Source: an uncultured Pseudomonadota bacterium (GTDB lineage Bacteria > Pseudomonadota > Alphaproteobacteria > RF32 > CAG-239). Taken from it: a stretch of DNA of 64,000 nt. The stretch is taken from the NCBI GenBank assembly GCA_949295005.1, contig CASFJL010000005.1:2589-66588 (forward strand), given 5' to 3'. The position numbers were made by a program, and so were the translations under genes. The notes beneath the pieces were generated by a model. That model worked only from the letters and a program-made list of their open reading frames with translations, was not told the origin of the DNA and made no database searches. Positions 1 through 64,000 of the stretch are shown here, piece by piece; the first letter of the stretch is position 1; the number at the start of each line of letters is the position of its first letter.

Positions 1-51
1 GGTTAAAAAAGTCATACCACATATTAGGGCGACCATAAATCTTCTTTTCAT
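1..51 (-). CDS. 5' end of a CDS running off the left edge (hydrophobic, signal-peptide-like N-terminus)
   Basis: Reverse-strand ATG at 51..49 opens MKRRFMVALICGMTFLT with no stop before position 1. Only 17 codons are visible, so no function can be assigned. Confidence 0.25.
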   Translation of the reverse strand, partial: MKRRFMVALICGMTFLT

Positions 52-175
52 TGCGCAACTCTTTATTTATTAATAAAAACTATTCTTTTACATTTATAAC
101 ATTATTTTATTTGAAATCAATAAAATTTTGGATAAATTATATTCAATTTGGTATGTTTTTAATCATGGAGTTGTC

Positions 176-931
176 ATGAATATTTTTCATATTTCTGATT
201 TGCACTTTAATTCTCATGACTTGGTGGTATTAGCTCATATTGAAAAAATATTTTCCCATATTGCGCAAAGTTCCATAAAACCAGACATTCTTTTAATTAC
301 CGGAGATATTCTTAATCGTGATTTTTGCGATTATAAACCTGTTTTTGATAAAATAAAAAAACTGAATATCCCTTTTTTATGTATTACCGGAAATCATGAT
401 AATTCTCAAAACTTAATACTCGCTCTTCAGACATATTGTCCTCATCACCCTTTGCCACAATCTTCTTCAAAACTTGATTATGTTTGTAATCAATTTCCTC
501 TCAAATTTATTGCCCTTGACACTTTTGAAGAAAACACTCCTGGAGGCAATTTGTCTGCTCATCAGCTTAAGTTTATGGAAAATGAAATTATAAACTCTGA
601 TAAACCTGTGGTCATTTTAATTCATCAATTTCCTTTATGGGCGGATTTAGATTTTTTTGATAAAAAAACCGGTGCTCCGTGGAGACAAAAATTTTGCAAT
701 ATTGTTAAACAGCATTCTGATAAAATTAAGCTCGTTGCTTGCGGTCATTTGCATAATCACCTTTCCGGATTAATTGATAAAACGCCCGTTGTATCTTCTT
801 TTAGCGCAAATTGGCAAGCGCATTTAGACTTTTTGCCCGTCAAATCCATGAAAAATGAAAATCTTTCCGTTGGATATATGATTCATCGTTATATAGATAA
901 TCAGATTATCTCTTATGCCGTTTGTTTGTAA
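176..931 (+). CDS. calcineurin-like metallophosphoesterase (CpdA/YfcE-type phosphodiesterase family)
   Basis: ORF-track 128..931 begins on TTG. The internal ATG at 176 has GGAG just upstream (167..170). Motifs ISDLHF, TGDILNR, TGNHD and GHLH occur in canonical order. Confidence 0.8.
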   Translation: MNIFHISDLHFNSHDLVVLAHIEKIFSHIAQSSIKPDILLITGDILNRDFCDYKPVFDKIKKLNIPFLCITGNHDNSQNLILALQTYCPHHPLPQSSSKLDYVCNQFPLKFIALDTFEENTPGGNLSAHQLKFMENEIINSDKPVVILIHQFPLWADLDFFDKKTGAPWRQKFCNIVKQHSDKIKLVACGHLHNHLSGLIDKTPVVSSFSANWQAHLDFLPVKSMKNENLSVGYMIHRYIDNQIISYAVCL

Positions 932-1024
932 TTTGTTACATTGATGAAATCTTTTGTGTTTTGCTTTTTTAGATAATTTTGCTTAGTATCTGAATCAGTT
1001 AAAACTTATCAAAGGATATATGTG

Positions 1025-2182
1025 ATGAATAAACCTAATAAACCTATCAACTTGTTTGATGTTCAAGCCTCTCAAAAAATTATCGGGCAAGAAAATTTTT
1101 TGAATGCTTTTCAAACTATTTTAAACCACGGTGGTTATGCTCAAGGCCCTGAAACAAAAGAACTAGATGAAAAACTCGCAAATTTCTGCGGTGCTAAATA
1201 TTGTTCTACTTGCGGCTCCGGTACTGATGCTTTAACTTTGGCTTTGATGGCTTGGGATGTTAAAGAAGGCGATGCTGTTTTTGTTTCTTCTTTCACTTTT
1301 GTTGCTTCTGCAGAATGTGCTGCTATTGTTGGCGCTACTCCTGTATTTGTAGATTCAAAACCAGATACATACACCATGGATCCTCAAGATTTGCAACGCG
1401 CTATTGATGAAGTTAAAAAAGAAGGAAAGCTCAATCCAAAAGTTGTTGTTGCCGTTGATATCTTTGGCTCTCCTTGCGAATATGATGAAATCATTAAAAT
1501 TGCTCACGCCAACGGCATGAAAGTTTTGTCTGACGCAGCTCAAAGCTTTGGTTCTGTTTATAAAGGCACAAAAACCGGTAATATTGCAGACATGACAGCT
1601 ACTTCTTTCTACCCAACCAAACCTTTGGCTTGTTATGGTGACGGCGGCGCCGTATTTACAAACTCTAATGAAGAAAATGAATTGGTTAAATCTTGCCGTG
1701 TTCATGGCATGAGCCCTGAAGATCACTATGATAATGTTCGCTTGGGTATGACCGGTCGTATGAATACTTTCCAAGCTGCCGTTGTTTTACAAAAATTGAA
1801 AGTTTTTGAACAAGAATTAAAAGATCGTTATACTATTGCTCAAAGATATGACAATGAGCTCAATGCTTATTTCAGAAAACAACGCATCTTAGATAATTGT
1901 CAATCTGCTTACGCTTTGTACACTATTAACTGTGATGACAGAGATGAATTAATGGCTTATTTGAAAGAAAACGGTATCCCTTGCGGTGCTTATTATCCTC
2001 GTCCGGTTCATACACAAACTGCTTATGCAAAGTGGAATACCCGCAAACTTCCGGTTTGTGAAAAACTTTCCAAAACCGTTCTCTCTATTCCAATGCATCC
2101 GTATTTGGACCGTGATGTTCAAGATTATATCATTGAGACTATGAATAAGTTTGCTGAAAATAAAATCTCTAAAGCGGCCTAA
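1025..2182 (+). CDS. DegT/DnrJ/EryC1/StrS-family PLP-dependent sugar aminotransferase
   Basis: The translation has GSGTDALTLAL, EGDAVFVSSFTFVASA and SFYPTKPL segments typical of the family. ATG at 1025 is preferred over GTG at 1022. Confidence 0.85.
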   Translation: MNKPNKPINLFDVQASQKIIGQENFLNAFQTILNHGGYAQGPETKELDEKLANFCGAKYCSTCGSGTDALTLALMAWDVKEGDAVFVSSFTFVASAECAAIVGATPVFVDSKPDTYTMDPQDLQRAIDEVKKEGKLNPKVVVAVDIFGSPCEYDEIIKIAHANGMKVLSDAAQSFGSVYKGTKTGNIADMTATSFYPTKPLACYGDGGAVFTNSNEENELVKSCRVHGMSPEDHYDNVRLGMTGRMNTFQAAVVLQKLKVFEQELKDRYTIAQRYDNELNAYFRKQRILDNCQSAYALYTINCDDRDELMAYLKENGIPCGAYYPRPVHTQTAYAKWNTRKLPVCEKLSKTVLSIPMHPYLDRDVQDYIIETMNKFAENKISKAA

Positions 2183-2208
2183 GTCGTTTTAGATAGTCTG
2201 AATGATAC

Positions 2209-2242
2209 AAAAAAAACTACCTGGTTTCAGGTAGTTTTTTTT
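2209..2242. terminator. bidirectional rho-independent terminator between convergent genes
   Basis: Stem AACTACCTG / CAGGTAGTT (2215..2223 / 2228..2236) with loop GTTT, an A-run on the left and a T-run on the right. It overlaps the stop codon of the minus-strand Sel1 gene. Confidence 0.6.
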
Positions 2243-3395
2243 GCGTTTCTTGCGTTATACCGTCTTCTATATATTTTCTGACATTTGTTCCAAATGTTTG
2301 TTTTATATATGTTGTAATAGAACTTGGTTTTGCCTTAAATGTTTCAGCCTGAGCTTGGGCTTGCAATAACTCTTCCATCTTTATACTTTTGCCTATTAAA
2401 TCTCTTTTTTCTGCCGCTTGAGGAACCCCTTGCGTTGCTGCTAAATTATACCAAATATGCGCTTGAACAATATTTTTGGGGTATCTTTTTCCTGAAGCCA
2501 AAATACCGGCCAACAACATCATGGCTTCTGTATTACCTTGAATGGCGGCCTTACTTAAGACTTTAACACCATTACTGTAATTTTGCGGCGTACCGTGTCC
2601 ATTCATATACATATTTGACAAAACTATCATTGCCTCATCAAAGCCCTTGTTAGCTGCCTCTTTAACTAACTTAAATGCTTGCAGATAGTCTTTTTCAACT
2701 ATAAATCCTTTATAATGCGCATATCCCAACATAAAACTTGCCGTAAAATTATTGGCATCTGATGCTTGTTTGAATAACTGCATTGCTTCTTTAGGACGAT
2801 ATAATTCCCCTTTTCCTGATAAATAGATAAATGCCAAATTGAGCATTGCTTCTGAATTGCCTAGACTTGCTGCTTTTGAAAACATTCTGGTTGCTTCTAA
2901 CAAATTTCTAGGTGTGCCTATTCCACTGTAATAAAGGCTCCCTAAATTGTTTATGGCAACAATATTATCTTGGGCGGCTGCTTTTTGGTAATATTGAAAA
3001 GACTTTTCATGATTTATGGTAATATTGTGTTCTTTATCTCCATATAAATACATATAACCCAGAGCTAAATCTGCATCAACATTCCCCTCATTTGACATTC
3101 GAATAAGCTTTTCCTCATAGGTTTCTTGCAAAGCTGTATTATCTTGAGTTTTCGTGTTATCTTTTAGCTCTTCTGGCTTTTTCTCTTTCCAAAACTGTAA
3201 AAATGAAAAAATACTACCTTCTTCTGCTTTTATTTCTTGAAGATTGGTTGGCTGAGTTTCTTCTTTGGCTTGCACACTTTCTTCTGATTGGATATTTACT
3301 ATATTATCCCCACTCAAGGAAAGAACGGCTTCTTGCGCACAAATATTATTACTCAAACAACAAAAAAATATCAGAAAAAATATTTTTCTTTGCAT
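2217..3395 (-). CDS. secreted Sel1-like (SLR) repeat protein
   Basis: N-terminal signal peptide MQRKIFFLIFFCCLSNNICA. There are at least 6 tandem about 36-aa repeats with the A..G...A...LG.(M/L)Y..G.G signature (e.g. GNVDADLALGYMYLYG, GNSEAMLNLAFIYLSGKG). Confidence 0.8.
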   Translation of the reverse strand: MQRKIFFLIFFCCLSNNICAQEAVLSLSGDNIVNIQSEESVQAKEETQPTNLQEIKAEEGSIFSFLQFWKEKKPEELKDNTKTQDNTALQETYEEKLIRMSNEGNVDADLALGYMYLYGDKEHNITINHEKSFQYYQKAAAQDNIVAINNLGSLYYSGIGTPRNLLEATRMFSKAASLGNSEAMLNLAFIYLSGKGELYRPKEAMQLFKQASDANNFTASFMLGYAHYKGFIVEKDYLQAFKLVKEAANKGFDEAMIVLSNMYMNGHGTPQNYSNGVKVLSKAAIQGNTEAMMLLAGILASGKRYPKNIVQAHIWYNLAATQGVPQAAEKRDLIGKSIKMEELLQAQAQAETFKAKPSSITTYIKQTFGTNVRKYIEDGITQETQKKLPETR

Positions 3396-3397
3396 CT

Positions 3398-5152
3398 TTA
3401 ACCTCTGTCTACAGCTCTTTTTTTTGCACTCATAATGTCTTTCAAAACTTTTCTTTTGCCTGACTTTTGTTTGTTTTGATAATATTGTTTTTTTATTAAA
3501 AATATCTTATGTACTCGAACTTTATTATCCAAAAGATGTTTTTTATCAACATTATTCATCATCTCAAGCTCATCTGCATCTATATTGCTTTCAGCAGAAA
3601 TATCTTCTTTATTTGATTCTATAACTTCATCAGCAAATCTTGCATCTTCATTGCCCATAATATAGCCATTGTATTTTGGTAATATATAAGCCAAATATCT
3701 TTGGGTTAAATCTTCTATTTGGCTCTCATTTACAACCAAGCCTAATGATTTTAATTCTTCATTATCGGTATTAAATCCCATGCTCAAATCAAAAGCCTTA
3801 AATGGTCTGTATATAAAATTGTCTTCTATAAATTTTGCAGAGACTTTATATATTGGCTGTTTTTCTTTGCTTATGGGGTTTATTGATTCTGCGTCATAAT
3901 CAATTGCATTGGCTTGCTTTGCATCTTCTAGCCTGAAAGCCTTGTCCATAACTTGTAAGTTATATGCTCTGATTTTGTCTTTATATTCTTTTTGGATTTC
4001 CATTTGGCGCTTAAAAATATTTAACTTTGCAATTTCTTTATCTCCATTCGTTAAATATTTTTTTTCATTTTCTTCCCAATAGCGCAAGCCCCTATCAGAC
4101 GTATTTTGCTTTGATACAAGCAATAAATCTGCATCTCTGGTTTCTGCATTTTCCACTCCCGCATATATTGTATGCGTTTTATAATCACCTTCATTTAATT
4201 TGGTGATTTTGATTTGAGTCTCTATGGCCACAAGGCAACCATTGATTTCCATATTAATATAAACTCGTTTTTCTCGATAGTTTTTTAATCCATAGGCTTT
4301 ATTGTCATTTTTATTATTATTAAAACTATCTTTGCTTTCTTTAGGGTTGACATGATATTCCGGTTTGTTTGTCAGCAAATCCATTGTCTCTGCTGTATCT
4401 GAATAATATTTTCTGGTAATAGTTAAGCGGAGCATATCTTTCAAGCGTTGGAACGGCTTTGCCAGTTTGCTGATTTCTACCTGTTTTTCTTCTTCTGAAA
4501 TATTTTTCTTGTTTATTTTTTCTATATCTTTGGCATATTGTTGATAATATTTTCCTCCCGGAGATATCATTTTTCCTTGTTTGTCATAAACAGGCAATTT
4601 TATTTTATCTATGGCTCGGTGAATATTTTTCATTCCCGGCATAATAACAAATATCGGATTATCTCTATAATCATAAAAAGTTAAGCGCATTGAAGTAAAC
4701 GGTGTAATATGTTTTGCCTGATATTCTTTATATTTGCTCATATTGTTATGATTATTATATTCTGCAAAACGCTCATTTTCTTCAATAATGCCTGTTTCTG
4801 GGTCTAAGGCATGAATTTCTTCCGGACCAATTTCTTCTCCGACTTCTTGTAATTTTTGAATTTTTCCGGGGCGATAAGTTTTCATCAATGTATAACAAAG
4901 GCTCTTATACATTGCTCTATATGCCTCCATCGGATTACCATATATAGAGCGCATATAATCTGCTGATTCTTTATCTATTATTTCTTTTTTTTCATAATCT
5001 GAAATTGTCTTTAGATTATAATCTTTGATTATATCCATAAGAGAATTTATTTCTCGAGCAGACAAATTTTCAATTTTTTGAGCGTTTAACTCAACTTTTC
5101 CGTTTTTTTTCAGGTTTTTTTTGACTTCTTGTACAATTTGTTGATAATCCAT
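3398..5152 (-). CDS. hypothetical protein, Lys/Asn/Glu-rich, 584 aa (see finding on a weak nucleotidyltransferase-like pattern)
   Basis: Long uninterrupted ORF tightly packed between the Sel1 gene and the flagellin terminator. I recognise no confident family. Spot GC is about 23-30%. Confidence 0.6.
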   Translation of the reverse strand: MDYQQIVQEVKKNLKKNGKVELNAQKIENLSAREINSLMDIIKDYNLKTISDYEKKEIIDKESADYMRSIYGNPMEAYRAMYKSLCYTLMKTYRPGKIQKLQEVGEEIGPEEIHALDPETGIIEENERFAEYNNHNNMSKYKEYQAKHITPFTSMRLTFYDYRDNPIFVIMPGMKNIHRAIDKIKLPVYDKQGKMISPGGKYYQQYAKDIEKINKKNISEEEKQVEISKLAKPFQRLKDMLRLTITRKYYSDTAETMDLLTNKPEYHVNPKESKDSFNNNKNDNKAYGLKNYREKRVYINMEINGCLVAIETQIKITKLNEGDYKTHTIYAGVENAETRDADLLLVSKQNTSDRGLRYWEENEKKYLTNGDKEIAKLNIFKRQMEIQKEYKDKIRAYNLQVMDKAFRLEDAKQANAIDYDAESINPISKEKQPIYKVSAKFIEDNFIYRPFKAFDLSMGFNTDNEELKSLGLVVNESQIEDLTQRYLAYILPKYNGYIMGNEDARFADEVIESNKEDISAESNIDADELEMMNNVDKKHLLDNKVRVHKIFLIKKQYYQNKQKSGKRKVLKDIMSAKKRAVDRG

Positions 5153-5227
5153 TGCGCTTCTCTTATTTTTCTTTCTCTAAAATCTTATTATAAAAAAAAT
5201 ATTCTTTTTTTTCAACCTGAAATATCT

Positions 5228-5263
5228 AAAAAAAAATCCCCTCGCATTGGCAGATGCGAGGGG
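5228..5263 (-). terminator. rho-independent terminator of the flagellin gene
   Basis: Perfect 10-bp GC-rich stem CCCCTCGCAT / ATGCGAGGGG (5238..5247 / 5254..5263) with a 6-nt loop. On the minus strand it is followed by a T-run (complement of the A-run at 5228..5236), 26 nt after the stop codon. Confidence 0.85.
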
Positions 5264-5288
5264 ACAGAATTTGTGTTTAATATGATTA

Positions 5289-6698
5289 TTAGAACAATTG
5301 TAATACTGATTGCGCAGCTTGAGAAGCTAAGCTCAATGAGTTAATAGCCAATTGTTGTCTGGTTTGCAATGCCAACATATTAGCAGATTCTTCGTTCATA
5401 TCAGCTAATACAAGCTTGTCTGAACCTTCTTCTAATACGTTAATCAAGTTTTCAGTAAAGTCTTCGCGGTTTTGAATAATGGAGTAGTTATTACCAAATT
5501 CAGAAGCCATTGTGCGAAGTCTGCTTATTGCATCTTCAACTTGAGTAATTGATGCGTCAATATCAGCATTTCTAAGCCAATCATTGCCAGCAGATTTCAA
5601 ACCTAAACCTTCTGAACTAGCATCAACACCCTTAACTTCCAAGTTTGAAGAACGGTCTTCATTGAAGATAACGGTCAAGTTGTTTTCTTGCAATAAGTTA
5701 ATACCTTTATATCCAGAGTCTTTGGCTAATGAGTCAATTTGAGCTAAAATCTCATTAAATTGTTTTGCATAATCAGCGCGATCTTCGTTAGGAAGATTTG
5801 GATCACCAACTTTTCTTTTTCCGGATAAGCCGGCAGCATCCAAAGCTTTTTGGCTTGCTTCATCACCGCCAAAAACACGAAATTCTTTATCAGGCGCAGT
5901 AATTTCAACGGTCATACCGTCAGCTACTGCGGTTACCCCACCTTGGTCATTTAATGCATCAGCAATACTAGCTGAGTTTTTACCTGTATCTGTATCAAGC
6001 TCAACTACTGCAGCGGCGTTACTACCACCGGCACCCATAATTTGACCAGCTGTAGCTCCACCAGTTTCTGTATTTACCCAAGAAATATCCGAACCATTTA
6101 AAGCTTTAATAGTCAAAGTAGTACCAGCAGCATCTGCTTGAACATCAAAACCAGCTTTTTGCAATTGAGTTGTTACTTCCGTAGCGACCGCTTTTGCACT
6201 AGCTTGTCCGCTAACATCAATTGTAACAGGGGCATCATCTCCTGCATAAATATCAAATTTTGCTGCAGCAGCATTACCCGTTAAATCTAATACGATGGTT
6301 CCCATATCTTCACGAGAATCAACGATTACTTTTTCTGCAATAACAGGTGATGTAATTTCATTACTACCGATTGCAAATTGGTCATAGGTGCTGGCAACGT
6401 CGCGTGCTGAGTTAGCAATAGCCTTTGCTTGTTGAGCAAAAGCAGTAATTGCCTCAATACCTTCGTTTGCGGCTTGAATGGTTTGGATTCCTTGACCCAT
6501 ACTATCTAACAACGCACTTAAGTCATTTGCGCGGTTGGTCAAAGATTGTGAAGTATAATATGAAGAAGGGTTATCAATTGCTGAGTTAACCTTCTTTCCA
6601 GTAGATAAGCGCTCTTGTGTCATATCCATCAAACTTTGTGTATTTTGCAATGACAACAAGTTTGAACGCATACTAGCTGTTAATGATATATCTGCCAT
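5289..6698 (-). CDS. flagellin
   Basis: Conserved N-terminus (LTASMRSNLLSLQNTQ...RLSTGKKVNSAIDNPSSY) and C-terminus (MLALQTRQQLAINSLSLASQAAQSVLQLF) flank a variable Ala/Gly/Thr-rich centre. A GGGAGA RBS lies upstream. Confidence 0.95.
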   Translation of the reverse strand: MADISLTASMRSNLLSLQNTQSLMDMTQERLSTGKKVNSAIDNPSSYYTSQSLTNRANDLSALLDSMGQGIQTIQAANEGIEAITAFAQQAKAIANSARDVASTYDQFAIGSNEITSPVIAEKVIVDSREDMGTIVLDLTGNAAAAKFDIYAGDDAPVTIDVSGQASAKAVATEVTTQLQKAGFDVQADAAGTTLTIKALNGSDISWVNTETGGATAGQIMGAGGSNAAAVVELDTDTGKNSASIADALNDQGGVTAVADGMTVEITAPDKEFRVFGGDEASQKALDAAGLSGKRKVGDPNLPNEDRADYAKQFNEILAQIDSLAKDSGYKGINLLQENNLTVIFNEDRSSNLEVKGVDASSEGLGLKSAGNDWLRNADIDASITQVEDAISRLRTMASEFGNNYSIIQNREDFTENLINVLEEGSDKLVLADMNEESANMLALQTRQQLAINSLSLASQAAQSVLQLF

Positions 6699-6730
6699 TT
6701 TTTTTCTCCCAATACTATGGTTTAAACATT

Positions 6731-6761
6731 ACTTGTGAAATGTTTTACTAACATTACAAGT
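6731..6761 (-). promoter_or_regulatory. stem-loop in the flagellin 5' leader (possible FlbT/translation-control target)
   Basis: ACTTGTGAAATGTT (6731..6744) pairs with AACATTACAAGT (6750..6761), giving a 12-bp stem with a 2-nt bulge, 33-63 nt upstream of the flagellin ATG. Confidence 0.35.
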
Positions 6762-6882
6762 ATCATATTAACACAAACTTAGCATCTTTTCAATGCTTAT
6801 TTTAACCCTTAACTCATTTTTTATTAAAATTTAGTTAAATATAATATATTTTAACCCCAAGTCTTGTATCTGCAAGCATTTT

Positions 6883-7290
6883 TTATGCTTCTTCCACATT
6901 ACCTTTTAATGCTTCTCCAAAAAGCTCATCTTCTTTTTTTATCAGCTTGTCTGCTGCTTTTATTGCGCCATAAAAATCTGAATTGATTACGCATTCATTT
7001 ATAGGCGTAATGTATGAAATTAAGCTTGGTGCCGCATTTTGCAGGTCTCTAACATATTCTATATATAAAGAGCTTAATTTTTCAGGATGATTAGATAAAT
7101 ACATTTGTTGAACAATGAAATATACCCTGCGACTCGGTGTATTGGCATCTTTTTCTCTTAAGATAAATTTTTCTCTTAAAATTGGCATTTTTCCTTCAAT
7201 GTAAAAGCGCGTCCTCTCTCCATCATTGGTAATCAATGCGTCTCCGATAATGATGCTTTCATGTGGTTTTAATTCTATTTTTAAAGGCAT
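6883..7290 (-). CDS. flbT: flagellin synthesis regulator FlbT
   Basis: MPLKIELKPHESIIIGDALITNDGERTRFYIEG... matches the FlbT family N-terminus. ATG at 7290 is preceded by GGAGAG. The ORF-track start at 7302 adds 4 residues. Confidence 0.85.
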   Translation of the reverse strand: MPLKIELKPHESIIIGDALITNDGERTRFYIEGKMPILREKFILREKDANTPSRRVYFIVQQMYLSNHPEKLSSLYIEYVRDLQNAAPSLISYITPINECVINSDFYGAIKAADKLIKKEDELFGEALKGNVEEA

Positions 7291-7416
7291 TTTTCTCTCC
7301 ATTTTACTTTTTTTTAAGAAAACTGCGCCTAGTATATCATTATTTTATTTTTAAAGGCAAATCTTTATTTGCTTATATTAGCAAGATATTAACTCTTTAT
7401 CAGGATTTTTGTTAAC

Positions 7417-7839
7417 ATGCCCGTTTGCTTAAAAGATTTTACACCTCAACAAGCCGAAATTTTTTTGGAGTCGCTTGCTTTTATGCTCCAACAAGATAAA
7501 AATGCCCCTATTGAAAAAACTCAATTTATTAAAATTCAGGCTATCAAACTTCAACACCCGCTCAAAGGTCTTAAATTCAAAACCGATAAGTGCGCTACTG
7601 AAATTGCCGTCTTGCTTAATAAAATTGACAATATTGTAATTAAACGCTATATCCTTTTGCAAATGATTATGCTCACCATCTCTGCTCATGAGCTACAAGA
7701 CAAAGAAGTTGACGTTATTTATGATATTGGTACTAAAGCCGGTATTTCAATTGACAAAATTGATGACTTTTTCTTGTGGGCGGCTAAAGGTGTGGAATGG
7801 CAAATCGAAGGTATGAAAATTGTTGAAGAAGACTTATAA
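7417..7839 (+). CDS. hypothetical protein (140 aa), apparently co-transcribed with uup
   Basis: The ORF ends 3 nt before the uup start. Only a weak TerB-like helical pattern is visible. It does not resemble FlaF. Confidence 0.55.
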   Translation: MPVCLKDFTPQQAEIFLESLAFMLQQDKNAPIEKTQFIKIQAIKLQHPLKGLKFKTDKCATEIAVLLNKIDNIVIKRYILLQMIMLTISAHELQDKEVDVIYDIGTKAGISIDKIDDFFLWAAKGVEWQIEGMKIVEEDL

Positions 7840-7842
7840 ATT

Positions 7843-9657
7843 ATGGTAACCGAACCTCCTATTTATGCTATTAAAGGTGCCGAACTTAGTTTCGGCACTA
7901 ATCATCTGTTTTCTGATGTTAATCTTTATATTAACCGCGGCGATAAAATTTCTCTTGTCGGCAGAAACGGCTCCGGAAAATCAACTCTGCTTAAGGTTAT
8001 TTCCGGTGTGATTGAACCTGACAACGGTGAAATTTTTATTCAGCCAGGGGTAAAGATTGCCTATATGCCTCAAGAACCTGATTTTTCTTCATACAAAACT
8101 CTCAGAGATGTTGTTCTCTCAGGTTTGCCTGATAATGGAAAAGGCTTGGAATATAAAGCTGATATGCTCATTCAACAATTTAGCATTGCTCAAGATGCCA
8201 CGCCTAACCAAGCCTCCGGCGGAGAAAGAAGGAAAGCCGCTTTGGCAAAAACACTCATCAATGAGCCAGACATCTTGCTCCTTGATGAACCGACAAACCA
8301 TCTGGATATTAATACAATTGAGATTTTGGAAAATATTATCAAAAATTTTTCAGGTGCCGTTGTGGTTATTTCTCATGACAGAATGTTCTTAAACAATATT
8401 TCTCAAACCACATTTTGGCTTGATAGAGGTATTTTAAGAAGAAACAATAAAGGTTTTGCTTTTTTTGAAGAATGGCAAAACCAAGTTATTGACCAAGAAA
8501 TTATTGAGCAAAAAAACTTAAATAAAAAACTGGAAGAAGAAACTGAGTGGCTCCACAAAGGCGTTACCGCCAGACGCAGAAGAAATCAGGGAAGATTGCG
8601 CCGCTTGCAACAACTTCGCCAAGAAAGAAAAGAACAAATTAAACAAATCGGCAATATCAACCTTAATGTTGAAGAAGGTGATTATCGCTCAAAATTGGTC
8701 ATTGAAGCTAAAAATATTTCAAAAGCTTTTGGTGATAAGCAAATTGTTAAAGACTTTTCAACCCGAATTATTAAGGGAAACAAAATCGGCATTGCCGGCC
8801 CTAACGGTGCCGGAAAAACAACACTCATCAAACTTTTGACCAAAAGATTGGAACCTGACAGCGGTTTTGTTAGAATCGGCAAAAATTTGGAAGAAGCTTA
8901 TTTTGACCAAAACAGACTTTCCCTTGACCCTAAAAAAACTCTTTGGCAAACTCTTTGCGACAAAGGTGACCATATTTTGGTCAGGGGACAATATCGCCAT
9001 GTGATTGCTTATTTGAAAGATTTTTTATTCCGTCCCGATCAAGCGCATTGTCCTGTTTCTGCCCTATCGGGGGGAGAAAAAAACAGACTTATGCTTGCTA
9101 AAGCTCTTGCTCAACCTTCTAACTTTTTGGTCTTAGATGAACCTACCAACGATTTGGATATGGATACCTTAGACTTATTGCAAGAAGTTTTGTCTGATTA
9201 TGAAGGAACCATGCTGATTGTTAGCCACGATAGAGACTTTTTAGACAGGGTTGTCACTTCGGTTATTTATATGAAAGGTGATGGCAGCGTCTTTGAAAAC
9301 GCAGGAAGTTATAGTGAGATTTTGCAAAAGATTAAAACTCAAACACCTATTAATACTCCTGACAAAAAAGCTCAAACTCAAGCAAAGTCCACTGAGGATA
9401 ATCGCCCCAAGAAGCAAGCCAAACTTAGTTACAATCAGCAAAGATTGTTAGAAATTTTACCGCAAAAAGTTGAAGATTTAGAACAAAAAATTTCTTCTAT
9501 TGAGCAAAAACTCGGTGATGCAAATCTTTATACCAATAATCGCGGAGAATTTGAAAATTTAAGCAAAGAACTAGCCTCATTGAAAATTGAAGTTGAAAAA
9601 GCTGAAAACCAATGGTTGGAATTGCAAGAACTTAAAGAAAATCTTGAAATCAATTAA
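7843..9657 (+). CDS. uup: ABC-F family ATPase Uup
   Basis: Two ABC cassettes (GRNGSGKST / LSGGERRK / LLLDEPTNHLD and GPNGAGKTT / LSGGEKNR / LVLDEPTNDLD), an Arg-rich linker (ARRRRNQGRLRRL) and a C-terminal coiled coil with KLSYNQQRLLE, as in Uup. Confidence 0.85.
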   Translation: MVTEPPIYAIKGAELSFGTNHLFSDVNLYINRGDKISLVGRNGSGKSTLLKVISGVIEPDNGEIFIQPGVKIAYMPQEPDFSSYKTLRDVVLSGLPDNGKGLEYKADMLIQQFSIAQDATPNQASGGERRKAALAKTLINEPDILLLDEPTNHLDINTIEILENIIKNFSGAVVVISHDRMFLNNISQTTFWLDRGILRRNNKGFAFFEEWQNQVIDQEIIEQKNLNKKLEEETEWLHKGVTARRRRNQGRLRRLQQLRQERKEQIKQIGNINLNVEEGDYRSKLVIEAKNISKAFGDKQIVKDFSTRIIKGNKIGIAGPNGAGKTTLIKLLTKRLEPDSGFVRIGKNLEEAYFDQNRLSLDPKKTLWQTLCDKGDHILVRGQYRHVIAYLKDFLFRPDQAHCPVSALSGGEKNRLMLAKALAQPSNFLVLDEPTNDLDMDTLDLLQEVLSDYEGTMLIVSHDRDFLDRVVTSVIYMKGDGSVFENAGSYSEILQKIKTQTPINTPDKKAQTQAKSTEDNRPKKQAKLSYNQQRLLEILPQKVEDLEQKISSIEQKLGDANLYTNNRGEFENLSKELASLKIEVEKAENQWLELQELKENLEIN

Positions 9658-10213
9658 AGCTCTTGAGCAAATTCTCAATTGATTCTTGCTCTGTTTCAAC
9701 CATTTGACGCTCTTCTTGGCTGATTTTTTCTATATTCAAAAGTCTTTCTTGCTCTTGAGCTAAGTTTTTTAAACTTTTAACCATATTCTCATCGGGTGCC
9801 ACATTAATTCCTTCCAGCATCAATGTCTGGAGTTTTTTTATTTCTTTATCACGTTGTATGGTGTCTATAATGATTTTTAATCTGGCTCCAATGTAAAAAA
9901 ATCTCTCAGCTTTCCAACCATGCTCTTGCAGCCAATTTGCCATATATGGATTCAACTTTGATAAATTTTCCTGCGTGCTATATGATAAATTGCCCTTAAA
10001 AGGTATCATGGCGTTTTGTTCTTTATATATCATCAGCGTCTTTAGAAAAGACCTCAGCTCTCTTTTGGATATATAAGGGTTTGTCTGCTCTTGCTCTGAA
10101 CCATATTTTGGAGCCAATAACTCTGGCTTGATATTAAATGATTGATACAAAAAAACCGCTGTGCCCAGCAAAAAGGCGCCACACAAAACAATCTGCTTTT
10201 TTGTATTATTCAT
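9650..10213 (-). CDS. hypothetical membrane-anchored protein
   Basis: N-terminal TM/signal segment (IVLCGAFLLGTAVFLY). The 3' end overlaps uup convergently by 8 nt. No family recognised. Confidence 0.5.
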   Translation of the reverse strand: MNNTKKQIVLCGAFLLGTAVFLYQSFNIKPELLAPKYGSEQEQTNPYISKRELRSFLKTLMIYKEQNAMIPFKGNLSYSTQENLSKLNPYMANWLQEHGWKAERFFYIGARLKIIIDTIQRDKEIKKLQTLMLEGINVAPDENMVKSLKNLAQEQERLLNIEKISQEERQMVETEQESIENLLKSFN

Positions 10214-10214
10214 C

Positions 10215-11081
10215 TTACCATCTTAAATTTGAAATGACATAATCTGGATATGCGTCAAAATTTTTTGATAACTCTCTGGTTTTTGCCACATCCGGAATAT
10301 AACCTTCTCCCAAATAGGTCATATGAATCCCTTTGGAAACCAAGCAAGCTTGAATATTGGCCAAATTTGCCCCTTTGATATCTGTGGACATATTATCTCC
10401 AATGAGCAAGACTTTGCTTTTATCTTCCTCCTCAATGCTCTCAAGAGCATAATTCATAACTAAAATATTGGGTTTGCCCAAAGTAATGATATTTCCACCC
10501 AAAATGGCATATTGTTCCGCAAAAGCCGCCGGCGCCAAACAAATTTTGCCATTTTTATAGGTTGAGGTGTCATTTCCGGCGCAAACAAAAGGCAAATTTA
10601 AGCTTGCGGCATATTCTAACTCCGGTTGATATGTTTCAACCGTATCTGTTATGTTGGCCACATCTGTCATCAGAATAAAATCTGCTTTTGAAATATCATC
10701 TACAACTTCATAATCCAAGCCAAACAAAATGCCTTTATCATCTTTTGAGCCCAATAGATAACATTTTTTGCCCAAAGCACCAAAATTTCCTTCTTTGTTT
10801 TTTAAGTGATAATGCAACATCTCTCCGGCGGTGACAATACTCTCAAACAGGCTTAACGGTACTTTGTTTTGGTGCAATATCATAGCCAAAGTTTTAACTC
10901 TTTGGGGAGTATTGCTCAAAAGTATAACTTTTTTTCCGGCTTTTTTTATATTAATCAGGGCAGAAACAGCCTCTGACTTCAAGCCGTCTCCTTCTGTCAA
11001 CACACCTGAAAATCCGACAACAACCGCATTATAATTGTCAATAATTTTCAATATATTAACAATGGGTTTTATCATTTTCAT
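10215..11081 (-). CDS. HAD-superfamily subfamily IIA hydrolase
   Basis: Size and motifs (N-terminal (V)GFSGVL in place of DxDG, LLSNT, C-terminal IGDNMSTDIKGA) fit HAD-IIA sugar-phosphatase-like proteins. Confidence 0.7.
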   Translation of the reverse strand: MKMIKPIVNILKIIDNYNAVVVGFSGVLTEGDGLKSEAVSALINIKKAGKKVILLSNTPQRVKTLAMILHQNKVPLSLFESIVTAGEMLHYHLKNKEGNFGALGKKCYLLGSKDDKGILFGLDYEVVDDISKADFILMTDVANITDTVETYQPELEYAASLNLPFVCAGNDTSTYKNGKICLAPAAFAEQYAILGGNIITLGKPNILVMNYALESIEEEDKSKVLLIGDNMSTDIKGANLANIQACLVSKGIHMTYLGEGYIPDVAKTRELSKNFDAYPDYVISNLRW

Positions 11082-11165
11082 CTTATTTATTCAAACCTCA
11101 ATCTTTGTAAATTTTTTTTAAAATTAATCTAATTTAGCCTCAAATTCAAGCAAATAAACAAAGTT

Positions 11166-11897
11166 TTAAGCCTTTTTTTTGCTTATTTCCAATATCACTT
11201 TGTTGGCTATCATCAAGCCAAAAATTGCCGTAATGGTTGGAAGAGAACCTAAAGTATTTCTCACTCCTTCTTCTTTGTTTTCTATAAAGCCTTTTTCTTC
11301 TGAATTTGTTTGCTCATCTGAAAAAACACATTCTACCTTTGTTATGTCTGCTCCGCGTTTTTTTAAGCGTTTTCTGACAAACTTTGCCAGACCGCAATTT
11401 TGTGTTTTATCTAAAGTGGCATATTTGATATGTATCGGGTCTGTCTTTAAGGCTGCCCCCATAGATGAAATAAACGGAATATTATTTTTTATCAAAGCCT
11501 CTATCAAACCGCATTTAGAGTTTAGAGAATCTATGGCATCAATCACATAATCTACTTTTTTTTCTAAAAGAAAGGGAAGTGTTTTTTCATCTACAAAAGT
11601 GTCTATGATTTCAACTTTGCACGCAGGATTAATTGCTAAAACTCTTTCTTTGGCAACCTCTGTTTTTTTGCGTCCGATGGTAGAATGCAGCGCCAAAATT
11701 TGACGATTGATATTGCTTTCATCAAATTTATCAAAATCAACCAAAATCAAGTGTCCGATTCCAGATCTTGCCAAAGCCTCTAACACATAGCCACCCACTG
11801 CACCCAAACCAACCAACATTACCTTGGCTGACATTAATCTTTTTATGCCGTCTTCTTTAAGCAAAAGAGAGGTTCTTAAAAACTGTTCCGCAATCAT
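11166..11897 (-). CDS. tcdA: tRNA threonylcarbamoyladenosine dehydratase (ThiF/MoeB-like E1 fold)
   Basis: VMLVGLGAVGGYVLEALARSGIG...LVDFD...SNINRQ...AIDS is collinear with the YgdL/TcdA family. Confidence 0.75.
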   Translation of the reverse strand: MIAEQFLRTSLLLKEDGIKRLMSAKVMLVGLGAVGGYVLEALARSGIGHLILVDFDKFDESNINRQILALHSTIGRKKTEVAKERVLAINPACKVEIIDTFVDEKTLPFLLEKKVDYVIDAIDSLNSKCGLIEALIKNNIPFISSMGAALKTDPIHIKYATLDKTQNCGLAKFVRKRLKKRGADITKVECVFSDEQTNSEEKGFIENKEEGVRNTLGSLPTITAIFGLMIANKVILEISKKKA

Positions 11898-12634
11898 ATT
11901 TTTATAAACTCCATCGAATTTTCAAAGACTTGTGCTGCCGTTTGTAATGCAGGTTGCTTTCTTATATCTGCCATTTCTTGCAACAATTTCGGCAGAAAAG
12001 AAATATCACTTTCCTCGCCTTTTTCCAAAGCCTGATACGGACCGTCCGTTTCAATCAGCATCTTATTTATCGGTGTATTTTGAATAATTTCTTCTTTATG
12101 CTTATTTTTCAAAATGGAAGCACAAAAAGAAACATAGCCGCCGCTTTTGATAATTTTTTTAAGATGTTCCGGATGACCATTAAATGAGTGAAAAACAAAT
12201 TTTTGCGGCAATTCAGACCACACTTCATCCAACCAATCAACAGCTTTAACCGCATGGATGATTAACGGGCGATTATACTTTTTTGCCAAAAGACAATGCG
12301 TCTTAAAAAATGAAAGCTGAGGCTCTTTTTCATTATCTTTGATTTTATCTAATCCGGTTTCTCCTATTAAAGCCGAAGGATTATCTTGCAAATATTGTTC
12401 TAAATGTTTGGCCCAATCTAAGGAAGCTTCTTTAACATACCACGGATGCAGCCCAAATGCGGGTATAACCTCTGAATGCGTTTGTGCCAACTTTTGAACT
12501 TTTGCCCAATCTTGCTCTTTGGCGGAAACACAAATAACTTTTTTAACATTAAATTTGGGCATTGCGCTAAGAATATCCGTTGCACATTTTTGTTTATAAT
12601 CTTGCAAATGAATGTGTGTGTCTATAAACTGCAC
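11894..12634 (-). CDS. TatD-family metal-dependent hydrolase
   Basis: FIDTHIHL start motif, internal GETGLD, HSF and ETDGPY motifs. Overlaps tcdA by 4 nt. Confidence 0.85.
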   Translation of the reverse strand: MQFIDTHIHLQDYKQKCATDILSAMPKFNVKKVICVSAKEQDWAKVQKLAQTHSEVIPAFGLHPWYVKEASLDWAKHLEQYLQDNPSALIGETGLDKIKDNEKEPQLSFFKTHCLLAKKYNRPLIIHAVKAVDWLDEVWSELPQKFVFHSFNGHPEHLKKIIKSGGYVSFCASILKNKHKEEIIQNTPINKMLIETDGPYQALEKGEESDISFLPKLLQEMADIRKQPALQTAAQVFENSMEFIKI

Positions 12635-12683
12635 TTAATGTTCCTGTTAAAATTGATTAGTTTTGAAAGGATATTAAAAAATT

Positions 12684-13775
12684 ATGCATATTTTTACAAG
12701 ACCAATTTTAGAAATTAATCTTTTCAATTTGCTTGAAAACTTTAATCAATTAACCAAACTTGCCAAAAACTCCATTCCCGCTGCCGTTATTAAAGATGAT
12801 GCCTATGGTTTGGGTGCTGAAATTGTGGCTGAAACTTTATATAAAAAAGCAAATTGCCGCCATTTTTTTGTGGCTCATGCCATTGAAGGAGAAAAAATCA
12901 GAAACAAGGTGTCTGACTCTCAAATTTTTGTTTTGCAAGGTATTGGTGAAGATAGTTTAGCTTGCTTTGAACAAAACAATTTGATTCCGGTTATTAGTTC
13001 TCCGCAAATGTTTGAATTTTGGAAAACTCATAAAATTTCTGGCATTAAACCCGTTATTCATATTGAAACAGGACTTAATCGCTTGGGTTTTAGAGAATGG
13101 GAGTTGGAAAAATTATCTGCCGATGACATTAAAGAATTTTCTATGGTGATGTCTCATTTGGCTTGTGGTGATGAAAAAGACCACTTTATGAACAAACATC
13201 AGTTAGAAAACTTTAATCGGCTTAAGCAAAAATATTTTCCTCATCTTCCAGCTTCTTTGGCTGCCTCTGACGGGGTTTTCTTAGGTAAAGATTTTCAGCA
13301 AGATATGGTGCGTTTGGGCGCTGCAATGTATGGCTTAAACACGGCACCGTATAGAGAAAATCAGATGAAAAACGTGATTTATCTTAAAGCTCCTGTTTTG
13401 CAGATAGAAGATTTGCCTCAAGGTGAATTTGTCGGATATTCGGCAACTTATCGCGCAAACAGCAAAAGAAAAATTGCCATCATTTCCATTGGCTACGGAG
13501 ATGGAATTCCTCGTTCATTATCTAATGTGGGAAAAGTGTTTTTTAAATCTAAAAATCAGCTTTTTGAGGCCAGAATTATTGGCAGAATTTCTATGGATAA
13601 TATTATTTGTGATGTTACCAATGTGGAAAATTTAAGCGTTGGTGATTGGTGTTATTTGTTGGATGATTTTTATACGCTTGACGATATGGGCAGAGATGCC
13701 GGAACAATCGGCTATGAAATTGTATCCAGAATCGGAAAAAATACACGTTATATTCGCCATTATATTAACGAATAA
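12684..13775 (+). CDS. alr: alanine racemase
   Basis: PLP-Lys region AVIKDDAYGLGA plus a C-terminal beta-domain with GYGDG and RISMD motifs. Confidence 0.9.
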   Translation: MHIFTRPILEINLFNLLENFNQLTKLAKNSIPAAVIKDDAYGLGAEIVAETLYKKANCRHFFVAHAIEGEKIRNKVSDSQIFVLQGIGEDSLACFEQNNLIPVISSPQMFEFWKTHKISGIKPVIHIETGLNRLGFREWELEKLSADDIKEFSMVMSHLACGDEKDHFMNKHQLENFNRLKQKYFPHLPASLAASDGVFLGKDFQQDMVRLGAAMYGLNTAPYRENQMKNVIYLKAPVLQIEDLPQGEFVGYSATYRANSKRKIAIISIGYGDGIPRSLSNVGKVFFKSKNQLFEARIIGRISMDNIICDVTNVENLSVGDWCYLLDDFYTLDDMGRDAGTIGYEIVSRIGKNTRYIRHYINE

Positions 13776-13816
13776 TCTTAATCAAAAGCCTACAAGCCAG
13801 AGATAGCAACGCAAAA

Positions 13817-13846
13817 ACGCCAAGGATACAATCCTCGGCGTTTTTT
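13817..13846 (+). terminator. rho-independent terminator after alr
   Basis: ACGCCAAGGA / TCCTCGGCGT stem (one mismatch), 5-nt loop, then TTTTTT at 13841..13846. Confidence 0.6.
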
Positions 13847-13866
13847 ATCATGAGTAACCTAATCAG

Positions 13867-13942
<76 letters not shown>

Positions 13943-14043
13943 AATGTTCAATAATCTAATCTCAGCCAATGTAAATTGCAAGCCTTATTTGCGCAAATTT
14001 GTCTCTTATCCCAAAAAAATACCCCAAAATCGGGGTATTTAAT

Positions 14044-16521
14044 TTATGCTTCTTTCAGTTTTTTCTTTTTAGACGGTGCTTTTTTACCTTCTTTTTTTTC
14101 TGGTTTTAATTTTTGCAATAAAGCCGCTCTTAACTCTGGATCTCCTATGGTTAATGTTTGTTGCGGGAACGGAATTTCAATTCCCTCTTCTTTGAAACGG
14201 CGGTCAATTTCAAAACGCAAATCACTTGGAATAATCCAACCTGTCCAGATGTCACTGGTATAACAACGCAACTCAAAATCCAAACTGCTTGGACCAAAAT
14301 CTTTGAAAATAACCGAAGGCGCAGGTTTTTTCAATACACGTTTATGATTTTCTGCACATTCAAGCAAAATCTCTGCAACGCGTTTTGTATCTGAGCCATA
14401 AGCAACACCCACATTAATTGACATTCTGGAAGAGTTATCACTATGGGTTAAGTTGGTAACCGTGGTGGAAAGCAAGTTTGCATTCGGAATAATCAAGCTT
14501 GTTTTTCTAAATGTCTCAACTTCGGTTGCTCTGATATTGATTTGTTTAACCCGACCTTCTTCACCGTTGATACTTACCCAATCTCCTACTTTAATCGGTC
14601 TTTCAAACAAAATGATAATGCCTGATACAAAGTTGTTTACCACGTTTTGTAAACCTAAACCGATACCAACTGATAATGCACCGGCAATCAAAGCAAGGTT
14701 TCCTAAATCTCCTCCCATGATGGCTATGGCAAGTAGCGCTGATAAAACATAGCCGATTGAACCAAAACCAGACTCTAGTGAGGCTTTTATGCCTTCATCA
14801 ATATCCATTTTGCACAAAACATTTGAGGCTAATCTCTTTTTTAAGGCGCGAACAATATTTACGGCCACAAAAAATATGATTAAACCTAAAAAGATTGATA
14901 AAAGAGAGATTTTTATACCCCCTATTTTAAATCCGGTAAAGACCTTGTATATGCCATGATTTAATATATCTACTGATACACCCCACAAAGCCAATAACAA
15001 ATAAATGGTCATTAAAACAAATAATGGATCAACAACCAAGCTTATCCAAAAATTGAGTTTGGATAAAATCTTCCTTTTTATGCGGAAGTTTTTGGCCCAA
15101 AAACGCATAAGCAATATTCTATGCAATATCTCTTCAAATGCCTTGCGTATGATATACATAAAGCCTAATAAAATAAATGTCATAATTAAATGATTTAAGA
15201 TAAATGCCGATAAAAACGGATATCCCGAAATGGCTACCAAACATAAAATTATGCCAAATACCGTTGTGAAAAAAGTGATTTTGAAGGTAGAACTTTCACT
15301 ATCGTCTTCTACATTTTCTTCATCTTCTTCCAAATTTTCATCTTCTACTTCCGGTAAGCCATCCCATAAGCTGCGACGAACAATTAACCAGATAAAGAAG
15401 GCTTTTGCAAAACACCCCAACGCACTGATATATGCTGATAAATCTATGTTATAATCTGAGCGATCTGCCAAATGCTCTAAAAAGCCAAATAAACCTATGG
15501 CATATATCATTCCATAAAAGGCTGATGCCATACTTAAAGCCTTTTCATTATTAACATTAACCAAGCGCCATTTTTCATTATATGGAGCAAAAACAACGCG
15601 GGCAATTGCTCTGCCTAACAAAACATATAAAGAAAAGAACAAAAAACTACCGATGACAGATGCAAAATAACCATTAATAAGTTCTGTGGAGGCTATCCAT
15701 ATTAACATACCAATAATAATGCATGACGGAATCACCCCATAACCAATAGCCACACAGATTGCCGCCCAAACTTTTTTGCCGTATCTTGGATGCTCAATTT
15801 CATTATTATATCCAAATTTGCGCATAATCAACAAACGCAAATACACACCCAAAACCAAACTCAAAATAAAGATGAAAAAAACAGGAAGGACATTGCTGTA
15901 AACCTGCCCTTTTTCCGTTTGATTTAAACTATCATACCAATTTATCGGAGAATAAATAATATCATAAGCAAAACTCAATAGATATTTATTTGCTTCTAAT
16001 AAATTTGCCGGATTTATCAGCGGATTTTGTTTGTTGAACAAATTACCAAAAAGTTCTTTACTGCGTAAGTTTAAGATACGCGTATCTGTTTCATCCAAAC
16101 GAGCTAAAATAACATCAGCTTCTGCAACTTTGCCTTTTTGTGTATTTAACTCCGCCGTAAATTCTTTACGCTTTTGTGATAATAATTTTGATTCTTTTCC
16201 GCCTTCAGGTGCTTCTCCCAATGCATCTAGCTTTTTTTGCGTATATTGCATATCTTGCTCTAAAGATTTTTTCTTCTCCAAAGCTAACGTACGCATGGTG
16301 GAAGATAACCTAATGCTGGCTTGCAAATAATCAGGTTTGGCGGAACCGCTTTTTAAGATTTTGTCCATATCATTCAGCATAGTGCTGAACTTCATATAAT
16401 CAAACTCAGTTAAGGTTTCTGTTGTTTGAGTTGCGGTTGTTTTATCTTGAGCAAAAACATTATTCACACCAGCAAGCAAACAGAAAAATGAAAAAAGCAA
16501 AAGCGGTAAAATCTTTTTCAT
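14044..16521 (-). CDS. MscK/KefA-type mechanosensitive channel (MscS family, large periplasmic N-domain)
   Basis: Signal peptide, long coiled-coil periplasmic region and about 10 TM segments. The C-terminal MscS core reads IIILFERPIKVGDWVSINGEEGRVKQINIRAT. Confidence 0.85.
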   Translation of the reverse strand: MKKILPLLLFSFFCLLAGVNNVFAQDKTTATQTTETLTEFDYMKFSTMLNDMDKILKSGSAKPDYLQASIRLSSTMRTLALEKKKSLEQDMQYTQKKLDALGEAPEGGKESKLLSQKRKEFTAELNTQKGKVAEADVILARLDETDTRILNLRSKELFGNLFNKQNPLINPANLLEANKYLLSFAYDIIYSPINWYDSLNQTEKGQVYSNVLPVFFIFILSLVLGVYLRLLIMRKFGYNNEIEHPRYGKKVWAAICVAIGYGVIPSCIIIGMLIWIASTELINGYFASVIGSFLFFSLYVLLGRAIARVVFAPYNEKWRLVNVNNEKALSMASAFYGMIYAIGLFGFLEHLADRSDYNIDLSAYISALGCFAKAFFIWLIVRRSLWDGLPEVEDENLEEDEENVEDDSESSTFKITFFTTVFGIILCLVAISGYPFLSAFILNHLIMTFILLGFMYIIRKAFEEILHRILLMRFWAKNFRIKRKILSKLNFWISLVVDPLFVLMTIYLLLALWGVSVDILNHGIYKVFTGFKIGGIKISLLSIFLGLIIFFVAVNIVRALKKRLASNVLCKMDIDEGIKASLESGFGSIGYVLSALLAIAIMGGDLGNLALIAGALSVGIGLGLQNVVNNFVSGIIILFERPIKVGDWVSINGEEGRVKQINIRATEVETFRKTSLIIPNANLLSTTVTNLTHSDNSSRMSINVGVAYGSDTKRVAEILLECAENHKRVLKKPAPSVIFKDFGPSSLDFELRCYTSDIWTGWIIPSDLRFEIDRRFKEEGIEIPFPQQTLTIGDPELRAALLQKLKPEKKEGKKAPSKKKKLKEA

Positions 16522-16552
16522 CGGAATATTCCTTAAACTTTATGATAACAAA

Positions 16553-17557
16553 CTATTTTCCTAACATCAATTTCATAACATTAAAGGCATTTTTGGCCAC
16601 GCCGACACGCAAGTTATCTGCCACACACCAGAAACTAATGCCGTTTTCAACCGAAATATCTTGACGTAAGCGGCTGACGTAAACCTCATTTTCTCCTTGG
16701 ACGTCACTCATGGTAACATAGCCGCCGTTAACGTGTTTATCAAACACAACCACGCCTTCGGTTTTGCTCATAAGAGAACGAACATCTTCAACATCAACCT
16801 CATCTGCACATTCAACATTGACAAACAAGCCACAACCAATAAATGCCGGTATAACGGCGCAGTTGGCGTGCACCTTAACATTGCCGTTCAAAACCTTTTT
16901 AGTTTCTGCATTTAATGCCCATTCGGTCTGTGTTTCATCACCCAAAAATTCTCCAACTTGCGGAATGACATTAAATGCAATTTGCTTATTAAAAACTTGT
17001 TGGTCATCAACAAGAGAATCGTTCATATAAATTTTTCTGACTTGGTTGAACAGCTCATCCATACCCTCTTTACCATAAACAGAAGTAGAACTGTATGAGG
17101 TGACAACCAAACGGTTAATCAAATATTTTTCATGAACCTTGCTCAAAGGTAACAACATTTGGGTTACAGCGGCAGAGGGAATCGAAACCAAACCTCGTTT
17201 TGCCTCACTAATTTTGGCATCATTAACACCGGCCACAATCATCGGCACATCACTTTCAGCAAAAAAAGCAGAAGATGTATCAACAACTTTTATGCCTTTG
17301 TTCAAAGCCTTTGGAACATAGCGCTTGGCCAGCTCATCGGTGGTGGCAAAAATGGCAACATCTACCTTGCCAAAATCAAAATCATCAAGATTATAAACAT
17401 CTAAGTCATCATCTTCACCGTAAGAAACTTGGTTGCCCAAGGCTGATTTATAATCCACGGCAAAAACATCTTTGGCTTTGATACCGTCTTCTTCCAAAAA
17501 ACTTAAAATTTCTCTTCCGACGCTTTCCATTACGCCGATAACTGCAATCTTTGTCAT
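16553..17557 (-). CDS. aspartate-semialdehyde dehydrogenase / USG-1 family protein with degenerate catalytic motifs
   Basis: Full-length collinearity with the Asd/USG-1 fold (QIAFNVIPQ, WCVADNLRVGVAKNA). The real start is ATG 17557 (AAGGAAGA RBS). The ORF-track N-terminal 89 aa extension is implausible. See the finding for motif losses. Confidence 0.8.
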   Translation of the reverse strand: MTKIAVIGVMESVGREILSFLEEDGIKAKDVFAVDYKSALGNQVSYGEDDDLDVYNLDDFDFGKVDVAIFATTDELAKRYVPKALNKGIKVVDTSSAFFAESDVPMIVAGVNDAKISEAKRGLVSIPSAAVTQMLLPLSKVHEKYLINRLVVTSYSSTSVYGKEGMDELFNQVRKIYMNDSLVDDQQVFNKQIAFNVIPQVGEFLGDETQTEWALNAETKKVLNGNVKVHANCAVIPAFIGCGLFVNVECADEVDVEDVRSLMSKTEGVVVFDKHVNGGYVTMSDVQGENEVYVSRLRQDISVENGISFWCVADNLRVGVAKNAFNVMKLMLGK

Positions 17558-17841
17558 TTGAATCTTCCTTAAAATAAAAAACATTTTGCTTTTTATATAA
17601 CAATTTTTTTCTTTATACCAATAAATATTTAAAATTTTTAAAATATTTTGTTGACGGATTTTAGACAAAATAATGTATTCCTCTTGTTTTAAGATTATTG
17701 TGGTTATTGTTATAAATGGATTGATTGATTCTTTGCTAAGAGGGAATAGTCGGTTGGTTTTTGGCGATGATGATAATAAGCTTAAGGCTCTTGCTCCGAA
17801 AATCGGGTAAGATATTTTATTCATCTAAATTTTTTTATTTT

Positions 17842-19299
17842 ATGAAAAATTTTAATTTTAAGGCAATTATTATTGCCATCGTTGCGCCATTCGTTAGATT
17901 GTTTCCTGCATGGGCACTCAAGTACACAAAAAGGTCAAACAAGTATGCCGAGAAGTTTCAGCTTTCAGCTATTAAGGAAAAAAATTATCTATTAGAGCAT
18001 CCTCAATCAGCAGAGTGGATTGGAGAGCGTATTTGGCATTGGCAAACGCGCAAATTCTTCTATAACCGCAAAGACGTATTACCGGAACTCTTTGAAATTT
18101 TTATCAAAGATATTCCAAACTCTGTAATCTTTGAGGCGGCATATGAAATTGCTCCCGAAGAAGCTATCAAGGCTAAAAGCTACACACTTGATAGCAAACG
18201 GATTGTAAAAGCATGTGATGATAACATAAATTATCTTTACATCTTAGTAGACAAACAACCCCAAAGCTTTACGGTTGATGTGGTAAAGAAACTAAGCTAC
18301 AAACTCAAAGAAGCTTATTTTTCTTACATCTTTACAAAATGTAGGTGGGAAGAATTGATGGTCTTGGATGTTGTGCTATATGAACAATATGCGCAATGCG
18401 ATTTGGCAAAAAAATGCCTTTTTTTTTTAATGGGGTTGAAAGATTATAAACCAAATCTTTCGGCAGAGCAATTAAGCTCTCTTGGTGATGATTTTGAGAA
18501 GTGGTGCAAAAATTCTGACCCATATGCCGTGGCTGATAAAATGGCGGATTATTGGGCTGAAGGAAGAAATTTTGAAGCCATTAATAATTTGCTTCAACGT
18601 CTGATAAAAGCAGAGGTTTCTCCGCAGCGAGATGACCTTGCCCGCAAGCTATTGCAGCTACAGCCATCGGATGTAAGCATCCATTATGCAGATAGTTTAC
18701 ATTCAATGTTAGAACACGGCATTGCTTGTCCTTATGCTTTTAAGTTTTTGTTAGACCAAGAAGATTTGGCAAATGTTAATCTTAACTTGGCTCTTTGCAT
18801 TAACCAAAAACTTGAAGGCAAAATATTAAGGCAAGATTTTGAGTGCTTCAATGACAAGCAAAAAGAAAATCTTTTGGTCGCTTTGGCAGAAGATGGCTTG
18901 CTCTCTAAAAAAATGCTCAATCACACTCCAAATGAGACTATCAAAAGCAAATTGTTGGACATTTTGGAAGAAAAGGCTCAAGTCAAATGGTTTGACCCTC
19001 AATTGGGATACAGCGTTAAAGCTGAATCTGTAAAAATCCTTGATAACTATTTTAGAAAAGGAAAAATCTATGGTGCACTCCAAGATTTGACTTTTAGGGA
19101 TTATAATTGGGTTCAAATTTTTGTTGAGCGGAATTGGTATGACGAGCCGCATAAATTAAAATTGATGCAGAGTGTGTTTGTACCTCAAATTCAATTTTTT
19201 ATGCAAAATTATGGTATCACACAAGCTCAGTTTGAGGCTCTTCTTACGGGAAGAAATGCCAATTTGGCTCCTGAGGCTATGCTGTATTTGAAAAAATAA
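17842..19299 (+). CDS. hypothetical protein (485 aa), no recognisable family
   Basis: Long ORF. ATG at 17842 (MKNFNFKAIIIAIVAPF) avoids overlap with the asd-like upstream region. Helical, Trp/Cys-containing and has no TM segments after the N-terminus. Confidence 0.55.
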   Translation: MKNFNFKAIIIAIVAPFVRLFPAWALKYTKRSNKYAEKFQLSAIKEKNYLLEHPQSAEWIGERIWHWQTRKFFYNRKDVLPELFEIFIKDIPNSVIFEAAYEIAPEEAIKAKSYTLDSKRIVKACDDNINYLYILVDKQPQSFTVDVVKKLSYKLKEAYFSYIFTKCRWEELMVLDVVLYEQYAQCDLAKKCLFFLMGLKDYKPNLSAEQLSSLGDDFEKWCKNSDPYAVADKMADYWAEGRNFEAINNLLQRLIKAEVSPQRDDLARKLLQLQPSDVSIHYADSLHSMLEHGIACPYAFKFLLDQEDLANVNLNLALCINQKLEGKILRQDFECFNDKQKENLLVALAEDGLLSKKMLNHTPNETIKSKLLDILEEKAQVKWFDPQLGYSVKAESVKILDNYFRKGKIYGALQDLTFRDYNWVQIFVERNWYDEPHKLKLMQSVFVPQIQFFMQNYGITQAQFEALLTGRNANLAPEAMLYLKK

Positions 19300-19351
19300 A
19301 CCTTAGCTCCTGAGGTTATAATAGGAGCAACAAATCAATCTAGCCATTTTC

Positions 19352-19385
19352 AAAACGCCCCGGCTTGTGAAAGTCAGGGCGTTTT
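19352..19385. terminator. bidirectional terminator between convergent genes
   Basis: AAAACGCCC (19352..19360) pairs with GGGCGTTTT (19377..19385), with an inner GGCTT/AAGTC extension. It is flanked by A- and T-runs. Confidence 0.65.
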
Positions 19386-19387
19386 TC

Positions 19388-21157
19388 TTATTTAAATTGG
19401 GCGGTATATAAGGCTTTGTAAGCACCGTTTTCTTTTTCTAACAATTCTTGGTGCGTGCCTTCTTCAATAATCTCACCATCATTAATAACCACAATCATAT
19501 CTGCATTTTGAATGGTTGATAAGCGGTGCGCAATCACAAAAACCGTTCTCTCTTTCATCAAATTTTCAATAGCTTTTTGAACAACGGCTTCAGACTTATT
19601 ATCCAGCGCAGAAGTTGCCTCATCCAAAACCACAATCGGGGCATTTTTTACAAAGGCTCTGGCAATGGATAATCTTTGTCTTTGACCACCTGAAAGCAAG
19701 GTTCCCCTTTCTCCGATATCTGCGTCTAAACCTTTTTCTTGCTCAGCTACAAATTCATCCAAACAAGCCATCTTAATAGCCTTCTTCAATTCTTCTTCCG
19801 TGGCGTTTGGATTGCCCACCAACAAATTATCTCTGATAGTGCCGCCGAACAAAAAGTTGTCTTGAAAAACAACGGCAATTTGTTCTCTTAAACTTTCTAA
19901 CGTCAAGTCTTGAATGTTTTTACCGTCTATGCTGATTTTTCCTGATTTAATATCATAAAAGCGCGGCAACAAATTAACTATTGTACTTTTTCCGCCGCCG
20001 GAATTGCCAACCAAAGCAACCGTTGTTCCGGCTTTTATATTCAGATTGATATTTTTTAGAACCGGAATATTTTTTTCATATTCAAAACAAACATCTTCAA
20101 ATTTAATTTCTTTTTTAACAGAAGTTAAAACTTCTGCTTTTTTCTTGTCTTGAATTTCTGGCTTAACATCCAAAATTTCAGAAATTCTTTCAATTGCCAA
20201 AAATGATACTTGAACAGCATTAACACTTTTGCCAATATTTTTGATTGGATTATATAGCATAATCAAAGCTGTAATGAATGAAACAAAATTACCACTGGTG
20301 ATGGTTCCGTTAACAATTAAATAGCTTCCATAACCAATAACCGCACCCACGCCAATGGCTGACATAACGTGCATCATTGGGGTAAGCCAAGCCGTCTTTT
20401 GCACCATCTTAATTCCTAAGCGGAACAAACGACGCAAAATGCCGTCATATTGCTCATACATTTTGCCTTGCAAATTATATGCCGCAATGGTTTTGTTGCC
20501 GGCGTAAGTCTCATTGTATTTGGTTAAAATTGTGCCATTTTCTTTAACTTGAGCCTGAACCAAATCTTTTATCATTTTGCGAATTGCCGCCAATGGAGCT
20601 AATGCCCCTCCCAAAACCACAATGGCAATAAGCGCTAACTGCCATGAATTATAAAACAACACACAAATTAAGGATATGGAAGAAAAAACTCTGGAAGTGA
20701 ATAAACGTACATTGTCTAACAAACCAGAACATGCTGTATCTGCATCTGAAGAAAATCTTTGAATAATTAAACCGGAATCATTTTTATCAAAAAACGCAGG
20801 TTCTAACACTAGCAATTTTTTATACAAATCTCTTTTTACATCTTGCGTGATTTTCATTCCCACCCAAGAGTTCATATAAGTTGAAAGATAGGTTAACGCT
20901 CCTTGAAAAACCGTAAATAAAACAATAACCAACGGAATAATGGCCGGAGATTGCGCTGATTTATCTACCAAAACAATATCCATATATGGCTTTAGCGCCC
21001 AAGCGATTACCGCATCCAACGCCCCAATCGGAATACTTAACGCAACGGCAAAAAGCGCTCTGTAATAATAGGGTGTTATATAAGGCAGCATCTTTTTATA
21101 ATGCGCCGAAAACTTCATTTTAGGGGTTAAGGATACCTCTTGCAAATTAACCGTCAT
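19388..21157 (-). CDS. ABC exporter, fused permease/ATPase (MsbA-like lipid/multidrug exporter)
   Basis: Six-TM N-domain plus an NBD with GNSGGGKST, LSGGQRQRLSIARA and VVLDEATSALD. Confidence 0.9.
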   Translation of the reverse strand: MTVNLQEVSLTPKMKFSAHYKKMLPYITPYYYRALFAVALSIPIGALDAVIAWALKPYMDIVLVDKSAQSPAIIPLVIVLFTVFQGALTYLSTYMNSWVGMKITQDVKRDLYKKLLVLEPAFFDKNDSGLIIQRFSSDADTACSGLLDNVRLFTSRVFSSISLICVLFYNSWQLALIAIVVLGGALAPLAAIRKMIKDLVQAQVKENGTILTKYNETYAGNKTIAAYNLQGKMYEQYDGILRRLFRLGIKMVQKTAWLTPMMHVMSAIGVGAVIGYGSYLIVNGTITSGNFVSFITALIMLYNPIKNIGKSVNAVQVSFLAIERISEILDVKPEIQDKKKAEVLTSVKKEIKFEDVCFEYEKNIPVLKNINLNIKAGTTVALVGNSGGGKSTIVNLLPRFYDIKSGKISIDGKNIQDLTLESLREQIAVVFQDNFLFGGTIRDNLLVGNPNATEEELKKAIKMACLDEFVAEQEKGLDADIGERGTLLSGGQRQRLSIARAFVKNAPIVVLDEATSALDNKSEAVVQKAIENLMKERTVFVIAHRLSTIQNADMIVVINDGEIIEEGTHQELLEKENGAYKALYTAQFK

Positions 21158-21166
21158 CTTTTTTTC

Positions 21167-21604
21167 CTATATCAACTGCAGATATTTTAAAATGATATAT
21201 ACAGCCGCAAATTCTAATATAATCATTAAATAAAACATGGCACGAAAACTTTTTTTGACCGTTTTATGATGAAAAAGTTTTTGCGCAACCAATGCTCCAA
21301 ACCACCCTCCCAAAAACTCTAATGTGTGGAGCGTGTTTTCCGGAACGCGCCAAGAATGTCTTATTGCCGCACGCTTGTCAACAAAATAGGCAATGATTGT
21401 GACTATATTTATACTGATTAACTGAAAAACCAAAAATAACAGAAGTGTTTTGTTGCCAAAAACACTGGCTCTGAAATAATGCGTTTCAACATAATAAGCA
21501 CTCAAAATTACAATTCCGCAGTGCAATATATAAAAGCTGTTTTTTTGCAGCGGACGCACTAACGCCAACAAACCTATTAAGATTATGGAAAAGGTTAAAA
21601 CCAT
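21167..21604 (-). CDS. DUF1294-family membrane protein
   Basis: C-terminal WRVPENTLHTLEFLGGWFGALVAQKLFHHKTVKKSF matches the DUF1294 signature. Overlaps the upstream peptidase gene by 10 nt. Confidence 0.7.
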   Translation of the reverse strand: MVLTFSIILIGLLALVRPLQKNSFYILHCGIVILSAYYVETHYFRASVFGNKTLLLFLVFQLISINIVTIIAYFVDKRAAIRHSWRVPENTLHTLEFLGGWFGALVAQKLFHHKTVKKSFRAMFYLMIILEFAAVYIILKYLQLI

Positions 21605-22764
21605 TTAATGTCATCCTTTTTATCTTCTAAATTTGAATTGCGTTTGGCAAAATCAGGCACCAAAGGCTCTTTGAAGCTTTTTTTCAAATCTATTTCTTTG
21701 GCTGCCTCTAAAAGCAAAGCTGACCTTTCTTGCGGTTTGGGGTGCGTGTCTGTTGAAAAATATATGCTGTTTTTGCTTCTTGCCGCTAATTTTTTTTGCA
21801 TCTGGCTCATTTGTTTATAATCATATCCGGCTCTGGCAACATAATACACGCTTAAATAATCTGCCTCAAACTCAAAGTCTTTTGAATATATTTTGGAACC
21901 AATATTTGAACCGGTATTGGTGGCCACATTGGTCGGATTGTTAGCCAAGCCGTCTATCACTCCGCCAATCAAAGCTCCTACGGCGGCGTTCATTTGTCCG
22001 GCCTCCGGATGTCCTAACGTGTTGTGAGCCAACTCATGCGCCATAACAGCCGCCAACTCCAAATCATTTTGCATATAATCAATTATGGCTTCTGTCATAT
22101 AAACATCTTCACCATCGGCATAAGCATTAATATCTTTATATTGTTTGTCTATTTTCAAATCATATGGGCAAACATTATCCGGATTTAGAGTTAATGTTTT
22201 TAATTTTCCTTTTCTTTCAATTTCAATTTCAATCGGCATCCCTAAATTTTGGCTGGTTAAATTATCATCTAAAATCTCTTGAAATTCTTTTTTAGCATCT
22301 GCAACATTGGGGGCGGCAATACCAAAAATGGATACTACCTTATCCATGGGTTTTAAGCCGGCTTTATCCGCTGCTGAATTGGGAATCACATACCTGACAT
22401 AAATAACATTCTCTTCTGCAAAATAGTTTAGAGCTTTTAAATCTTCCTCTTCTTCTTTGGTTTCTTTACTTGTAATTTGCCACCAATGTTTTTTGGGCAA
22501 GTATACACCCACATCAAAGCCAAGCCCTGGTTTTAACTTGCGATCACACAACTCCTCGCCCGTGTTTTTCTTTAAATTATAAAAAATTGTCTGTATTTTT
22601 TTATCTCTCTTAATGGCATAATTTCTTGCATATTCATAATGATCTTGTCTGACTTTGTCTTGATCTACCCAGCTGGTTGAGGGAAGATTTGCCGTTGGCG
22701 TTGCGCAAGAGCTTAAAATTATGCTCACACCACATAGAAAGCTAACTGTTTGGGCTTTGCTCAT
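21595..22764 (-). CDS. M48-family zinc metalloprotease lipoprotein with PDZ domain
   Basis: Lipobox (ILSSC), PDZ-like ADKAGLKPMDKVVSIFG and HExxH (HELAHNTLGH). Confidence 0.8.
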   Translation of the reverse strand: MSKAQTVSFLCGVSIILSSCATPTANLPSTSWVDQDKVRQDHYEYARNYAIKRDKKIQTIFYNLKKNTGEELCDRKLKPGLGFDVGVYLPKKHWWQITSKETKEEEEDLKALNYFAEENVIYVRYVIPNSAADKAGLKPMDKVVSIFGIAAPNVADAKKEFQEILDDNLTSQNLGMPIEIEIERKGKLKTLTLNPDNVCPYDLKIDKQYKDINAYADGEDVYMTEAIIDYMQNDLELAAVMAHELAHNTLGHPEAGQMNAAVGALIGGVIDGLANNPTNVATNTGSNIGSKIYSKDFEFEADYLSVYYVARAGYDYKQMSQMQKKLAARSKNSIYFSTDTHPKPQERSALLLEAAKEIDLKKSFKEPLVPDFAKRNSNLEDKKDDIKWF

Positions 22765-23039
22765 TTTACTTTCCTTTTATTTTTGTTTTGTTCTCTCATT
22801 ATATCTTCATATTGCGGACAATCTGCATATGAAATATTGCGACGGCGAAACTCTATTAATATTCTGTTTAATATGTAAGAGTCTTCCTGATAATCAAACA
22901 TTGCTTCACACAAATCTTCTCTTGAAGCACGTCCTGTCCATGCATTTAACTTTTCAGGATATTTATAAAATTCTTGTTTATCTATGCCTGTTGAACACGC
23001 TGTTATTAAGAATAAAATAAAGAATATGCATTTTTTCAT
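22761..23039 (-). CDS. small lipoprotein, hypothetical
   Basis: MKKCIFFILFLITAC lipobox. Overlaps the M48 gene start by 4 nt (operon). Confidence 0.55.
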   Translation of the reverse strand: MKKCIFFILFLITACSTGIDKQEFYKYPEKLNAWTGRASREDLCEAMFDYQEDSYILNRILIEFRRRNISYADCPQYEDIMREQNKNKRKVK

Positions 23040-23201
23040 TTTTTCTTCCTTCTTTTTTTCTTAAGAATATATAATTTTTTATAAATTGCAATTGCGATTA
23101 TTTGTTTTCAGGTGAATAAGTCAAAAAAACTGATGTGTTTTTATTTTTTGCGGGTATATTATTGTTAAAAATGTTTATTTAAAGTGTTTTTAGGATAAAA
23201 A

Positions 23202-23948
23202 ATGAAAAATTATCTTCTTGTTTTTGCTTTATTATCTTTGCTGAGTGCTTGTAACCCATATAGCGATGAAATGGTTTATTATTACGAAGATGAATCGGCT
23301 ACCATTGAAACAAATGCCGCTCCGACAAAGTCTGTATCTTCCGAAGATTTGATTACACCTCCTATGCTGAGTGAAAATGCAACAACTCAAGAAATTATTC
23401 AAGAAACTACAATTCAAGAAAATATTGTAGAAATGCCTTTGGATAAACAAAATAAAACTGATGCCCCGCAAGCTCAGGATTTGATTCCTATGACATATGG
23501 AGACAACGTCCAACCAAATTTCACAAAAAAAACCATTCCTGCTTTCAATGGCTCTGACATCTCTCCAAAAGTTTATGCTATTGTTGCTTCTAGAACCGTT
23601 AATAAAATGCTTGATGAGACACAAAATTTGTATCAATCAAAAGATGCCAAAAAAAAATTGTTTATTCCTAAAGCACAAAAGTTAAATTCTTCTTTGCCAG
23701 ATGGTTTTAATTATGCCAATAAGACAATCTATGATATCGTTGATGGCTCTTCAATGTTTATTCTTGTTTCAAAAGTTGATGATGCCGACTTGGTTTTGGA
23801 ATCTTCTTTTGATGCAAAAGCCAACCCGAACATGCCGTCTCCGATTATTGTTTTTAATTTAACATTAAAAGATAACGCCGGAAAAGTTATTGATTCTTGG
23901 CAAGAAAATATTAAGCAATTGGCAAATGATGACCAAAGTTGGTGGTAA
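23202..23948 (+). CDS. lipoprotein, hypothetical (weak LpoB/FlgO-like C-terminal pattern)
   Basis: MKNYLLVFALLSLLSAC lipobox. The C-terminal half has the (D)ADLVLES... motif seen in LpoB/CsgG-like lipoproteins, which is low-confidence similarity. Confidence 0.55.
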   Translation: MKNYLLVFALLSLLSACNPYSDEMVYYYEDESATIETNAAPTKSVSSEDLITPPMLSENATTQEIIQETTIQENIVEMPLDKQNKTDAPQAQDLIPMTYGDNVQPNFTKKTIPAFNGSDISPKVYAIVASRTVNKMLDETQNLYQSKDAKKKLFIPKAQKLNSSLPDGFNYANKTIYDIVDGSSMFILVSKVDDADLVLESSFDAKANPNMPSPIIVFNLTLKDNAGKVIDSWQENIKQLANDDQSWW

Positions 23949-23949
23949 T

Positions 23950-24936
23950 ATGCGGCTTTTTTACTTTGTTGCATTCTCTTTTGTTTGTTTGATTTTTGCT
24001 CATTGTGCTTTGGCCGCAGATGAAAGTACTTGTGTTTTATATGCAAATGCTTGTGAAAAAATTTCTAAAGAAGAAACCATTTCTTCAATTAGACTGAGAG
24101 CTGCTGATAAAGCAACCTTTTTGGCTGTGCAGAATCTGGATGAAATTAAAAATCTTGCCTCTAATATTAATGAACACGATAAAAATGTTATCATTTATGA
24201 TATTGTTGATAATTATGTTGAAGATTTGTCCATACAAACCACAAAACAAGATAACGATAATATTTGTGTGGAGGTTTCCGGCTTTGTCTCTAAAGATAAT
24301 ATAGCCTTTGCCCTTGAAAATTTTTCTCAACCGCAAAATATTCTTGATAAAAATGAAGGCGCTGAGCCACAAACAGACTTTACACAACCAGAACAAAATA
24401 ACACCGCAGAAAGTGCTCCTAATCAGGAGAAAATTCTTTCTATTGAAAAAAATAACATTTATAACAATGAAGAAAAAGCTCTCTTAAAAAACAATAATAA
24501 AAAACTTTTTATTGCGCCTTTAGAGTTTTATAACAATACAAGGTCTCAATCTTATGCAAAAATTTTGCAAAAAGTTTTTGAACAAAACCCTTATTTTGAT
24601 ATTACTCAAAATTCAAATGAAGCTGATTATATCATCCGTTCAAAAGTGCTTAGAGCTAAGGTAGACAGCATTAACTCTCAAAAAAATCGGATGCAAATGG
24701 TGGTGATGGTGGAAGCTGAATTTGTTGATAACAAAAGCTCTGTAACAGAACATCAAAATCAATTTATTTTGTTTAATGCTCATGATGATGAACAAAAAGT
24801 GGCTGCTCAATTAATGCAAAAACTTTTAACCAAAGCAGGCAAAATTATTTTGAAAAAAGTGCAAAAAAATGCTCAAGTCACTTCTTCTCTATCTTCTAAA
24901 AAAGAAAATTTTAGTATGATTACGCCTGAAAATTAA
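23950..24936 (+). CDS. secreted hypothetical protein
   Basis: ATG at 23950 (2 nt after the upstream stop) gives signal peptide MRLFYFVAFSFVCLIFAHCALA. The ORF-track start at 23890 overlaps the previous gene. Confidence 0.55.
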   Translation: MRLFYFVAFSFVCLIFAHCALAADESTCVLYANACEKISKEETISSIRLRAADKATFLAVQNLDEIKNLASNINEHDKNVIIYDIVDNYVEDLSIQTTKQDNDNICVEVSGFVSKDNIAFALENFSQPQNILDKNEGAEPQTDFTQPEQNNTAESAPNQEKILSIEKNNIYNNEEKALLKNNNKKLFIAPLEFYNNTRSQSYAKILQKVFEQNPYFDITQNSNEADYIIRSKVLRAKVDSINSQKNRMQMVVMVEAEFVDNKSSVTEHQNQFILFNAHDDEQKVAAQLMQKLLTKAGKIILKKVQKNAQVTSSLSSKKENFSMITPEN

Positions 24937-25721
24937 TTTAATCCCATGGCACTATGCGCTGATATGGGTAAGATTTTCCAACTAAAAGACGACAATTTAT
25001 CAATTTTTGCTTGCGCATAATATTCTTGTATTTTATCTACAATTTTTTTCTCATATTCGCTTATTTCTGCTGAATCTATACAAACATACAAACTAATTTC
25101 CAGAGTTGATAACACGTCTCCCATAATTTCATAGTCATAGACGCAAATTTTTCCTTGCAAATTGTTTAATAAAATTTTTTGAATATTCTTAAAATGTTCC
25201 AAATAATTATAATTTTTATAGCGTTTGAACAGATTATAATATTTTTCTTCATTTTTACAATTTGGATTAGTGAATATTCTTTCCAGCAAAGCTGCATTTG
25301 CCGTCATAGTGGCATATTTTAAAATCACTGCAAAATATTCTTGCATTCCTTTATTAAAATCTGCAAAACAAGATTTTAACAAAATTGCAGCCATATCCAG
25401 CTGGCAGATATTTAATAAGTTATTTATATACAAATATTTTTCTGCTCGTCCTAAATCAACACCTTTATCCCAAAGTTTATACGCAAATGCCTTTGCTTTT
25501 TCATAATTTCCTAACATTGTGTTTACTTGCATTAAAGCAATATAAATCAGCTCATCTTCAGAATCTTCAGCGGCTTCTTCATATAAAGAGCGTTCAATTT
25601 GAATGATTGTCTCAACTTTATTAAACGGAAGTTCCATTAATTGCTTGTATAAAAACAAGACTTGATCATCATCTTCATTTTCTAAATAACTTGATGACAT
25701 TGCCTGATTGTATTCTTCCAT
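24933..25721 (-). CDS. hypothetical helical-repeat (TPR-like) protein
   Basis: 262-aa ORF, 2 nt downstream of dtd, with a helical repeat character (YEKAKAFAYKLW...). No family assigned. Confidence 0.5.
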   Translation of the reverse strand: MEEYNQAMSSSYLENEDDDQVLFLYKQLMELPFNKVETIIQIERSLYEEAAEDSEDELIYIALMQVNTMLGNYEKAKAFAYKLWDKGVDLGRAEKYLYINNLLNICQLDMAAILLKSCFADFNKGMQEYFAVILKYATMTANAALLERIFTNPNCKNEEKYYNLFKRYKNYNYLEHFKNIQKILLNNLQGKICVYDYEIMGDVLSTLEISLYVCIDSAEISEYEKKIVDKIQEYYAQAKIDKLSSFSWKILPISAHSAMGLN

Positions 25722-25723
25722 TT

Positions 25724-26167
25724 TTACACCTTTTTTTCTAACATAAATGTTACCGGTCCGTCATTTATCAATTCCACTTGCATATCTGCCTGAAAAATTC
25801 CGGTTTGAGTTATGATACCATAGTTTTTCAAACATTCTACAAAATATTCATATAGTGGCTTGGCCTCCTCAGGGCGAGCGGCAGTTTCAAATCCGGGGCG
25901 ATTGCCGCGGCTGGTGTCTCCGGCCAAAGTAAACTGAGATACGGCTAAAAGTTCACCGTTAATGTCTTGGACGGACAAATTCATTTTTCTTTCCGAATCC
26001 TCAAAAATGCGCAAGTTAACAACTTTTTTTGCCAGATATTCGGCTTCTTTTTGCCCATCGCCTTTTTCTACGCCCAATAAAATCAGCATTCCTTGCCCGA
26101 TTTGGGAATAAAGTTGACCATTAATTTCAACCGATGCTCTTTTTACTCTTTGTACCAAAGCTTTCAT
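25724..26167 (-). CDS. dtd: D-aminoacyl-tRNA deacylase
   Basis: [13 protein letters not shown]..., SQFTLAGD and GNRPGF motifs, 147 aa. Confidence 0.9.
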
Positions 26168-26252
26168 ATTTTTATTTTCCTTTTATTTACCTATGGTAAT
26201 TATGATAAAGCATATTATATTTAAGATAGTTTTAATTATCGGGTATAAATTT

Positions 26253-27494
26253 ATGAAAAAAATATATTCTGTTTTATTGATTATACTATTTGTCTCTGCC
26301 TGTTCTTCTTTAGGCAAGGGCATTGCTGAAGCCGTGTTGGAAAATGATAATGCCCCTTCCACTCTGCAGTGTGATATCAGGGGAGATAAGTTTGACGGCA
26401 TTAATCAATATTTTGCAAATGGAAAAGAGGTTAAAGTTCTTATCATTCACGGCGTGGGCACGCATCAATCCGGATATTCGGGCAGAATCCGTGACAATTT
26501 GTGCAAAAAGCTTGATCTACACATTGTTTCCAGATGCCCCAAAAACATCACTTTAATTGACCCAAATGACAAAAAAACCGTTATCGGAACATTGCGTGTT
26601 TCTCGTGCGCAAAGCAAAGACCTCAAAAAAAACATCCTTTTTTATGAGCTGGCTTGGTCTGAAACAACAATTGCCCAAAAACAAATCTTGAAATATGACA
26701 TGGCTAAAGAAAACACCTACAAACGCGCTGCATTCAACAATGTGGTTAAAGGTTTTATGAATGATACCGTTCCTGACCCGCTTATCTATTTGACTGATGA
26801 GCATAATTATATTTTGAATGCCACAAAGCAATCTACCTGTTTGATGCTTGGTAAAACTTGGAATCAACTCAAGGACGGCTCTCAAGAACTGTGCAATGTT
26901 GCCCCTTATAAACAAATTAAGGCTTTGAGTGAAGATAACATTATCTTTGTGACACATAGTTTAGGCAGTCGAATCTTTATTGACGCTATGTTGAGCCTTG
27001 CCGATGATGTTGCAAAAGCAGAAAAATCTGCTAAAGCTCAACAATATATCAATCAACTCAAAAACAAAGAAATAACCGTGTTTATGTTGGCCAACCAATT
27101 GCCGTTTTTGCAAATTGGGCGTAAGGTTCCCAAAATTCACGGGCAGATGAACTCTTACTGCAAAGTTGGCAGCAAGAATTACAACAACCGTATTTTTAAG
27201 CGCTTAAATATCGTTGCTTTTTCTGACCCGAATGATATCTTGAGTTATACCATTCCGCAGAGTTTTGTTGATAATTATCTAGATTCCAGAATTTGTCCGT
27301 TTGTGACTAATGTTAACTTAAATATTATTGAACCTGTTTCTGCTTTTGGAATCAGCGCTGTTAACCCATTGGCCGCGCACACAAATTATGATAATGACGG
27401 CCGTGTTCTCGAAATTATTACTCAAGGAACACAAGATAATGTCAATGAAGCCATAACTTCAGAAAAATGTTATTTTTATGAAACTCAGGATTAG
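26253..27494 (+). CDS. lipoprotein with alpha/beta-hydrolase-like nucleophile elbow (putative esterase/lipase)
   Basis: ATG 26253 gives MKKIYSVLLIILFVSAC (lipobox). IFVTHSLGSRIF resembles the GxSxG elbow. No closer assignment is possible. Confidence 0.55.
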   Translation: MKKIYSVLLIILFVSACSSLGKGIAEAVLENDNAPSTLQCDIRGDKFDGINQYFANGKEVKVLIIHGVGTHQSGYSGRIRDNLCKKLDLHIVSRCPKNITLIDPNDKKTVIGTLRVSRAQSKDLKKNILFYELAWSETTIAQKQILKYDMAKENTYKRAAFNNVVKGFMNDTVPDPLIYLTDEHNYILNATKQSTCLMLGKTWNQLKDGSQELCNVAPYKQIKALSEDNIIFVTHSLGSRIFIDAMLSLADDVAKAEKSAKAQQYINQLKNKEITVFMLANQLPFLQIGRKVPKIHGQMNSYCKVGSKNYNNRIFKRLNIVAFSDPNDILSYTIPQSFVDNYLDSRICPFVTNVNLNIIEPVSAFGISAVNPLAAHTNYDNDGRVLEIITQGTQDNVNEAITSEKCYFYETQD

Positions 27495-27503
27495 GAGAAA
27501 AAA

Positions 27504-28466
27504 ATGCCAGAATATAATATTTATGACAATAAACGCTTTATTTTGGACGGCAACGGTGGTCTTTCCAATGAAGACAATGGAAAATTTGCTATTTGGCATA
27601 ATCTGGATTATCAAAATCCAAACTCCTACCAGATTTTGGTTGAAAATTATCAGCTAGACCCGTTGATTGTAGATGCGCTTTGTGATACAGATACGCGCCC
27701 GCGCTTTGTTTGTTATGATACCGGAATTTTGCTTATTTTGCGCGCCGTAAACCTCAACCCAGGGAGCAACCCAGAAGATATGATTTCTCTTAGGTTTTGG
27801 ATTGATGAAAACAAAATCATTTCTCTTCAACACCGCAACCTTAAAAGCATTAAAAAAATTGCCGATGCTTTAGAAAATAATATGGGACCCAAAACTCCGA
27901 TGCAATGTTTTCTTACTTTTGCCAATGCCATTGCCGATGTGATTGTTAAAACAACCAATGATTTAACTGACCGCACTGATGACGTGGAAGAAGAAATTAT
28001 TGATATTCAAGATATGGATGACCTTAAAATTCGTGGTGAAATTAATGACCTGCGCCATGAAATTATTGCCTTGCGCCGCTATATTGCTCCAATGCGCGAG
28101 GTGTTCCAAAACTTGCAGTTGGAAAAAAATATTCTCATCACACCAAAGGTTAAAATACGCCTCAAAGAAGTGGCTAATGATGTGGTTAAATCTTTGGAAG
28201 ATTTAGATTATTGCCGTGAGCATATTTCTTTTTATCATGAAGAACTGCAAGGTAGAATCAGTATTAATATGAGCCGTATTATGTACATAATTTCCATATT
28301 TACGGCTATCTTCTTGCCATTAACCTTAATTACCGGTCTGCTCGGTATTAATGTGCAAGGAATCCCGATGGCAGATAACGAACACGCTTTTTGGATTGTG
28401 TGTGTTATTATGCTTGTTGTCAGCTTGATATTGGTTTACTTTATGAAAAAGAAACGCTGGATGTAA
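27504..28466 (+). CDS. zntB: CorA-superfamily zinc transporter ZntB
   Basis: Cytoplasmic N-domain plus two C-terminal TM segments, with LTLITGLLGINVQGIP (the GxN motif in its ZntB-type context). Confidence 0.75.
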   Translation: MPEYNIYDNKRFILDGNGGLSNEDNGKFAIWHNLDYQNPNSYQILVENYQLDPLIVDALCDTDTRPRFVCYDTGILLILRAVNLNPGSNPEDMISLRFWIDENKIISLQHRNLKSIKKIADALENNMGPKTPMQCFLTFANAIADVIVKTTNDLTDRTDDVEEEIIDIQDMDDLKIRGEINDLRHEIIALRRYIAPMREVFQNLQLEKNILITPKVKIRLKEVANDVVKSLEDLDYCREHISFYHEELQGRISINMSRIMYIISIFTAIFLPLTLITGLLGINVQGIPMADNEHAFWIVCVIMLVVSLILVYFMKKKRWM

Positions 28467-28470
28467 AAAT

Positions 28471-29703
28471 CTAGCCTTGATAAAACATATAACCAAAACA
28501 AACGGCTGCAACAATTCCCGCAAAATCTGCCAGCAAAGCACATGGCAGAGCATGTCTGACTTTGCTGATTTTGACCGCACCGAAATAAACCGCCAAAACA
28601 TAAAACGTGGTTTCGGTTGAGCCTTGAACAATGCAAGAAATAAAGGCCGGAAAGCTATCTGCGCCATAAGTTTGCATGGTTTCAATCATCATGGCACGCG
28701 CCCCGCTTCCCGATAATGGTTTGAGCAATGCGGTGGGAAGTGCAGCCACAAAAGCTGTATCCAAGCCGCACAAGGCAAAGATTTTTTCAAAGCCAAGCAC
28801 TATCAAATCCAAAACGCCCGAACTTCTTAAAACAGCAATGGCTACCAACATTGCCACCAGATACGGCACAATACGAATGGCTATATCAAAGCCTTCTTTG
28901 GCACCTTGAATAAATGTTTCATAAACATTGAGTTTTTTCAGAACACCGGCACTGATAAAAAGGATGATAAAGCCAAACAAAACGGCATTACCCCATTCGG
29001 CAGAAACTTTCAATCGCACATCAGAAGGAAGAGAAGTAAAGTACCAAGCCACGCCACCGATAATGATGAAAAAAGCTAACATATAACTTAAGACAACTCG
29101 ATTAAAAATATTGAGCTTTTGCACAAATGCCACACTCAAAAAGCCAACTAATGTAGAAACAGAAGTGGCAAATAATATCGGCATAAATACGGCTGCCGGA
29201 TTGGCGCTTCCAAGCTCGGCACGATACATTAAAATGGTAATTGGAATCAAAGTAACGGCTGAGGCATTAATCACCATGAATAAAATTTGAGCATTTGAGG
29301 CTTCATCTTTTTTCTTGTTCAACTCTTGCAGTTGCTCCATCGCCTTCAAACCCATCGGCGTTGCGGCATTATCCAAACCCAAAACATTGGCTGCCATATT
29401 CATAATCATTGAGCCCATGGCCGGATGACCTTTCGGTACTTCGGGCATAATTTTGCAAAATAACGGCTCTAAAATCTTGGCTAAAACCTTTGTCAAACCT
29501 GATTGCTCGGCAATTTTTAATAAACCCAACCACAAGCACAAGATGCCGGTTAAGTTTAAAGAAATGCTGAATGCGGTTTTGGCAGAAGAAAAAATATCTC
29601 CGACAATATTACTCCAAACACCACTCACACCAAAATATAAACTTTGCGCAATAGCGGCAATAAAACCTAATACAAAAAATGAAACCCATATAACATTCAG
29701 CAT
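28471..29703 (-). CDS. nucleoside-recognition (Gate) domain membrane protein, fused SpmA/SpmB-like
   Basis: 410 aa, polytopic. The N-terminal region (GILCLWLGLLKIAEQSGL...NVLGLDNAATPMGLKAM) is typical of the SpmA/SpmB family. Confidence 0.7.
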   Translation of the reverse strand: MLNVIWVSFFVLGFIAAIAQSLYFGVSGVWSNIVGDIFSSAKTAFSISLNLTGILCLWLGLLKIAEQSGLTKVLAKILEPLFCKIMPEVPKGHPAMGSMIMNMAANVLGLDNAATPMGLKAMEQLQELNKKKDEASNAQILFMVINASAVTLIPITILMYRAELGSANPAAVFMPILFATSVSTLVGFLSVAFVQKLNIFNRVVLSYMLAFFIIIGGVAWYFTSLPSDVRLKVSAEWGNAVLFGFIILFISAGVLKKLNVYETFIQGAKEGFDIAIRIVPYLVAMLVAIAVLRSSGVLDLIVLGFEKIFALCGLDTAFVAALPTALLKPLSGSGARAMMIETMQTYGADSFPAFISCIVQGSTETTFYVLAVYFGAVKISKVRHALPCALLADFAGIVAAVCFGYMFYQG

Positions 29704-29802
29704 TTTTTTCTCCTCATCTGGATATTAATTAATTTTTTTTAATAAATCTTAAAGATTCAAACCCTTATGATGTGGGCATATAATTTTTTTGGGAGTTCTG
29801 TT

Positions 29803-30372
29803 ATGAATAATGATATTTTATGGATAATTGCTGCCGTTGTAGTTGTTGGCTTTTATTTAATTTATGTTTCTTTAATCAAGAAGAAAAACAGATTAAAAGA
29901 ATCTGCTTCCGGCATTGATGTTCAACTCAAAAAACGCTATGACCTCATTCCTAACCTGATGACCATGGCTGCTAAATATATGGAACATGAAAAATCCATG
30001 ATGGAAGAAATTGCGCGTTTGCGTAGCGAATCTATGAATGTGAACTTTATGGCAGACCCTAGCAAAAAAATTGAATTGGAAAATATGCTTTCTGCCCGAA
30101 TGAATGACTTCAAACTTTCTGCTGAGAACTATCCTGATATGAAATCTAACCAAGCTTTGATGAATGCAATGGAAAGTTTAAACAGCGTGGAAGAACATAT
30201 TGCCGCTGCTCGTCGTTTTTATAACGCAAATGTTACTGATTTGAAAAATGCCGTAGAAATTTTTCCAAGTTCTTTCGTGGCTAAAATGATTGGCATTAAA
30301 GATGAAATGCCTTACTTTGAAGCTGAAGAACAGGCTAAAAAATCTATTAATGCGCAAGATTTTTTTAAGTAG
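29803..30372 (+). CDS. LemA family protein
   Basis: Single N-terminal TM, then RYDLIPNLM...YPDMKSNQ...E..I..ARR.YN motifs. ATG 29803 has GGGAG 7 nt upstream. Confidence 0.85.
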   Translation: MNNDILWIIAAVVVVGFYLIYVSLIKKKNRLKESASGIDVQLKKRYDLIPNLMTMAAKYMEHEKSMMEEIARLRSESMNVNFMADPSKKIELENMLSARMNDFKLSAENYPDMKSNQALMNAMESLNSVEEHIAAARRFYNANVTDLKNAVEIFPSSFVAKMIGIKDEMPYFEAEEQAKKSINAQDFFK

Positions 30373-30378
30373 GACCTC

Positions 30379-31371
30379 ATGGAAAATCGAAGCATTGAAG
30401 AATTAAAAGCCGGATTTGAGCGTTTTTACACGGAAAATCTTTTGCCGATTGCGCAAGTTACCGAAAATATCAGAAAAAAATATTTGCGCTATTTTATTAT
30501 CGGTTGCTTGTTTGCTTTTGTGAGCATTCCGGCAATTATGTTTTGGATTTTTACTCACCAAGAACAACTCAGCTCTCAACCACCTCAAGATGATTGGCAA
30601 ACCTCAGCTGCTTATATGATTATTTTAATCATTCTCGCAATTGCCGGTTCTCCGCTGTATCTTTATCGCAAAAAATCTAAAAACCAATTGATGCCAGAGC
30701 TTATTAAATATTTTGACGGCTTTATTTATCAGTTTGAAGGAAATATCAGTTCTGCAATTGTTCAAAAATCGCGCTTGATTAATGATTATAATGCTCATTC
30801 TTGCGATGATTATTTTTCCGGCACATATAAAAATGTGGAAATGATAGTTTCTGAAGAAAAATTTGAAAAAGTGACAACATCTTATAATAATGGCAAAAGC
30901 AGAGAACATCGCTCAAACGTGTTTGACGGTATTATTGTTTTACTTTCAATGAACAAAGATTTTTCCGGTCAAACTGTTGTTTTTCAAGATAAGGGGATTT
31001 TTAATAAGGTTGTTTCTTGGAGCAGAAATCTCTCGGGCTTGGAAACTATCCGTCTTGAAGATAGCCTATTTGAAAAAGAATTTGAGGCTTATGGCACCAA
31101 CCAAGTGGAAGCGCGCTATCTCCTCACAACAGCATTTATGGAAAGAATGCTGAAACTAAGAGAAGCCTATAAAGCCAACCGCATTGAGTTTAGCTTTTTT
31201 GACAACCGCCTTTTCATCACTTTAGCCACCAAAAAAAATATGTTTGAGGCCGCTTCCCTTTTTAAAAGCTGCTTGGATAGAACTTTGATTGATGAAACAT
31301 TCAATCAGTTTCTTTCCATTATGGCCATTATTGATATTCTAAAACTGGATAAAATCCAATATACGGGGTGA
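30379..31371 (+). CDS. membrane protein, DUF3137-like (LemA-associated)
   Basis: Starts 6 nt after lemA. Two central TM helices are followed by a soluble domain. The DUF3137 assignment is from memory of family architecture, not from an alignment. Confidence 0.5.
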   Translation: MENRSIEELKAGFERFYTENLLPIAQVTENIRKKYLRYFIIGCLFAFVSIPAIMFWIFTHQEQLSSQPPQDDWQTSAAYMIILIILAIAGSPLYLYRKKSKNQLMPELIKYFDGFIYQFEGNISSAIVQKSRLINDYNAHSCDDYFSGTYKNVEMIVSEEKFEKVTTSYNNGKSREHRSNVFDGIIVLLSMNKDFSGQTVVFQDKGIFNKVVSWSRNLSGLETIRLEDSLFEKEFEAYGTNQVEARYLLTTAFMERMLKLREAYKANRIEFSFFDNRLFITLATKKNMFEAASLFKSCLDRTLIDETFNQFLSIMAIIDILKLDKIQYTG

Positions 31372-31390
31372 AGAAAAAGGCTTGTAAAAA

Positions 31391-32104
31391 TTACAAGCCT
31401 TTTTTATTTCTCCACTGCTTTCCCTGCTGCAAGATTTGTTGTTGGCGGTAGTGGGTTTGAATATTGACTAGAGTTTGAATATAATTGTTTTCTAAATTTT
31501 CTTTGCGCAAAAATTTATCTATTACCTTATCTCCAACAGAATTATGGTCATCAAAATCTAAAACTTCCGCGCAAATTTTGCTCACCAACCTTTCTTTGGC
31601 CAAATGCGGCAATTGATATTTTTTCACATCATCTTCCACGCAGATATGGGTGAACTCGTGCGTAATTATAAGCGGTAAAAAATTTGGTGTCATACACTGA
31701 GGGCTCAATGTAATTTCATTTTTTTCAGTATTATAAAAACCGCCGCTCATCGCACCGGACAAATTGATGGTTAAATTTTCCGGATGTTTTATCGGCAGTT
31801 TTTGCAACATCTCGTTTTTTTCCAGCACAAAAGGAATGGCTTTTTTTTCTATTATCTTTTTACTTTCTTCTAACTTTTCTTTATCATAAATTTTTGTTGT
31901 AAAATAAGTTTCTACCTCTTTTAATTCTTCCTCACTCAAATTTGGTTTAGAAAATTTTTCTAATAAATAATGATGATAAAAAAAGCTCTCTGCCGGATAA
32001 AACTTGGCATATTTTTGATGATAGCCCTGATAAACATTCAACTGATGTTGCCAACTTTCCTGTTCATCCAATATTTTAACCGCAATTTTCATATTTTTCT
32101 CCAT
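31391..32104 (-). CDS. hypothetical protein with HExxH motif (putative zinc metallopeptidase)
   Basis: LIITHEFTHICVEDD is the only recognisable feature. 237 aa with no signal peptide. Confidence 0.5.
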   Translation of the reverse strand: MEKNMKIAVKILDEQESWQHQLNVYQGYHQKYAKFYPAESFFYHHYLLEKFSKPNLSEEELKEVETYFTTKIYDKEKLEESKKIIEKKAIPFVLEKNEMLQKLPIKHPENLTINLSGAMSGGFYNTEKNEITLSPQCMTPNFLPLIITHEFTHICVEDDVKKYQLPHLAKERLVSKICAEVLDFDDHNSVGDKVIDKFLRKENLENNYIQTLVNIQTHYRQQQILQQGKQWRNKKGL

Positions 32105-32199
32105 AATGCAAGAATAAAATATTTTTCTTGATTTTGCTAGAGTTTTTTAACCAATGGCTTTTATACTTAATGCAAATAAACATTAAGGGAGAAAAAATT

Positions 32200-33120
32200 A
32201 TGAAAGTTGGAATTATCGGTGCCGGATTTGTTGGTAGTACCACAGCTTATACTTTGGTTTTGAAGTCTTTGGCTAGTGAAATTGTCCTTATTGACCTTAA
32301 CGAAGCAAAAGCTGAAGCCGAAGCCTTAGATGTACTGCATGCCGCTGCATTAAACAGCCCTTGCAAAGTTCATCGTGGTGAATTTTCTGATTTGAAAGAT
32401 GCTAATGTTGTCATTATCTGTGCCGATGCGCAACCCCCTCTTGCCAATGCGGCTTCTGATACTTTGGAAAATAATAAAGCAATTATGAAAAAAATTGTGC
32501 CTGAAATTGTAAAATTTGCTCCAAGCTCCATTATCTTAGTGGCTACAAACCCCGTGGATATTATTACTAAAATTGTGCTCGATTTTTCTCAATTTCCAAA
32601 AGACAGAGTTATTGGAACCGGAACTGTTTTGGATTCTGCTCGTTTTCGCGCTATTTTGGCTGAAGAACTCAATATTGCACCGCATTCTATCCACGCTTAT
32701 GTTATGGGAGAACATGGAACTTCTGCCTTGCCTTCTTGGTCTACGGCAACAATCGGCGGAGAAAAAATTCTTTCTTATGCAAACAGAATCGGAAAACCTA
32801 TTTCTGAAGACAGACAAAAGCAGATTGCTTTAGAAATTGTTGAAAGCGTTTCCAAAATTAATCGTAGTAAAAAATCTACTTATTACGGAATTTCCGCCGC
32901 AATTGCAAAAATTATTGAAGCTATTGCCAAAAACCAAAAAGCTGATTTAACGGTCTCGACCTTGCAAGAAGATGTATACGGCATTAAAAACATTTGTATT
33001 TCTTTGCCAACCATTATTGATAGAACCGGAGCTCACCAATCTTTACTTCCGGATTTATCCAGTGAAGAAGCTTGGGCTTTGAAAAATAGCGCTCAAATTA
33101 TGGGAAAATACAATAATTAA
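32200..33120 (+). CDS. ldh: L-lactate/malate dehydrogenase family oxidoreductase
   Basis: MKVGIIGAGFVGS Rossmann start (AAGGGAG RBS), VATNPVD, GTGTVLDSARFR and YVMGEHG (catalytic His). The ORF-track start at 32128 is a TTG extension. Confidence 0.8.
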   Translation: MKVGIIGAGFVGSTTAYTLVLKSLASEIVLIDLNEAKAEAEALDVLHAAALNSPCKVHRGEFSDLKDANVVIICADAQPPLANAASDTLENNKAIMKKIVPEIVKFAPSSIILVATNPVDIITKIVLDFSQFPKDRVIGTGTVLDSARFRAILAEELNIAPHSIHAYVMGEHGTSALPSWSTATIGGEKILSYANRIGKPISEDRQKQIALEIVESVSKINRSKKSTYYGISAAIAKIIEAIAKNQKADLTVSTLQEDVYGIKNICISLPTIIDRTGAHQSLLPDLSSEEAWALKNSAQIMGKYNN

Positions 33121-33206
33121 CATTTATATTGACAAATCTTGCGAATGAATTATTTATAAAAACATAGATTGTTATATATATGTTTAATTAAAAAAAATTA
33201 ATTATT

Positions 33207-33527
33207 ATGGAAAAGAGAATTGTCAATGTGTATCAAGCGCAACATGCTTTAAGAGATTCCGGTTTGCCTAACGCAAAGGGTATTGCCAATTATATGCCGC
33301 AGTTGATTAAGGTTAAGGAACACTCTGGATGGAAGTTTTTATTCTATTGGGAATGGGGAAATTTTGCTTATGACCCTGTTAAGCAGATTTGCGGCTGTTC
33401 CGGCAATGCGCGTGATGCCAAAGATTTTGAAAACTTGTTTTATGAAGTTGCCAAAGTCGGCGACCATAATAAAAAAGCAAGAGTTGTTGATTTCAAAGGT
33501 TATCCGGCCGTTGAAATTGATGAGTAA
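33207..33527 (+). CDS. hypothetical protein (106 aa)
   Basis: Isolated ORF with its own terminator. No family recognised. Confidence 0.45.
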   Translation: MEKRIVNVYQAQHALRDSGLPNAKGIANYMPQLIKVKEHSGWKFLFYWEWGNFAYDPVKQICGCSGNARDAKDFENLFYEVAKVGDHNKKARVVDFKGYPAVEIDE

Positions 33528-33541
33528 AAATAACAAAAAAA

Positions 33542-33570
33542 AAGAAGTTCCTCTTTACAAGGAACTTCTT
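33542..33570. terminator. bidirectional terminator between convergent genes
   Basis: AAGAAGTTCCT / AGGAACTTCTT 11-bp stem, 7-nt loop, with an A-run on the left and a T-run on the right. Confidence 0.7.
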
Positions 33571-33576
33571 TTTTTG

Positions 33577-34308
33577 TTATTGACGTGCTTCAAAAATTTC
33601 AAATGTTGATTTTAAATATGCTAATAATTCTTTATCTTCAAAAAACTTCTCACACTCGCTATCTGGTGTATTATCACCTTCAACCTGACGATAGCGTTGA
33701 AGATAATATTCTTTAACCCCTTTGGCTTTGAGTTCTTCGGCAATTGTATAAATATCTTTGACACTTAATACTCTCGGGTCACAAGTGGTGCGACACTCAA
33801 AATGCTTGCCGCTTTTTATTAACATATCCAAGCTTTTCATGGCTTTTTCAAAGTGGTTAATTCCGCCAACTGCTTTGGTATAATGTTCGGCATTCAACGG
33901 GGCCTTAATGTCAAAACCAACCCAATCAAGCAAAGGCAATATTTTTTCAAAATGCTCAGGACGATACCCTCCTGTGTGCATTCCAACCTCATACCCCATA
34001 TCTTTAACTTGTTTAATATAATCTATTAAACAATCTTGAACCAAAGGCTCTCCACCACTAAAAACAACCGCATCTAATATGCCTTTTCTACCCTTCAAAA
34101 ACTCTGCAAATTTCTCCCAAATAAAATTGGTTTCCGCACCGATTTTTTGTAAAGCTTTGTTGTGGCAAAAAGGGCAACGCCACGGACAGCCCTGCATAAA
34201 GACAACAGCGGCCATCTTATTTGGAAAATCGACGGTGCTGAATGTTTCAACACCGCCGATTTTAATCTCTTCTTGCATTATTTTTTCAATAATACTATTC
34301 AGCTGCAA
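33577..34308 (-). CDS. nrdG: anaerobic ribonucleoside-triphosphate reductase activating protein (radical SAM)
   Basis: GCPWRCPFCHN radical-SAM cluster motif and VVFSGGEPL. Located directly downstream of nrdD. Confidence 0.9.
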   Translation of the reverse strand: MQLNSIIEKIMQEEIKIGGVETFSTVDFPNKMAAVVFMQGCPWRCPFCHNKALQKIGAETNFIWEKFAEFLKGRKGILDAVVFSGGEPLVQDCLIDYIKQVKDMGYEVGMHTGGYRPEHFEKILPLLDWVGFDIKAPLNAEHYTKAVGGINHFEKAMKSLDMLIKSGKHFECRTTCDPRVLSVKDIYTIAEELKAKGVKEYYLQRYRQVEGDNTPDSECEKFFEDKELLAYLKSTFEIFEARQ

Positions 34309-34507
34309 TGGCTGTATAATCTTCTCTTGCTTCCATACCTGCGATTGCTTTGCTTTCAGAGAAGCATACTCTTGTATAAAACTCTGACTTTTTGCCTTTG
34401 TTGAACTCAGATACCGGACGCAAATAACCCATTACTCTGGTCCAAACTTCGCAAGGTTGTCTTTCTTCATCTGATAATCTAACATCATTAATATTAATTG
34501 TAGTCAT
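34295..34507 (-). CDS. stand-alone glycyl-radical module of class III RNR (NrdD C-terminal loop encoded as a separate 70-aa ORF)
   Basis: EVWTRVMGYLRPVSEFNKGKKSEFYTRV matches the conserved NrdD C-terminal glycyl-radical motif (R-x-x-G-Y-x-R-P-V-x-x-x-N-x-G-K). It has its own GGAG 10 nt upstream of the ATG and overlaps nrdG by 14 nt. Confidence 0.7.
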   Translation of the reverse strand: MTTININDVRLSDEERQPCEVWTRVMGYLRPVSEFNKGKKSEFYTRVCFSESKAIAGMEAREDYTAIAAE

Positions 34508-34542
34508 TTTTAATATACTCCAAGTTCTAAGAATTATTAACT

Positions 34543-36597
34543 TTATGCAACTTCTTTTCTAGAGGCTGCGGCTCTTTTTTCTGCCATTTTCTCTTCATCG
34601 CAGATTGGGCAGTATTTGTGTTCTCCGGAAATATATCCATGTTTTGGGCACACGGAGAAAGTCGGAGTGATGGTAATGTATGGTAAACGATAGTTGGTCA
34701 AAACTTTTCTTACCAAGTCACGGCAAACTTTGGCTGAAGACAGCTTTTGTCCCATGTAAAGGTGAAGAACCGTTCCACCTGTGTATTTTGTTTGCAAGCG
34801 AGCTTGCAAATCCAAAGCTTCAAACGGGTCATCCGTAAAGCCAACCGGCAATTGTGAAGAGTTGGTATAATACGGATTTTCTTGCGTGCCGGCTTGAATG
34901 ATATTCGGGAAGCGTTTTTTATCTTCACGAGCAAAACGATAAGTTGCGCTTTCTGCCGGTGTGGCTTCCAAGTTATACATATGACCGGTTTCTTCTTGAA
35001 TCTTAACCATTTGAGCACGGATATAATCCAAAAACTTCTCGGCAAAATCTTGACCAAACGGCGTAGAGATATTTTCTTTGCCATCGGTGTAGTTCAAAAT
35101 CATTTCATTGATACCGTTAACACCAATGGTAGAGAAGTGATTGCGCAATGTTCCCAAGTAGCGTTTGGTATAAGGATACAAACCATTGTCAATCAAGCGT
35201 TGAATTACCTTGCGTTTGATTTCTAAAGAAGTGCGCGCAATGTTCATCAACTCATCAACACGAGCAAATAAACCTGTTTCATTGCCTTTATAAACATAAC
35301 CTAAACGTGCGCAGTTAAAAGTAACAACACCGATTGAACCTGTTTGCTCCGCTGAACCGAACAAGCCGTTGCCTCTTGCCAACAATTCACGCAAATCTAA
35401 TTGCAAACGGCAGCACATTGAACGAATTTGACCTGGTTTTAAAGAAGAATTGATAAAGTTTTGGAAATAAGGCAAACCATATTTTGCAGTCATTTCAAAC
35501 AACAATTCAGTATTCTCATCTTCCCACGGGAAATCCGGCGTCATATTATATGTCGGAATCGGGAATGTGAACGGACGACCTTTAATATCACCTCTCATCA
35601 TAACCTTGATGTAGGCTTTATTAATCATATGCATTTCTTCTTTCAAGTCACCATATGTAAAGTCTTGCTCAACACCTGCAATAATTGGGTGTTTATCGCG
35701 CAAATCTTCAGGGCATACCCAGTCAAAAGTAAAGTTGGTAAACGGTGTTTGTGAACCCCAACGAGAAGGAACATTCAAGTTATAAATCAGCTCTTGAAAA
35801 GCTTGTTCAACTTGATCATAATTTAATTTATCTGCTCTGACATAAGGTGCCAAATAAGTATCAACTGATGAAAAAGCTTGTGCTCCGGCCCATTCATTTT
35901 GCAAAGTGCCCATGAAGTTAACCATTTGTCCGATTGCGGCAGACAAGTGTTTTGCCGGACCGGCTTCAGCCTTACCAGGGACACCGTTAAAACCTTCATG
36001 AAGTAAGTTTTTCAAAGACCAACCGGCACAATATGCTGCCAACATATCCAAATCATGAATATGAATATCTCCATTGCGGTGTGCTTCTCCAACATTGGAA
36101 GGATATACATGGCTCAACCAATAGTTTGCTGTAACTTTACCGGAAACATTCAAAATCAAACCACCGTTTGAGTAACCTTGGTTGGCGTTGGCATTAACAC
36201 GCCAGTCCAATCTTTCCAAATATTCATTAATAGAGCTTTCAACATCTACCATTACCTTTTTATCACTACGCATACGATTGCGTTGGTCTCTATACAAGAT
36301 GTAGGCCTTGGCTGTGGCAAAATAGTTTGCAGAAATTAAAACTTGTTCTACCACATCTTGAATTTGTTCAATTGAAGGCAAGCTCTCTGCAAATTTGTGT
36401 TTTAGAACTTTCATAACTTGGGCTGTCAGCAACCAACTTTCTTCTTCACCAAATTCATTGGTATTTTGACCGGCTTTCAAAATTGCATTATAAATTTTTG
36501 TATTATCAAAAGGTGCCAAAGTACCATCTCTCTTGGTGACATTTTCAAATGGCGTGTTTTCATTTTCTTGTGATAAATTTAACTTGGTTTCTGACAT
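34543..36597 (-). CDS. nrdD: anaerobic ribonucleoside-triphosphate reductase, large polypeptide (ATP-cone + barrel + Zn ribbon, lacking the glycyl-radical loop)
   Basis: N-terminal ATP-cone (VTKRDGTLAPFDNTKI...KAYILYRDQR), a core with RSMCCRL and GSIGVVTFN, and C-terminal CPKHG...CPICD. The ORF stops 15 codons after the Zn ribbon. Confidence 0.9.
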   Translation of the reverse strand: MSETKLNLSQENENTPFENVTKRDGTLAPFDNTKIYNAILKAGQNTNEFGEEESWLLTAQVMKVLKHKFAESLPSIEQIQDVVEQVLISANYFATAKAYILYRDQRNRMRSDKKVMVDVESSINEYLERLDWRVNANANQGYSNGGLILNVSGKVTANYWLSHVYPSNVGEAHRNGDIHIHDLDMLAAYCAGWSLKNLLHEGFNGVPGKAEAGPAKHLSAAIGQMVNFMGTLQNEWAGAQAFSSVDTYLAPYVRADKLNYDQVEQAFQELIYNLNVPSRWGSQTPFTNFTFDWVCPEDLRDKHPIIAGVEQDFTYGDLKEEMHMINKAYIKVMMRGDIKGRPFTFPIPTYNMTPDFPWEDENTELLFEMTAKYGLPYFQNFINSSLKPGQIRSMCCRLQLDLRELLARGNGLFGSAEQTGSIGVVTFNCARLGYVYKGNETGLFARVDELMNIARTSLEIKRKVIQRLIDNGLYPYTKRYLGTLRNHFSTIGVNGINEMILNYTDGKENISTPFGQDFAEKFLDYIRAQMVKIQEETGHMYNLEATPAESATYRFAREDKKRFPNIIQAGTQENPYYTNSSQLPVGFTDDPFEALDLQARLQTKYTGGTVLHLYMGQKLSSAKVCRDLVRKVLTNYRLPYITITPTFSVCPKHGYISGEHKYCPICDEEKMAEKRAAASRKEVA

Positions 36598-36647
36598 CTC
36601 TATTTTTGACCCCTCTTCAATATTCAGAAATTACCCATAAAGAAAAA

Positions 36648-36693
36648 CTACTACATTTTGTATTAAGAAAAAGTAAATAACAAAATATTGTGT
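36648..36693. promoter_or_regulatory. candidate tandem NrdR boxes, proximal pair
   Basis: CTACTACATTTTGTAT (36648..36663) matches the remembered consensus acaCwAtATaTwGtgt at 10/16. AACAAAATATTGTGT (about 36678..36693) matches at 13/16 on the reverse strand. Centres are about 30 bp apart, 50-95 nt upstream of the nrdD ATG. Confidence 0.35.
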
Positions 36694-36956
36694 TTGACTT
36701 TTTTTGTTCGATTTAAAGCTTGTGAAAACTTCTGGCTTAATATTGCGTTATGATAACTTAGATAACAAGTATTTTAATCTTAACAAAACGCTAAAATTAT
36801 CTATCTTATTATATTTATTAGATAAAAAATTTTTTCTCTTGTAGATAAAATTCTTAATAACTTTTTTCTTATTTTTTTTATGCTTAAATTTGTGTCAAAA
36901 TCTACAAAAAACGCAACTAAAAAATGTATTTTTATCGCGACTCTGATTCTTTCTTT

Positions 36957-37004
36957 ATACAAATTATTGTAGGATTCGAATCTCTTTTATACAATATATA
37001 GTAA
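36957..37004. promoter_or_regulatory. candidate tandem NrdR boxes, distal pair
   Basis: ATACAAATTATTGTAG (36957..36972, 10/16) and ATACAATATATAGTAA (36989..37004, 13/16), with centres 32 bp apart, about 360-400 nt upstream of nrdD. Confidence 0.25.
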
Positions 37005-37010
37005 CATTAC

Positions 37011-37044
37011 AAAAAAAAATAAGAGAGCCTTGCGACTCTCTTAT
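37011..37044 (-). terminator. rho-independent terminator of the TolC-like lipoprotein gene
   Basis: ATAAGAGAG / CTCTCTTAT stem (37019..37027 / 37036..37044) with an 8-nt loop. On the minus strand it is followed by a T-run (A-run 37011..37019). Confidence 0.65.
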
Positions 37045-37060
37045 TTCTTGCTTCTTATTT

Positions 37061-38965
37061 TTAGTATTTAGGTTCGGTAACAACCTCTTCTCCAATGACG
37101 GTCTCTTCAATATATTCATCCGTACACTGCGGACCTAAACATCTTTTTAATACGGTTGCTTTTCTTCCTTCGGTCAACCCCATAACTCGCATAGATGGAA
37201 CATAGACATCTACAATTGTAATTTTAAAGGTTACATAAGCAATATTGCCTTCTTCATCAGATATATAAATTTTTATTTTATATTCTTTATTTTCAGATGG
37301 TTGTACTTGCCCCGTAAACCTCATTTCCGTTTCATCATAATTTAACCAGCTTGGTAAAGGTGAATCATCATGCAAACCGGCTTTTGTGGTTAACTTACCT
37401 TGAAAATCTATTTTATTCAACACTTCTTTTGGAAGTTTAAAGTCTATTCTTTGCCATGTTTCTACAACCATATCCGGCACTAAAATTTGTGAAGAAATAT
37501 TAACCGGCGGACGTTTGGCCGGAATATCCAACAAATACGGCCTGTTATCTGGCAAAAATTCTCCTTTTTCCCATTTTCTGAAGGTGCTTCTCAAATACAT
37601 TGCAATTTGAGACGGCTTTTCATTCAACATATAATAAGGCAGCGCATCTAATCCTAATGTTGCATATAAATTACCTAAAGAATCTTGCAATTCAACATAG
37701 GCTGAATAAGCATTCGTCTCATCTTCTATGGCTTTTGCTGCTTCCAACTTGCTTTTTTCTGCTTTACTACCATCCATTATGGTTGTGTCTTCTGCTATGT
37801 TTTCTGAAACATTGGCCAACTCTTGGCTGATTTGATAATCTTCATATGCTGACATATATCTGGCCCAAGCAACATATACTTGATTCAAAATCAAAGAGGT
37901 TATTCTTTGTCTGCGTAATGTCTCTAACTCATTTTCTGAAGGATTTTTTAAATCTTCAAAAATATGAATAGCAACTTCTTCTCCCTGTTTGGCTATCAAT
38001 CTATTATAATATGAAGGATTATTTTTATATTTTGTCTCTGACGGAGAGGCATATTTTTTTACATAAATCTTTAATTCTTCTTGAGATGTAACCATATCTC
38101 TTACTCTTAATTCCGGACGGTTGGTTAACGCTATCCACTCCATTTCTGAAAGATTTCCCTTTATTTCCGGCAAAGCAAAATTTCCATATTCTGAACCAAC
38201 AAGCTTATATTCACTATATGGATGCAACCCCATTAATGTTGCTAAACGAATCTCTGAATCTTCAAACTCTCTTTTTAATGATGATAAGGTTTTGATTGCC
38301 TCAACATAGTTTCTTTTTTGAATCATTTCATCCATTGTCAGGCTGATACCTTGTTGAGCTTGCTCTTTGGCTTTGGCATTTATTTCATCAACTGCTAAAG
38401 TCATATATTCAATCATATCATCAACCGTTGGCAAAAATTTTTGCGCTGTTAAGGTCTTCCAATATAAAATTCTGGTCTCTTGCAAAATATTATGAATAAC
38501 TTTGCGGCTTTGCTCATAAGCTATATTTCCTTTATATTCAGAATCCAAACTTTGATAATAGACACTTCCCACATCCAAAATATTCCATGCTTGTTTTAAT
38601 TCTGCATTAGATTTGGAAGAGGTTTTATCCGTAATATAGCCTGCTTGTTCAAAAACTTCAGGCATTTTATCATAGCTTACTTTGCCCGCTTTTATGATGC
38701 TTTCTTCATAACTGCTTATTCTGCGGCTGTAATTATATTTCAATGCCAAAGCCATAGCCATATACATATCTATTGGCTTTTCAATTTTTCTGGGAGTGGC
38801 GGCATACATATTTTGCATGTCACTATCTACTCTGATTGCTCTGTCCCAATCATTATATGCTACCGGTGCAGGAATACTTCCATCCTTGCTTGTATTGGAA
38901 GAATGCCATGTGCATGATGCACATACAAATAAAATTAAACAAAATATTAATGTAAGCCGTTTCAT
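37061..38965 (-). CDS. TolC-like outer-membrane efflux-family protein with C-terminal Ig-like (He_PIG/cadherin-like) domain
   Basis: Signal peptide with a Cys-containing end (LILFVCASC). Two OEP-like helical repeats (RPELRVRD..., LATLMGLHP). The C-terminal SPLPSWLNYDETEMRFTGQV...YKIKIYISDEEGN is typical of putative-Ig domains. Confidence 0.6.
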   Translation of the reverse strand: MKRLTLIFCLILFVCASCTWHSSNTSKDGSIPAPVAYNDWDRAIRVDSDMQNMYAATPRKIEKPIDMYMAMALALKYNYSRRISSYEESIIKAGKVSYDKMPEVFEQAGYITDKTSSKSNAELKQAWNILDVGSVYYQSLDSEYKGNIAYEQSRKVIHNILQETRILYWKTLTAQKFLPTVDDMIEYMTLAVDEINAKAKEQAQQGISLTMDEMIQKRNYVEAIKTLSSLKREFEDSEIRLATLMGLHPYSEYKLVGSEYGNFALPEIKGNLSEMEWIALTNRPELRVRDMVTSQEELKIYVKKYASPSETKYKNNPSYYNRLIAKQGEEVAIHIFEDLKNPSENELETLRRQRITSLILNQVYVAWARYMSAYEDYQISQELANVSENIAEDTTIMDGSKAEKSKLEAAKAIEDETNAYSAYVELQDSLGNLYATLGLDALPYYMLNEKPSQIAMYLRSTFRKWEKGEFLPDNRPYLLDIPAKRPPVNISSQILVPDMVVETWQRIDFKLPKEVLNKIDFQGKLTTKAGLHDDSPLPSWLNYDETEMRFTGQVQPSENKEYKIKIYISDEEGNIAYVTFKITIVDVYVPSMRVMGLTEGRKATVLKRCLGPQCTDEYIEETVIGEEVVTEPKY

Positions 38966-39117
38966 TATTATATATCCTATAGAGACACCTTTTTTGTTTA
39001 AGTTATACTAATTATTTTTATAATTACAGTATTTATTTGCTTTTATCCTACTTTCATATACAAATTATTAAATAAAAGGACTTATAATTTTTTTAAATTC
39101 TCCTTAAAGGATAAATA

Positions 39118-39888
39118 ATGTCAGATATTTTAAAAACACTTTTTAAATATAAAGAAAAAGAAAGTCCGGATAAACTGGGGTTATATCCCGAAAGTGTCCA
39201 TGTCGATGCCATGCCTGAAAGACGCTATCTATGGACATCTAGACTTTTGGTCATTATTGCTTGCATGAGCATTAGCTTTAATATGATGTTAGCTGCAACT
39301 ATTTATGTAATGCTGCCGCAACGCTCCGCTTATCCTCGTTTGTTGTATATTGATGATTATTTTTCAAAATTGGAACAAATCCAACCTTCTGAACTTAGAA
39401 TCTCGGCAACAGACGTTATTACCGAACAGCATATTTATCATTATATTATGTTGCGCCACCAAATTCCTGATGATTATGATGAGTTAATCAGCAAATGGAA
39501 TCCGTATCAAACTTTATATTGGTATTCAACTTCTGATGTTTATGGTCAATTCAAAGCCATTGAAGCACCTTTGGCTATTGATCATTTCAAAAACCAAGGC
39601 TTGCGCAGAAATGTTGAAATCCAGTGGATTAAAATTTTGACAACAGGTCTATGGCAAGCTCAGTTTTTGACTTATGATTATTATCCAAATCAAAGTAAAC
39701 CTTTGGTTTATATTTGGCGGGCAATCATTCGCTTAGGGTATGGCACACCAAATTTTAGAAACAGAGATGATTTGGGAAAAAATCCTTTCGGATTTCAGGT
39801 GCTGAACTATTCTTTGGGATATATGGGAACTCCTGAAACTTCTGCACACTACTTAAAAGCCGCAAAAGAAAATTCTATTGCAAAATAA
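39118..39888 (+). CDS. VirB8-like (type IV secretion VirB8/TrbF-fold) protein, orphan
   Basis: Short cytoplasmic N-terminus, one TM (LLVIIACMSISFNMMLAATIYVML) and a periplasmic domain ending in GKNPFGFQVLNYS (compare the VirB8 NPLGFQV motif). VITEQHIYHYIMLRH resembles the VirB8 helix 1 region. Confidence 0.7.
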   Translation: MSDILKTLFKYKEKESPDKLGLYPESVHVDAMPERRYLWTSRLLVIIACMSISFNMMLAATIYVMLPQRSAYPRLLYIDDYFSKLEQIQPSELRISATDVITEQHIYHYIMLRHQIPDDYDELISKWNPYQTLYWYSTSDVYGQFKAIEAPLAIDHFKNQGLRRNVEIQWIKILTTGLWQAQFLTYDYYPNQSKPLVYIWRAIIRLGYGTPNFRNRDDLGKNPFGFQVLNYSLGYMGTPETSAHYLKAAKENSIAK

Positions 39889-39912
39889 AAAAAAGGCTTT
39901 AAAGCCTTTTTT
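39889..39912. terminator. bidirectional terminator
   Basis: AAAAGGCTTT / AAAGCCTTTT perfect palindrome (39891..39910) flanked by A- and T-runs, between convergent genes. Confidence 0.7.
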
Positions 39913-40851
39913 TTATTTTGCTTGTTTTTTGCGTTTCTTTAAATTTGTTAATTTATCGCTGACAATAGAGGTATCTCTTCCTGTTTTGGCCAGACGGTCA
40001 TACATTCTTTCTATCTCTTTTTCCAAATATGCTTGTTCAACCTCATTTGCTAGCTCATTTTGTTCTTTTAAAGAACCGCTATTTTCAATTTTTTGCATAT
40101 TTTCTATTATATCTTCTACATGAATAGAACTATCTGTTTTTTTCTTGATAAAATATGGCAACTCATAAATGAGTTTTCTGGCTTGAGCATAAGCTTCTTT
40201 GGTACTGTCTGTTTTTTTATAACGCAATTTTAACAAACGAAACACAATGCCTAACTCTGCACTATCATCTACCACAATAAAAGGGATGGGATCTGCAAAA
40301 CCTTCTGCTGAAATAAACTTTAAATATTCAACCAAGTGGTGAAAAAAACCGTTTACGTTATATAAAATGAAAGGCTTTATCGGTAGCAATCCATCTTGCA
40401 TGGCAACGCAATCATAAGCCAGTTCATCTAATGTGCCAACCCCGCCGGGAGCAAAAACAACAAAATCTGCATTTAAGAGTTTTTGTTTTCTTTCTTCCAG
40501 TGTCTGTGCCACTATTACATCTTCAATTTGAGAAATAATTTCATCACTCTGATATAAATTATAATATTCTTTTGTGGTAATCCCTTGAATTGCCGATGCT
40601 TTATCTTGATTATGTTTCCAGCCGTCTAACACACCTCTGGCCACGGCTCCCATTATTCCGTTGCTTGACAGACCAAAGTCTAACTTAAATTCCATTCTGG
40701 CAATTTGTCTGCCCAAATTATATGCCTCTTCTACATAAAACTCATCATTTCCGGAACGAGACCCGCCGGCAACAAACACCCTTAAACCTTTTTCGGCATT
40801 TTCTTTGGCAAAACTATCAACCACATAATCCATTTGTTCTTGATTATCCAT
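39913..40851 (-). CDS. LOG-family (TIGR00730, Rossmann-fold nucleotide-binding/phosphoribohydrolase) protein with C-terminal coiled-coil extension
   Basis: VFVAGGSRSG, GIMGAVARG and PGGVGTLDEL motifs, plus about 100 extra C-terminal residues rich in K/E. Confidence 0.75.
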   Translation of the reverse strand: MDNQEQMDYVVDSFAKENAEKGLRVFVAGGSRSGNDEFYVEEAYNLGRQIARMEFKLDFGLSSNGIMGAVARGVLDGWKHNQDKASAIQGITTKEYYNLYQSDEIISQIEDVIVAQTLEERKQKLLNADFVVFAPGGVGTLDELAYDCVAMQDGLLPIKPFILYNVNGFFHHLVEYLKFISAEGFADPIPFIVVDDSAELGIVFRLLKLRYKKTDSTKEAYAQARKLIYELPYFIKKKTDSSIHVEDIIENMQKIENSGSLKEQNELANEVEQAYLEKEIERMYDRLAKTGRDTSIVSDKLTNLKKRKKQAK

Positions 40852-40860
40852 ATGTTCCTC

Positions 40861-41991
<1,131 letters not shown>

Positions 41992-42057
41992 TCATTCCTT
42001 AAAAATTTATAATGAGAAGATAATGCCCTTTATTCTTAATTATGGCAAGATACTTTT

Positions 42058-42756
42058 TTAATCTTCTTTTATGGGGTTTTTATCCAGAGCATAACCACTG
42101 GCTCTGACTGTACGAATATAATCTGAACCAAACTGATTTAACGTCTTTCTTAAACGCCTTATATGAACGTCAACCGTTCTGGATTCAACATAGATATTGT
42201 CTCCCCAAACGGTTTTTAACAAATATTCGCGTGAAAAGACTTTGCCAACATTTTCCATGAGCATTTTTAATAAGCGAAACTCCGTCGGTCCTAAATGAAC
42301 ATAGTTGTCTCCGCGATATACTTTTTTGGCAACCAAATCCATCCTGATATCTTCAAAAATCAGTTCTTTTTCTGCAATCGGCTCCGGAGCCCTTCTTAAC
42401 TGAGATTTTACTCTGGCCATTAATTCGGGTATGGAAAAAGGTTTGGTCACATAATCATCCGCCCCTGCTGTCAAACCTTTAATTTTGTCTTCTTCTTCTC
42501 CTTTGGCTGTGAGCATAATTATTGGTATGGCTTTTATATCTGGTTTATTTCTCACCATTTTACACAATTCCACACCTGAAATTTCCGGCAGCATCCAATC
42601 TAAAATAATGACGGAAGGCATATTTTTTTCTATTTCTGAAATTACTTTTCCGCCTCTGGCTTCCCATAAAACTTCATAACCTTCTTTTTCAAGATTATAT
42701 TTTAACAATAAAGCTAAGGCTTCTTCATCTTCCACCAACATTACTTTATGTGCCAT
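42058..42756 (-). CDS. phoB: OmpR/PhoB-family response regulator, PhoB-like
   Basis: Receiver domain (VMLVEDE...IILDWMLPEISG...IIMLTAKGEEEDKIKGLTAGADDYVTKPFS) plus a winged-helix C-domain. Very close to the PhoB pattern. ATG 42756 has GAGG upstream. Confidence 0.8.
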   Translation of the reverse strand: MAHKVMLVEDEEALALLLKYNLEKEGYEVLWEARGGKVISEIEKNMPSVIILDWMLPEISGVELCKMVRNKPDIKAIPIIMLTAKGEEEDKIKGLTAGADDYVTKPFSIPELMARVKSQLRRAPEPIAEKELIFEDIRMDLVAKKVYRGDNYVHLGPTEFRLLKMLMENVGKVFSREYLLKTVWGDNIYVESRTVDVHIRRLRKTLNQFGSDYIRTVRASGYALDKNPIKED

Positions 42757-42816
42757 TGCAAACCTCAATTTATTTATTACATTATAAAAATAACTATATC
42801 TTTTTCTTTATTAAAA

Positions 42817-43452
42817 TTACCTTAAGTTATTGATATTTTTTTGATATTCACCGCCAACAAAAATTGAAGAACCCGCAACCAAAATATCTGCTCCGGCGGC
42901 AATGCATTCTGCCGCTGTCAGAGGATTGATACCGCCATCTACTTCTATTTCTATGGCTCTATCTCCTATCATTTGTTTTATATTACTGATTTTTTCTAAT
43001 TGCGAATCTATAAAACTTTGCCCACCAAACCCCGGATTAACACTCATTACCAATATTTGATCCAACCTGTCCAAAATATATTTCAAGCCTTCTTCCGGCG
43101 TTGACGGATTGAGAGATACACCTGCTTTTAATCCATAATCTTTGATACTCATCAGTATCTTATCCAAATGGGGGGAGGTTTCTAAATGAACGGTAATAAT
43201 ATCCGCGCCTGCTTTGGCAAACCACGGAATCATTTTATCGGGCTCCGTCACCATTAAATGCACATCAAACGGCAGAGTAGTATATGCTCTCAGTGCCTTA
43301 ACGACACCTGCTCCAAAGGTCAAATTCGGAACATAATGTCCATCCATCACATCTATATGTATCATATCTGCACCGGCTTGTTCCAGAGCTTTTATTTCTT
43401 TGCCCAAATTTGCAAAATCTGCTGATAATATGCTTGGAGCTATTTTTACCAT
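42817..43452 (-). CDS. rpe: ribulose-phosphate 3-epimerase
   Basis: [32 protein letters not shown] and VDGGI motifs. Confidence 0.95.
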
Positions 43453-43506
43453 ATTTCCCTCCTATTTGTTTTTATTATTATAACCTATTATTTCTTAATT
43501 TAAAAT

Positions 43507-43543
43507 GAAAAAAGGCTCTCAAAAGAGAGCCTTAAGTTTTTTT
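43507..43543 (-). terminator. rho-independent terminator after fba
   Basis: AAGGCTCTC / GAGAGCCTT stem (43512..43520 / 43525..43533), loop AAAA, flanked by A/T runs. Confidence 0.7.
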
Positions 43544-43554
43544 GCTTATACAGA

Positions 43555-44604
43555 TTAAAGTTCACCTGCTGCATAGCGTTTTGCCATTTCTGACATTGGA
43601 ATAACTTTAATTTTATCTGCATGACCGGCTGCACCAAAAGCAACAAAACGTGCTTCACATACTTTTTGCATTTCTTCAATTGCCGGTTTCAAATATTTAC
43701 GTGGATCAAATTCTTTTGGATTTTCAGCAAATAATTTGCGAATTGCTCCGGTAATAGCCATACGGCAGTCTGTATCTACATTAACTTTGCGAACACCAGA
43801 CTTAATGCCTCTAACAATTTCTTCTACCGGAACACCATAAGTTTGAGGAATTGCACCACCATAAGCATTAATCAAATCTTGCAATTCTTGTGGAACTGAA
43901 GATGAACCATGCATAACCATGTGTGTGTTTGGTAATTTTTTATGAATTTTTTCAATAACATCAATTGCCAAAATTTCTCCATCTGGTTTGCGAGTGAATT
44001 TATATGCACCGTGAGATGTACCAACAGCAACTGCCAATGCATCTAACTTGATTTCTGCAACAAAGCGAGCTGCTTCATCCGGATCTGTTACAAGGCGTTT
44101 TTTATCAATAACACCTTCTGCGCCGTGACCGTCTTCTTTGTCACCTTTTCCGGTCTCTAAAGAACCGATAACGCCTAATTCTCCTTCAACTGATGCTCCA
44201 ACGGCATGTGCTCTAGCAACAACTTCTTTGGTAACTTTTACATTATATTCAAAAGAAGAAGGGGTTTTTCCGTCTGCTTCCAAAGAACCATCCATCATCA
44301 CGGATGAATAACCGTTTACAATGGCAGATTGGCAAATATCAACTGATGATCCGTGGTCTTGGTGCAAGCAAATCGGCAATTCAGGAAACATTTCTATTCC
44401 GGCTTGAATCATATGACGAATCATCGGATCTCCGGCAAATTTGCGGGCTCCGGTTGATGTTTGAATAATAACAGGCGCATTTACTTTTTTTGCTGCCTGC
44501 AAAACAGCTATTACTTGCTCCATATCGTTAATATTAAATGCAGGAACACCATAATTGTTCTCTGCGGCATGGTCAAGAATCTGACGCATTGTAACTAAAG
44601 GCAT
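43555..44604 (-). CDS. fba: class II fructose-bisphosphate aldolase (CbbA/Fba type)
   Basis: VPAFNINDMEQ, LHQDHG, DGS, HGSSSVP and VNVDTD motifs. Confidence 0.95.
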   Translation of the reverse strand: MPLVTMRQILDHAAENNYGVPAFNINDMEQVIAVLQAAKKVNAPVIIQTSTGARKFAGDPMIRHMIQAGIEMFPELPICLHQDHGSSVDICQSAIVNGYSSVMMDGSLEADGKTPSSFEYNVKVTKEVVARAHAVGASVEGELGVIGSLETGKGDKEDGHGAEGVIDKKRLVTDPDEAARFVAEIKLDALAVAVGTSHGAYKFTRKPDGEILAIDVIEKIHKKLPNTHMVMHGSSSVPQELQDLINAYGGAIPQTYGVPVEEIVRGIKSGVRKVNVDTDCRMAITGAIRKLFAENPKEFDPRKYLKPAIEEMQKVCEARFVAFGAAGHADKIKVIPMSEMAKRYAAGEL

Positions 44605-44925
44605 TGTAGAACTCCTTTTATATTGTTTGACATATTATTACTGCTGCAAATATATATCCTTCCGTTTCTTTTGCAAGATTTTTTTAATTTTAGCTTTTTT
44701 ATATGAATAGTTTCACAAAACTGTAATACTTTTTTTGGCAAAATTATGTTATGATAAATTCATAAATTCCCTCCCCTTCGGGTATTGATTGACAAATTTT
44801 TAGTTATGCAGTCTGACTATTTATTTATCTTCAATACCCTTTTTTTTGTCCATTTTTTTTCTTGATTTTTTTTCTGATTGTGCTAGTTGTAGAACTGAGA
44901 ATTTATTATTAATAAAAAAAAAGCT

Positions 44926-45357
44926 ATGGAAATGGAAAAAGTATTATTTTTGAGTCTGGTCATTGTAGTATTGGCCGTGTGGGTATGGGGACAAATTTTT
45001 GTTTCTCACCGAATTGTCAGAAAAGAATTATCTTGGCAAGGTTTTGCCATCTTAGATTTTTTTGCTTTTTTGACTATTGCATTTTTTTGCAAAATGCAAG
45101 TTTTGGATATTCAAATTTTTATATTGTTTTGTGTGGTTAATCTGGTTTGGCCGCTTTTCTACTTTTTTTGGAAGCGCAAACAGCATACCCCTCAAATTGG
45201 TTATTGGTTAGTTTTTAAAGGTGTTTTAAAACAATATAAAAATAGCCATATTGCCAGAATTGAACATGGTAAAATGAGGCAATACAAAATTTGGATATGG
45301 AGATATTATTTGTTGTTTTTCCTTATTTTTATCATTTCTTATTGGATACTAGAATAA
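44926..45357 (+). CDS. hypothetical small membrane protein
   Basis: Four predicted TM segments, Trp/Phe-rich. No family recognised. Confidence 0.45.
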   Translation: MEMEKVLFLSLVIVVLAVWVWGQIFVSHRIVRKELSWQGFAILDFFAFLTIAFFCKMQVLDIQIFILFCVVNLVWPLFYFFWKRKQHTPQIGYWLVFKGVLKQYKNSHIARIEHGKMRQYKIWIWRYYLLFFLIFIISYWILE

Positions 45358-45361
45358 GGAA

Positions 45362-45412
45362 AGCAATAAAAAAACATTCACTTTATAACAAAGTGAATGT
45401 TTTTTTATTGCT
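45362..45412. terminator. perfect 23-bp inverted repeat (bidirectional terminator-like hairpin)
   Basis: AGCAATAAAAAAACATTCACTTT (45362..45384) pairs perfectly with AAAGTGAATGTTTTTTTATTGCT (45390..45412) around a 5-nt loop, between convergent genes. Confidence 0.65.
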
Positions 45413-45422
45413 CAAAGAAAGA

Positions 45423-45818
45423 TTACTGATGCTCAGCTTCTCTTGCCGTCTTCATCTTTCTCTCAAAATACTCGTCCTCAGGAATGAGAATAAAGTCCTT
45501 CTCCTCCTTGACGTATCGCCAAACGGTTTTGCCCATTGCCTTGAAAGAACAGCTCTCGCCATACTCTTCGACTTTTGTTCCTTCTTGAGGGATGATAATG
45601 GCCTTGCGAGGGGTTTTACCTGAGTAAGCCTTCACATACAAGTAACTTGGCACACCATCTTTCTCAACCTTAGCAACAAAGGCAATATAACCTCTATCCC
45701 GACCGTCTTTCGGATAAATTCGGCAGGGCAAAAAATCGTTAATACTTAATTCAAAACCTGCCTCTTTTGCTTTTTCAACTGCCTGACTTGCCTGCCAGAT
45801 GTATTCTTTCTGTTCCAT
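45423..45818 (-). CDS. hypothetical protein (about 131 aa from ATG 45818; the ORF-track TTG start at 45845 is an alternative)
   Basis: Clean ORF between fba and tkt. No recognisable family and no convincing SD for either start. Confidence 0.5.
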   Translation of the reverse strand: MEQKEYIWQASQAVEKAKEAGFELSINDFLPCRIYPKDGRDRGYIAFVAKVEKDGVPSYLYVKAYSGKTPRKAIIIPQEGTKVEEYGESCSFKAMGKTVWRYVKEEKDFILIPEDEYFERKMKTAREAEHQ

Positions 45819-45918
45819 AATTATATGTTTTTTAGGGTTCAACAATAATATTAACTATGGAGCAGAGATTATCACCGCATTTCGTTTTGTCAATAAATTT
45901 TCTTATTTTTATTATAGG

Positions 45919-45946
45919 AAAAGAGAACCTAAAAAGGTTCTCTTTT
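45919..45946 (-). terminator. terminator-like hairpin after tkt
   Basis: AAAAGAGAACC / GGTTCTCTTTT stem with a 6-nt loop, 14 nt downstream of the tkt stop. Confidence 0.5.
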
Positions 45947-45959
45947 CTTTTTTATATAA

Positions 45960-47927
45960 TTAAATCAAATCTTTAACAGCATTTACGACCGCATCTTTGG
46001 TGATGCCGAAATGCTTATATAATTCTCCGGCAGGACCAGATGCTCCAAAGCTGTCGATTCCTATTATTTTGCCGTTTTCTCCGACATATCTTTCCCAACC
46101 ATACGGAGATGCTGCTTCAACGGAAACTCTTGGCGCATTACCCAAAACACTTGCCTTATATTCTTTATCTTGAGCATCAAATAACTCTGCGCAAGGCATT
46201 GAAACAACCGCAACTTCTATGCCTTCTTCCTTCAAGGTTTTTTGCGCCTCAATTGCCAAAGAAACTTCTGAACCAGTGGCAATAATTGTGGCTTTTCTCT
46301 TTTTGCCTTTTTCTACATCTGAAATGACATAGCCGCCTTTTAAGGTCAAATTTTCTTTAGATGATGTGCGTATCATCGGCAAGCCTTGTCTGGTTAAGGC
46401 TAATATGCTTGGTGTTTTTTCACTTTCCAGCGCAATTTTCCATGCCTCTGCCGTTTCAACCACATCACAAGGTCTGAAAGTATAAATATTGGGCATTGCT
46501 CTATATGAAGCCAAATGTTCAATCGGTTGGTGGGTTGGTCCATCTTCACCTACACCGATAGAATCGTGCGTTAAAACATAAACAACCCTTATACCCATCA
46601 AGGCAGCCAATCTCATTGACGGACGCATATAATCTGAAAAGACAAAGAATGTGCCACCATAAGGTAAAATACCGCCATGCAAAGCCAATCCGTTCATAAT
46701 AGCGGCCATGGCGTGTTCTCTAATACCATACATTAAATTGTTGCCGCTATAATCTTCTTTGGTAATGGTCTTCATGCCATTGACAAATGTTAAATTTGAA
46801 GCGGCCAAATCTGCCGAACCACCAACAATTTGCGGAATATTCGGAACAATTGCTTCCAAGCACATTTGGCTGGCTTTTCTGGTGGCAACTTTTGTTTTTT
46901 CGGCAATTGATTTTTCTGCTAACGCATTCAAATCTTTATCCCAATTTAGCGGTAATTTTCCGGCAATAACATCTAAAAATTTTTGACCTTTGGCTTGGGC
47001 TTTTTTCTGCCAATTTTTATATTCTTCTTGATGTTTGCTTCCGGCGTCTTTCCATGCTTTCAAAATCTCTGCCGGAACCTCAAAAGGAGCGTAATTCCAA
47101 TCTAAATTTTGACGCATTTGAGCAACTTCTTCTTCGCCTAATGGAGAACCGTGACATTTGCTGCTTCCGGCTTTATTGGGCGCGCCAAATCCGATTTTGG
47201 TTTTGCAAGCAATTAAGGTCGGTTTATCTGATTTTTGAGCTTTGGCAATCGCTTGTTCAATCTCATCATAATCATGACCGTTAATTTCTAATGTGTTCCA
47301 ACCAACAGCCTTAAAGCGTTCAATCTGATTGGTTGAGTTTGCTTTATCTACGGTTCCGTCGATGGTGATATTGTTATTATCCCACAAAACAATTAATTTA
47401 TTTAAGCCCCAATGTCCGGCCAAAGAAATTGCCTCTTCAGAAATGCCTTCCATTAAGCAACCATCACCACAAATCACATATGTATAGTGAGAGCAAACAT
47501 CCTCGCCATATTTTGCGGCAATAATTCTTTCGGCCATAGCCATACCCACTGCAGAACTAATACCTTGTCCCAAAGGTCCGGTGGTCATGTCAATTCCTGC
47601 CAAATGAGCATATTCAGGATGTCCTGCCGTTTTGGCACCAAGTTGACGGAAGTTTTTGATATCTTCAATTGAAATATCTTCATAGCCCATTAAGTACAAT
47701 AAAGAATACATCAACATAGAACCATGTCCGGCTGACAAGACGAATCTGTCGCGATCAAACCATTTAGGATTTTTAGGATCTAATTTGATGAATTTTGAAA
47801 ACAAAACGGTTGCGACATCTGCCATACCCAAAGGCATTCCGGGGTGACCTGACTGAGATTTTTCAATAGCATCCGCACTCAGAAAACGAATCGCATTTGC
47901 CATTTGTTTTAAGGAAACATCATTCAT
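45960..47927 (-). CDS. tkt: transketolase
   Basis: SGHPGMPLGMA, GDGCLMEG, TKIGFGAP and THDSIGVGEDGPTHQP motifs, 655 aa. Confidence 0.95.
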   Translation of the reverse strand: MNDVSLKQMANAIRFLSADAIEKSQSGHPGMPLGMADVATVLFSKFIKLDPKNPKWFDRDRFVLSAGHGSMLMYSLLYLMGYEDISIEDIKNFRQLGAKTAGHPEYAHLAGIDMTTGPLGQGISSAVGMAMAERIIAAKYGEDVCSHYTYVICGDGCLMEGISEEAISLAGHWGLNKLIVLWDNNNITIDGTVDKANSTNQIERFKAVGWNTLEINGHDYDEIEQAIAKAQKSDKPTLIACKTKIGFGAPNKAGSSKCHGSPLGEEEVAQMRQNLDWNYAPFEVPAEILKAWKDAGSKHQEEYKNWQKKAQAKGQKFLDVIAGKLPLNWDKDLNALAEKSIAEKTKVATRKASQMCLEAIVPNIPQIVGGSADLAASNLTFVNGMKTITKEDYSGNNLMYGIREHAMAAIMNGLALHGGILPYGGTFFVFSDYMRPSMRLAALMGIRVVYVLTHDSIGVGEDGPTHQPIEHLASYRAMPNIYTFRPCDVVETAEAWKIALESEKTPSILALTRQGLPMIRTSSKENLTLKGGYVISDVEKGKKRKATIIATGSEVSLAIEAQKTLKEEGIEVAVVSMPCAELFDAQDKEYKASVLGNAPRVSVEAASPYGWERYVGENGKIIGIDSFGASGPAGELYKHFGITKDAVVNAVKDLI

Positions 47928-47950
47928 CTTTTTTTCTCCTAATTTTTTTA

Positions 47951-48472
47951 TTATTCTTCAATATAGCCTAAATCCACATCAAAAATTTTTTGATTATATT
48001 TTCTTTCTTGCGGACTGATATCCAATCCGGCAAAAATTTCAAACTCATACATCATATCTAAAGGGATTTTTACTTCTACCTGTTTGCCCTTAAATTCTTT
48101 GCTCATTTCTTTAGATGATATGCTCGTCCCGACAAAGTATGATTTTTTGCCCAAAAATTGCGGCGGGCCTTTAATGGTGTTGGTAAACCAAGAAAACTGA
48201 ACATCTGTTTCATCGGTGTTTCTTAATTTTTTTACTCTGAATGTTGGGGTGATTTTTGCTTTTTCTTGATTTACTCTTTCATCAAAATAGCAAAAACCCT
48301 CTACCCCAATTAACTCTATTTCAAAATTATCTTGATAATTGACAATCTGAATCAATCGTGCATCTTCTCTTTTTATGGTCATGACAGGGCATTGGCGATA
48401 TCCTTCAGGGACTGAAGATACACAACCGCATAAACCTATGAGCAAAATTGCGCAAAATATTTTTTTGAACAT
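47951..48472 (-). CDS. lipoprotein, hypothetical
   Basis: MFKKIFCAILLIGLCGC lipobox. No family recognised. Confidence 0.55.
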   Translation of the reverse strand: MFKKIFCAILLIGLCGCVSSVPEGYRQCPVMTIKREDARLIQIVNYQDNFEIELIGVEGFCYFDERVNQEKAKITPTFRVKKLRNTDETDVQFSWFTNTIKGPPQFLGKKSYFVGTSISSKEMSKEFKGKQVEVKIPLDMMYEFEIFAGLDISPQERKYNQKIFDVDLGYIEE

Positions 48473-48482
48473 TTACTTTTTC

Positions 48483-49652
48483 CTATTTTTCAAAATATGC
48501 CACCAACTCTGTATGGGCTGAATAAACAAATTGGTCAACCATTGTAATTTCTTTGAGTTTGTACCCACCGTTTATCAGAATATTGGCATCTTTTATAAAA
48601 CTATGCGGATTGCAAGAAATAGCAACAATTTTTTTTGGAGCACCTTCTTTTATTTGAACAATTTTTTTGACCTGTTCTTCTGCCCCTGCTCTCGGTGGGT
48701 CAAACACAATAGCATCGAATCCTGACAATTCTTTTTCATCTAACGGATATTTGAACAAATTTTTTGCCTGAATTTGAATATTGGGAATCATATTTTTATT
48801 TACCGAGGTTTGAAATCCTTCTAACAGAGATTTTGAAGAATCTAGAGAATAAATTTTGTTATTTGGATTTTTTGATAAAGGATAAGAAAATGTACCTACT
48901 CCACAGAATAAATCGGCAATTTTGCCATTTGTATTACCAATATATTTTTCAACCAAGGCAATCATCTTATTTTCCGCCTCTTTGCTGGCCTGCAAAAAAG
49001 TTCCGGCCGGAATGTAAACCTCATAATCGGCAATTTTGATATATGGCTTGATTTTTTCCACCAAAGTTTCTGCCATGCTCATGTCATTTTTTCTATGAGA
49101 AACTCGGATAACAGAAGCATTATTTAAGGCAAACTCAGATATTATCATACGGTATTCAAGGTTTATCTCATCATCAAATTCTAAAACAACATCTATTCCG
49201 TTATCTGCCTGAGTGAGCCAAACATCTCCTCTAGTGACATTTTTATAACCAATGATTTTATTCTTTTTATATTGCGGTGTTTTTACGGCGCATAACTCTG
49301 ATAATACTTGCCTGATTGAAGGAATTATTTGATTGAGTTTTTCCGTAAGTAAACAGCAATGATTAATATCAACCAGTTCCGCACTTTGTTCTTGATTAAA
49401 ACCAAGTTTTAAATTTCCTTTCTTAAAAGAGAAAGCCAAACTGGCTCTTCTTCTTTGTCCGTCTTGTATAAATATTGGCGCACAAAACTTATATTCTTGA
49501 TTATCTAAACCTTTTAATATGTTTTGGACTTTTTGCAACTTGGTTTGTTGATACTTTTCTTCAGTCAAATTTCTGAAAACACAACCGCCACAAATTTCTT
49601 GATATGAACAACTTTGCATATTTTTTCCGTCTGTATTATAAGTCTTCTTCAT
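48483..49652 (-). CDS. class I SAM-dependent RNA (uracil-5) methyltransferase, RlmD/TrmA family
   Basis: N-terminal Cys cluster (CSYQEICGGC), SAM motif DLFCGVGTF, and DPPRAG and ISCNP catalytic motifs. Confidence 0.8.
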   Translation of the reverse strand: MKKTYNTDGKNMQSCSYQEICGGCVFRNLTEEKYQQTKLQKVQNILKGLDNQEYKFCAPIFIQDGQRRRASLAFSFKKGNLKLGFNQEQSAELVDINHCCLLTEKLNQIIPSIRQVLSELCAVKTPQYKKNKIIGYKNVTRGDVWLTQADNGIDVVLEFDDEINLEYRMIISEFALNNASVIRVSHRKNDMSMAETLVEKIKPYIKIADYEVYIPAGTFLQASKEAENKMIALVEKYIGNTNGKIADLFCGVGTFSYPLSKNPNNKIYSLDSSKSLLEGFQTSVNKNMIPNIQIQAKNLFKYPLDEKELSGFDAIVFDPPRAGAEEQVKKIVQIKEGAPKKIVAISCNPHSFIKDANILINGGYKLKEITMVDQFVYSAHTELVAYFEK

Positions 49653-51390
49653 CTACACCCAAAATAGGATACGTTTCTTTTTTATTTTCTTCTATTTTGG
49701 TGTTTTGTTCTTGAATGTGGTTGCCTTCTATGCCGTCCAGAAGTGAAATTTCTGCATCTTCTTCTTGATTGAAAATTGGATGACGATTGCTTTCTTCATT
49801 CTTTATACGCTCTTGAATCTCTTTATTTTCAAATTCTTTTTTATCATCCAAATTAAATATTTCTACCCGATTTCGGCCGTTTTCTTTTGCTTTATATAAA
49901 GCCTCGTCCGCTGTTTTTATCAAGGTATCAATATTGTCTGATATTTCATAGGAAGATACACCTATGCTTACCGTAAATTTAACTTCTTTTCCTTCTTCAG
50001 AGTGCACAACCGCCTCTGATATGGTTTCTCTTAATCTATCTGCAACTATTTTTCCTTTTTGTGCATTTACTCCGGATAAGAAAACCACAAACTCTTCTCC
50101 GCCATATCTGGCCACAATATCCACATCTCTTAACGCTCTTTCACAGGTTGATGCCAACTCTATTAAAACTTTGTCTCCTGTTTTGTGACCATATGTATCA
50201 TTAACATTTTTAAAATGGTCGGCATCTATCATCAACACACTAAACGGCTCATTGGTGGATTTTGCTTTGACTATTCTTTTTAAAACCTCTTCTTCAAAAT
50301 AACGCCTGTTATATAAAGAGGTTAAAGGATCTCTTGTGGCCTGATTTTTTAATAAAGCTTCCCTGTTTTTTCTAGATGTGATGTCTTGAAAAGCCATATA
50401 TAATGCTACATCATAATTATAATCTATAATATTGGCTGAAACCAACAACCAAAAAGGTGTGTTGGCATTTGGTGTCTTAACCAACAATTCAAAATCTTGC
50501 ACCACTTTTTCTTTTTCCAGACATTCATTCAGTAGATGTCTGTTCTCTACATCCACAAAAAAGTCTTTTAAATGATAACGCTCCAACTCCGTTGCAGATA
50601 AACCAAAAAGCTTTATGGCGTTGGTGTTTGCTAAAATAATGCTATCATCACTTAATTTTGAAATCATAATCGGGAAAGGAGAAAATTTTATAATTTCTTC
50701 CAATCTTTGATTGTTTTTTTCTATGGTTATGTTGCTTTCATCAAGCTTTTGAGCGAAATAATCCGCTTTTATTAATAGAGTTGAAAAAGACATCAACAAA
50801 TAAAGAATTGATGACAAATACCAAGTCTTATATACCCAATCTGTTATTCCGCCCAATTTCAATAATAAAACTATTGCTGAAGATAAAGATAACAAACCAA
50901 TCAGAACATATCCCAAGCAGTGTTTTTTTCTGATTTGCGCTAAAAAACTAATGGCTAAATAGGCCAAACCAGATAACGGAAAAATATCTCTCATTTGAGC
51001 AATTTTTTCATTATCCGGAAAAACAAATAAAAAGGCTACAATTGCAAATATACCAATTCCGCCAAAAGCATAAACAATTGTATAATCTGCATTTTTTTGT
51101 AACAAAATCTTGGAGGCGGCCAAAACCAAAAGCAACATGGCGGCAAAAGCAAAAACTATTTCAAAGAAAATCCAGATTAAAACACTTCCGCCTTTTGAAT
51201 ATACTTCCAAAGATATATTTCCAATATATGAAGAAAAATAATCAGCAAAAAAAGCTCCAAATATCAACCACAAAACTTTTCCATTTGAATTTCCGATACT
51301 TGTATATATGCAAGTTAAAAAGAAAGCAAAAAGACTCAGATTGATAATTGTCAATTGCCATGATTGTCCAAAAATACTTACGCCGACCAT
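49636..51390 (-). CDS. membrane-bound PAS-GGDEF diguanylate cyclase
   Basis: About 7 N-terminal TM helices, a PAS-like segment, then RDPLTSLYNRR...DADHFKNVNDTYGH..GD...RYGGEEFVVFL. Confidence 0.85.
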   Translation of the reverse strand: MVGVSIFGQSWQLTIINLSLFAFFLTCIYTSIGNSNGKVLWLIFGAFFADYFSSYIGNISLEVYSKGGSVLIWIFFEIVFAFAAMLLLVLAASKILLQKNADYTIVYAFGGIGIFAIVAFLFVFPDNEKIAQMRDIFPLSGLAYLAISFLAQIRKKHCLGYVLIGLLSLSSAIVLLLKLGGITDWVYKTWYLSSILYLLMSFSTLLIKADYFAQKLDESNITIEKNNQRLEEIIKFSPFPIMISKLSDDSIILANTNAIKLFGLSATELERYHLKDFFVDVENRHLLNECLEKEKVVQDFELLVKTPNANTPFWLLVSANIIDYNYDVALYMAFQDITSRKNREALLKNQATRDPLTSLYNRRYFEEEVLKRIVKAKSTNEPFSVLMIDADHFKNVNDTYGHKTGDKVLIELASTCERALRDVDIVARYGGEEFVVFLSGVNAQKGKIVADRLRETISEAVVHSEEGKEVKFTVSIGVSSYEISDNIDTLIKTADEALYKAKENGRNRVEIFNLDDKKEFENKEIQERIKNEESNRHPIFNQEEDAEISLLDGIEGNHIQEQNTKIEENKKETYPILGVDEEDL

Positions 51391-51525
51391 TCTTCACTCC
51401 TTTTAGTTGCTTTTTCATAAGCTAATCCAATTTTGTTAAAATATCTTAAAGTTTTTAATGATGATTAAAATTGATTATTAAAAAAAAATAGAATATTATA
51501 TAAAAAAGTTAGAAAATTAAGGATT

Positions 51526-52692
51526 ATGCTCATGAAACAAAATCTGGCTCAACATTATAGTCTGAATTTTAAACTTGATATTGACAAACTTCCTTGCAAA
51601 CAAGCTGATAGAATGAATTGGCGAATCTTATTTTCTGGAATATTTTTGGGGAGTTTGTTAATACTGCTTGGTTTTTTTGAACTAACCAATTTTTTCTCAT
51701 CAACAGATATGGTTGTTGAAAATAAACTTATTCAAAGCTCATATAATTCTCTTTTATCTCCGTTAATTTTTGATTGGGTTATTATTGCACTTGGAACAGG
51801 TATCATTTTTTCCTTAATTTTCAAACAGCTCTCTTATAAAAAAATTTTTTTTGACGGTAAATATATCACCGTTATCAAACGCTTGGCTTTTGGAAAAAAA
51901 GAAGTTTTAAGAAACAAACTTTCAGATTATGCCGGTGTGTTATTAAGAATCGAATTTGTTCAATGCGGATTTTGGCCAAAAAACAAATTCATTGTTGAAT
52001 TATACCATAAATCCGCCCAAAAAAGCGTGCCTCTTTATATTTCTACATCTGAAAAAAATATTCGTAAAATTTGGGTGGATTATGCTCAAAAACTCAATCT
52101 TCCGACATTGCTTTTTACTGATGAAGGAATCGTTCGTCGCGATGTGGCTGATTTGCATAAATCATTAAAAGAAATGGCGCAAATTTGGCATCTGAAAGAA
52201 AAACTCAATCCTAATCTTAAACATTCTTATAGAATTGCATTGCGTGAAATTCCGGATAAAAAAGTTATAAAATCCAGAAAAATTTTAATAGATGCTCTTG
52301 ATATCTTTGTTGGCTTTTTGTTTTTTAGTTTCATTGGTTTGCTTGGATTTGTTACATTTTATCAAATGTTTTCTGACCATATTTTTTATGGTTTGCTCTT
52401 TTTTAGCCTGTTATTTATTACCTTTTGTCTCTTTGTCTTCTTGCGCAAAGATAAATTGGTGGTAAAAAAAGAAAAAATTGTTAATACGCATAAATATCTG
52501 TTCTTTTCAACCAAGCATCAAGAAATTGCAAAAAACGATATTAATGGCATATATGTTACTCTCAATCCCGTAACACAACGATATTTTTTAACCATAACTT
52601 CTGAAGAAAAAAATATAATATTTGGAAAAAAACTTCCTATTAATGACCTTAAATGGATTAAAAACTATTTAATCTCTGATCTGATTTTGTGA
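51526..52692 (+). CDS. hypothetical polytopic membrane protein (two TM-pair + soluble-module repeats)
   Basis: The ORF has two similar halves, each with a pair of TM helices followed by about 100 aa. No family assigned. Confidence 0.5.
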   Translation: MLMKQNLAQHYSLNFKLDIDKLPCKQADRMNWRILFSGIFLGSLLILLGFFELTNFFSSTDMVVENKLIQSSYNSLLSPLIFDWVIIALGTGIIFSLIFKQLSYKKIFFDGKYITVIKRLAFGKKEVLRNKLSDYAGVLLRIEFVQCGFWPKNKFIVELYHKSAQKSVPLYISTSEKNIRKIWVDYAQKLNLPTLLFTDEGIVRRDVADLHKSLKEMAQIWHLKEKLNPNLKHSYRIALREIPDKKVIKSRKILIDALDIFVGFLFFSFIGLLGFVTFYQMFSDHIFYGLLFFSLLFITFCLFVFLRKDKLVVKKEKIVNTHKYLFFSTKHQEIAKNDINGIYVTLNPVTQRYFLTITSEEKNIIFGKKLPINDLKWIKNYLISDLIL

Positions 52693-52792
52693 CTTTTTTG
52701 AAATTTTATGGTTTAAATGTATTTTTTGCTTTGCTTATATTTGTTTTTGTTTTACAAATATATCCAGTGTTTTATTTTAGGAGATGATATTT

Positions 52793-53470
52793 ATGAAAAA
52801 AAAGCCAACTCCTCAAGAGAGTAATGATTTTGAAGATGCTTTTATTCGCGAAATTGATGAAGATTTAAAAAATGAAAAATTAAAAAGACTTTGGGATAAA
52901 TATGGTCTTTTTATTATACTTTTTGTTACTTTATCTGTTTTTACCGCTGTTAGCTTTGAATCTATAAAAGCTTGGAAAGATAAAAAGAATCAGGAAATTT
53001 CCGATACTTTTGCTTATGCTTTACAACTCCAAAATCAAGGAAAATTTGATGACGCTCATAAAGTTTTGTCTTCTTTGATTGAAAAAGATAACAGTATTTA
53101 TGCTGATATTGCTCAAATGCAATCTGCCAACATTTATTTGCAACAAAATAAAACTGACGATGCTATCAAAGTTTTAGAAAACATTGCCAAACAAGAAAAT
53201 TTTAATCCGCAAATGAAAGATGTTGCTCTCTTAAAATTAGCCTCTTTCAAGCTGGAAAATGCTCCGGCTGAAGAAATTAGAACCATGTTACAGCCTTTAG
53301 TCAGCCAGCAAAACGCTTTTGCAAATAATGCGAAAGAGATTTTGGCTATGCTTGCCATACGAGAAAAAGATTTAACTTTGGCAAAATCTCTTTATCAAGA
53401 AATCAGTATTAGCCCTCAAGCTTCTGAAACTATGAGAAACAGAGCTTTGAATATGTTAAATATTTTATAA
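52793..53470 (+). CDS. YfgM-like TPR membrane protein (ancillary protein upstream of bamB)
   Basis: Single TM after a charged N-terminus, a TPR-like C-domain, and a conserved position upstream of bamB-der. Confidence 0.6.
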   Translation: MKKKPTPQESNDFEDAFIREIDEDLKNEKLKRLWDKYGLFIILFVTLSVFTAVSFESIKAWKDKKNQEISDTFAYALQLQNQGKFDDAHKVLSSLIEKDNSIYADIAQMQSANIYLQQNKTDDAIKVLENIAKQENFNPQMKDVALLKLASFKLENAPAEEIRTMLQPLVSQQNAFANNAKEILAMLAIREKDLTLAKSLYQEISISPQASETMRNRALNMLNIL

Positions 53471-53491
53471 TTTTGTCTGAAAGGAATAGCG

Positions 53492-54811
53492 ATGAAAAAA
53501 CATTTGTTTGCCTTTTGTTCTTGTTTGTGTTTTTTATCTGCTTGCGGAATGTTTGAAAAAGAAAAACTCAATATTGACGGTGAGCGCATTGCTGTTCTGC
53601 AAGAATCAAAAATGTTGGCTCCCGATTTTGAAGAAAATCAAATCAAAATCACTTTGCCTCGCCCATATCTTAATAATTCTTGGAAACAAAACGGCGGAAA
53701 CTCTTTGCATCGGATGGAACATTTGCAAGCCGGAGCTAATCTAAAAAAATTATGGGAAACAAATGTTGGCGTTGGCAGCTCAAAAAGAGATTATCTTTTA
53801 GCTGCTCCCGTGGTTGCTTATAAAGTTGTCTTTTCTATTGATGCCGATGCTCAAGTTCAGGCATCTAGATTAGATAACGGCGAAAAAATTTGGCAAAAGA
53901 CGCTTACTCCGTTAAACCATGATGAATATGAAATCTCTATGAAAGGTGCCGGTCTGGCTGAATTTAACAAAAAGATTTATGCTACAACAGGATTTGGTTC
54001 CGTCTTTGCTTTAGATATGAAAAATGGTCGCGAAATTTGGCGCGTGGACGGCAATTCCCCTATCCGCATTGCTCCCACGGTAGCAAACGGCTTGGTGTTT
54101 GTACAAACCATTGATAATACGCTAAAAGCTCTTGATGCTGAAACAGGAAAAGAAATTTGGAATTATAAAACCGCTACGGAAGCAACAACTTTGGTTGGCG
54201 GCGGTAGCCCCGCTTATGATCCATTCCAAGATGTGGTCGTAGCCGCATTTTCAACCGGTGAATTGAAGGCATTTAAAGCCAGCACAGGTTCTGAATTATG
54301 GTCAACCACTTTAGTCTCTTACAGAAGAAATGATAGCCTTTCTACTATTAACGGAATAAAAGCGAACCCGATTATTGATGGAAGCGTTGTTTTTGCTCTT
54401 GGACACACAAATATTTTAACCGCCATTGATTTAAGAACCGGAAACAGAATTTGGGATAGAGAAATCGGCGGTATTTCTCAGCCGTGGGTCGGTGGAAAAT
54501 ATTTGTTTGTTTTAGACAATAATTTTAATTTGATGGCAATAGAAAAAACTAGCGGCAAAATTGTTTGGAATACTAATATTCCTGTTAACAATAATGAAAA
54601 CACAACAGGTATATTTGCCAAAGGACCTGTTTTGGCAGGAAATCGCTTGTTGATTAGCAGTTCAAACGGCTATGTCTTTGCTGTTTCTCCGTATAATGGA
54701 AAAATTTTGGGATATATCTCTTTGTCTGACGGCATTAATGTTTCTCCTGTAATTGCCAGAGGATTAGTTCTTTTTATGACTGATGAAGCAGATATTATTG
54801 CTTATAAATAA
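53492..54811 (+). CDS. bamB: outer-membrane protein assembly factor BamB (PQQ-like beta-propeller lipoprotein)
   Basis: Lipobox (CFLSAC), repeated (D)G..(I/L)W propeller blades, and synteny with der. Confidence 0.8.
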   Translation: MKKHLFAFCSCLCFLSACGMFEKEKLNIDGERIAVLQESKMLAPDFEENQIKITLPRPYLNNSWKQNGGNSLHRMEHLQAGANLKKLWETNVGVGSSKRDYLLAAPVVAYKVVFSIDADAQVQASRLDNGEKIWQKTLTPLNHDEYEISMKGAGLAEFNKKIYATTGFGSVFALDMKNGREIWRVDGNSPIRIAPTVANGLVFVQTIDNTLKALDAETGKEIWNYKTATEATTLVGGGSPAYDPFQDVVVAAFSTGELKAFKASTGSELWSTTLVSYRRNDSLSTINGIKANPIIDGSVVFALGHTNILTAIDLRTGNRIWDREIGGISQPWVGGKYLFVLDNNFNLMAIEKTSGKIVWNTNIPVNNNENTTGIFAKGPVLAGNRLLISSSNGYVFAVSPYNGKILGYISLSDGINVSPVIARGLVLFMTDEADIIAYK

Positions 54812-54822
54812 AGGATAAATTA

Positions 54823-56223
54823 ATGAGTTTGAAAATTGCCATAATCGGGCGTCCTAATGTTGGAAAATCTACTTTATTTAACAGATTGGTCGGTCGAAAG
54901 GTTGCTATTGTTCATGACAAACCGGGGGTTACACGTGATAGACGTGAAGCTCCGGCCAAATTGCGCAATATGAATCTTTTGATTATTGATACGGCCGGAT
55001 ATGAATATGCAAAAGAAGATTCTATTGAAAAAAGAATGTGGGAGCAAACCAAAAAAGCCATTAATGATGCTGATGTTTGCTTGTTTTTATACGATGCCAG
55101 AGATGGTCTTCAACCTTATGATGAACACTTTGCTCAACTTTTGCGCCAAATGCACAAACCGGTTATTTTGCTGGCCAATAAATGTGAAGGAAAAGTTTTT
55201 GAAGATGGCTTGGGCGAAGCTTATAAACTAGGATTTGGTCAGCCAATTCCGTTTTCTGCCGAGCATAATTTAGGTATGCTTGACTTATATGACGCTTTGT
55301 TGCCTCATTATGAAAAAATTAAAGAAAAGCAAGCCAGTCAAGATTTATCCGCTCCGCTCAATCAAAATGATGACGGCATGGAAGAAATAAGCGAAGAAGC
55401 TTGGAAAAAACGCACCATTCAATTGGCAATTGTTGGCCGCCCGAATGTTGGAAAATCTACTTTAGTTAATGCTCTTCTTAAAGATGACAGAATGCTCACC
55501 GGACCTGAAGCCGGTGTTACCAGAGATGCAATTTCAAATGCGTGGGAATATCAGGGCAGAAAAATTAATTTGGTGGATACAGCCGGTTTGCGTAAACAAG
55601 CTCGAATTGCCGACTCTCTTGAAAAGATGTCTGCCGCAAGCACTAAACGTGCTGCATTTTTGGCACAAGTAGTGGTTTTGGTTTTGGATGCCGATGCTGT
55701 CTTGGATAAGCAAGATTTAACCATTGCACGCCAGGTTTTGGATGAAGGCCGCGCCTTGGTTATTGCGGTTAATAAATGGGATATTGCCAACCGCAAACAA
55801 GCCTTAGAGCAACTCAACTACAAACTTAAGACATCTTTGGCTCAGGCAGAAGGCGTGCCGACCGTTACCGTATCTGCACTTAAATCTGAAGGTTTAGACA
55901 AATTGATGCGTGCCGTATTTAAGGTTTATGACCGCTGGAATATTCGCATCCCGACAGCTCCTTTGAACAAATGGTTTGCAGATGTTTTAGATTCAAACCC
56001 GCCACCGCTTGGTAAAAATAATCGCCGTATTAAATTGCGTTATATTACACAAGCCAAGACCAGACCGCCTGCTTTCTTTATTTTTTCAAGCAATCCGGAA
56101 GGTCTGCCTGACGCTTATTTGCGTTATCTCATCAACAACTTGAGAGAAACTTTTGATATGGGGGGGATTCCTATTCGTATTACGGTACGTAAGGGTAACA
56201 ACCCTTATCAAGATAAAAAATAG
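54823..56223 (+). CDS. der: ribosome-associated GTPase Der (EngA)
   Basis: Two GTPase domains (GRPNVGKST twice, DTAG twice, NKCE/NKWD) plus a KH-like C-terminus. Confidence 0.95.
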   Translation: MSLKIAIIGRPNVGKSTLFNRLVGRKVAIVHDKPGVTRDRREAPAKLRNMNLLIIDTAGYEYAKEDSIEKRMWEQTKKAINDADVCLFLYDARDGLQPYDEHFAQLLRQMHKPVILLANKCEGKVFEDGLGEAYKLGFGQPIPFSAEHNLGMLDLYDALLPHYEKIKEKQASQDLSAPLNQNDDGMEEISEEAWKKRTIQLAIVGRPNVGKSTLVNALLKDDRMLTGPEAGVTRDAISNAWEYQGRKINLVDTAGLRKQARIADSLEKMSAASTKRAAFLAQVVVLVLDADAVLDKQDLTIARQVLDEGRALVIAVNKWDIANRKQALEQLNYKLKTSLAQAEGVPTVTVSALKSEGLDKLMRAVFKVYDRWNIRIPTAPLNKWFADVLDSNPPPLGKNNRRIKLRYITQAKTRPPAFFIFSSNPEGLPDAYLRYLINNLRETFDMGGIPIRITVRKGNNPYQDKK

Positions 56224-56231
56224 ATAAAAAA

Positions 56232-56263
56232 ATATCCTTGAAATTCATCAAGGATATTTTTTT
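56232..56263. terminator. bidirectional terminator between der and pssA
   Basis: ATATCCTTGA / TCAAGGATAT perfect 10-bp stem, 6-nt loop, followed by TTTTTTT. Confidence 0.75.
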
Positions 56264-56270
56264 GTTTGGA

Positions 56271-57050
56271 TTAATTATTTTCTTCAAATTTTTGTTTTTC
56301 TTTCAAGAAAACAATAACTCCGACCGGTATGGAGAGTGCATACAACACTGTCATGATACCTAATGTTAACCATGGTTGAGTGATGATAAAGCTTGCAAAC
56401 AAAGCAACAAACAACATCAACGGAATAAACATATATGTCGGAACTTTAAGTTTTTTAGTTGAAAATGTTGGTATTCTACTGACCATAAGCAAAGATACCA
56501 CACACAAAACAGCCGCACAAAAACCATGAGAACGAACAATGCTCAATTCGGGCATTTCCAAATAAATCATTATAGGCATCATTGCTAAGGCTGCTGCTGC
56601 CGGAGCAGGTACGCCAACAAAAAAGTGAGACCAATATTCCGGTTGCGGTTCATCTTCCAACATAGTGTTAAATCTGGCTAAACGCATAGCCATGCCAATA
56701 CTCATTAACAAGCAGAAAAACCAACCAAATTTTGGCAAATCAAACAATGACCATTGATATAATAAAATTGCCGGAGCAACTCCAAAACTTACAAAATCTG
56801 ATAAAGAATCTAATTCTGCACCAAATTTGGTAGAACCTTTTAACATGCGAGCAACTCTGCCATCCAATCCATCAAAAAATGCCGCAATAAATACGCACAA
56901 AACAGCTTTTACCCAATCTGCCTGAATTGAATAACGTATTGAGGTTACACCCGCACACAATGCTAACATGGTTACAATGTTGGGCGCAATTTTTCTGAAA
57001 GGCAAAGCTGTGAGCTTGTGTCTGATTTTTAATTTTTCTTCATTTTTCAT
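56271..57050 (-). CDS. pssA: CDP-diacylglycerol--serine O-phosphatidyltransferase
   Basis: CDP-alcohol phosphotransferase motif DGLDGRVAR...G.ELDSLSD, polytopic membrane protein. Confidence 0.9.
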   Translation of the reverse strand: MKNEEKLKIRHKLTALPFRKIAPNIVTMLALCAGVTSIRYSIQADWVKAVLCVFIAAFFDGLDGRVARMLKGSTKFGAELDSLSDFVSFGVAPAILLYQWSLFDLPKFGWFFCLLMSIGMAMRLARFNTMLEDEPQPEYWSHFFVGVPAPAAAALAMMPIMIYLEMPELSIVRSHGFCAAVLCVVSLLMVSRIPTFSTKKLKVPTYMFIPLMLFVALFASFIITQPWLTLGIMTVLYALSIPVGVIVFLKEKQKFEENN

Positions 57051-57757
57051 GAGCGTATAACTCCTTTTACTTGCGGCGCATTATTAGTCAAATTAGCAAT
57101 AATACTTTCTCCGGCAACCATTGTTTGTCCAACACAAACTTGAGGTTCAACACCTTCGGGCAAATAAACATCTAAGCGAGAACCAAAACGAATCAAACCA
57201 AAACGCTCTCCGGCTTTGTATTCCATCCCTTCAGCGGCTTCGCATAAAATTCTGCGCGCAATCAAGCCTGCAATTTGAACAAAACAAATTTCTTTTCCAC
57301 TGGTGGTTTTCATAGCCAAAAGCTGACGTTCGTTGTCTTTGCTGGCTTTATCTAATGTTGCATTGAAAAATTTTCCTGGAACATAAACAGATTTTATAAT
57401 TTTTCCTTGTGCGGGAGCTCTGTTGACATGAACATTAAACACGCTCATAAATACACTCACACGCGTAAACTGTTGGTTACCTAATCCAAGTTCTTCCGGT
57501 GCTTTTACTTTTGTAATCATTTGAACAATACCATCCGCCGGAGAGACAACAACATCTTCAATCTCCGGAGTTACTCTGTCTGGATCTCTAAAGAAGTAAA
57601 AACACCATACGGTTAACCCCAAACCAATCCAACCTAATGGCTGCCAGATCATTGCCAATAACGCTGTTATTGCAGCAAAAATACCAACAAATCGCCACCC
57701 TTCATTATTGATATTCGGGAAAATATAGCGACGCCATGAAATATCAATTGTTTTCAT
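57047..57757 (-). CDS. psd: phosphatidylserine decarboxylase proenzyme (short alphaproteobacterial/archaetidyl type)
   Basis: FRDPDR, SPADG and the self-cleavage region RFGSRLDVYLP. Overlaps pssA by 4 nt. Confidence 0.9.
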   Translation of the reverse strand: MKTIDISWRRYIFPNINNEGWRFVGIFAAITALLAMIWQPLGWIGLGLTVWCFYFFRDPDRVTPEIEDVVVSPADGIVQMITKVKAPEELGLGNQQFTRVSVFMSVFNVHVNRAPAQGKIIKSVYVPGKFFNATLDKASKDNERQLLAMKTTSGKEICFVQIAGLIARRILCEAAEGMEYKAGERFGLIRFGSRLDVYLPEGVEPQVCVGQTMVAGESIIANLTNNAPQVKGVIRS

Positions 57758-57889
57758 TTTAATATAATCCTTGTAAAAAGTTATTTATAAAATCTTTTGC
57801 CGGGACGCTGTCTCCTGCCGCAAAAGAGCCGTTTTTAACAACGAACATATTAAATCAAACATATTTTTGCAAAAGACTCAAGTTTTATG

Positions 57890-57918
57890 TTGCATTTATA
57901 AAAAAATCTCTGTATAAA
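57890..57918 (+). promoter_or_regulatory. sigma70-like promoter for tRNA-Leu
   Basis: TTGCAT (57890..57895), a 17-nt spacer, then TATAAA (57913..57918), ending 13 nt before the tRNA 5' end. Confidence 0.45.
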
Positions 57919-57931
57919 AAGACTCGTTGAT

Positions 57932-58018
57932 GCGCTTGTGGCGGAACAGGTAGACGCTGCAGACTTAAAATCTGTTGGGAGCAATCCCGTGCCGGTTCGA
58001 TTCCGGCCTAGCGCACCA
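57932..58018 (+). tRNA. tRNA-Leu (anticodon UAA), long variable arm, CCA encoded
   Basis: GCGCTTGTGGCGGAACAGGTAGACGCTGCAGACTTAAAATCTGTTGGGAGCAATCCCGTGCCGGTTCGATTCCGGCCTAGCGCACCA is collinear with the class II Leu tRNA architecture. There is one U-U mismatch in the acceptor stem. Confidence 0.9.
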
Positions 58019-58050
58019 TTTATTTTGCTTGTAAATCAAGCACTTAGATT

Positions 58051-58089
58051 AAGAGCCATGGCTGAAAAGTTAGGCTCTTTAATTTTTTT
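58051..58089 (+). terminator. possible terminator after tRNA-Leu
   Basis: AAGAGCC / GGCTCTT stem with a 15-nt loop, followed by TAATTTTTTT. Confidence 0.35.
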
Positions 58090-58152
58090 AAATCCTTCAA
58101 AAACAAGTACTTACATTTTTGCTTTACAATAAACAACTTTTGTGTGAGCAAA

Positions 58153-59655
58153 ATGTCTGCAAACTGTATGGCATCTAAAATCCATTTACAGTTGCGAAAC
58201 AAAATTTTCTATTATAGAGTTGAGTTACCAAGAGTTAATAACAAGAGAAGATACAAAATTATCTCTCTTCATACACAAAACTACTTTGAAGCTCAGGAAA
58301 AAATTAAACAGATGATTACACAAGAAGAAAAGTTAATCCGTTTACGCAGGTTGTTTAATAATTTGATATTTGAAACATCAGATACAACCGGCATTGCAAC
58401 TCTTGTTACCAGTTTTTCTAGAAAAAGATTATCCAAACGCAATAAAGTTGAAGATGTAACTGAGTTATACTCTTTATATTGTAGTATGTCTGACGAGATG
58501 AAAAAACTCAGTGAAGAAAACAAAAATTTAATAAATCAGATTAAAAGTCTAGAAAATGTTATTAAAGAATATATTGGCCCATTAAATGTTGCTATGGCAG
58601 AAATTTGTAAACCTAAGCAATCTGTTTCAGAACCGCAAATGCCAAGTTATACAATTGGACAAGTTTTGGATAATATGTTGTTACAAAAATCTGCATCCAA
58701 TACCCAAACATATCAAACAAGAAAAAGACAAACGATTGTTAATTTACTTACAAATGCCGGACTTTCTTTAGATGATGATTACTCAAATTATCATAATGTT
58801 TCAATGATTGAGAAATTATCTAAAAATATCATCAATGATACATCAATTAAAAATGACAGTAAAAAGACGAGAGTTAATTATCTTAAAGAATTGGCTACCT
58901 GCGGACATAATATTAATCCAGACGTTTATAAAAATAACATTCTCAATCTCTTTCCTCAAATTGATAATACAAAGAAAATTGATAAGAATCCGCACAGACC
59001 ATATGAAAAAGATAAATTGCTTGAAATGTTTAATCCAAAGCATGACTATTTTCAAAAGAATCCGGATGCATTTTGGGCTTGTATGATTTCTTTGTTTACC
59101 GGTGCCAGAATGAATGCAGCTATTACCTTACAATATAAAGATATTCTTGTAAAAGATGGTATTCCTTGTATTCAGTTTTGTTCAGACCATAAAATCAAAC
59201 AACTTAAAAACGAAGCATCCGAGCGTTTTGTTCCTATTCATCAACAATTATTAGATTTAGGTTTTGTTGGTTACATAAATAGGCAAAAGACAAGATTAAA
59301 AGCGAAAGATACGGATTTTATTATTAAGAAATGTCAAACCAAGAGCGGAGAATACAATAATAAATTCTTTACGCGTGAGTTATCTCCGTTTTTTATGGAA
59401 ATTAAAGTTAAAACCGGTAATAACGATGGCTTTGATTTTCACTCTTTTAGAAAAAATCTTAGTATCGCTTTGCAAGATAGCGGTGTTGGTGCGACTTATA
59501 TTAACGATATCATTGGTTGGGAAGGCAAGACAACCATGGAACAATCTTATTCCAACCATACACTTGCACAAATTAAAGCTGAAATGCATAAATTTAGCTA
59601 TGACTTCCTTAAACCATCTTTTGCAAAATGGAAAACCATCATGGCAAAGAAGTAA
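58153..59655 (+). CDS. tyrosine recombinase / phage-type integrase
   Basis: N-terminal arm-type segment (LQLRNKIFYYRVELP). Catalytic residues are in order: TGARMNA (Arg), HSFRKN (His-x-x-Arg), GWEG and EQSY (Tyr). Start uncertain (GTG 58144, ATG 58153 or ATG 58168). Confidence 0.85.
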   Translation: MSANCMASKIHLQLRNKIFYYRVELPRVNNKRRYKIISLHTQNYFEAQEKIKQMITQEEKLIRLRRLFNNLIFETSDTTGIATLVTSFSRKRLSKRNKVEDVTELYSLYCSMSDEMKKLSEENKNLINQIKSLENVIKEYIGPLNVAMAEICKPKQSVSEPQMPSYTIGQVLDNMLLQKSASNTQTYQTRKRQTIVNLLTNAGLSLDDDYSNYHNVSMIEKLSKNIINDTSIKNDSKKTRVNYLKELATCGHNINPDVYKNNILNLFPQIDNTKKIDKNPHRPYEKDKLLEMFNPKHDYFQKNPDAFWACMISLFTGARMNAAITLQYKDILVKDGIPCIQFCSDHKIKQLKNEASERFVPIHQQLLDLGFVGYINRQKTRLKAKDTDFIIKKCQTKSGEYNNKFFTRELSPFFMEIKVKTGNNDGFDFHSFRKNLSIALQDSGVGATYINDIIGWEGKTTMEQSYSNHTLAQIKAEMHKFSYDFLKPSFAKWKTIMAKK

Positions 59656-59789
59656 AGTTACACACAGGTTGAGTTTTTAGCACTCCGATTTGATGAATAA
59701 CACGACAATATAAATGTGAGAGTTCATCAATCATGTAGTATTAAATGAATGAGAGATGAAGATTTATGTCTTTGTCTCTTTATTTTAAT

Positions 59790-59945
59790 ATCGGGTAGCC
59801 ATATCCATACCGGAATATCGCGGTAGGCGTATCCATTATGGGACTGGCTATATGGCGAGATATATACGGTATCCCATACCGGTATATTCTATATTTTAGG
59901 TTAAGCCGTATATAGGTGGGTAAAAAATCACTTACGCGTAGTGAA
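59790..59945. repeat. GC-elevated cluster of direct and inverted repeats in an ORF-free region
   Basis: TATCCATACCGGAATAT (59802..59818) and TATCCCATACCGGTATAT (59870..59887) are direct repeats. GCCATAT (59798..59804) pairs with ATATGGC (59850..59856), and ATATACGG (59862..59869) pairs with CCGTATAT (59906..59913). ATACCGGTAT is a palindrome, and there is a TCACT-TACGCGT-AGTGA hairpin (59928..59944). Confidence 0.6.
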
Positions 59946-59972
59946 TTTTTAGGAGTGTCTGTTTCAGTAATA

Positions 59973-60003
59973 TTTTAACTTCTGCAAATTTTTACAAAAG
60001 TTG
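59973..60003 (+). repeat. 31-bp dispersed repeat, copy A
   Basis: TTTTAACTTCTGCAAATTTTTACAAAAGTTG matches copy B at 26/31 positions without gaps. Confidence 0.7.
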
Positions 60004-60435
60004 ACTAACTGACATTAATGACACTTAGTTGATTTTAACCTTTGACATTCAGATGTTAAAAGTTCGTGACGTTAACGACCATAACTTTTTTTTACAACCT
60101 CATTCCAAACGGGAATTAGGTTAAAATATTAATTTTATGTCATTTTATATATGTAATGTCATGAAAAATAAAAATGTAAAACAAAAAAAATTTTTATCTT
60201 TAAGAAATTTCATCATTAGATTTTGTGAAAAAAACAATTCTATATAGATGTATCATTAACCGTATAACTAAGATCCATCATAATCTGGTTTAACTGTTTT
60301 AGCAGTCGGGATACGAGGAAGCTTTAAACGCGTCCTTTGTCAGAAATATACTTAAAATAAATTATAAATAAATGAATTAAAATAAATAAAAATAATAACT
60401 TAAGTAAAAAAACAAATACTAATTGGATAATAAAA

Positions 60436-61140
60436 ATGAATAAAAACACAATACAAACACTTATAAAAATTATTAAAAGAATGTACTATATCCTCACAAG
60501 TTTATATAATTCACATAGACAAGAAAACACAGGCATAGAGATACCTAAAACAGTTACCGGACTTATAAATGATGAATTTTTGATACAACCTAAACAAAAT
60601 AAAAATACTGAATCCTACGGTCAAAAAATAGATTCTTTTGTAAAATCAATATATTCTGATAAAAAACATTTAACTCCAGATATTATAAGAAAAATACTTA
60701 ATGAATGGATTGCTCAAGAATATAATCCAACTCATTTTTTAACTGTACAACTACCGGATAATCAAAAAACTAAGGATTTATATATTTCCATTAATCATTT
60801 AAGAAATATTATGAAAGCATTTGAAAAGAGTTTAATGAATAATTGGAATAGACATCACTTGCATTTTATAGCTATTGCAGAGAATGGAACGAGTAGTGAT
60901 TGGCATTTTCATATATTATTTAATCAAAGAAACTTTACAGAAGAAGAGTTACAAAATGCTATTCTAAAGGCAAATATAAGAGAACAATTACCTTTTTATA
61001 GTCTTGAGTTAAAACAGATACAAAATAATTTATTGGAAGTTGTTTCATATTGTACTAAAGAAATTAAAATACATTGGAATAAAAAATTTAATTGTAAAAG
61101 TATTATTTTTTCTGAAGACTTATTTAATCTCAATAAATAA
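60436..61140 (+). CDS. HUH-motif replication-initiator-like protein (rolling-circle Rep / inovirus Gp2-YagK-like)
   Basis: Three motifs in Rep order and spacing: HFLTVQLP (motif I-like), DWHFHILF (H-hydrophobic-H) and VSYCTKE (Tyr-x-x-Lys). No database check was possible. Confidence 0.5.
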   Translation: MNKNTIQTLIKIIKRMYYILTSLYNSHRQENTGIEIPKTVTGLINDEFLIQPKQNKNTESYGQKIDSFVKSIYSDKKHLTPDIIRKILNEWIAQEYNPTHFLTVQLPDNQKTKDLYISINHLRNIMKAFEKSLMNNWNRHHLHFIAIAENGTSSDWHFHILFNQRNFTEEELQNAILKANIREQLPFYSLELKQIQNNLLEVVSYCTKEIKIHWNKKFNCKSIIFSEDLFNLNK

Positions 61141-61147
61141 TGAAAAG

Positions 61148-61177
61148 TAACTTCTTGTTATATACAGCAGGAAGTTA
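61148..61177. repeat. inverted repeat of the TAACTTCTTG motif (hairpin 8 nt after the Rep-like stop)
   Basis: TAACTTCTTG (61148..61157) pairs with CAGGAAGTTA (61168..61177), giving 10 bp including one G-U and a 10-nt loop. No T-run follows. Confidence 0.55.
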
Positions 61178-61295
61178 AATTATAAAAAACATCATAATGG
61201 AAATTTAACCGTTTACAAATCCCAAAATACACGACAATACATTTACATAAGATTCTTTTAAATGGTTATAGCACATTGTAAATAGGTATTATTAT

Positions 61296-61326
61296 GTTTA
61301 ACTTCTGCTGAATTTTGCAAAAGTTG
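61296..61326 (+). repeat. 31-bp dispersed repeat, copy B
   Basis: GTTTAACTTCTGCTGAATTTTGCAAAAGTTG. CAGAAGTT at 61353..61360 is the inverted partner of AACTTCTG at 61300..61307. Confidence 0.7.
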
Positions 61327-61410
61327 TATTGTTTTACTTTTGTTGTTGAAAACAGAAGTTGTATTTGTAATAATTCCTATGTAAGCAATAAGTATAATGG
61401 ATATTTAAAC

Positions 61411-62502
61411 ATGGATGAGCCAAATATTTTTGATTTTGCGACCAAAGAACTTTCTCAAGATGCCTTTTTATGTTGGATTTTTTCTTGGGGAAAACAAGAG
61501 TATGAAAATGATTATAGTGAATTACATCAATTTGCAAAACAGATGCTTTTTGATATAACTAAAAGAAGTGATCTAATTCTAGAAGATATCTCTCGCCAAG
61601 AAAAACACATTGATGTTTTACTAAAACTTAAAGATTCTAAAAATCAAAACTACGCAGTAATCATTGAGGATAAAGTTGGAACCCAAGAACATAATGCACA
61701 GATAAATCAATATATTAAAACAATTAAACCTATATATGGAGAAAATATTTATATTGTTTACTTCAAAACAGGATTTACCTCAAACCAAGAAAAAAAGAGG
61801 TTAAAGCAAAGATATCCTCATATTTTCATATATGGTCATGATGATATTTATACTCATCTAACAAATTGTCCTAATCATTATATTTTAAATCAATGGTTTA
61901 AAAAATTTCAAGTTGATTTTAAAAATATCGAAGATTGTAAGAAAAATCTAAATTATAAAGATATATTTTATCAAAAAGATATTTTAAGTATGCAATGTGC
62001 TCTGGATCTTATGACAGATGTCATTATAGAAAAAAGCAATTACAAAAATAGTTATTGGTATATAGTCGACAAAGGAAAAACACCTCATATTTGTCTGTAT
62101 GAAAAATATTCTGAAAATATTGATGGCTATCTTATTCATAATGCTGTTTATTTAATGTTTAGGAAGAAAGAATATAATTTTGTTGTAAAACAGCACATAT
62201 GGTATAAAGAAATTTTAAATGAATCTGAGTATATTGGAAATTCAGGTTCTGGTACTAAATATCGAGTATTAACCAAAAATTATCATCAATTACCAGAAAA
62301 CGTAGTTTACATAAAAGAACAAATAAAAGATAAAATTTGTAGTGCAAATACAGGTTGGAAAATTAAAAGACTTATTGAAAAAGATAATTTGATGATTCTC
62401 CAAAAGAGCTTTCCATATACAAAAAATATTTGTGATATGATTTTACAAGAAACATCAAATATTGAAAAAATAAAATATTGCATTGAAAATTTTCTTGTTT
62501 AG
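61411..62502 (+). CDS. PD-(D/E)XK nuclease superfamily protein with uncharacterised C-terminal half
   Basis: ATG 61411 gives MDEPNIFDFATKELSQDAFLCWIFSW..., then HIDVLLKL...YAVIIEDKVGTQEHNAQINQY (D...E-x-K core plus the Q..Y motif of the PDDEXK_4-like group). The ORF-track TTG start at 61315 lies inside repeat B. Confidence 0.7.
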   Translation: MDEPNIFDFATKELSQDAFLCWIFSWGKQEYENDYSELHQFAKQMLFDITKRSDLILEDISRQEKHIDVLLKLKDSKNQNYAVIIEDKVGTQEHNAQINQYIKTIKPIYGENIYIVYFKTGFTSNQEKKRLKQRYPHIFIYGHDDIYTHLTNCPNHYILNQWFKKFQVDFKNIEDCKKNLNYKDIFYQKDILSMQCALDLMTDVIIEKSNYKNSYWYIVDKGKTPHICLYEKYSENIDGYLIHNAVYLMFRKKEYNFVVKQHIWYKEILNESEYIGNSGSGTKYRVLTKNYHQLPENVVYIKEQIKDKICSANTGWKIKRLIEKDNLMILQKSFPYTKNICDMILQETSNIEKIKYCIENFLV

Positions 62503-62616
62503 ACATATCACATTATTCCATAAACAATCCGTGGATAACCGAATTTAATAAAAGTAAGAAAACCTATACAAAATAAAACAGTTGTATCCATGGGTTAAAA
62601 AATGAGATGATTAAAA

Positions 62617-62646
62617 TAACTTATTGCCATTGAGGTTAAGAAGTTA
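62617..62646. repeat. second, imperfect inverted repeat of the TAACTT(C/A)TT motif
   Basis: TAACTTATT (62617..62625) pairs with AAGAAGTTA (62638..62646) at 8/9 positions, with a 12-nt loop. Confidence 0.45.
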
Positions 62647-62654
62647 AAATATCA

Positions 62655-62691
62655 AAAATAAAAAATCCGACTTGATATTACTCAAATCGGA
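62655..62691 (-). terminator. rho-independent terminator of the DUF3768 operon
   Basis: TCCGACTTGA / TCAAATCGGA stem (one mismatch). On the minus strand it is followed by TTTTTTATTTTT. Confidence 0.65.
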
Positions 62692-62701
62692 CTAAATTGT
62701 T

Positions 62702-63019
62702 TTAATATTCGTGAGATAACATAATCGTCATAACTCGGTTGGTTATATTTGGATTACATGGATTTTCTGAATAAAATCGATAATTTTTATCATAATAATC
62801 AATTTTCCAATAAATTTGTTCTCCTTTATAGTAAAAGCTTCCAAAATCATGCTCGTTGAATGGATCGTTTGCTTTGGTAAAGTTATTAAAACACCTAACT
62901 TGATTTAATATTTCAGCTAATTCACTTTGACTTTTGGCTGATATTCCACAAGATAAGGTAACTCTTCCGCCGTTAAAAGTTCTTCTAAAGTTATCATTTA
63001 ATGTTTTGATATCAGCCAT
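62702..63019 (-). CDS. DUF3768-family protein
   Basis: LNDNFRRTF.GGRV..T.G......L..I...V..F..F...NDP..EHDFG.F......I.WKIDYYD is the pattern I associate with DUF3768 (plasmid/island-borne, function unknown). Confidence 0.65.
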   Translation of the reverse strand: MADIKTLNDNFRRTFNGGRVTLSCGISAKSQSELAEILNQVRCFNNFTKANDPFNEHDFGSFYYKGEQIYWKIDYYDKNYRFYSENPCNPNITNRVMTIMLSHEY

Positions 63020-63288
63020 TAGTTTGCACTTTCAATGAGTTTATTTGATATCACAAACATTTTAAAACGTCTTAAGGCTTGTCTAACTGAAGTATGGCTT
63101 CTTTTACCATAACTTGATTTTTTACCATTAATTTCATATTCAGGTAAAATCAAAGCAATATTTTCAACCAAATGAGACAGAGTATAACCTTCAGTACGAC
63201 ATAATCTTTCAATTCTTCCTTGATAATCAAATGCGGTGGTAGGTTTGTAATTATTGTTTAATAACCAATTTTCAAATTCCTTCAACAT
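63019..63288 (-). CDS. hypothetical protein (89 aa), helical, possibly DNA-binding
   Basis: Its stop overlaps the DUF3768 start (TAATG). The RBS context is AGGAGATTTGCTATG. Confidence 0.55.
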   Translation of the reverse strand: MLKEFENWLLNNNYKPTTAFDYQGRIERLCRTEGYTLSHLVENIALILPEYEINGKKSSYGKRSHTSVRQALRRFKMFVISNKLIESAN

Positions 63289-63299
63289 AGCAAATCTCC

Positions 63300-63428
63300 T
63301 TATAAACGAACAATTTCAGTCATCACAGCGCAGCCTCTTGCTTTTTCAGCTGCACAGGCATCCATTGCTTCGGATAAGGACCAATAAATAGTAGGTAACA
63401 AGATACCATTGACTTTGATTTGATACAT
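63300..63428 (-). CDS. small ORF (42 aa), first gene of the minus-strand operon
   Basis: Not in the ORF track (below the size cut-off). It translates as MYQIKVNGILLPTIYWSLSEAMDACAAEKARGCAVMTEIVRL. The RBS context AGGAGAAATGCTATG is almost identical to that of the next gene. It ends 11 nt before the next ATG. Confidence 0.45.
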   Translation of the reverse strand: MYQIKVNGILLPTIYWSLSEAMDACAAEKARGCAVMTEIVRL

Positions 63429-63588
63429 AGCATTTCTCCTTTCATAAATAGTTGTTTTACTCACTAACTATTTAAATCATGCCGTGTATTTTCTTTATTG
63501 GGAGCCCCTTATTTTCTACTTTTTGGTAACATTTTGCTACGATTTGGACGAGATTACTAATTTACATTGTAATAAAATCATATTTATA

Positions 63589-63720
63589 TTGCAAAAAATG
63601 TATTATATTTGCAAATTTGTGTTGCAAAAAATGTATTACAGCAATAGTTTTATATTGAAAAAAATGTAAAAACATGTGATATTTGTATTGTAAAAAATGT
63701 AGAATGGAGAAATTTCATGA
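63589..63720 (+). repeat. four direct repeats with exact 33-bp phasing (iteron/operator-like array)
   Basis: 17-nt cores at 63589, 63622, 63655 and 63688 read TTGCAAAAAATGTATTA (twice, identical), TTGAAAAAAATGTAAAA and TTGTAAAAAATGTAGAA. The last unit runs into the GGAGA RBS and ATG of the ATPase gene. Confidence 0.8.
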
Positions 63721-64000
63721 GAAGAACTGTCTTTAACAAACTGCTTGATTGGAAAAATAAAAAAAATCGCAAACCTCTGATTTTGCAAGGAGCAAGACAG
63801 GTTGGCAAGACTTGGCTCATGAAAGAATTTGGAAAAAAAGAATATATAAAAACCGCATATATTAACTTTGATAAAAATGAAAACATGCAAAATCTATTTT
63901 CTACAGATATGGATGTTAAACGTCTTTTAATGGGATTATCTTTAGAATCTGATACGCAAATAACTCCAGATGATACATTAATTATTTTTGATGAAATTCA
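63717..64000 (+). CDS. AAA+ ATPase (COG1373/DUF4143-type), N-terminal part, truncated by window edge
   Basis: Not in the ORF track (no stop in window). MRRTVFNKLLDWKNKKNRKPLILQGARQVGKTWL (Walker A) ... TLIIFDEI (Walker B). GGAGA lies 6 nt upstream. Confidence 0.8.
   Translation, partial: MRRTVFNKLLDWKNKKNRKPLILQGARQVGKTWLMKEFGKKEYIKTAYINFDKNENMQNLFSTDMDVKRLLMGLSLESDTQITPDDTLIIFDEI

Follow-up and report, generated by a model that had tools for sequence, protein, structure and literature searches.

Class III (anaerobic) ribonucleotide reductases (RNRs), oxygen-sensitive enzymes that make DNA precursors, have been solved as one-chain enzymes from T. maritima (4COI/4U3E), P. copri (8P23), S. thermophilus (9D3X) and phage T4 (1H78), and the biochemistry and structures of the class all assume that the radical glycine lies within the catalytic chain. 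One subclass, described by the NF006126/PRK08270 models, comprises the MCCR, thioredoxin-type NrdD studied in Neisseria bacilliformis. Autonomous glycyl-radical cofactors have been described for pyruvate formate-lyase, i.e. GrcA/YfiD of E. coli and Y06I of phage T4, and a 2026 review of glycyl-radical enzymes considers such spare parts to be known for formate lyases only, their occurrence elsewhere being an open question. Split RNRs of other classes include NrdJa/NrdJb (Pseudomonas aeruginosa, Thermus phage phiYS40) and NrdA-a/NrdA-b (Aeromonas phage Aeh1), in which a catalytic subunit is divided between consecutive ORFs, a short spacer apart, that encode contiguous portions of it, neither of which is dispensable. 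Our literature searches found no published description of a two-piece NrdD, in agreement with the preliminary description of the present locus, whose author was aware of no NrdD with a free-standing radical domain.

The locus lies within a 64,000-nucleotide stretch (the window) of the genome of an uncultured gut alphaproteobacterium, where nrdD-large, a 70-aa gene and nrdG form one minus-strand operon with terminators on both sides. We conclude that the large and the 70-aa chains very probably constitute an obligate two-chain class III RNR. The operon is closed by an intrinsic terminator at 33537..33575 (minus strand; 17-bp stem and T run), and no comparable terminator is present between nrdD-large and the small gene, the terminators being located only outside the three genes. 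A promoter scan of the operon performed no better on the sequence than on its shuffles, and an Rfam scan returned only chance miRNA-like matches on the terminator.

The 684-aa product of nrdD-large (36597..34543, minus strand), the catalytic body, was recognized by the ATP-cone profile PF03477 and by the NRDD profile PF13597 over positions 2-531 of 562 (590 bits, cut-off 26.2), as well as by NF006126 over positions 3-659 of 684 (1123 bits, cut-off 548). It contains the barrel, the SMCCR finger loop, the C-x2-H...C-x2-C Zn site and a 17-residue hydrophilic tail, two residues longer than the 15 initially counted after CPICD. The catalytic residues are invariant in our alignment (A2), the SMCCR and Zn-site residues being invariant in all 38 aligned sequences. 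As first noticed from the ORF itself, the glycyl-radical motif RVxGY is absent from the C-terminus, and the chain ends at position 531 of the 562-position PF13597 profile.

The missing element is encoded by the radical-loop subunit gene (34507..34295, minus strand), a 70-aa ORF in a reading frame other than that of nrdD-large. The intercistronic spacer (34508..34542, minus strand) is 35 nt long, as originally reported, and carries a GGAG (34521..34518) located 10 nt ahead of the ATG at 34507. The several in-frame stops ascribed to it are also present: the TAA of nrdD-large is followed by further stops in the same frame (TAA AGT TAA TAA ... TAA AAA TGA). The 70-aa chain carries the motif EVWTRVMGYLRPVSEFNKGKKSEFYTRV, in which the radical glycine is Gly27 (34429..34427). 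The N-terminal strand of the chain, in which ERQPCEVW is invariant, is followed by the hairpin RVMG27Y-RPVSEFNKGKKSE and by a tail with the terminal residues AIAAE. Profile matches of the chain are confined to the final 32 positions of PF13597 (531-562, with an E-value of 4.5e-9 and a score above the cut-off) and to positions 649-682 of NF006126; no match to Gly_radical (PF01228) was obtained, PF13597 being the sole Pfam family found. Its proposed identity as the NrdD radical loop is borne out. Since NF006126 is covered over 3-659 by the large chain and over 649-682 by the small one, the alignment to NrdD families that had been suggested for locating the split point reveals an NrdD with nothing missing and nothing duplicated. 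As in the split genes of the NrdJa/b type, the two adjacent ORFs together cover one RNR subunit profile, and the arrangement is conserved among relatives, in the 91 independent nrdD-linked loci that we compared.

The third gene, nrdG (33577..34308, minus strand), encodes a radical-SAM activase of the NrdG2 type (TIGR02495, 194.8 bits, cut-off 131.15). The 14-nt overlap with the small gene in the preliminary description holds if translation starts at TTG 34308, but not if it starts at ATG 34278, which is 16 nt past the stop of the small gene; the latter is at least as likely because homologues align from about residue 10.

The search for the same split in related genomes, which had been proposed as a check, was positive: the small frame is an open frame of 54-99 aa in 25 of 41 related genomes, and species-representative genomes contain it in 576 stretches or more, so the ORF is conserved far beyond chance. 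The representatives of the small-protein clusters measure 54-152 aa in all of the best 150. The split layout is conserved throughout one entire family and in numerous other GTDB families of Alphaproteobacteria. It recurs in over 100 genomes assembled independently from gut samples of humans, ruminants, chickens and mice, and the two-piece layout is common to hundreds of species and many phages. Divergent high-GC metagenome operons have the identical gene order. The spacer measures 25-68 nt in the 91 linked loci, of which 90 have nrdG downstream, and the small gene occupies the three frames relative to nrdD in 31, 30 and 30 cases. An SD-like site precedes 107 of the 108 small genes examined (91 nrdD-linked and 17 unlinked). 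The median dN/dS of 0.17 over 888 pairs demonstrates that the small gene is under purifying selection. An apparent three-piece nrdD in one genome (G025, locus L013) was rejected, as its breaks are runs of masked N.

The split NrdD is also the sole RNR in at least 11 near-complete related genomes, all draft metagenome-assembled genomes (MAGs). No class I/II alpha subunit (PF02867) was found in the draft MAGs G001, G006, G010, G013-G020 and G027, most of which are 99-100% complete, and the split NrdD is the only RNR present in them. The genome of the window, on the other hand, additionally encodes a class I NrdAB, which makes the split enzyme dispensable in this organism, and loss of NrdD could be tolerated. 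This is the one observation in favor of a pseudogene or an assembly artefact, i.e. a one-chain nrdD either recently broken by a nonsense or frameshift mutation or misread during sequencing, as the preliminary description had entertained. The second RNR that it named as a sign of decay is therefore present, but the accompanying expectation that relatives would all have a one-chain NrdD fails, the split being widespread. A lesion or sequencing error would not recur in more than 100 independently assembled gut genomes, nor would it leave the SD and start codon conserved. With the even frame distribution, the SD-like sites at 107 of 108 genes, the dN/dS of 0.17 and the sole-RNR status in at least 11 relatives, we reject both assembly error and fresh pseudogene, to which we assign next to no probability; a natural two-piece RNR, the other option first offered, is strongly supported by the family-wide layout.

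The same data bear on whether recoding, by programmed frameshifting, stop read-through or ribosomal bypassing, could yield a single-chain NrdD from the two ORFs. They share a frame in about one third of the loci, at times with a single TAA between them, and the bypass range of T4 gene 60 takes in a gap of 25-68 nt, which speaks for such an event. However, the relative frames are equally common, the spacers hold several stops including TGA, and nearly all small ORFs begin, where conservation sets in, with an ATG preceded by a suitably spaced SD. Moreover, the unlinked and phage-borne small ORFs, whose translation is predicted, have no nrdD upstream. Recoding is consequently very improbable.

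The split appears to have arisen within a linker that separates the Zn ribbon from the radical hairpin and had been gained by this NrdD clade. Canonical one-chain relatives have the sequence CPxCGxxTxVWTRVMGY, while two other one-chain relatives (L109 and L111) contain the linker and (D/N)RQxCEVW; in the split forms, the stop, the SD and the ATG all fall inside this linker. The split and linker-intact forms compose a single clade with 100% support, and the tree needs at least two state changes. Judging from the tree, the split may be of single origin, and the two linker-type one-chain NrdDs may be either ancestral or re-fused.

In the two-chain enzyme that we propose, the ATP-cone for allosteric control, the Zn ribbon and the ten-stranded barrel, whose MCCR finger loop bears the thiyl-radical cysteines, would all belong to the large chain. 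Translation of the 70-aa chain would start separately on the shared mRNA, from its own SD and ATG, and this chain would supply the beta-hairpin; the NrdG2-type activase, product of the adjacent gene, would presumably turn Gly27 at the hairpin tip into a glycyl radical. The hairpin would then dock non-covalently in the barrel, at the site taken by the C-terminal loop in one-chain NrdD. An AlphaFold2 model of a read-through fusion, in which the two chains of a same-genus locus were joined by an artificial linker, folds as a class III RNR, and its Foldseek matches are class III RNR structures. The strand-Gly-strand hairpin is predicted at the expected place with pLDDT values of 72-89 for the flanking strands, the artificial linker being of low confidence; the predicted fold may, however, reflect recall of NrdD by AlphaFold.

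Compared with one-chain NrdD/NrdG, the locus shares the ATP-cone, barrel, finger-loop cysteines, Zn site, RVxGY hairpin, adjacent radical-SAM activase and predicted fold. It differs in that the radical glycine resides on a polypeptide of its own, 70 aa long and with a separate translation start, in the linker with an invariant Cys (ERQPCEVW) before the hairpin, and in a tail of about 20 residues after it, ending in AAE, which may resemble a tmRNA degradation tag. From NrdJa/b and NrdA-a/b, whose cuts fall within catalytic or C-terminal domains, it differs in that precisely the radical-bearing element is cut off, and in that the small piece has been multiplied and moved to phages. Like GrcA/YfiD and Y06I, the 70-aa chain is a small free-standing glycyl-radical hairpin protein with phage copies, presumably activated by the activase of the parent enzyme. 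Unlike GrcA/YfiD, it is related to NrdD rather than to pyruvate formate-lyase (PF13597 only, no PF01228), and its partner has no radical loop of its own, implying that the 70-aa chain is a constitutive subunit and not a damage replacement.

Two-chain NrdD would provide the radical element as a 7.9-kDa peptide that could be labelled, mutated, activated and titrated apart from the body, which would aid the study of NrdG access to the glycine and of hairpin entry into the barrel. In current annotation the two pieces bear one and the same name, 'anaerobic ribonucleoside-triphosphate reductase', and they may be miscounted by RNR surveys or pseudogene filters.

An extension of the two-chain explanation, rather than a replacement of it, is that the small chain serves as an exchangeable radical cartridge, a possibility raised in the preliminary description; we hold this to be a minority reading and rather unlikely. 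Oxygen would cleave the 70-aa chain alone, at the radical glycine, which would be the reason why the split is maintained. The undamaged 78-kDa body might then receive a fresh chain, activated by NrdG, that originates from the operon, from a chromosomal paralogue or from a prophage, much as GrcA/YfiD rescues pyruvate formate-lyase. The distribution of extra copies is consistent with this: in the sample examined, they are restricted to split-type genomes (G014, G015, G018, G027 with 4 extra, G043, G198, G309, G124 and G254), many of them in prophages, and none was found among 13 genomes with one-chain NrdD. In 11 of 12 cases, the unlinked copy ranks 1-4 of 39 by core identity to the linked copy of its own genome, and phage T4 Y06I is a precedent for an autonomous radical domain borne by a phage. 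A body without its own loop, however, makes the small chain a regular subunit and not a spare, the host-matched sequences are explicable by recent capture alone, and the genome of the window holds just one small gene, the linked one. If true, exchange would make NrdD the first glycyl-radical enzyme besides pyruvate formate-lyase with a spare-part system, and chromosomal paralogues and prophage copies would feed the same body; temperate phages would therefore tune the anaerobic dNTP supply or oxygen tolerance of their hosts. The multiplied and phage-borne small genes make spare parts outside pyruvate formate-lyase directly testable.

Another role that we considered for the unlinked chromosomal copies, namely serving loop-less glycyl-radical enzymes nearby, was rejected because their neighbours are no such enzymes. 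Among phages, a search of the INPHARED collection with the prophage-type small protein gave one weak match only, and an IMG/VR scan, the more informative of the two, returned 149 stretches. A free-standing small ORF is present in 77 of the best 80 IMG/VR viral-contig loci, 70 of these 77 having no nrdD or nrdG within 6 kb, which also favors exchange of the small chain. These viral small ORFs adjoin phage integrases, tail genes and a helicase.

The nrdD locus of the window very probably encodes an obligate two-chain class III ribonucleotide reductase (RNR). On the minus strand, three genes are bracketed by two strong intrinsic terminators (37049..37014 upstream and 33575..33537 downstream), and a long region (36598-37060) precedes the first gene. 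This gene, nrdD-large (36597..34543), encodes 684 aa with an ATP-cone and an NRDD barrel, matching positions 2-531 of 562 in PF13597 and 3-659 of 684 in NF006126/PRK08270 (1123 bits) in profile searches. It contains the SMCCR double-cysteine finger loop and the zinc site C-x2-H...C-x2-C (CPKH...CPIC), and has no radical loop, as the preliminary description had it; the ORF stops 17 residues after CPICD, not the 15 codons counted there. Following a 35-nt spacer, in which nrdD-frame stops recur as claimed and GGAG lies 10 nt upstream of the ATG, the small gene (34507..34295) encodes 70 aa in a different frame. Profile similarity of the small chain is confined to the final 32 positions of NRDD (E 4.5e-9) and to 649-682 in NF006126; the chain bears the glycyl-radical signature RVMG27Y-RPVSEFNKGKKSE, in agreement with its earlier reading as a separate radical-loop ORF. 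Jointly, the two chains span the one-chain NrdD profile with no gap and no duplication. Third comes nrdG, an NrdG2-type gene (TIGR02495, 194.8 bits); the 14-nt overlap with the small gene noted earlier holds if translation starts at TTG 34308 and is lost with ATG 34278, the start that we favor.

The same split is found in relatives of the organism. A six-frame search detects the small frame, open and short (54-99 aa), in 25 of 41 related genomes, which include nearly the whole genus, 12 more genera of the family, and another family each of the order and the class. At least 576 stretches with the small frame are found in a scan of species-representative genomes, the best 80 all belonging to MAGs of uncultured Alphaproteobacteria that many independent studies obtained from gut or rumen. 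No catalytic residue of the large chain varies among 38 aligned sequences, and the small gene is under purifying selection (median dN/dS 0.17, 888 pairs).

PF02867, the class I/II alpha subunit, was not found in three same-genus genomes, in eight more genera of the family (genomes for the most part 99-100% complete) or in the relative G027. Since split NrdD is the only RNR in these genomes, the two-piece enzyme, as judged from gene content, must provide all of their deoxyribonucleotides. The genome of the window also has class I NrdA (760 aa) and NrdB (344 aa) on another contig (C4; L149 1733-5070), unlike the three same-genus genomes and the eight other genera, from which both are missing. 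A recently disrupted gene, the other reading offered in the preliminary description, or an assembly error is ruled out by the recurrence of the small frame in 25 of 41 relatives, the dN/dS of 0.17 and the sole-RNR relatives.

Among 91 linked loci, where the small gene follows nrdD, its frame relative to nrdD is 0, +1 or +2 in 31, 30 and 30 cases, the spacer ranges from 25 to 68 nt, and nrdG lies downstream in 90; of 108 small genes, linked and unlinked, 107 have an SD-like site ahead of the ATG. This pattern fits independent initiation, and we strongly infer that the small chain is translated separately. Frameshifting, read-through or bypassing as the source of the protein is excluded by the equal frame classes and the SD-like sites. 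Taken with conservation, selection and the sole-RNR genomes, these data support the natural two-piece RNR. Divergent high-GC metagenome operons retain the gene order, their small gene overlapping nrdG by 8 nt; the ATP-cone is missing from one of these operons. In a 1.0-Mb relative (G265), the large and small genes are on different contigs (L133, G265:C1; L134, G265:C17), and unrelated genes follow the large gene.

The small-chain family is extensive. A word-indexed search, limited to proteins of similar length, yields 781 clusters (90% identity) of 38-122 aa; Pfam NRDD is present in all 120 listed, and 'anaerobic ribonucleoside-triphosphate reductase' is the name given to the few that have one. 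Against 1.84 billion representatives (50% identity clusters), a full HMMER search gives 1210 matches with E up to 1e-10, the best 150 all having 54-152 aa. The core (D/E)ERQxCE(V/I)WTRVMGYxRPVSxFNxGKKxE is kept throughout. Just ahead of the radical hairpin, Cys19 (34451-34453) is the invariant cysteine of ERQPCEVW; it is moved two residues in some lineages (RQPVECW), a shift that would retain the same strand face (loci L131, L139, L141, L142, L197, L198 and L219). Canonical one-chain relatives do not have this cysteine. Many small-chain tails contain a CxC pair, and the C-terminus (34295-34309) ends in [IVLM]AAE in 105 of 108 loci (L001-L108), an AAE end being found in only 2 of 1800 long ORFs of the window's genome. 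This tail, modelled with low confidence, may serve to anchor the small chain to the body or to NrdG, or may signal turnover.

NrdD occurs in 36 of 301 sampled Alphaproteobacteria, about 21 being split, across more than 12 GTDB families, and 13 one-chain. Comparison with the one-chain forms places the break in a linker ahead of the radical hairpin. Canonical relatives (50-56% identical) have the junction CPxCGxxTxVWTRVMGY; one-chain L109 and L111 (67-72% identical) have a linker of ~15-25 residues followed by (D/N)RQxCEVWTRVMGY, and in split forms the stop, SD and ATG sit within this type of linker. This series would date the split to the linker insertion. In the large-chain tree, split forms and L109/L111 form one clade with 100% support, canonical forms lying outside; the tree requires at least two state changes, and the split may still have had one origin.

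For structure prediction, we folded a 760-residue read-through of a same-genus locus whose ORFs share one frame, converting a single TAA to Gln; the input alignment comprised 38 sequences, paired or one-chain. The model (mean pLDDT 80.2, pTM 0.75) shows strands 710-715 and 718-721 around glycine 717, then two helices (pLDDT 72-89), confidence being low for the artificial linker and the final ten residues. Its top Foldseek matches are the class III RNR structures 9D3X, 8P23, 4COJ and 1H78, consistent with a normal radical hairpin. As evidence for docking on the large chain the model is weak, because AlphaFold knows the NrdD fold. By homology, Gly27 would be where NrdG activates the small chain, and the activated hairpin would then enter the large-chain barrel.

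Split RNRs are known as NrdJa/b (class II) and phage Aeh1 NrdA (class I); a fragmented nrdD was noted in phage phiAS4. A June 2026 review lists autonomous glycyl-radical proteins only for pyruvate formate-lyase, with other cases undetermined. Our full-text searches found no description of an NrdD with its radical loop as a separate polypeptide, in line with the preliminary description, and the layout is apparently unpublished. The window contributes an AAE-tailed clade of gut Alphaproteobacteria, a junction series that ties the split to insertion of a linker, the argument from sole-RNR genomes, and the integrase-adjacent prophage location of small genes.

Extra unlinked small genes occur once each in G014, G015, G018, G124 and G254, twice in G309, three times each in G043 and G198, and four times in G027; the window's genome has the linked gene only, and none of the 13 one-chain NrdD genomes has a free-standing one. 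For 11 of 12 unlinked copies, the own-genome linked copy ranks 1st-4th of 39 by core identity. Copy-number and phage patterns, together with the analogy to GrcA and Y06I, are the basis of a view in which only the small chain would be lost to oxygen and then replaced, paralogues and prophages being extra sources. We consider this unlikely; a body without a loop makes the small chain a regular part rather than a spare.

Some unlinked copies are paralogues on the chromosome, where they occupy a conserved site adjoining atpDC. Downstream of this second gene lies a conserved lysine-rich protein of 630-780 aa with no NCBIfam match (L020 1829-3868, L092 4359-6395, L080 4347-6239, L066 3366-5708); the pair adjoins atpD-atpC in L020, L080 and L092. 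Other copies adjoin a tyrosine integrase or, as judged by eye, likely genes for a phage lysozyme and an M15 peptidase and a likely Mu-type gene. An IMG/VR scan gives 149 stretches, and 77 of the best 80 loci have free-standing small ORFs, 70 of these 77 having neither nrdD nor nrdG within 6 kb. Among sampled neighbours, phage integrases are directly adjacent; others are a helicase, DGR-type reverse transcriptases and tail proteins. In prophages L150 (2665-3813) and L161 (2826-4061), the small gene has the integrase on one side and, on the other, a tail module with a DGR-type reverse transcriptase (phrog_1423). The whole split nrdD is present at seven viral-contig loci, on contigs of 17-108 kb. 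In L199, L209, L211 and L214 (IMG/VR contigs of 64-108 kb), which have both large and small genes, a segment of 370-950 nt splits the large gene; this may be an intron, an intein or the insertion of a homing endonuclease.

Follow-up and report, generated by a model that had tools for sequence, protein, structure and literature searches.

Positions 58001–64000 of the DNA stretch analyzed here (the window, 64,000 nt in full length) probably cover six-sevenths, from the left end on, of an element of ~7.2 kb that integrates site-specifically and carries exchangeable, mostly defence-type cargo. This element resides in an uncultured gut alphaproteobacterium of low GC content, whose relatives include 'Proteobacteria bacterium CAG:495', 'Azospirillum sp. 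51_20', and Ca. Scatocola. We describe the anatomy, the attachment site, and the family of the element, the swapping of its cargo, and its exchange between species. The family is apparently undescribed, but of a familiar kind, namely a small integrative element with defence genes.

The conserved chassis starts with attL and the integrase gene (int) and continues, past a non-coding stretch, with the HUH Rep gene (rep) between two palindromes, a leftward operon encoding a 42-aa, an 89-aa, and a DUF3768 protein, a 115-nt control block, the right arm, and attR. Exchangeable cargo, mostly anti-phage or restriction genes, is accommodated in three slots, which follow int, rep, and the control block, respectively. 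The coordinates of all features are summarized in Table 1.

Table 1. Features of the element and its integration site (window positions)
Feature	Position	Strand	Evidence or remark
tRNA-Leu(UAA), integration target, left intact by the element	57932..58018	+	ARAGORN (taa); Rfam RF00005, 55 bits
att core in attL, TTCCGGCCTAGCGCACCA, final 18 nt of the tRNA	58001..58018	+	same 18-mer forms attR in L039, L041, L094
Left arm of the element	58019..58143	+	homology to element-less species stops at its start; conserved in relatives
Tyrosine recombinase (integrase), 503 aa, intact	58144..59655	+	PF00589 E 6.9e-11; PHROG 1 integrase E 7e-19
int–rep non-coding region, 780 nt	59656..60435	.	candidate location of rep promoter and origin
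HUH rolling-circle Rep, 234 aa	60436..61140	+	PF23343 REP_ORF2-G2P E 7.8e-9
Palindrome D7-B, TTTAACTTCTGC-N8-GCAAAAGTTG	61297..61326	.	second copy of the 59974–60003 site; copies 87% identical
Slot 2, PD-(D/E)XK nuclease, 363 aa	61411..62502 (ATG)	+	PF14281 E 1.5e-7
DUF3768 protein, 105 aa, operon gene 3	62702..63019	-	PF12599 E 4.9e-30
89-aa protein, operon gene 2	63019..63288	-	weak PF13102 match
42-aa protein (54 aa with end 63464), operon gene 1	63300..63428/63464	-	conserved as cluster 82
Conserved non-coding (control) block, ~115 nt (..GACATTTTGCTACGATTTGGACGAGATTACTAATTTACA)	63453..63566	.	10-member alignment
Three 33-nt tandem repeats, part of the ATPase cassette	63583..63701	+	just upstream of the ATPase; kept in L039
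Slot 3, AAA_14/DUF4143 ATPase, N-terminal 94 aa, cut by the window end	63717..64000	+	PDC-S01 E 1.3e-40

Attachment site and extent of the element

Judged by comparative sequence data, integration of the element at the 3′ end of tRNA-Leu is well supported, since the site is variable in 80 species, the same chassis is found at the same tRNA elsewhere, three relatives carry an attR repeat, and the modules of the element are much more alike than the genes of its hosts. The preliminary description, which took the region for the left portion of a tRNA-integrated element, was thus upheld on this point.

Among the 80 related gut alphaproteobacterial species compared, the psd–tRNA-Leu synteny was kept in ~74, and the homology of the window to element-less species ended at 58018–58023, i.e. 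at the tRNA 3′ end. No empty site of the same species was recovered; the same-species contigs simply break at the tRNA. The left arm, which contains a GCTTG..CAAGC palindrome and a hairpin (AGAGCC..GGCTCT) followed by a T-run as replacement tRNA terminator, was conserved in L012, L097, L041, L078, L053, and L093.

The direct repeat expected to mark attR was absent from the window, in which no second copy of the core was found with up to three mismatches allowed, but was present in L039, L041, and L094. In these three relatives, the 18-nt copy of the tRNA 3′ end lies behind a conserved right arm and is followed by a terminator. L041 represents a complete island of 3.9 kb with a 20-nt direct repeat containing the core at both bounds. 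As the attR of the window element is located outside the window, its right end and the size of 7.2 kb were inferred by homology. In the closest relative, L039, no gene of the element follows that of the ATPase, and 184 nt separate the ATPase stop from the outer end of the core; by this measure, the window element probably ends near 65.2 kb.

The region had been called extremely AT-rich. Its GC content (27.8% at 58019–64000 vs. 35.5% at 1–57931; z = −6.6) was below that of all 208 six-kb backbone windows (minimum 31.8%), and individual 60-nt lines went down to 6.7–15%; the wording is justified only in comparison with the rest of a genome that is itself AT-rich. The ORF-free gaps of 780, 270 (counted from the ATG at 61411), 199, and 288 nt agreed with the earlier estimates of ~780, 270, 200, and 290 nt.

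Chassis genes and cargo slots

The integrase ORF begins 125 nt past the tRNA, close to the ~130 nt given before for a recombinase of ~500 aa. Its catalytic residues, already noted to be in order, were conserved across five family members (R in TGAR, K, HSFR as HxxR, W, and Y in EQSYS). The other listed ORFs, i.e. the HUH Rep, the PD-(D/E)XK nuclease, the 42/89/DUF3768 operon, and the AAA ATPase, were likewise confirmed, the start of the latter being corrected from 63718 to 63717.

The int–rep region contains a hairpin (59751–59780), a GC-richer repeat block (~59790–59925), the palindrome D7-A (59974–60003), and a block conserved in distant family members (~60289–60403). Slot 1, unoccupied in the window, lies at the left end of this region; in L097 and L012, a total of 1.2–1.6 kb of additional genes sits precisely at the int stop codon. 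Rep motifs I (PTHFLTVQLP), II (WHFHILFN), and III (YCTKEI) were invariant in six members. A database of 5.8 billion proteins held 168 Rep clusters, and all named ones came from MAGs labelled Alphaproteobacteria. The rep gene is flanked by D7-A and D7-B, the latter forming the left edge of slot 2, and L093 has a covarying version of the palindrome (AACCTCTGC..CAAAGGTT) on both sides of rep. No replication origin or nick site was identified in the element, nor was a relaxase, oriT, excisionase, or packaging gene recognised in it.

The DUF3768 gene was present in all family members; elsewhere, it was encountered on 501 plasmids as well as in the genomes of 10 Rhizobium phages. The confident model of the protein (pLDDT 91) had no analogue in PDB or BFVD. 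By its sequence, the 89-aa protein is a standalone SAM-like domain of the integrase N-terminal type, predicted to bind DNA. Among 206 representatives, this domain was also fused to HNH, DUF4145, SRA, and DUF4268, and the P0391 version matched Phage_int_SAM_1 (E 2.7e-9). For operon gene 1, the length of 42 aa was also called in L094 and L098. The control block, the best-conserved non-coding block found in the family, probably serves as promoter/operator region for the operon, and slot 3 starts at its right edge. In L026, the 115-nt block is joined straight to the tRNA terminator.

The integrase, Rep, and the 42/89/DUF3768 operon form the conserved chassis rather than cargo. Within the window, only two genes are cargo proper, i.e. 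those of the PD-(D/E)XK nuclease and of the AAA_14/DUF4143 ATPase, the latter a PDC-S01 ATPase-nuclease; in relatives, well-known defence systems occupy the corresponding slots. The earlier view, in which no known system accounted for the cargo, was only partly right, as it applies to the function of the conserved DUF3768 operon and not to these two genes, which matched PADLOC 'phage defence candidate' families, strongly in the case of PDC-S01 and partially in the case of PDC-S26. The full-length ATPase of L039 (435 aa) matched PDC-S01 with E 6e-170. The nuclease resembles PDC-S26 in its core only (residues 83–152, ~70 residues, E 1.6e-8), whereas its beta-rich C-terminal domain differs. Started at the TTG at 61315, it would comprise 395 aa. 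Residues D68 and E86-D87-K88 were invariant or nearly so, and the AlphaFold2 model (pLDDT 91) had MspJI as its top PDB match (E 2.8e-4).

Across the members, the slots contained type I and type II R-M systems, including a type II REase (E 7e-199) plus a Dam methylase, SoFic (E 1e-114), C5 methylases, GmrSD-like proteins, a DUF262/HEC-05-like protein, PDC-S01 ATPases, and the PD-(D/E)XK nuclease. This pattern of cargo swapping fits homologous recombination in the conserved flanks.

Family members and exchange between hosts

At least seven further genomes or contigs had the chassis (int, rep, and the DUF3768 operon) at the same tRNA-Leu. This location was seen in L012, L020, L053, L078, and L097, and the three modules were found too in L093, L094, L098, and L039. 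Integrase stubs of 79–102 aa were left in L036, L041, L047, and L075. In the same-species contig L004, the backbone was 100% and the left arm 94% identical to the window, and the integrase appeared as two ORFs of 323 and 146 aa.

The PD-(D/E)XK nuclease and rep of L097 were 99.5% and 93% identical to those of the window, whereas the backbone was only 82% identical. Similarly, the N-terminal stretch of the ATPase in L039 was 99.2% identical at a backbone identity of 78–80%. Cassettes that are 99% identical between hosts ~20% apart in their housekeeping genes point to recent exchange.

Known elements, alternative readings, and proposed mechanism

The element resembles IMEs and 'hitcher' islands in its tyrosine recombinase beside attL, the 18-bp core corresponding to a tRNA 3′ end, the small size, accessory cargo, the decay to integrase stubs, and the accumulation of elements in tandem at a single tRNA. 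It differs from them in the lack of a recognisable relaxase or oriT and in the presence of the PF23343 HUH Rep and the 42-aa/SAM-like/DUF3768 operon. In AICEs of the pSAM2 type, a tyrosine integrase directed at tRNA genes occurs together with an initiator of rolling-circle replication. This pairing, with a Rep expected to act on the excised circle, is shared; however, pSAM2-type AICEs possess an FtsK-like Tra for self-transfer and reside in Actinobacteria, whereas the present element has no transfer gene, belongs to an alphaproteobacterium, and carries defence cargo and a Rep of another family. A small int and replication core with hotspots at which unrelated defence systems swap between close relatives is also found in P4-like satellites and PICIs (PMC13586616, PMC8628076). 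In contrast to them, the element has no primase-helicase, no genes for capsid size or packaging hijack, and no identified helper, and is smaller (~7 kb vs. ~11 kb for P4 and ~10–15 kb for PICIs). Pipolins (PMC11551731), which are often located at tRNA genes, similarly encode a tyrosine recombinase and a replication protein of their own and have an exchangeable defence reservoir, but replicate with a primer-independent PolB without sequence relationship to the HUH Rep. Prochlorococcus tycheposons (bioRxiv 10.1101/2020.12.28.424599) share tRNA-targeting tyrosine recombinases, modular cargo, tandem pile-up, and a streamlined low-GC genome, and differ in host, recombinase lineage, and replication module; restriction and defence genes dominate the cargo here.

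It is rather unlikely that we are dealing with an integrative mobilizable element whose HUH protein is mainly a relaxase, nicking a palindromic oriT (a D7 site) and piloting the circle through a foreign conjugation pore. HUH Rep-type proteins (MOBT/Rep_trans family) do act as relaxases in some ICEs and IMEs, the two conserved palindromes flanking rep covary in a distant member, and 355 of the 501 plasmids with DUF3768 are conjugative or mobilizable alphaproteobacterial ones, at times with T4CP or MobA genes adjoining. However, the proteins of the element matched no relaxase family and include no coupling protein, and the operator of a dimeric regulator would equally explain the covariation. 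Also unlikely is a phage satellite or 'hitcher', of which Rep-made rolling-circle copies, possibly as ssDNA, are packaged by a helper phage after excision; the helper could be a tailed prophage that also uses tRNA-Leu, or else a filamentous or micro-virus with a similar Rep type. The name of PF23343 derives from replication proteins of ssDNA phages (ORF2/G2P), lytic Rhizobium phages contain DUF3768, and P4-like satellites and PICIs are characterised by small size, a core of int plus rep, and hotspots for defence genes (PMC13586616, PMC8628076). The L093 element lies in tandem behind a prophage using the same tRNA, on a contig scored as viral by IMG/VR, but this lone arrangement may be due to chance at a hot tRNA site. 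Moreover, searches of Pfam, PHROGs, and NCBIfam recognised no genes for capsid remodelling, terminase, packaging signal, or helper sensing, Rep had no tblastn match in 50,697 phage records, and three small human-faecal 'Bacteriophage sp.' contigs have DUF3768 alone in common with the element.

The stubs mentioned above and the deletion derivative L026, which are common in other species, as well as the split integrase of L004, would suit an immobile island, i.e. a fixed, decaying remnant with merely chromosomal accessory genes. Exact scans also detected no circle, neither as an attP junction in JGI metagenomes nor as a right-arm/core junction in IMG/VR. Nevertheless, this reading is improbable: the chassis genes of the window are all intact with conserved catalytic residues, and the nearly identical cassettes in distant hosts imply recent exchange. 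An integron-like platform, on which structured repeats such as the D2 and D7 hairpins serve the recombinase as sites of cassette capture, is disfavoured and would be most surprising. Hairpin-forming repeats do lie at the edges of the PD-(D/E)XK cassette, and this cassette is precisely missing in L094, where D7-B abuts window position 62505. The breakpoints of the slots, however, share no motif and lie mostly at gene ends, the cargo occurs in both orientations, each with its own upstream region, and the integrase is a 503-aa phage-type enzyme targeting a tRNA.

For the site-specific integrative element favoured here, the tyrosine recombinase would join the 18-bp core TTCCGGCCTAGCGCACCA to the identical 3′ end of tRNA-Leu(UAA). 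Integration would rebuild the tRNA, with the left arm supplying a new terminator, and attR would receive the former terminator along with the displaced 18 nt. The excised circle could be amplified by Rep via rolling-circle replication, and the 89-aa and 42-aa proteins may regulate or direct recombination. Transfer would depend on a conjugative element or a phage as helper. The cargo would shield the host, and hence the element too, from phages and foreign DNA.

Integration at tRNA-Leu(UAA)

The preliminary description had placed an island at the 3' end of tRNA-Leu(UAA), with its left part in the window. This main inference proved right, as the site is variable across 80 species and attR is present in relatives. 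With the neighbouring Psd protein as query and one genome per species, 80 loci were collected, each from a metagenome-assembled genome (MAG) of an uncultured gut alphaproteobacterium: 'Proteobacteria bacterium CAG:495', 'Azospirillum sp. 51_20', Ca. Scatocola, or a bin from human, ruminant, chicken, or mouse gut. In about 74 of the 80, psd is followed by tRNA-Leu(UAA), the same order as in the window. In nearly all 80 species, nucleotide homology to the window stops with the final tRNA base (58018-58023), and the DNA beyond it varies species by species; the site is thus a variation hotspot bounded exactly at the tRNA 3' end. Several species, among them those of the related loci L009, L071, and L074, pass directly from the tRNA to conserved backbone genes.

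A shorter type of repeat was also observed at this site. About 20 of these 80 species (loci L076, L065, L086, L056, L080, L033, L017, L060; L062, L059, L009, L069; L049-L051, L061) have a further copy of the tRNA-Leu 3' end (12-34 nt, often with the terminator) 140-245 nt downstream, with three copies in L086. The inserts between the repeats contain the palindrome AACCGGCAC-N-GTGCCGGTT, which mirrors the T-arm of the tRNA. They fall into at least three sequence types, matched no Rfam family, and resemble att scars, CIME-like mini-elements, or tandem duplications from other integrases. Separately, the element in the IMG/VR locus L093 (IMGVR_UViG_7000000633_000399, locus 1-9200) is situated downstream of a prophage-like region that encodes a different, 371-aa integrase; a 59-nt tRNA-Leu 3' copy (anticodon loop to CCA) stands between the two. 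Two different integrases thus target one tRNA, and their elements stand in tandem.

Anatomy and ends of the element

A tRNA-Leu followed by a recombinase of about 500 aa with its catalytic residues in place had been described, and was borne out: in an alignment of the window's integrase with four homologues, the catalytic R (TGAR), K, HSFR, W, and Y (EQSYS) were kept in all five members. Profile searches and ORF calls likewise returned the remaining ORFs as first described, namely the HUH Rep, the PD-(D/E)XK protein, the 42-aa/89-aa/DUF3768 operon, and the ATPase. The reported collapse of gene density and the AT-richness hold as well. ORF-free gaps measure 780, 270, 199, and 288 nt, and windowed GC amounts to 27.8% at 58019-64000 compared to 35.5% in the rest of the window (z = -6.6), which is below all 208 backbone windows of the same size, with individual lines down to 7-15%. 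None of the seven element proteins matched NCBIfam, and tRNA was the sole RNA family in the Rfam search. Owing to the AT-richness, a promoter-consensus scan did no better than chance (42 occurrences, 39.8 expected), and no promoter was called from it. Within the backbone, the lowest-GC stretch (~28%) contains a 386-aa ORF at 51532-52692 without a Pfam match on record, which is kept in same-species contigs.

Features of the element and its integration site in the window
Feature	Position	Remarks
tRNA-Leu(UAA)	57932-58018	ARAGORN, Rfam
Left arm	58019-58143	Common to family members
Integrase (tyrosine recombinase), 503 aa	58144-59655	Starts 125 nt past the tRNA; PF00589 Phage_integrase, E 6.9e-11; PHROG 1
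Palindrome copy D7-A	59974-60003	
Conserved block upstream of rep	~60289-60403	Kept in distant members
HUH Rep	60436-61140	PF23343 REP_ORF2-G2P, E 7.8e-9
Palindrome copy D7-B	61297-61326	
PD-(D/E)XK protein, 363 aa	61411-62502	PF14281; start ATG as chosen by gene callers on identical contigs
DUF3768	62702-63019	Leftward operon; E 4.9e-30
89-aa protein	63019-63288	Leftward operon
42-aa protein	63300-63428	Leftward operon
115-nt conserved block	63453-63566	
Three tandem 33-nt repeats	63583-63701	Core TTGCAAAAAATGTATTA; directly upstream of the ATPase start codon
ATPase	63717 to window end	First 94 codons only

A second copy of the tRNA 3' end does not occur in the window, so attR does not lie within it. 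It was seen in three relatives, at loci L039, L041, and L094. The island at L041 is 3.9 kb long, its integrase is decayed, and a 20-nt direct repeat bounds it on both sides; between the integrase stub and attR it encodes a PDC-S01 ATPase and a DUF262/HEC-05-like protein. The right ends of L039 and of L094, whose rep and operon are 93-96% identical to those of the window, consist, in this order, of a conserved right arm ...GCAAAGCCAAGCTGTTCAAGGGATTTGAAAGATATTGGTAAGT, the 18 nt that close the tRNA (TTCCGGCCTAGCGCACCA), and a terminator hairpin. The last gene of L039 encodes a 435-aa ATPase, and the core's outer end lies 184 nt past its stop. By homology, we infer a right end of the window's element near 65.2 kb and a total length of about 7.2 kb. 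In that case, attR would be expected ~1.2 kb past the window end, as TTCCGGCCTAGCGCACCA with ...CAAGGGATTTGAAAGATATTGGTAAGT before it. The attP junction of an excised circle would read right arm-core-left arm, TTTATTTTGCTTG, and attB would consist of the tRNA followed by its native terminator. Comparison of the members showed that the left arm gives the tRNA a replacement terminator hairpin. Exact-pattern scans gave 0 matches for the attP junction in JGI metagenome contigs and 0 for the right-arm/core junction in IMG/VR viral contigs, two collections that may lack relevant samples. A pattern scan of JGI metagenomes for the 3' sequence of the window's ATPase also gave 0 matches.

The Rep motifs I (PTHFLTVQLP), II (WHFHILFN, HUH), and III (YCTKEI, with the catalytic Tyr in YxxK) were invariant in six sequences. 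The Rep family is small, with 168 clusters in a database of 5.8 billion proteins, and every named one stems from a MAG labelled Alphaproteobacteria. Searches by tblastn against phage and plasmid collections gave no match, and comparison with PDB sequences nothing under E 0.6. In IMG/VR, Rep matched at one locus only, the prophage-plus-element tandem, which does not represent a free virus. Each side of rep carries one copy of the 30-nt palindrome TTTAACTTCTGC-N8-GCAAAAGTTG, and the distant member L093 shows an identical compensating change in both copies (AACCTCTGC..CAAAGGTT). Judged from the sequences, the palindromes would fit either an origin/terminus hairpin for Rep or the operator of a dimeric regulator. 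Candidate rolling-circle origins are these palindromes and the conserved block upstream of rep.

Variable cargo and the DUF3768 operon

Comparison of the members revealed a constant chassis and three variable slots. Slot 1 is located at the stop codon of int, slot 2 immediately to the right of palindrome copy D7-B, and slot 3 to the right of the 115-nt conserved block. Across the members, the slots are dominated by restriction and anti-phage genes.

Slot contents of the window and of related loci (L handles)
Locus	Slot 1	Slot 2	Slot 3
Window	Empty	PD-(D/E)XK nuclease	PDC-S01 ATPase
L012	ClpP-like SDH protease and 103-aa protein		
L020	C5 methylases and others	SoFic	Type II REase and Dam methylase
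L026			Type I R-M with YgjP
L039			PDC-S01 ATPase
L053	C5 methylases and others		HU and sigma-like protein
L078	C5 methylases and others	SoFic	Type I R-M with YgjP
L094		Empty	Eco57I-like methylase
L097	Three genes	PD-(D/E)XK nuclease	
L098			Type I R-M with YgjP
L100		Mrr-like nuclease	

A cargo slot can outsize the chassis: slot 3 of L098 (ERZ16268122 scaffold_27, locus 1-9426) holds a ~9.5-kb type I R-M system with RhuM, a Ser/Thr kinase, Vpar_1526, and YgjP. In L026, the tRNA terminator is fused to the 115-nt control block (50-165 nt past tRNA-Leu), and YgjP/HsdR genes follow. This locus was considered as an empty site and rejected, since the retained block identifies it as a deletion derivative; everything from int through the 42-aa gene is missing and the slot 3 cargo is retained.

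The PADLOC profile PDC-S01 (AAA_14 ATPase with a DUF4143/PD-(D/E)XK part) matched the window's 94 aa of the ATPase with E 1.3e-40, and the L039 gene, which is 99.2% identical to this stretch, with E 6e-170. PDC-S01 has been described as a defence candidate that occurs very commonly and consists of one gene, for an ATPase with a fused PD-(D/E)XK domain; it was identified via genomic context, and most such candidates still await experimental validation (PMC12988326). The 33-nt repeats accompany the ATPase cassette, being kept in L039, and may represent an operator array.

For the 363-aa nuclease, PADLOC PDC-S26 aligned residues 83-152 with profile positions 90-156 of 400 (E 1.6e-8), which covers the nuclease core only. 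D68 and E86-D87-K88 are retained. Its structural model is confident (pLDDT 91, pTM 0.87), with the modification-dependent restriction enzyme MspJI (E 2.8e-4), EndoMS/NucS, and CRISPR-ancillary nucleases as best structural matches; among PDB sequences, nothing scored under E 0.6. The earlier claim that the cargo fits no nameable system was therefore upheld only in part: the genes are recognisable as candidate defence genes in a familiar architecture without a new mechanism, but the family itself appears undescribed.

DUF3768 is encoded by 501 plasmids (261 typed as conjugative and 94 as mobilizable), which come mainly from Rhodobacterales, Sphingomonadales, Rhizobiales, and Acaryochloris, and by ten lytic Rhizobium phages. 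No mention of DUF3768 or PF12599 was found in the searchable literature. The AlphaFold2 model is confident (pLDDT 91, pTM 0.81), and Foldseek returned nothing significant, the best E values being 0.37 for PDB and 0.13 for BFVD; a resemblance to RelE was rejected at a TM of about 0.4 and E of about 1. Neither DUF3768 nor the 89-aa protein had a match to PDB sequences under E 0.6. The 89-aa protein consists of the SAM-like DNA-binding domain that tyrosine recombinases have at their N-terminus, here as a standalone copy, and its 206 representatives include fusions to HNH nucleases, DUF4145, SRA, and DUF4268. On a Paracoccus plasmid and in a Rhizobium phage, the genes next to DUF3768 show no relationship to the 89-aa protein. 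Three human-faecal 'Bacteriophage sp.' contigs were considered as excised forms and rejected, as DUF3768 was the sole feature common with the element.

The 42-aa and 89-aa proteins would presumably regulate the element or direct recombination. For DUF3768 we infer a role in establishment or counter-defence, which is consistent with its occurrence on plasmids and in lytic phages.

Exchange between species and relation to known elements

Clustering of the ORFs past the tRNA identified L012, L020, L053, and L078 as members: at the same tRNA, they share the integrase, Rep, and the 89-aa/DUF3768 operon as well as the gene order. Integrase N-terminal stubs of 79-102 aa remain at L036, L041, L047, and L075. 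Further members, found via homologues of Rep and DUF3768, are L094, L097, L098, L100, and the IMG/VR locus L093. Module identities are strongly discordant with those of the host backbone. Compared to the window, L097 shares 82% in psd and pssA, but 93% in rep, 94% in the int-rep spacer, and 99.5% in the nuclease. L012 is 82% identical in the backbone and 94-98% in the element; L039 is 78-80% identical in the backbone, 74% in rep, and 99.2% in the ATPase N-terminus. L004, from the same species, is 100% identical in the backbone, 94% in the left arm, and 96% in the 3' half of the integrase. Of five metagenome contigs from the same species, four end at tRNA-Leu or within 10 nt of it; break points of such contigs are 57889, 57958, 58012, and 58028. 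A separate 2.2-kb metagenome contig spans exactly 61272-63442 at 100% identity. These contigs point to the coexistence of several element variants in the source samples, as assembler breaks are expected where variants share conserved junctions. Together, the discordant identities and the contig breaks indicate recent inter-species exchange, both of the whole element and of single cassettes. The L004 integrase (ERZ16268098 scaffold_9984, locus 1-1406) is split into two ORFs of 323 and 146 aa, so that it is a pseudogene with a frameshift or else was misassembled.

The element resembles small integrative 'hitchers' with defence hotspots, such as IMEs, P4-like satellites and PICIs, pipolins, and tycheposons, and its pairing of int with a rolling-circle Rep recalls pSAM2-type AICEs. 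It differs from phage satellites (P4-like, PICI, PLE) in its lack of packaging and capsid-hijack genes, since psu/sid/delta, terS/ppi/cpm, or similar genes were found neither in the window nor in the complete relatives. Classification as an IME is opposed by the lack of a relaxase match in Pfam, NCBIfam, and PHROGs and of a recognised oriT. In contrast to prophages, virion structural and lysis genes were not found with Pfam or PHROGs, and PHROG matches comprised only the integrase and, weakly, Rep. Integrons are defined by an IntI-type integrase, attI, and attC-bounded cassettes; the element falls outside this definition, and integron-like cassette capture was rejected in view of the 503-aa phage-type, tRNA-targeting integrase and the lack of a motif common to the slot boundaries. 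With satellite, IME, prophage, and integron set aside, the element was filed only under the broad term of a tRNA-integrated tyrosine-recombinase element carrying defence cargo.

The family appears to be undescribed and confined to a gut alphaproteobacterial lineage; we know of no description of mobile elements from these uncultured low-GC hosts. Its architecture is familiar, and the element reveals no new biological principle or mechanism. We consider it unlikely that the invariant 42-aa/89-aa/DUF3768 operon, whose DUF3768 protein is shared with alphaproteobacterial and cyanobacterial plasmids, is a new mobile-DNA module (e.g., for anti-defence, establishment, or excision control) which, with the clade-restricted, palindrome-flanked, phage-type HUH Rep, defines a new helper-dependent 'hitcher' class. 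If true, elements of such a class would carry defence cassettes from one gut alphaproteobacterium to another in the form of rolling-circle copies.

The host lineage is common in human and animal guts, and a small, well-delimited element with a fixed chassis and three slots moves 99%-identical defence cassettes between its species. The family offers a natural catalogue of candidate defence genes (PDC-S01, PD-(D/E)XK variants, SoFic, R-M), a possible genetic tool in an integrase with an 18-bp att site in tRNA-Leu, and a clean context for the function of DUF3768, a protein widespread on plasmids and in phages.
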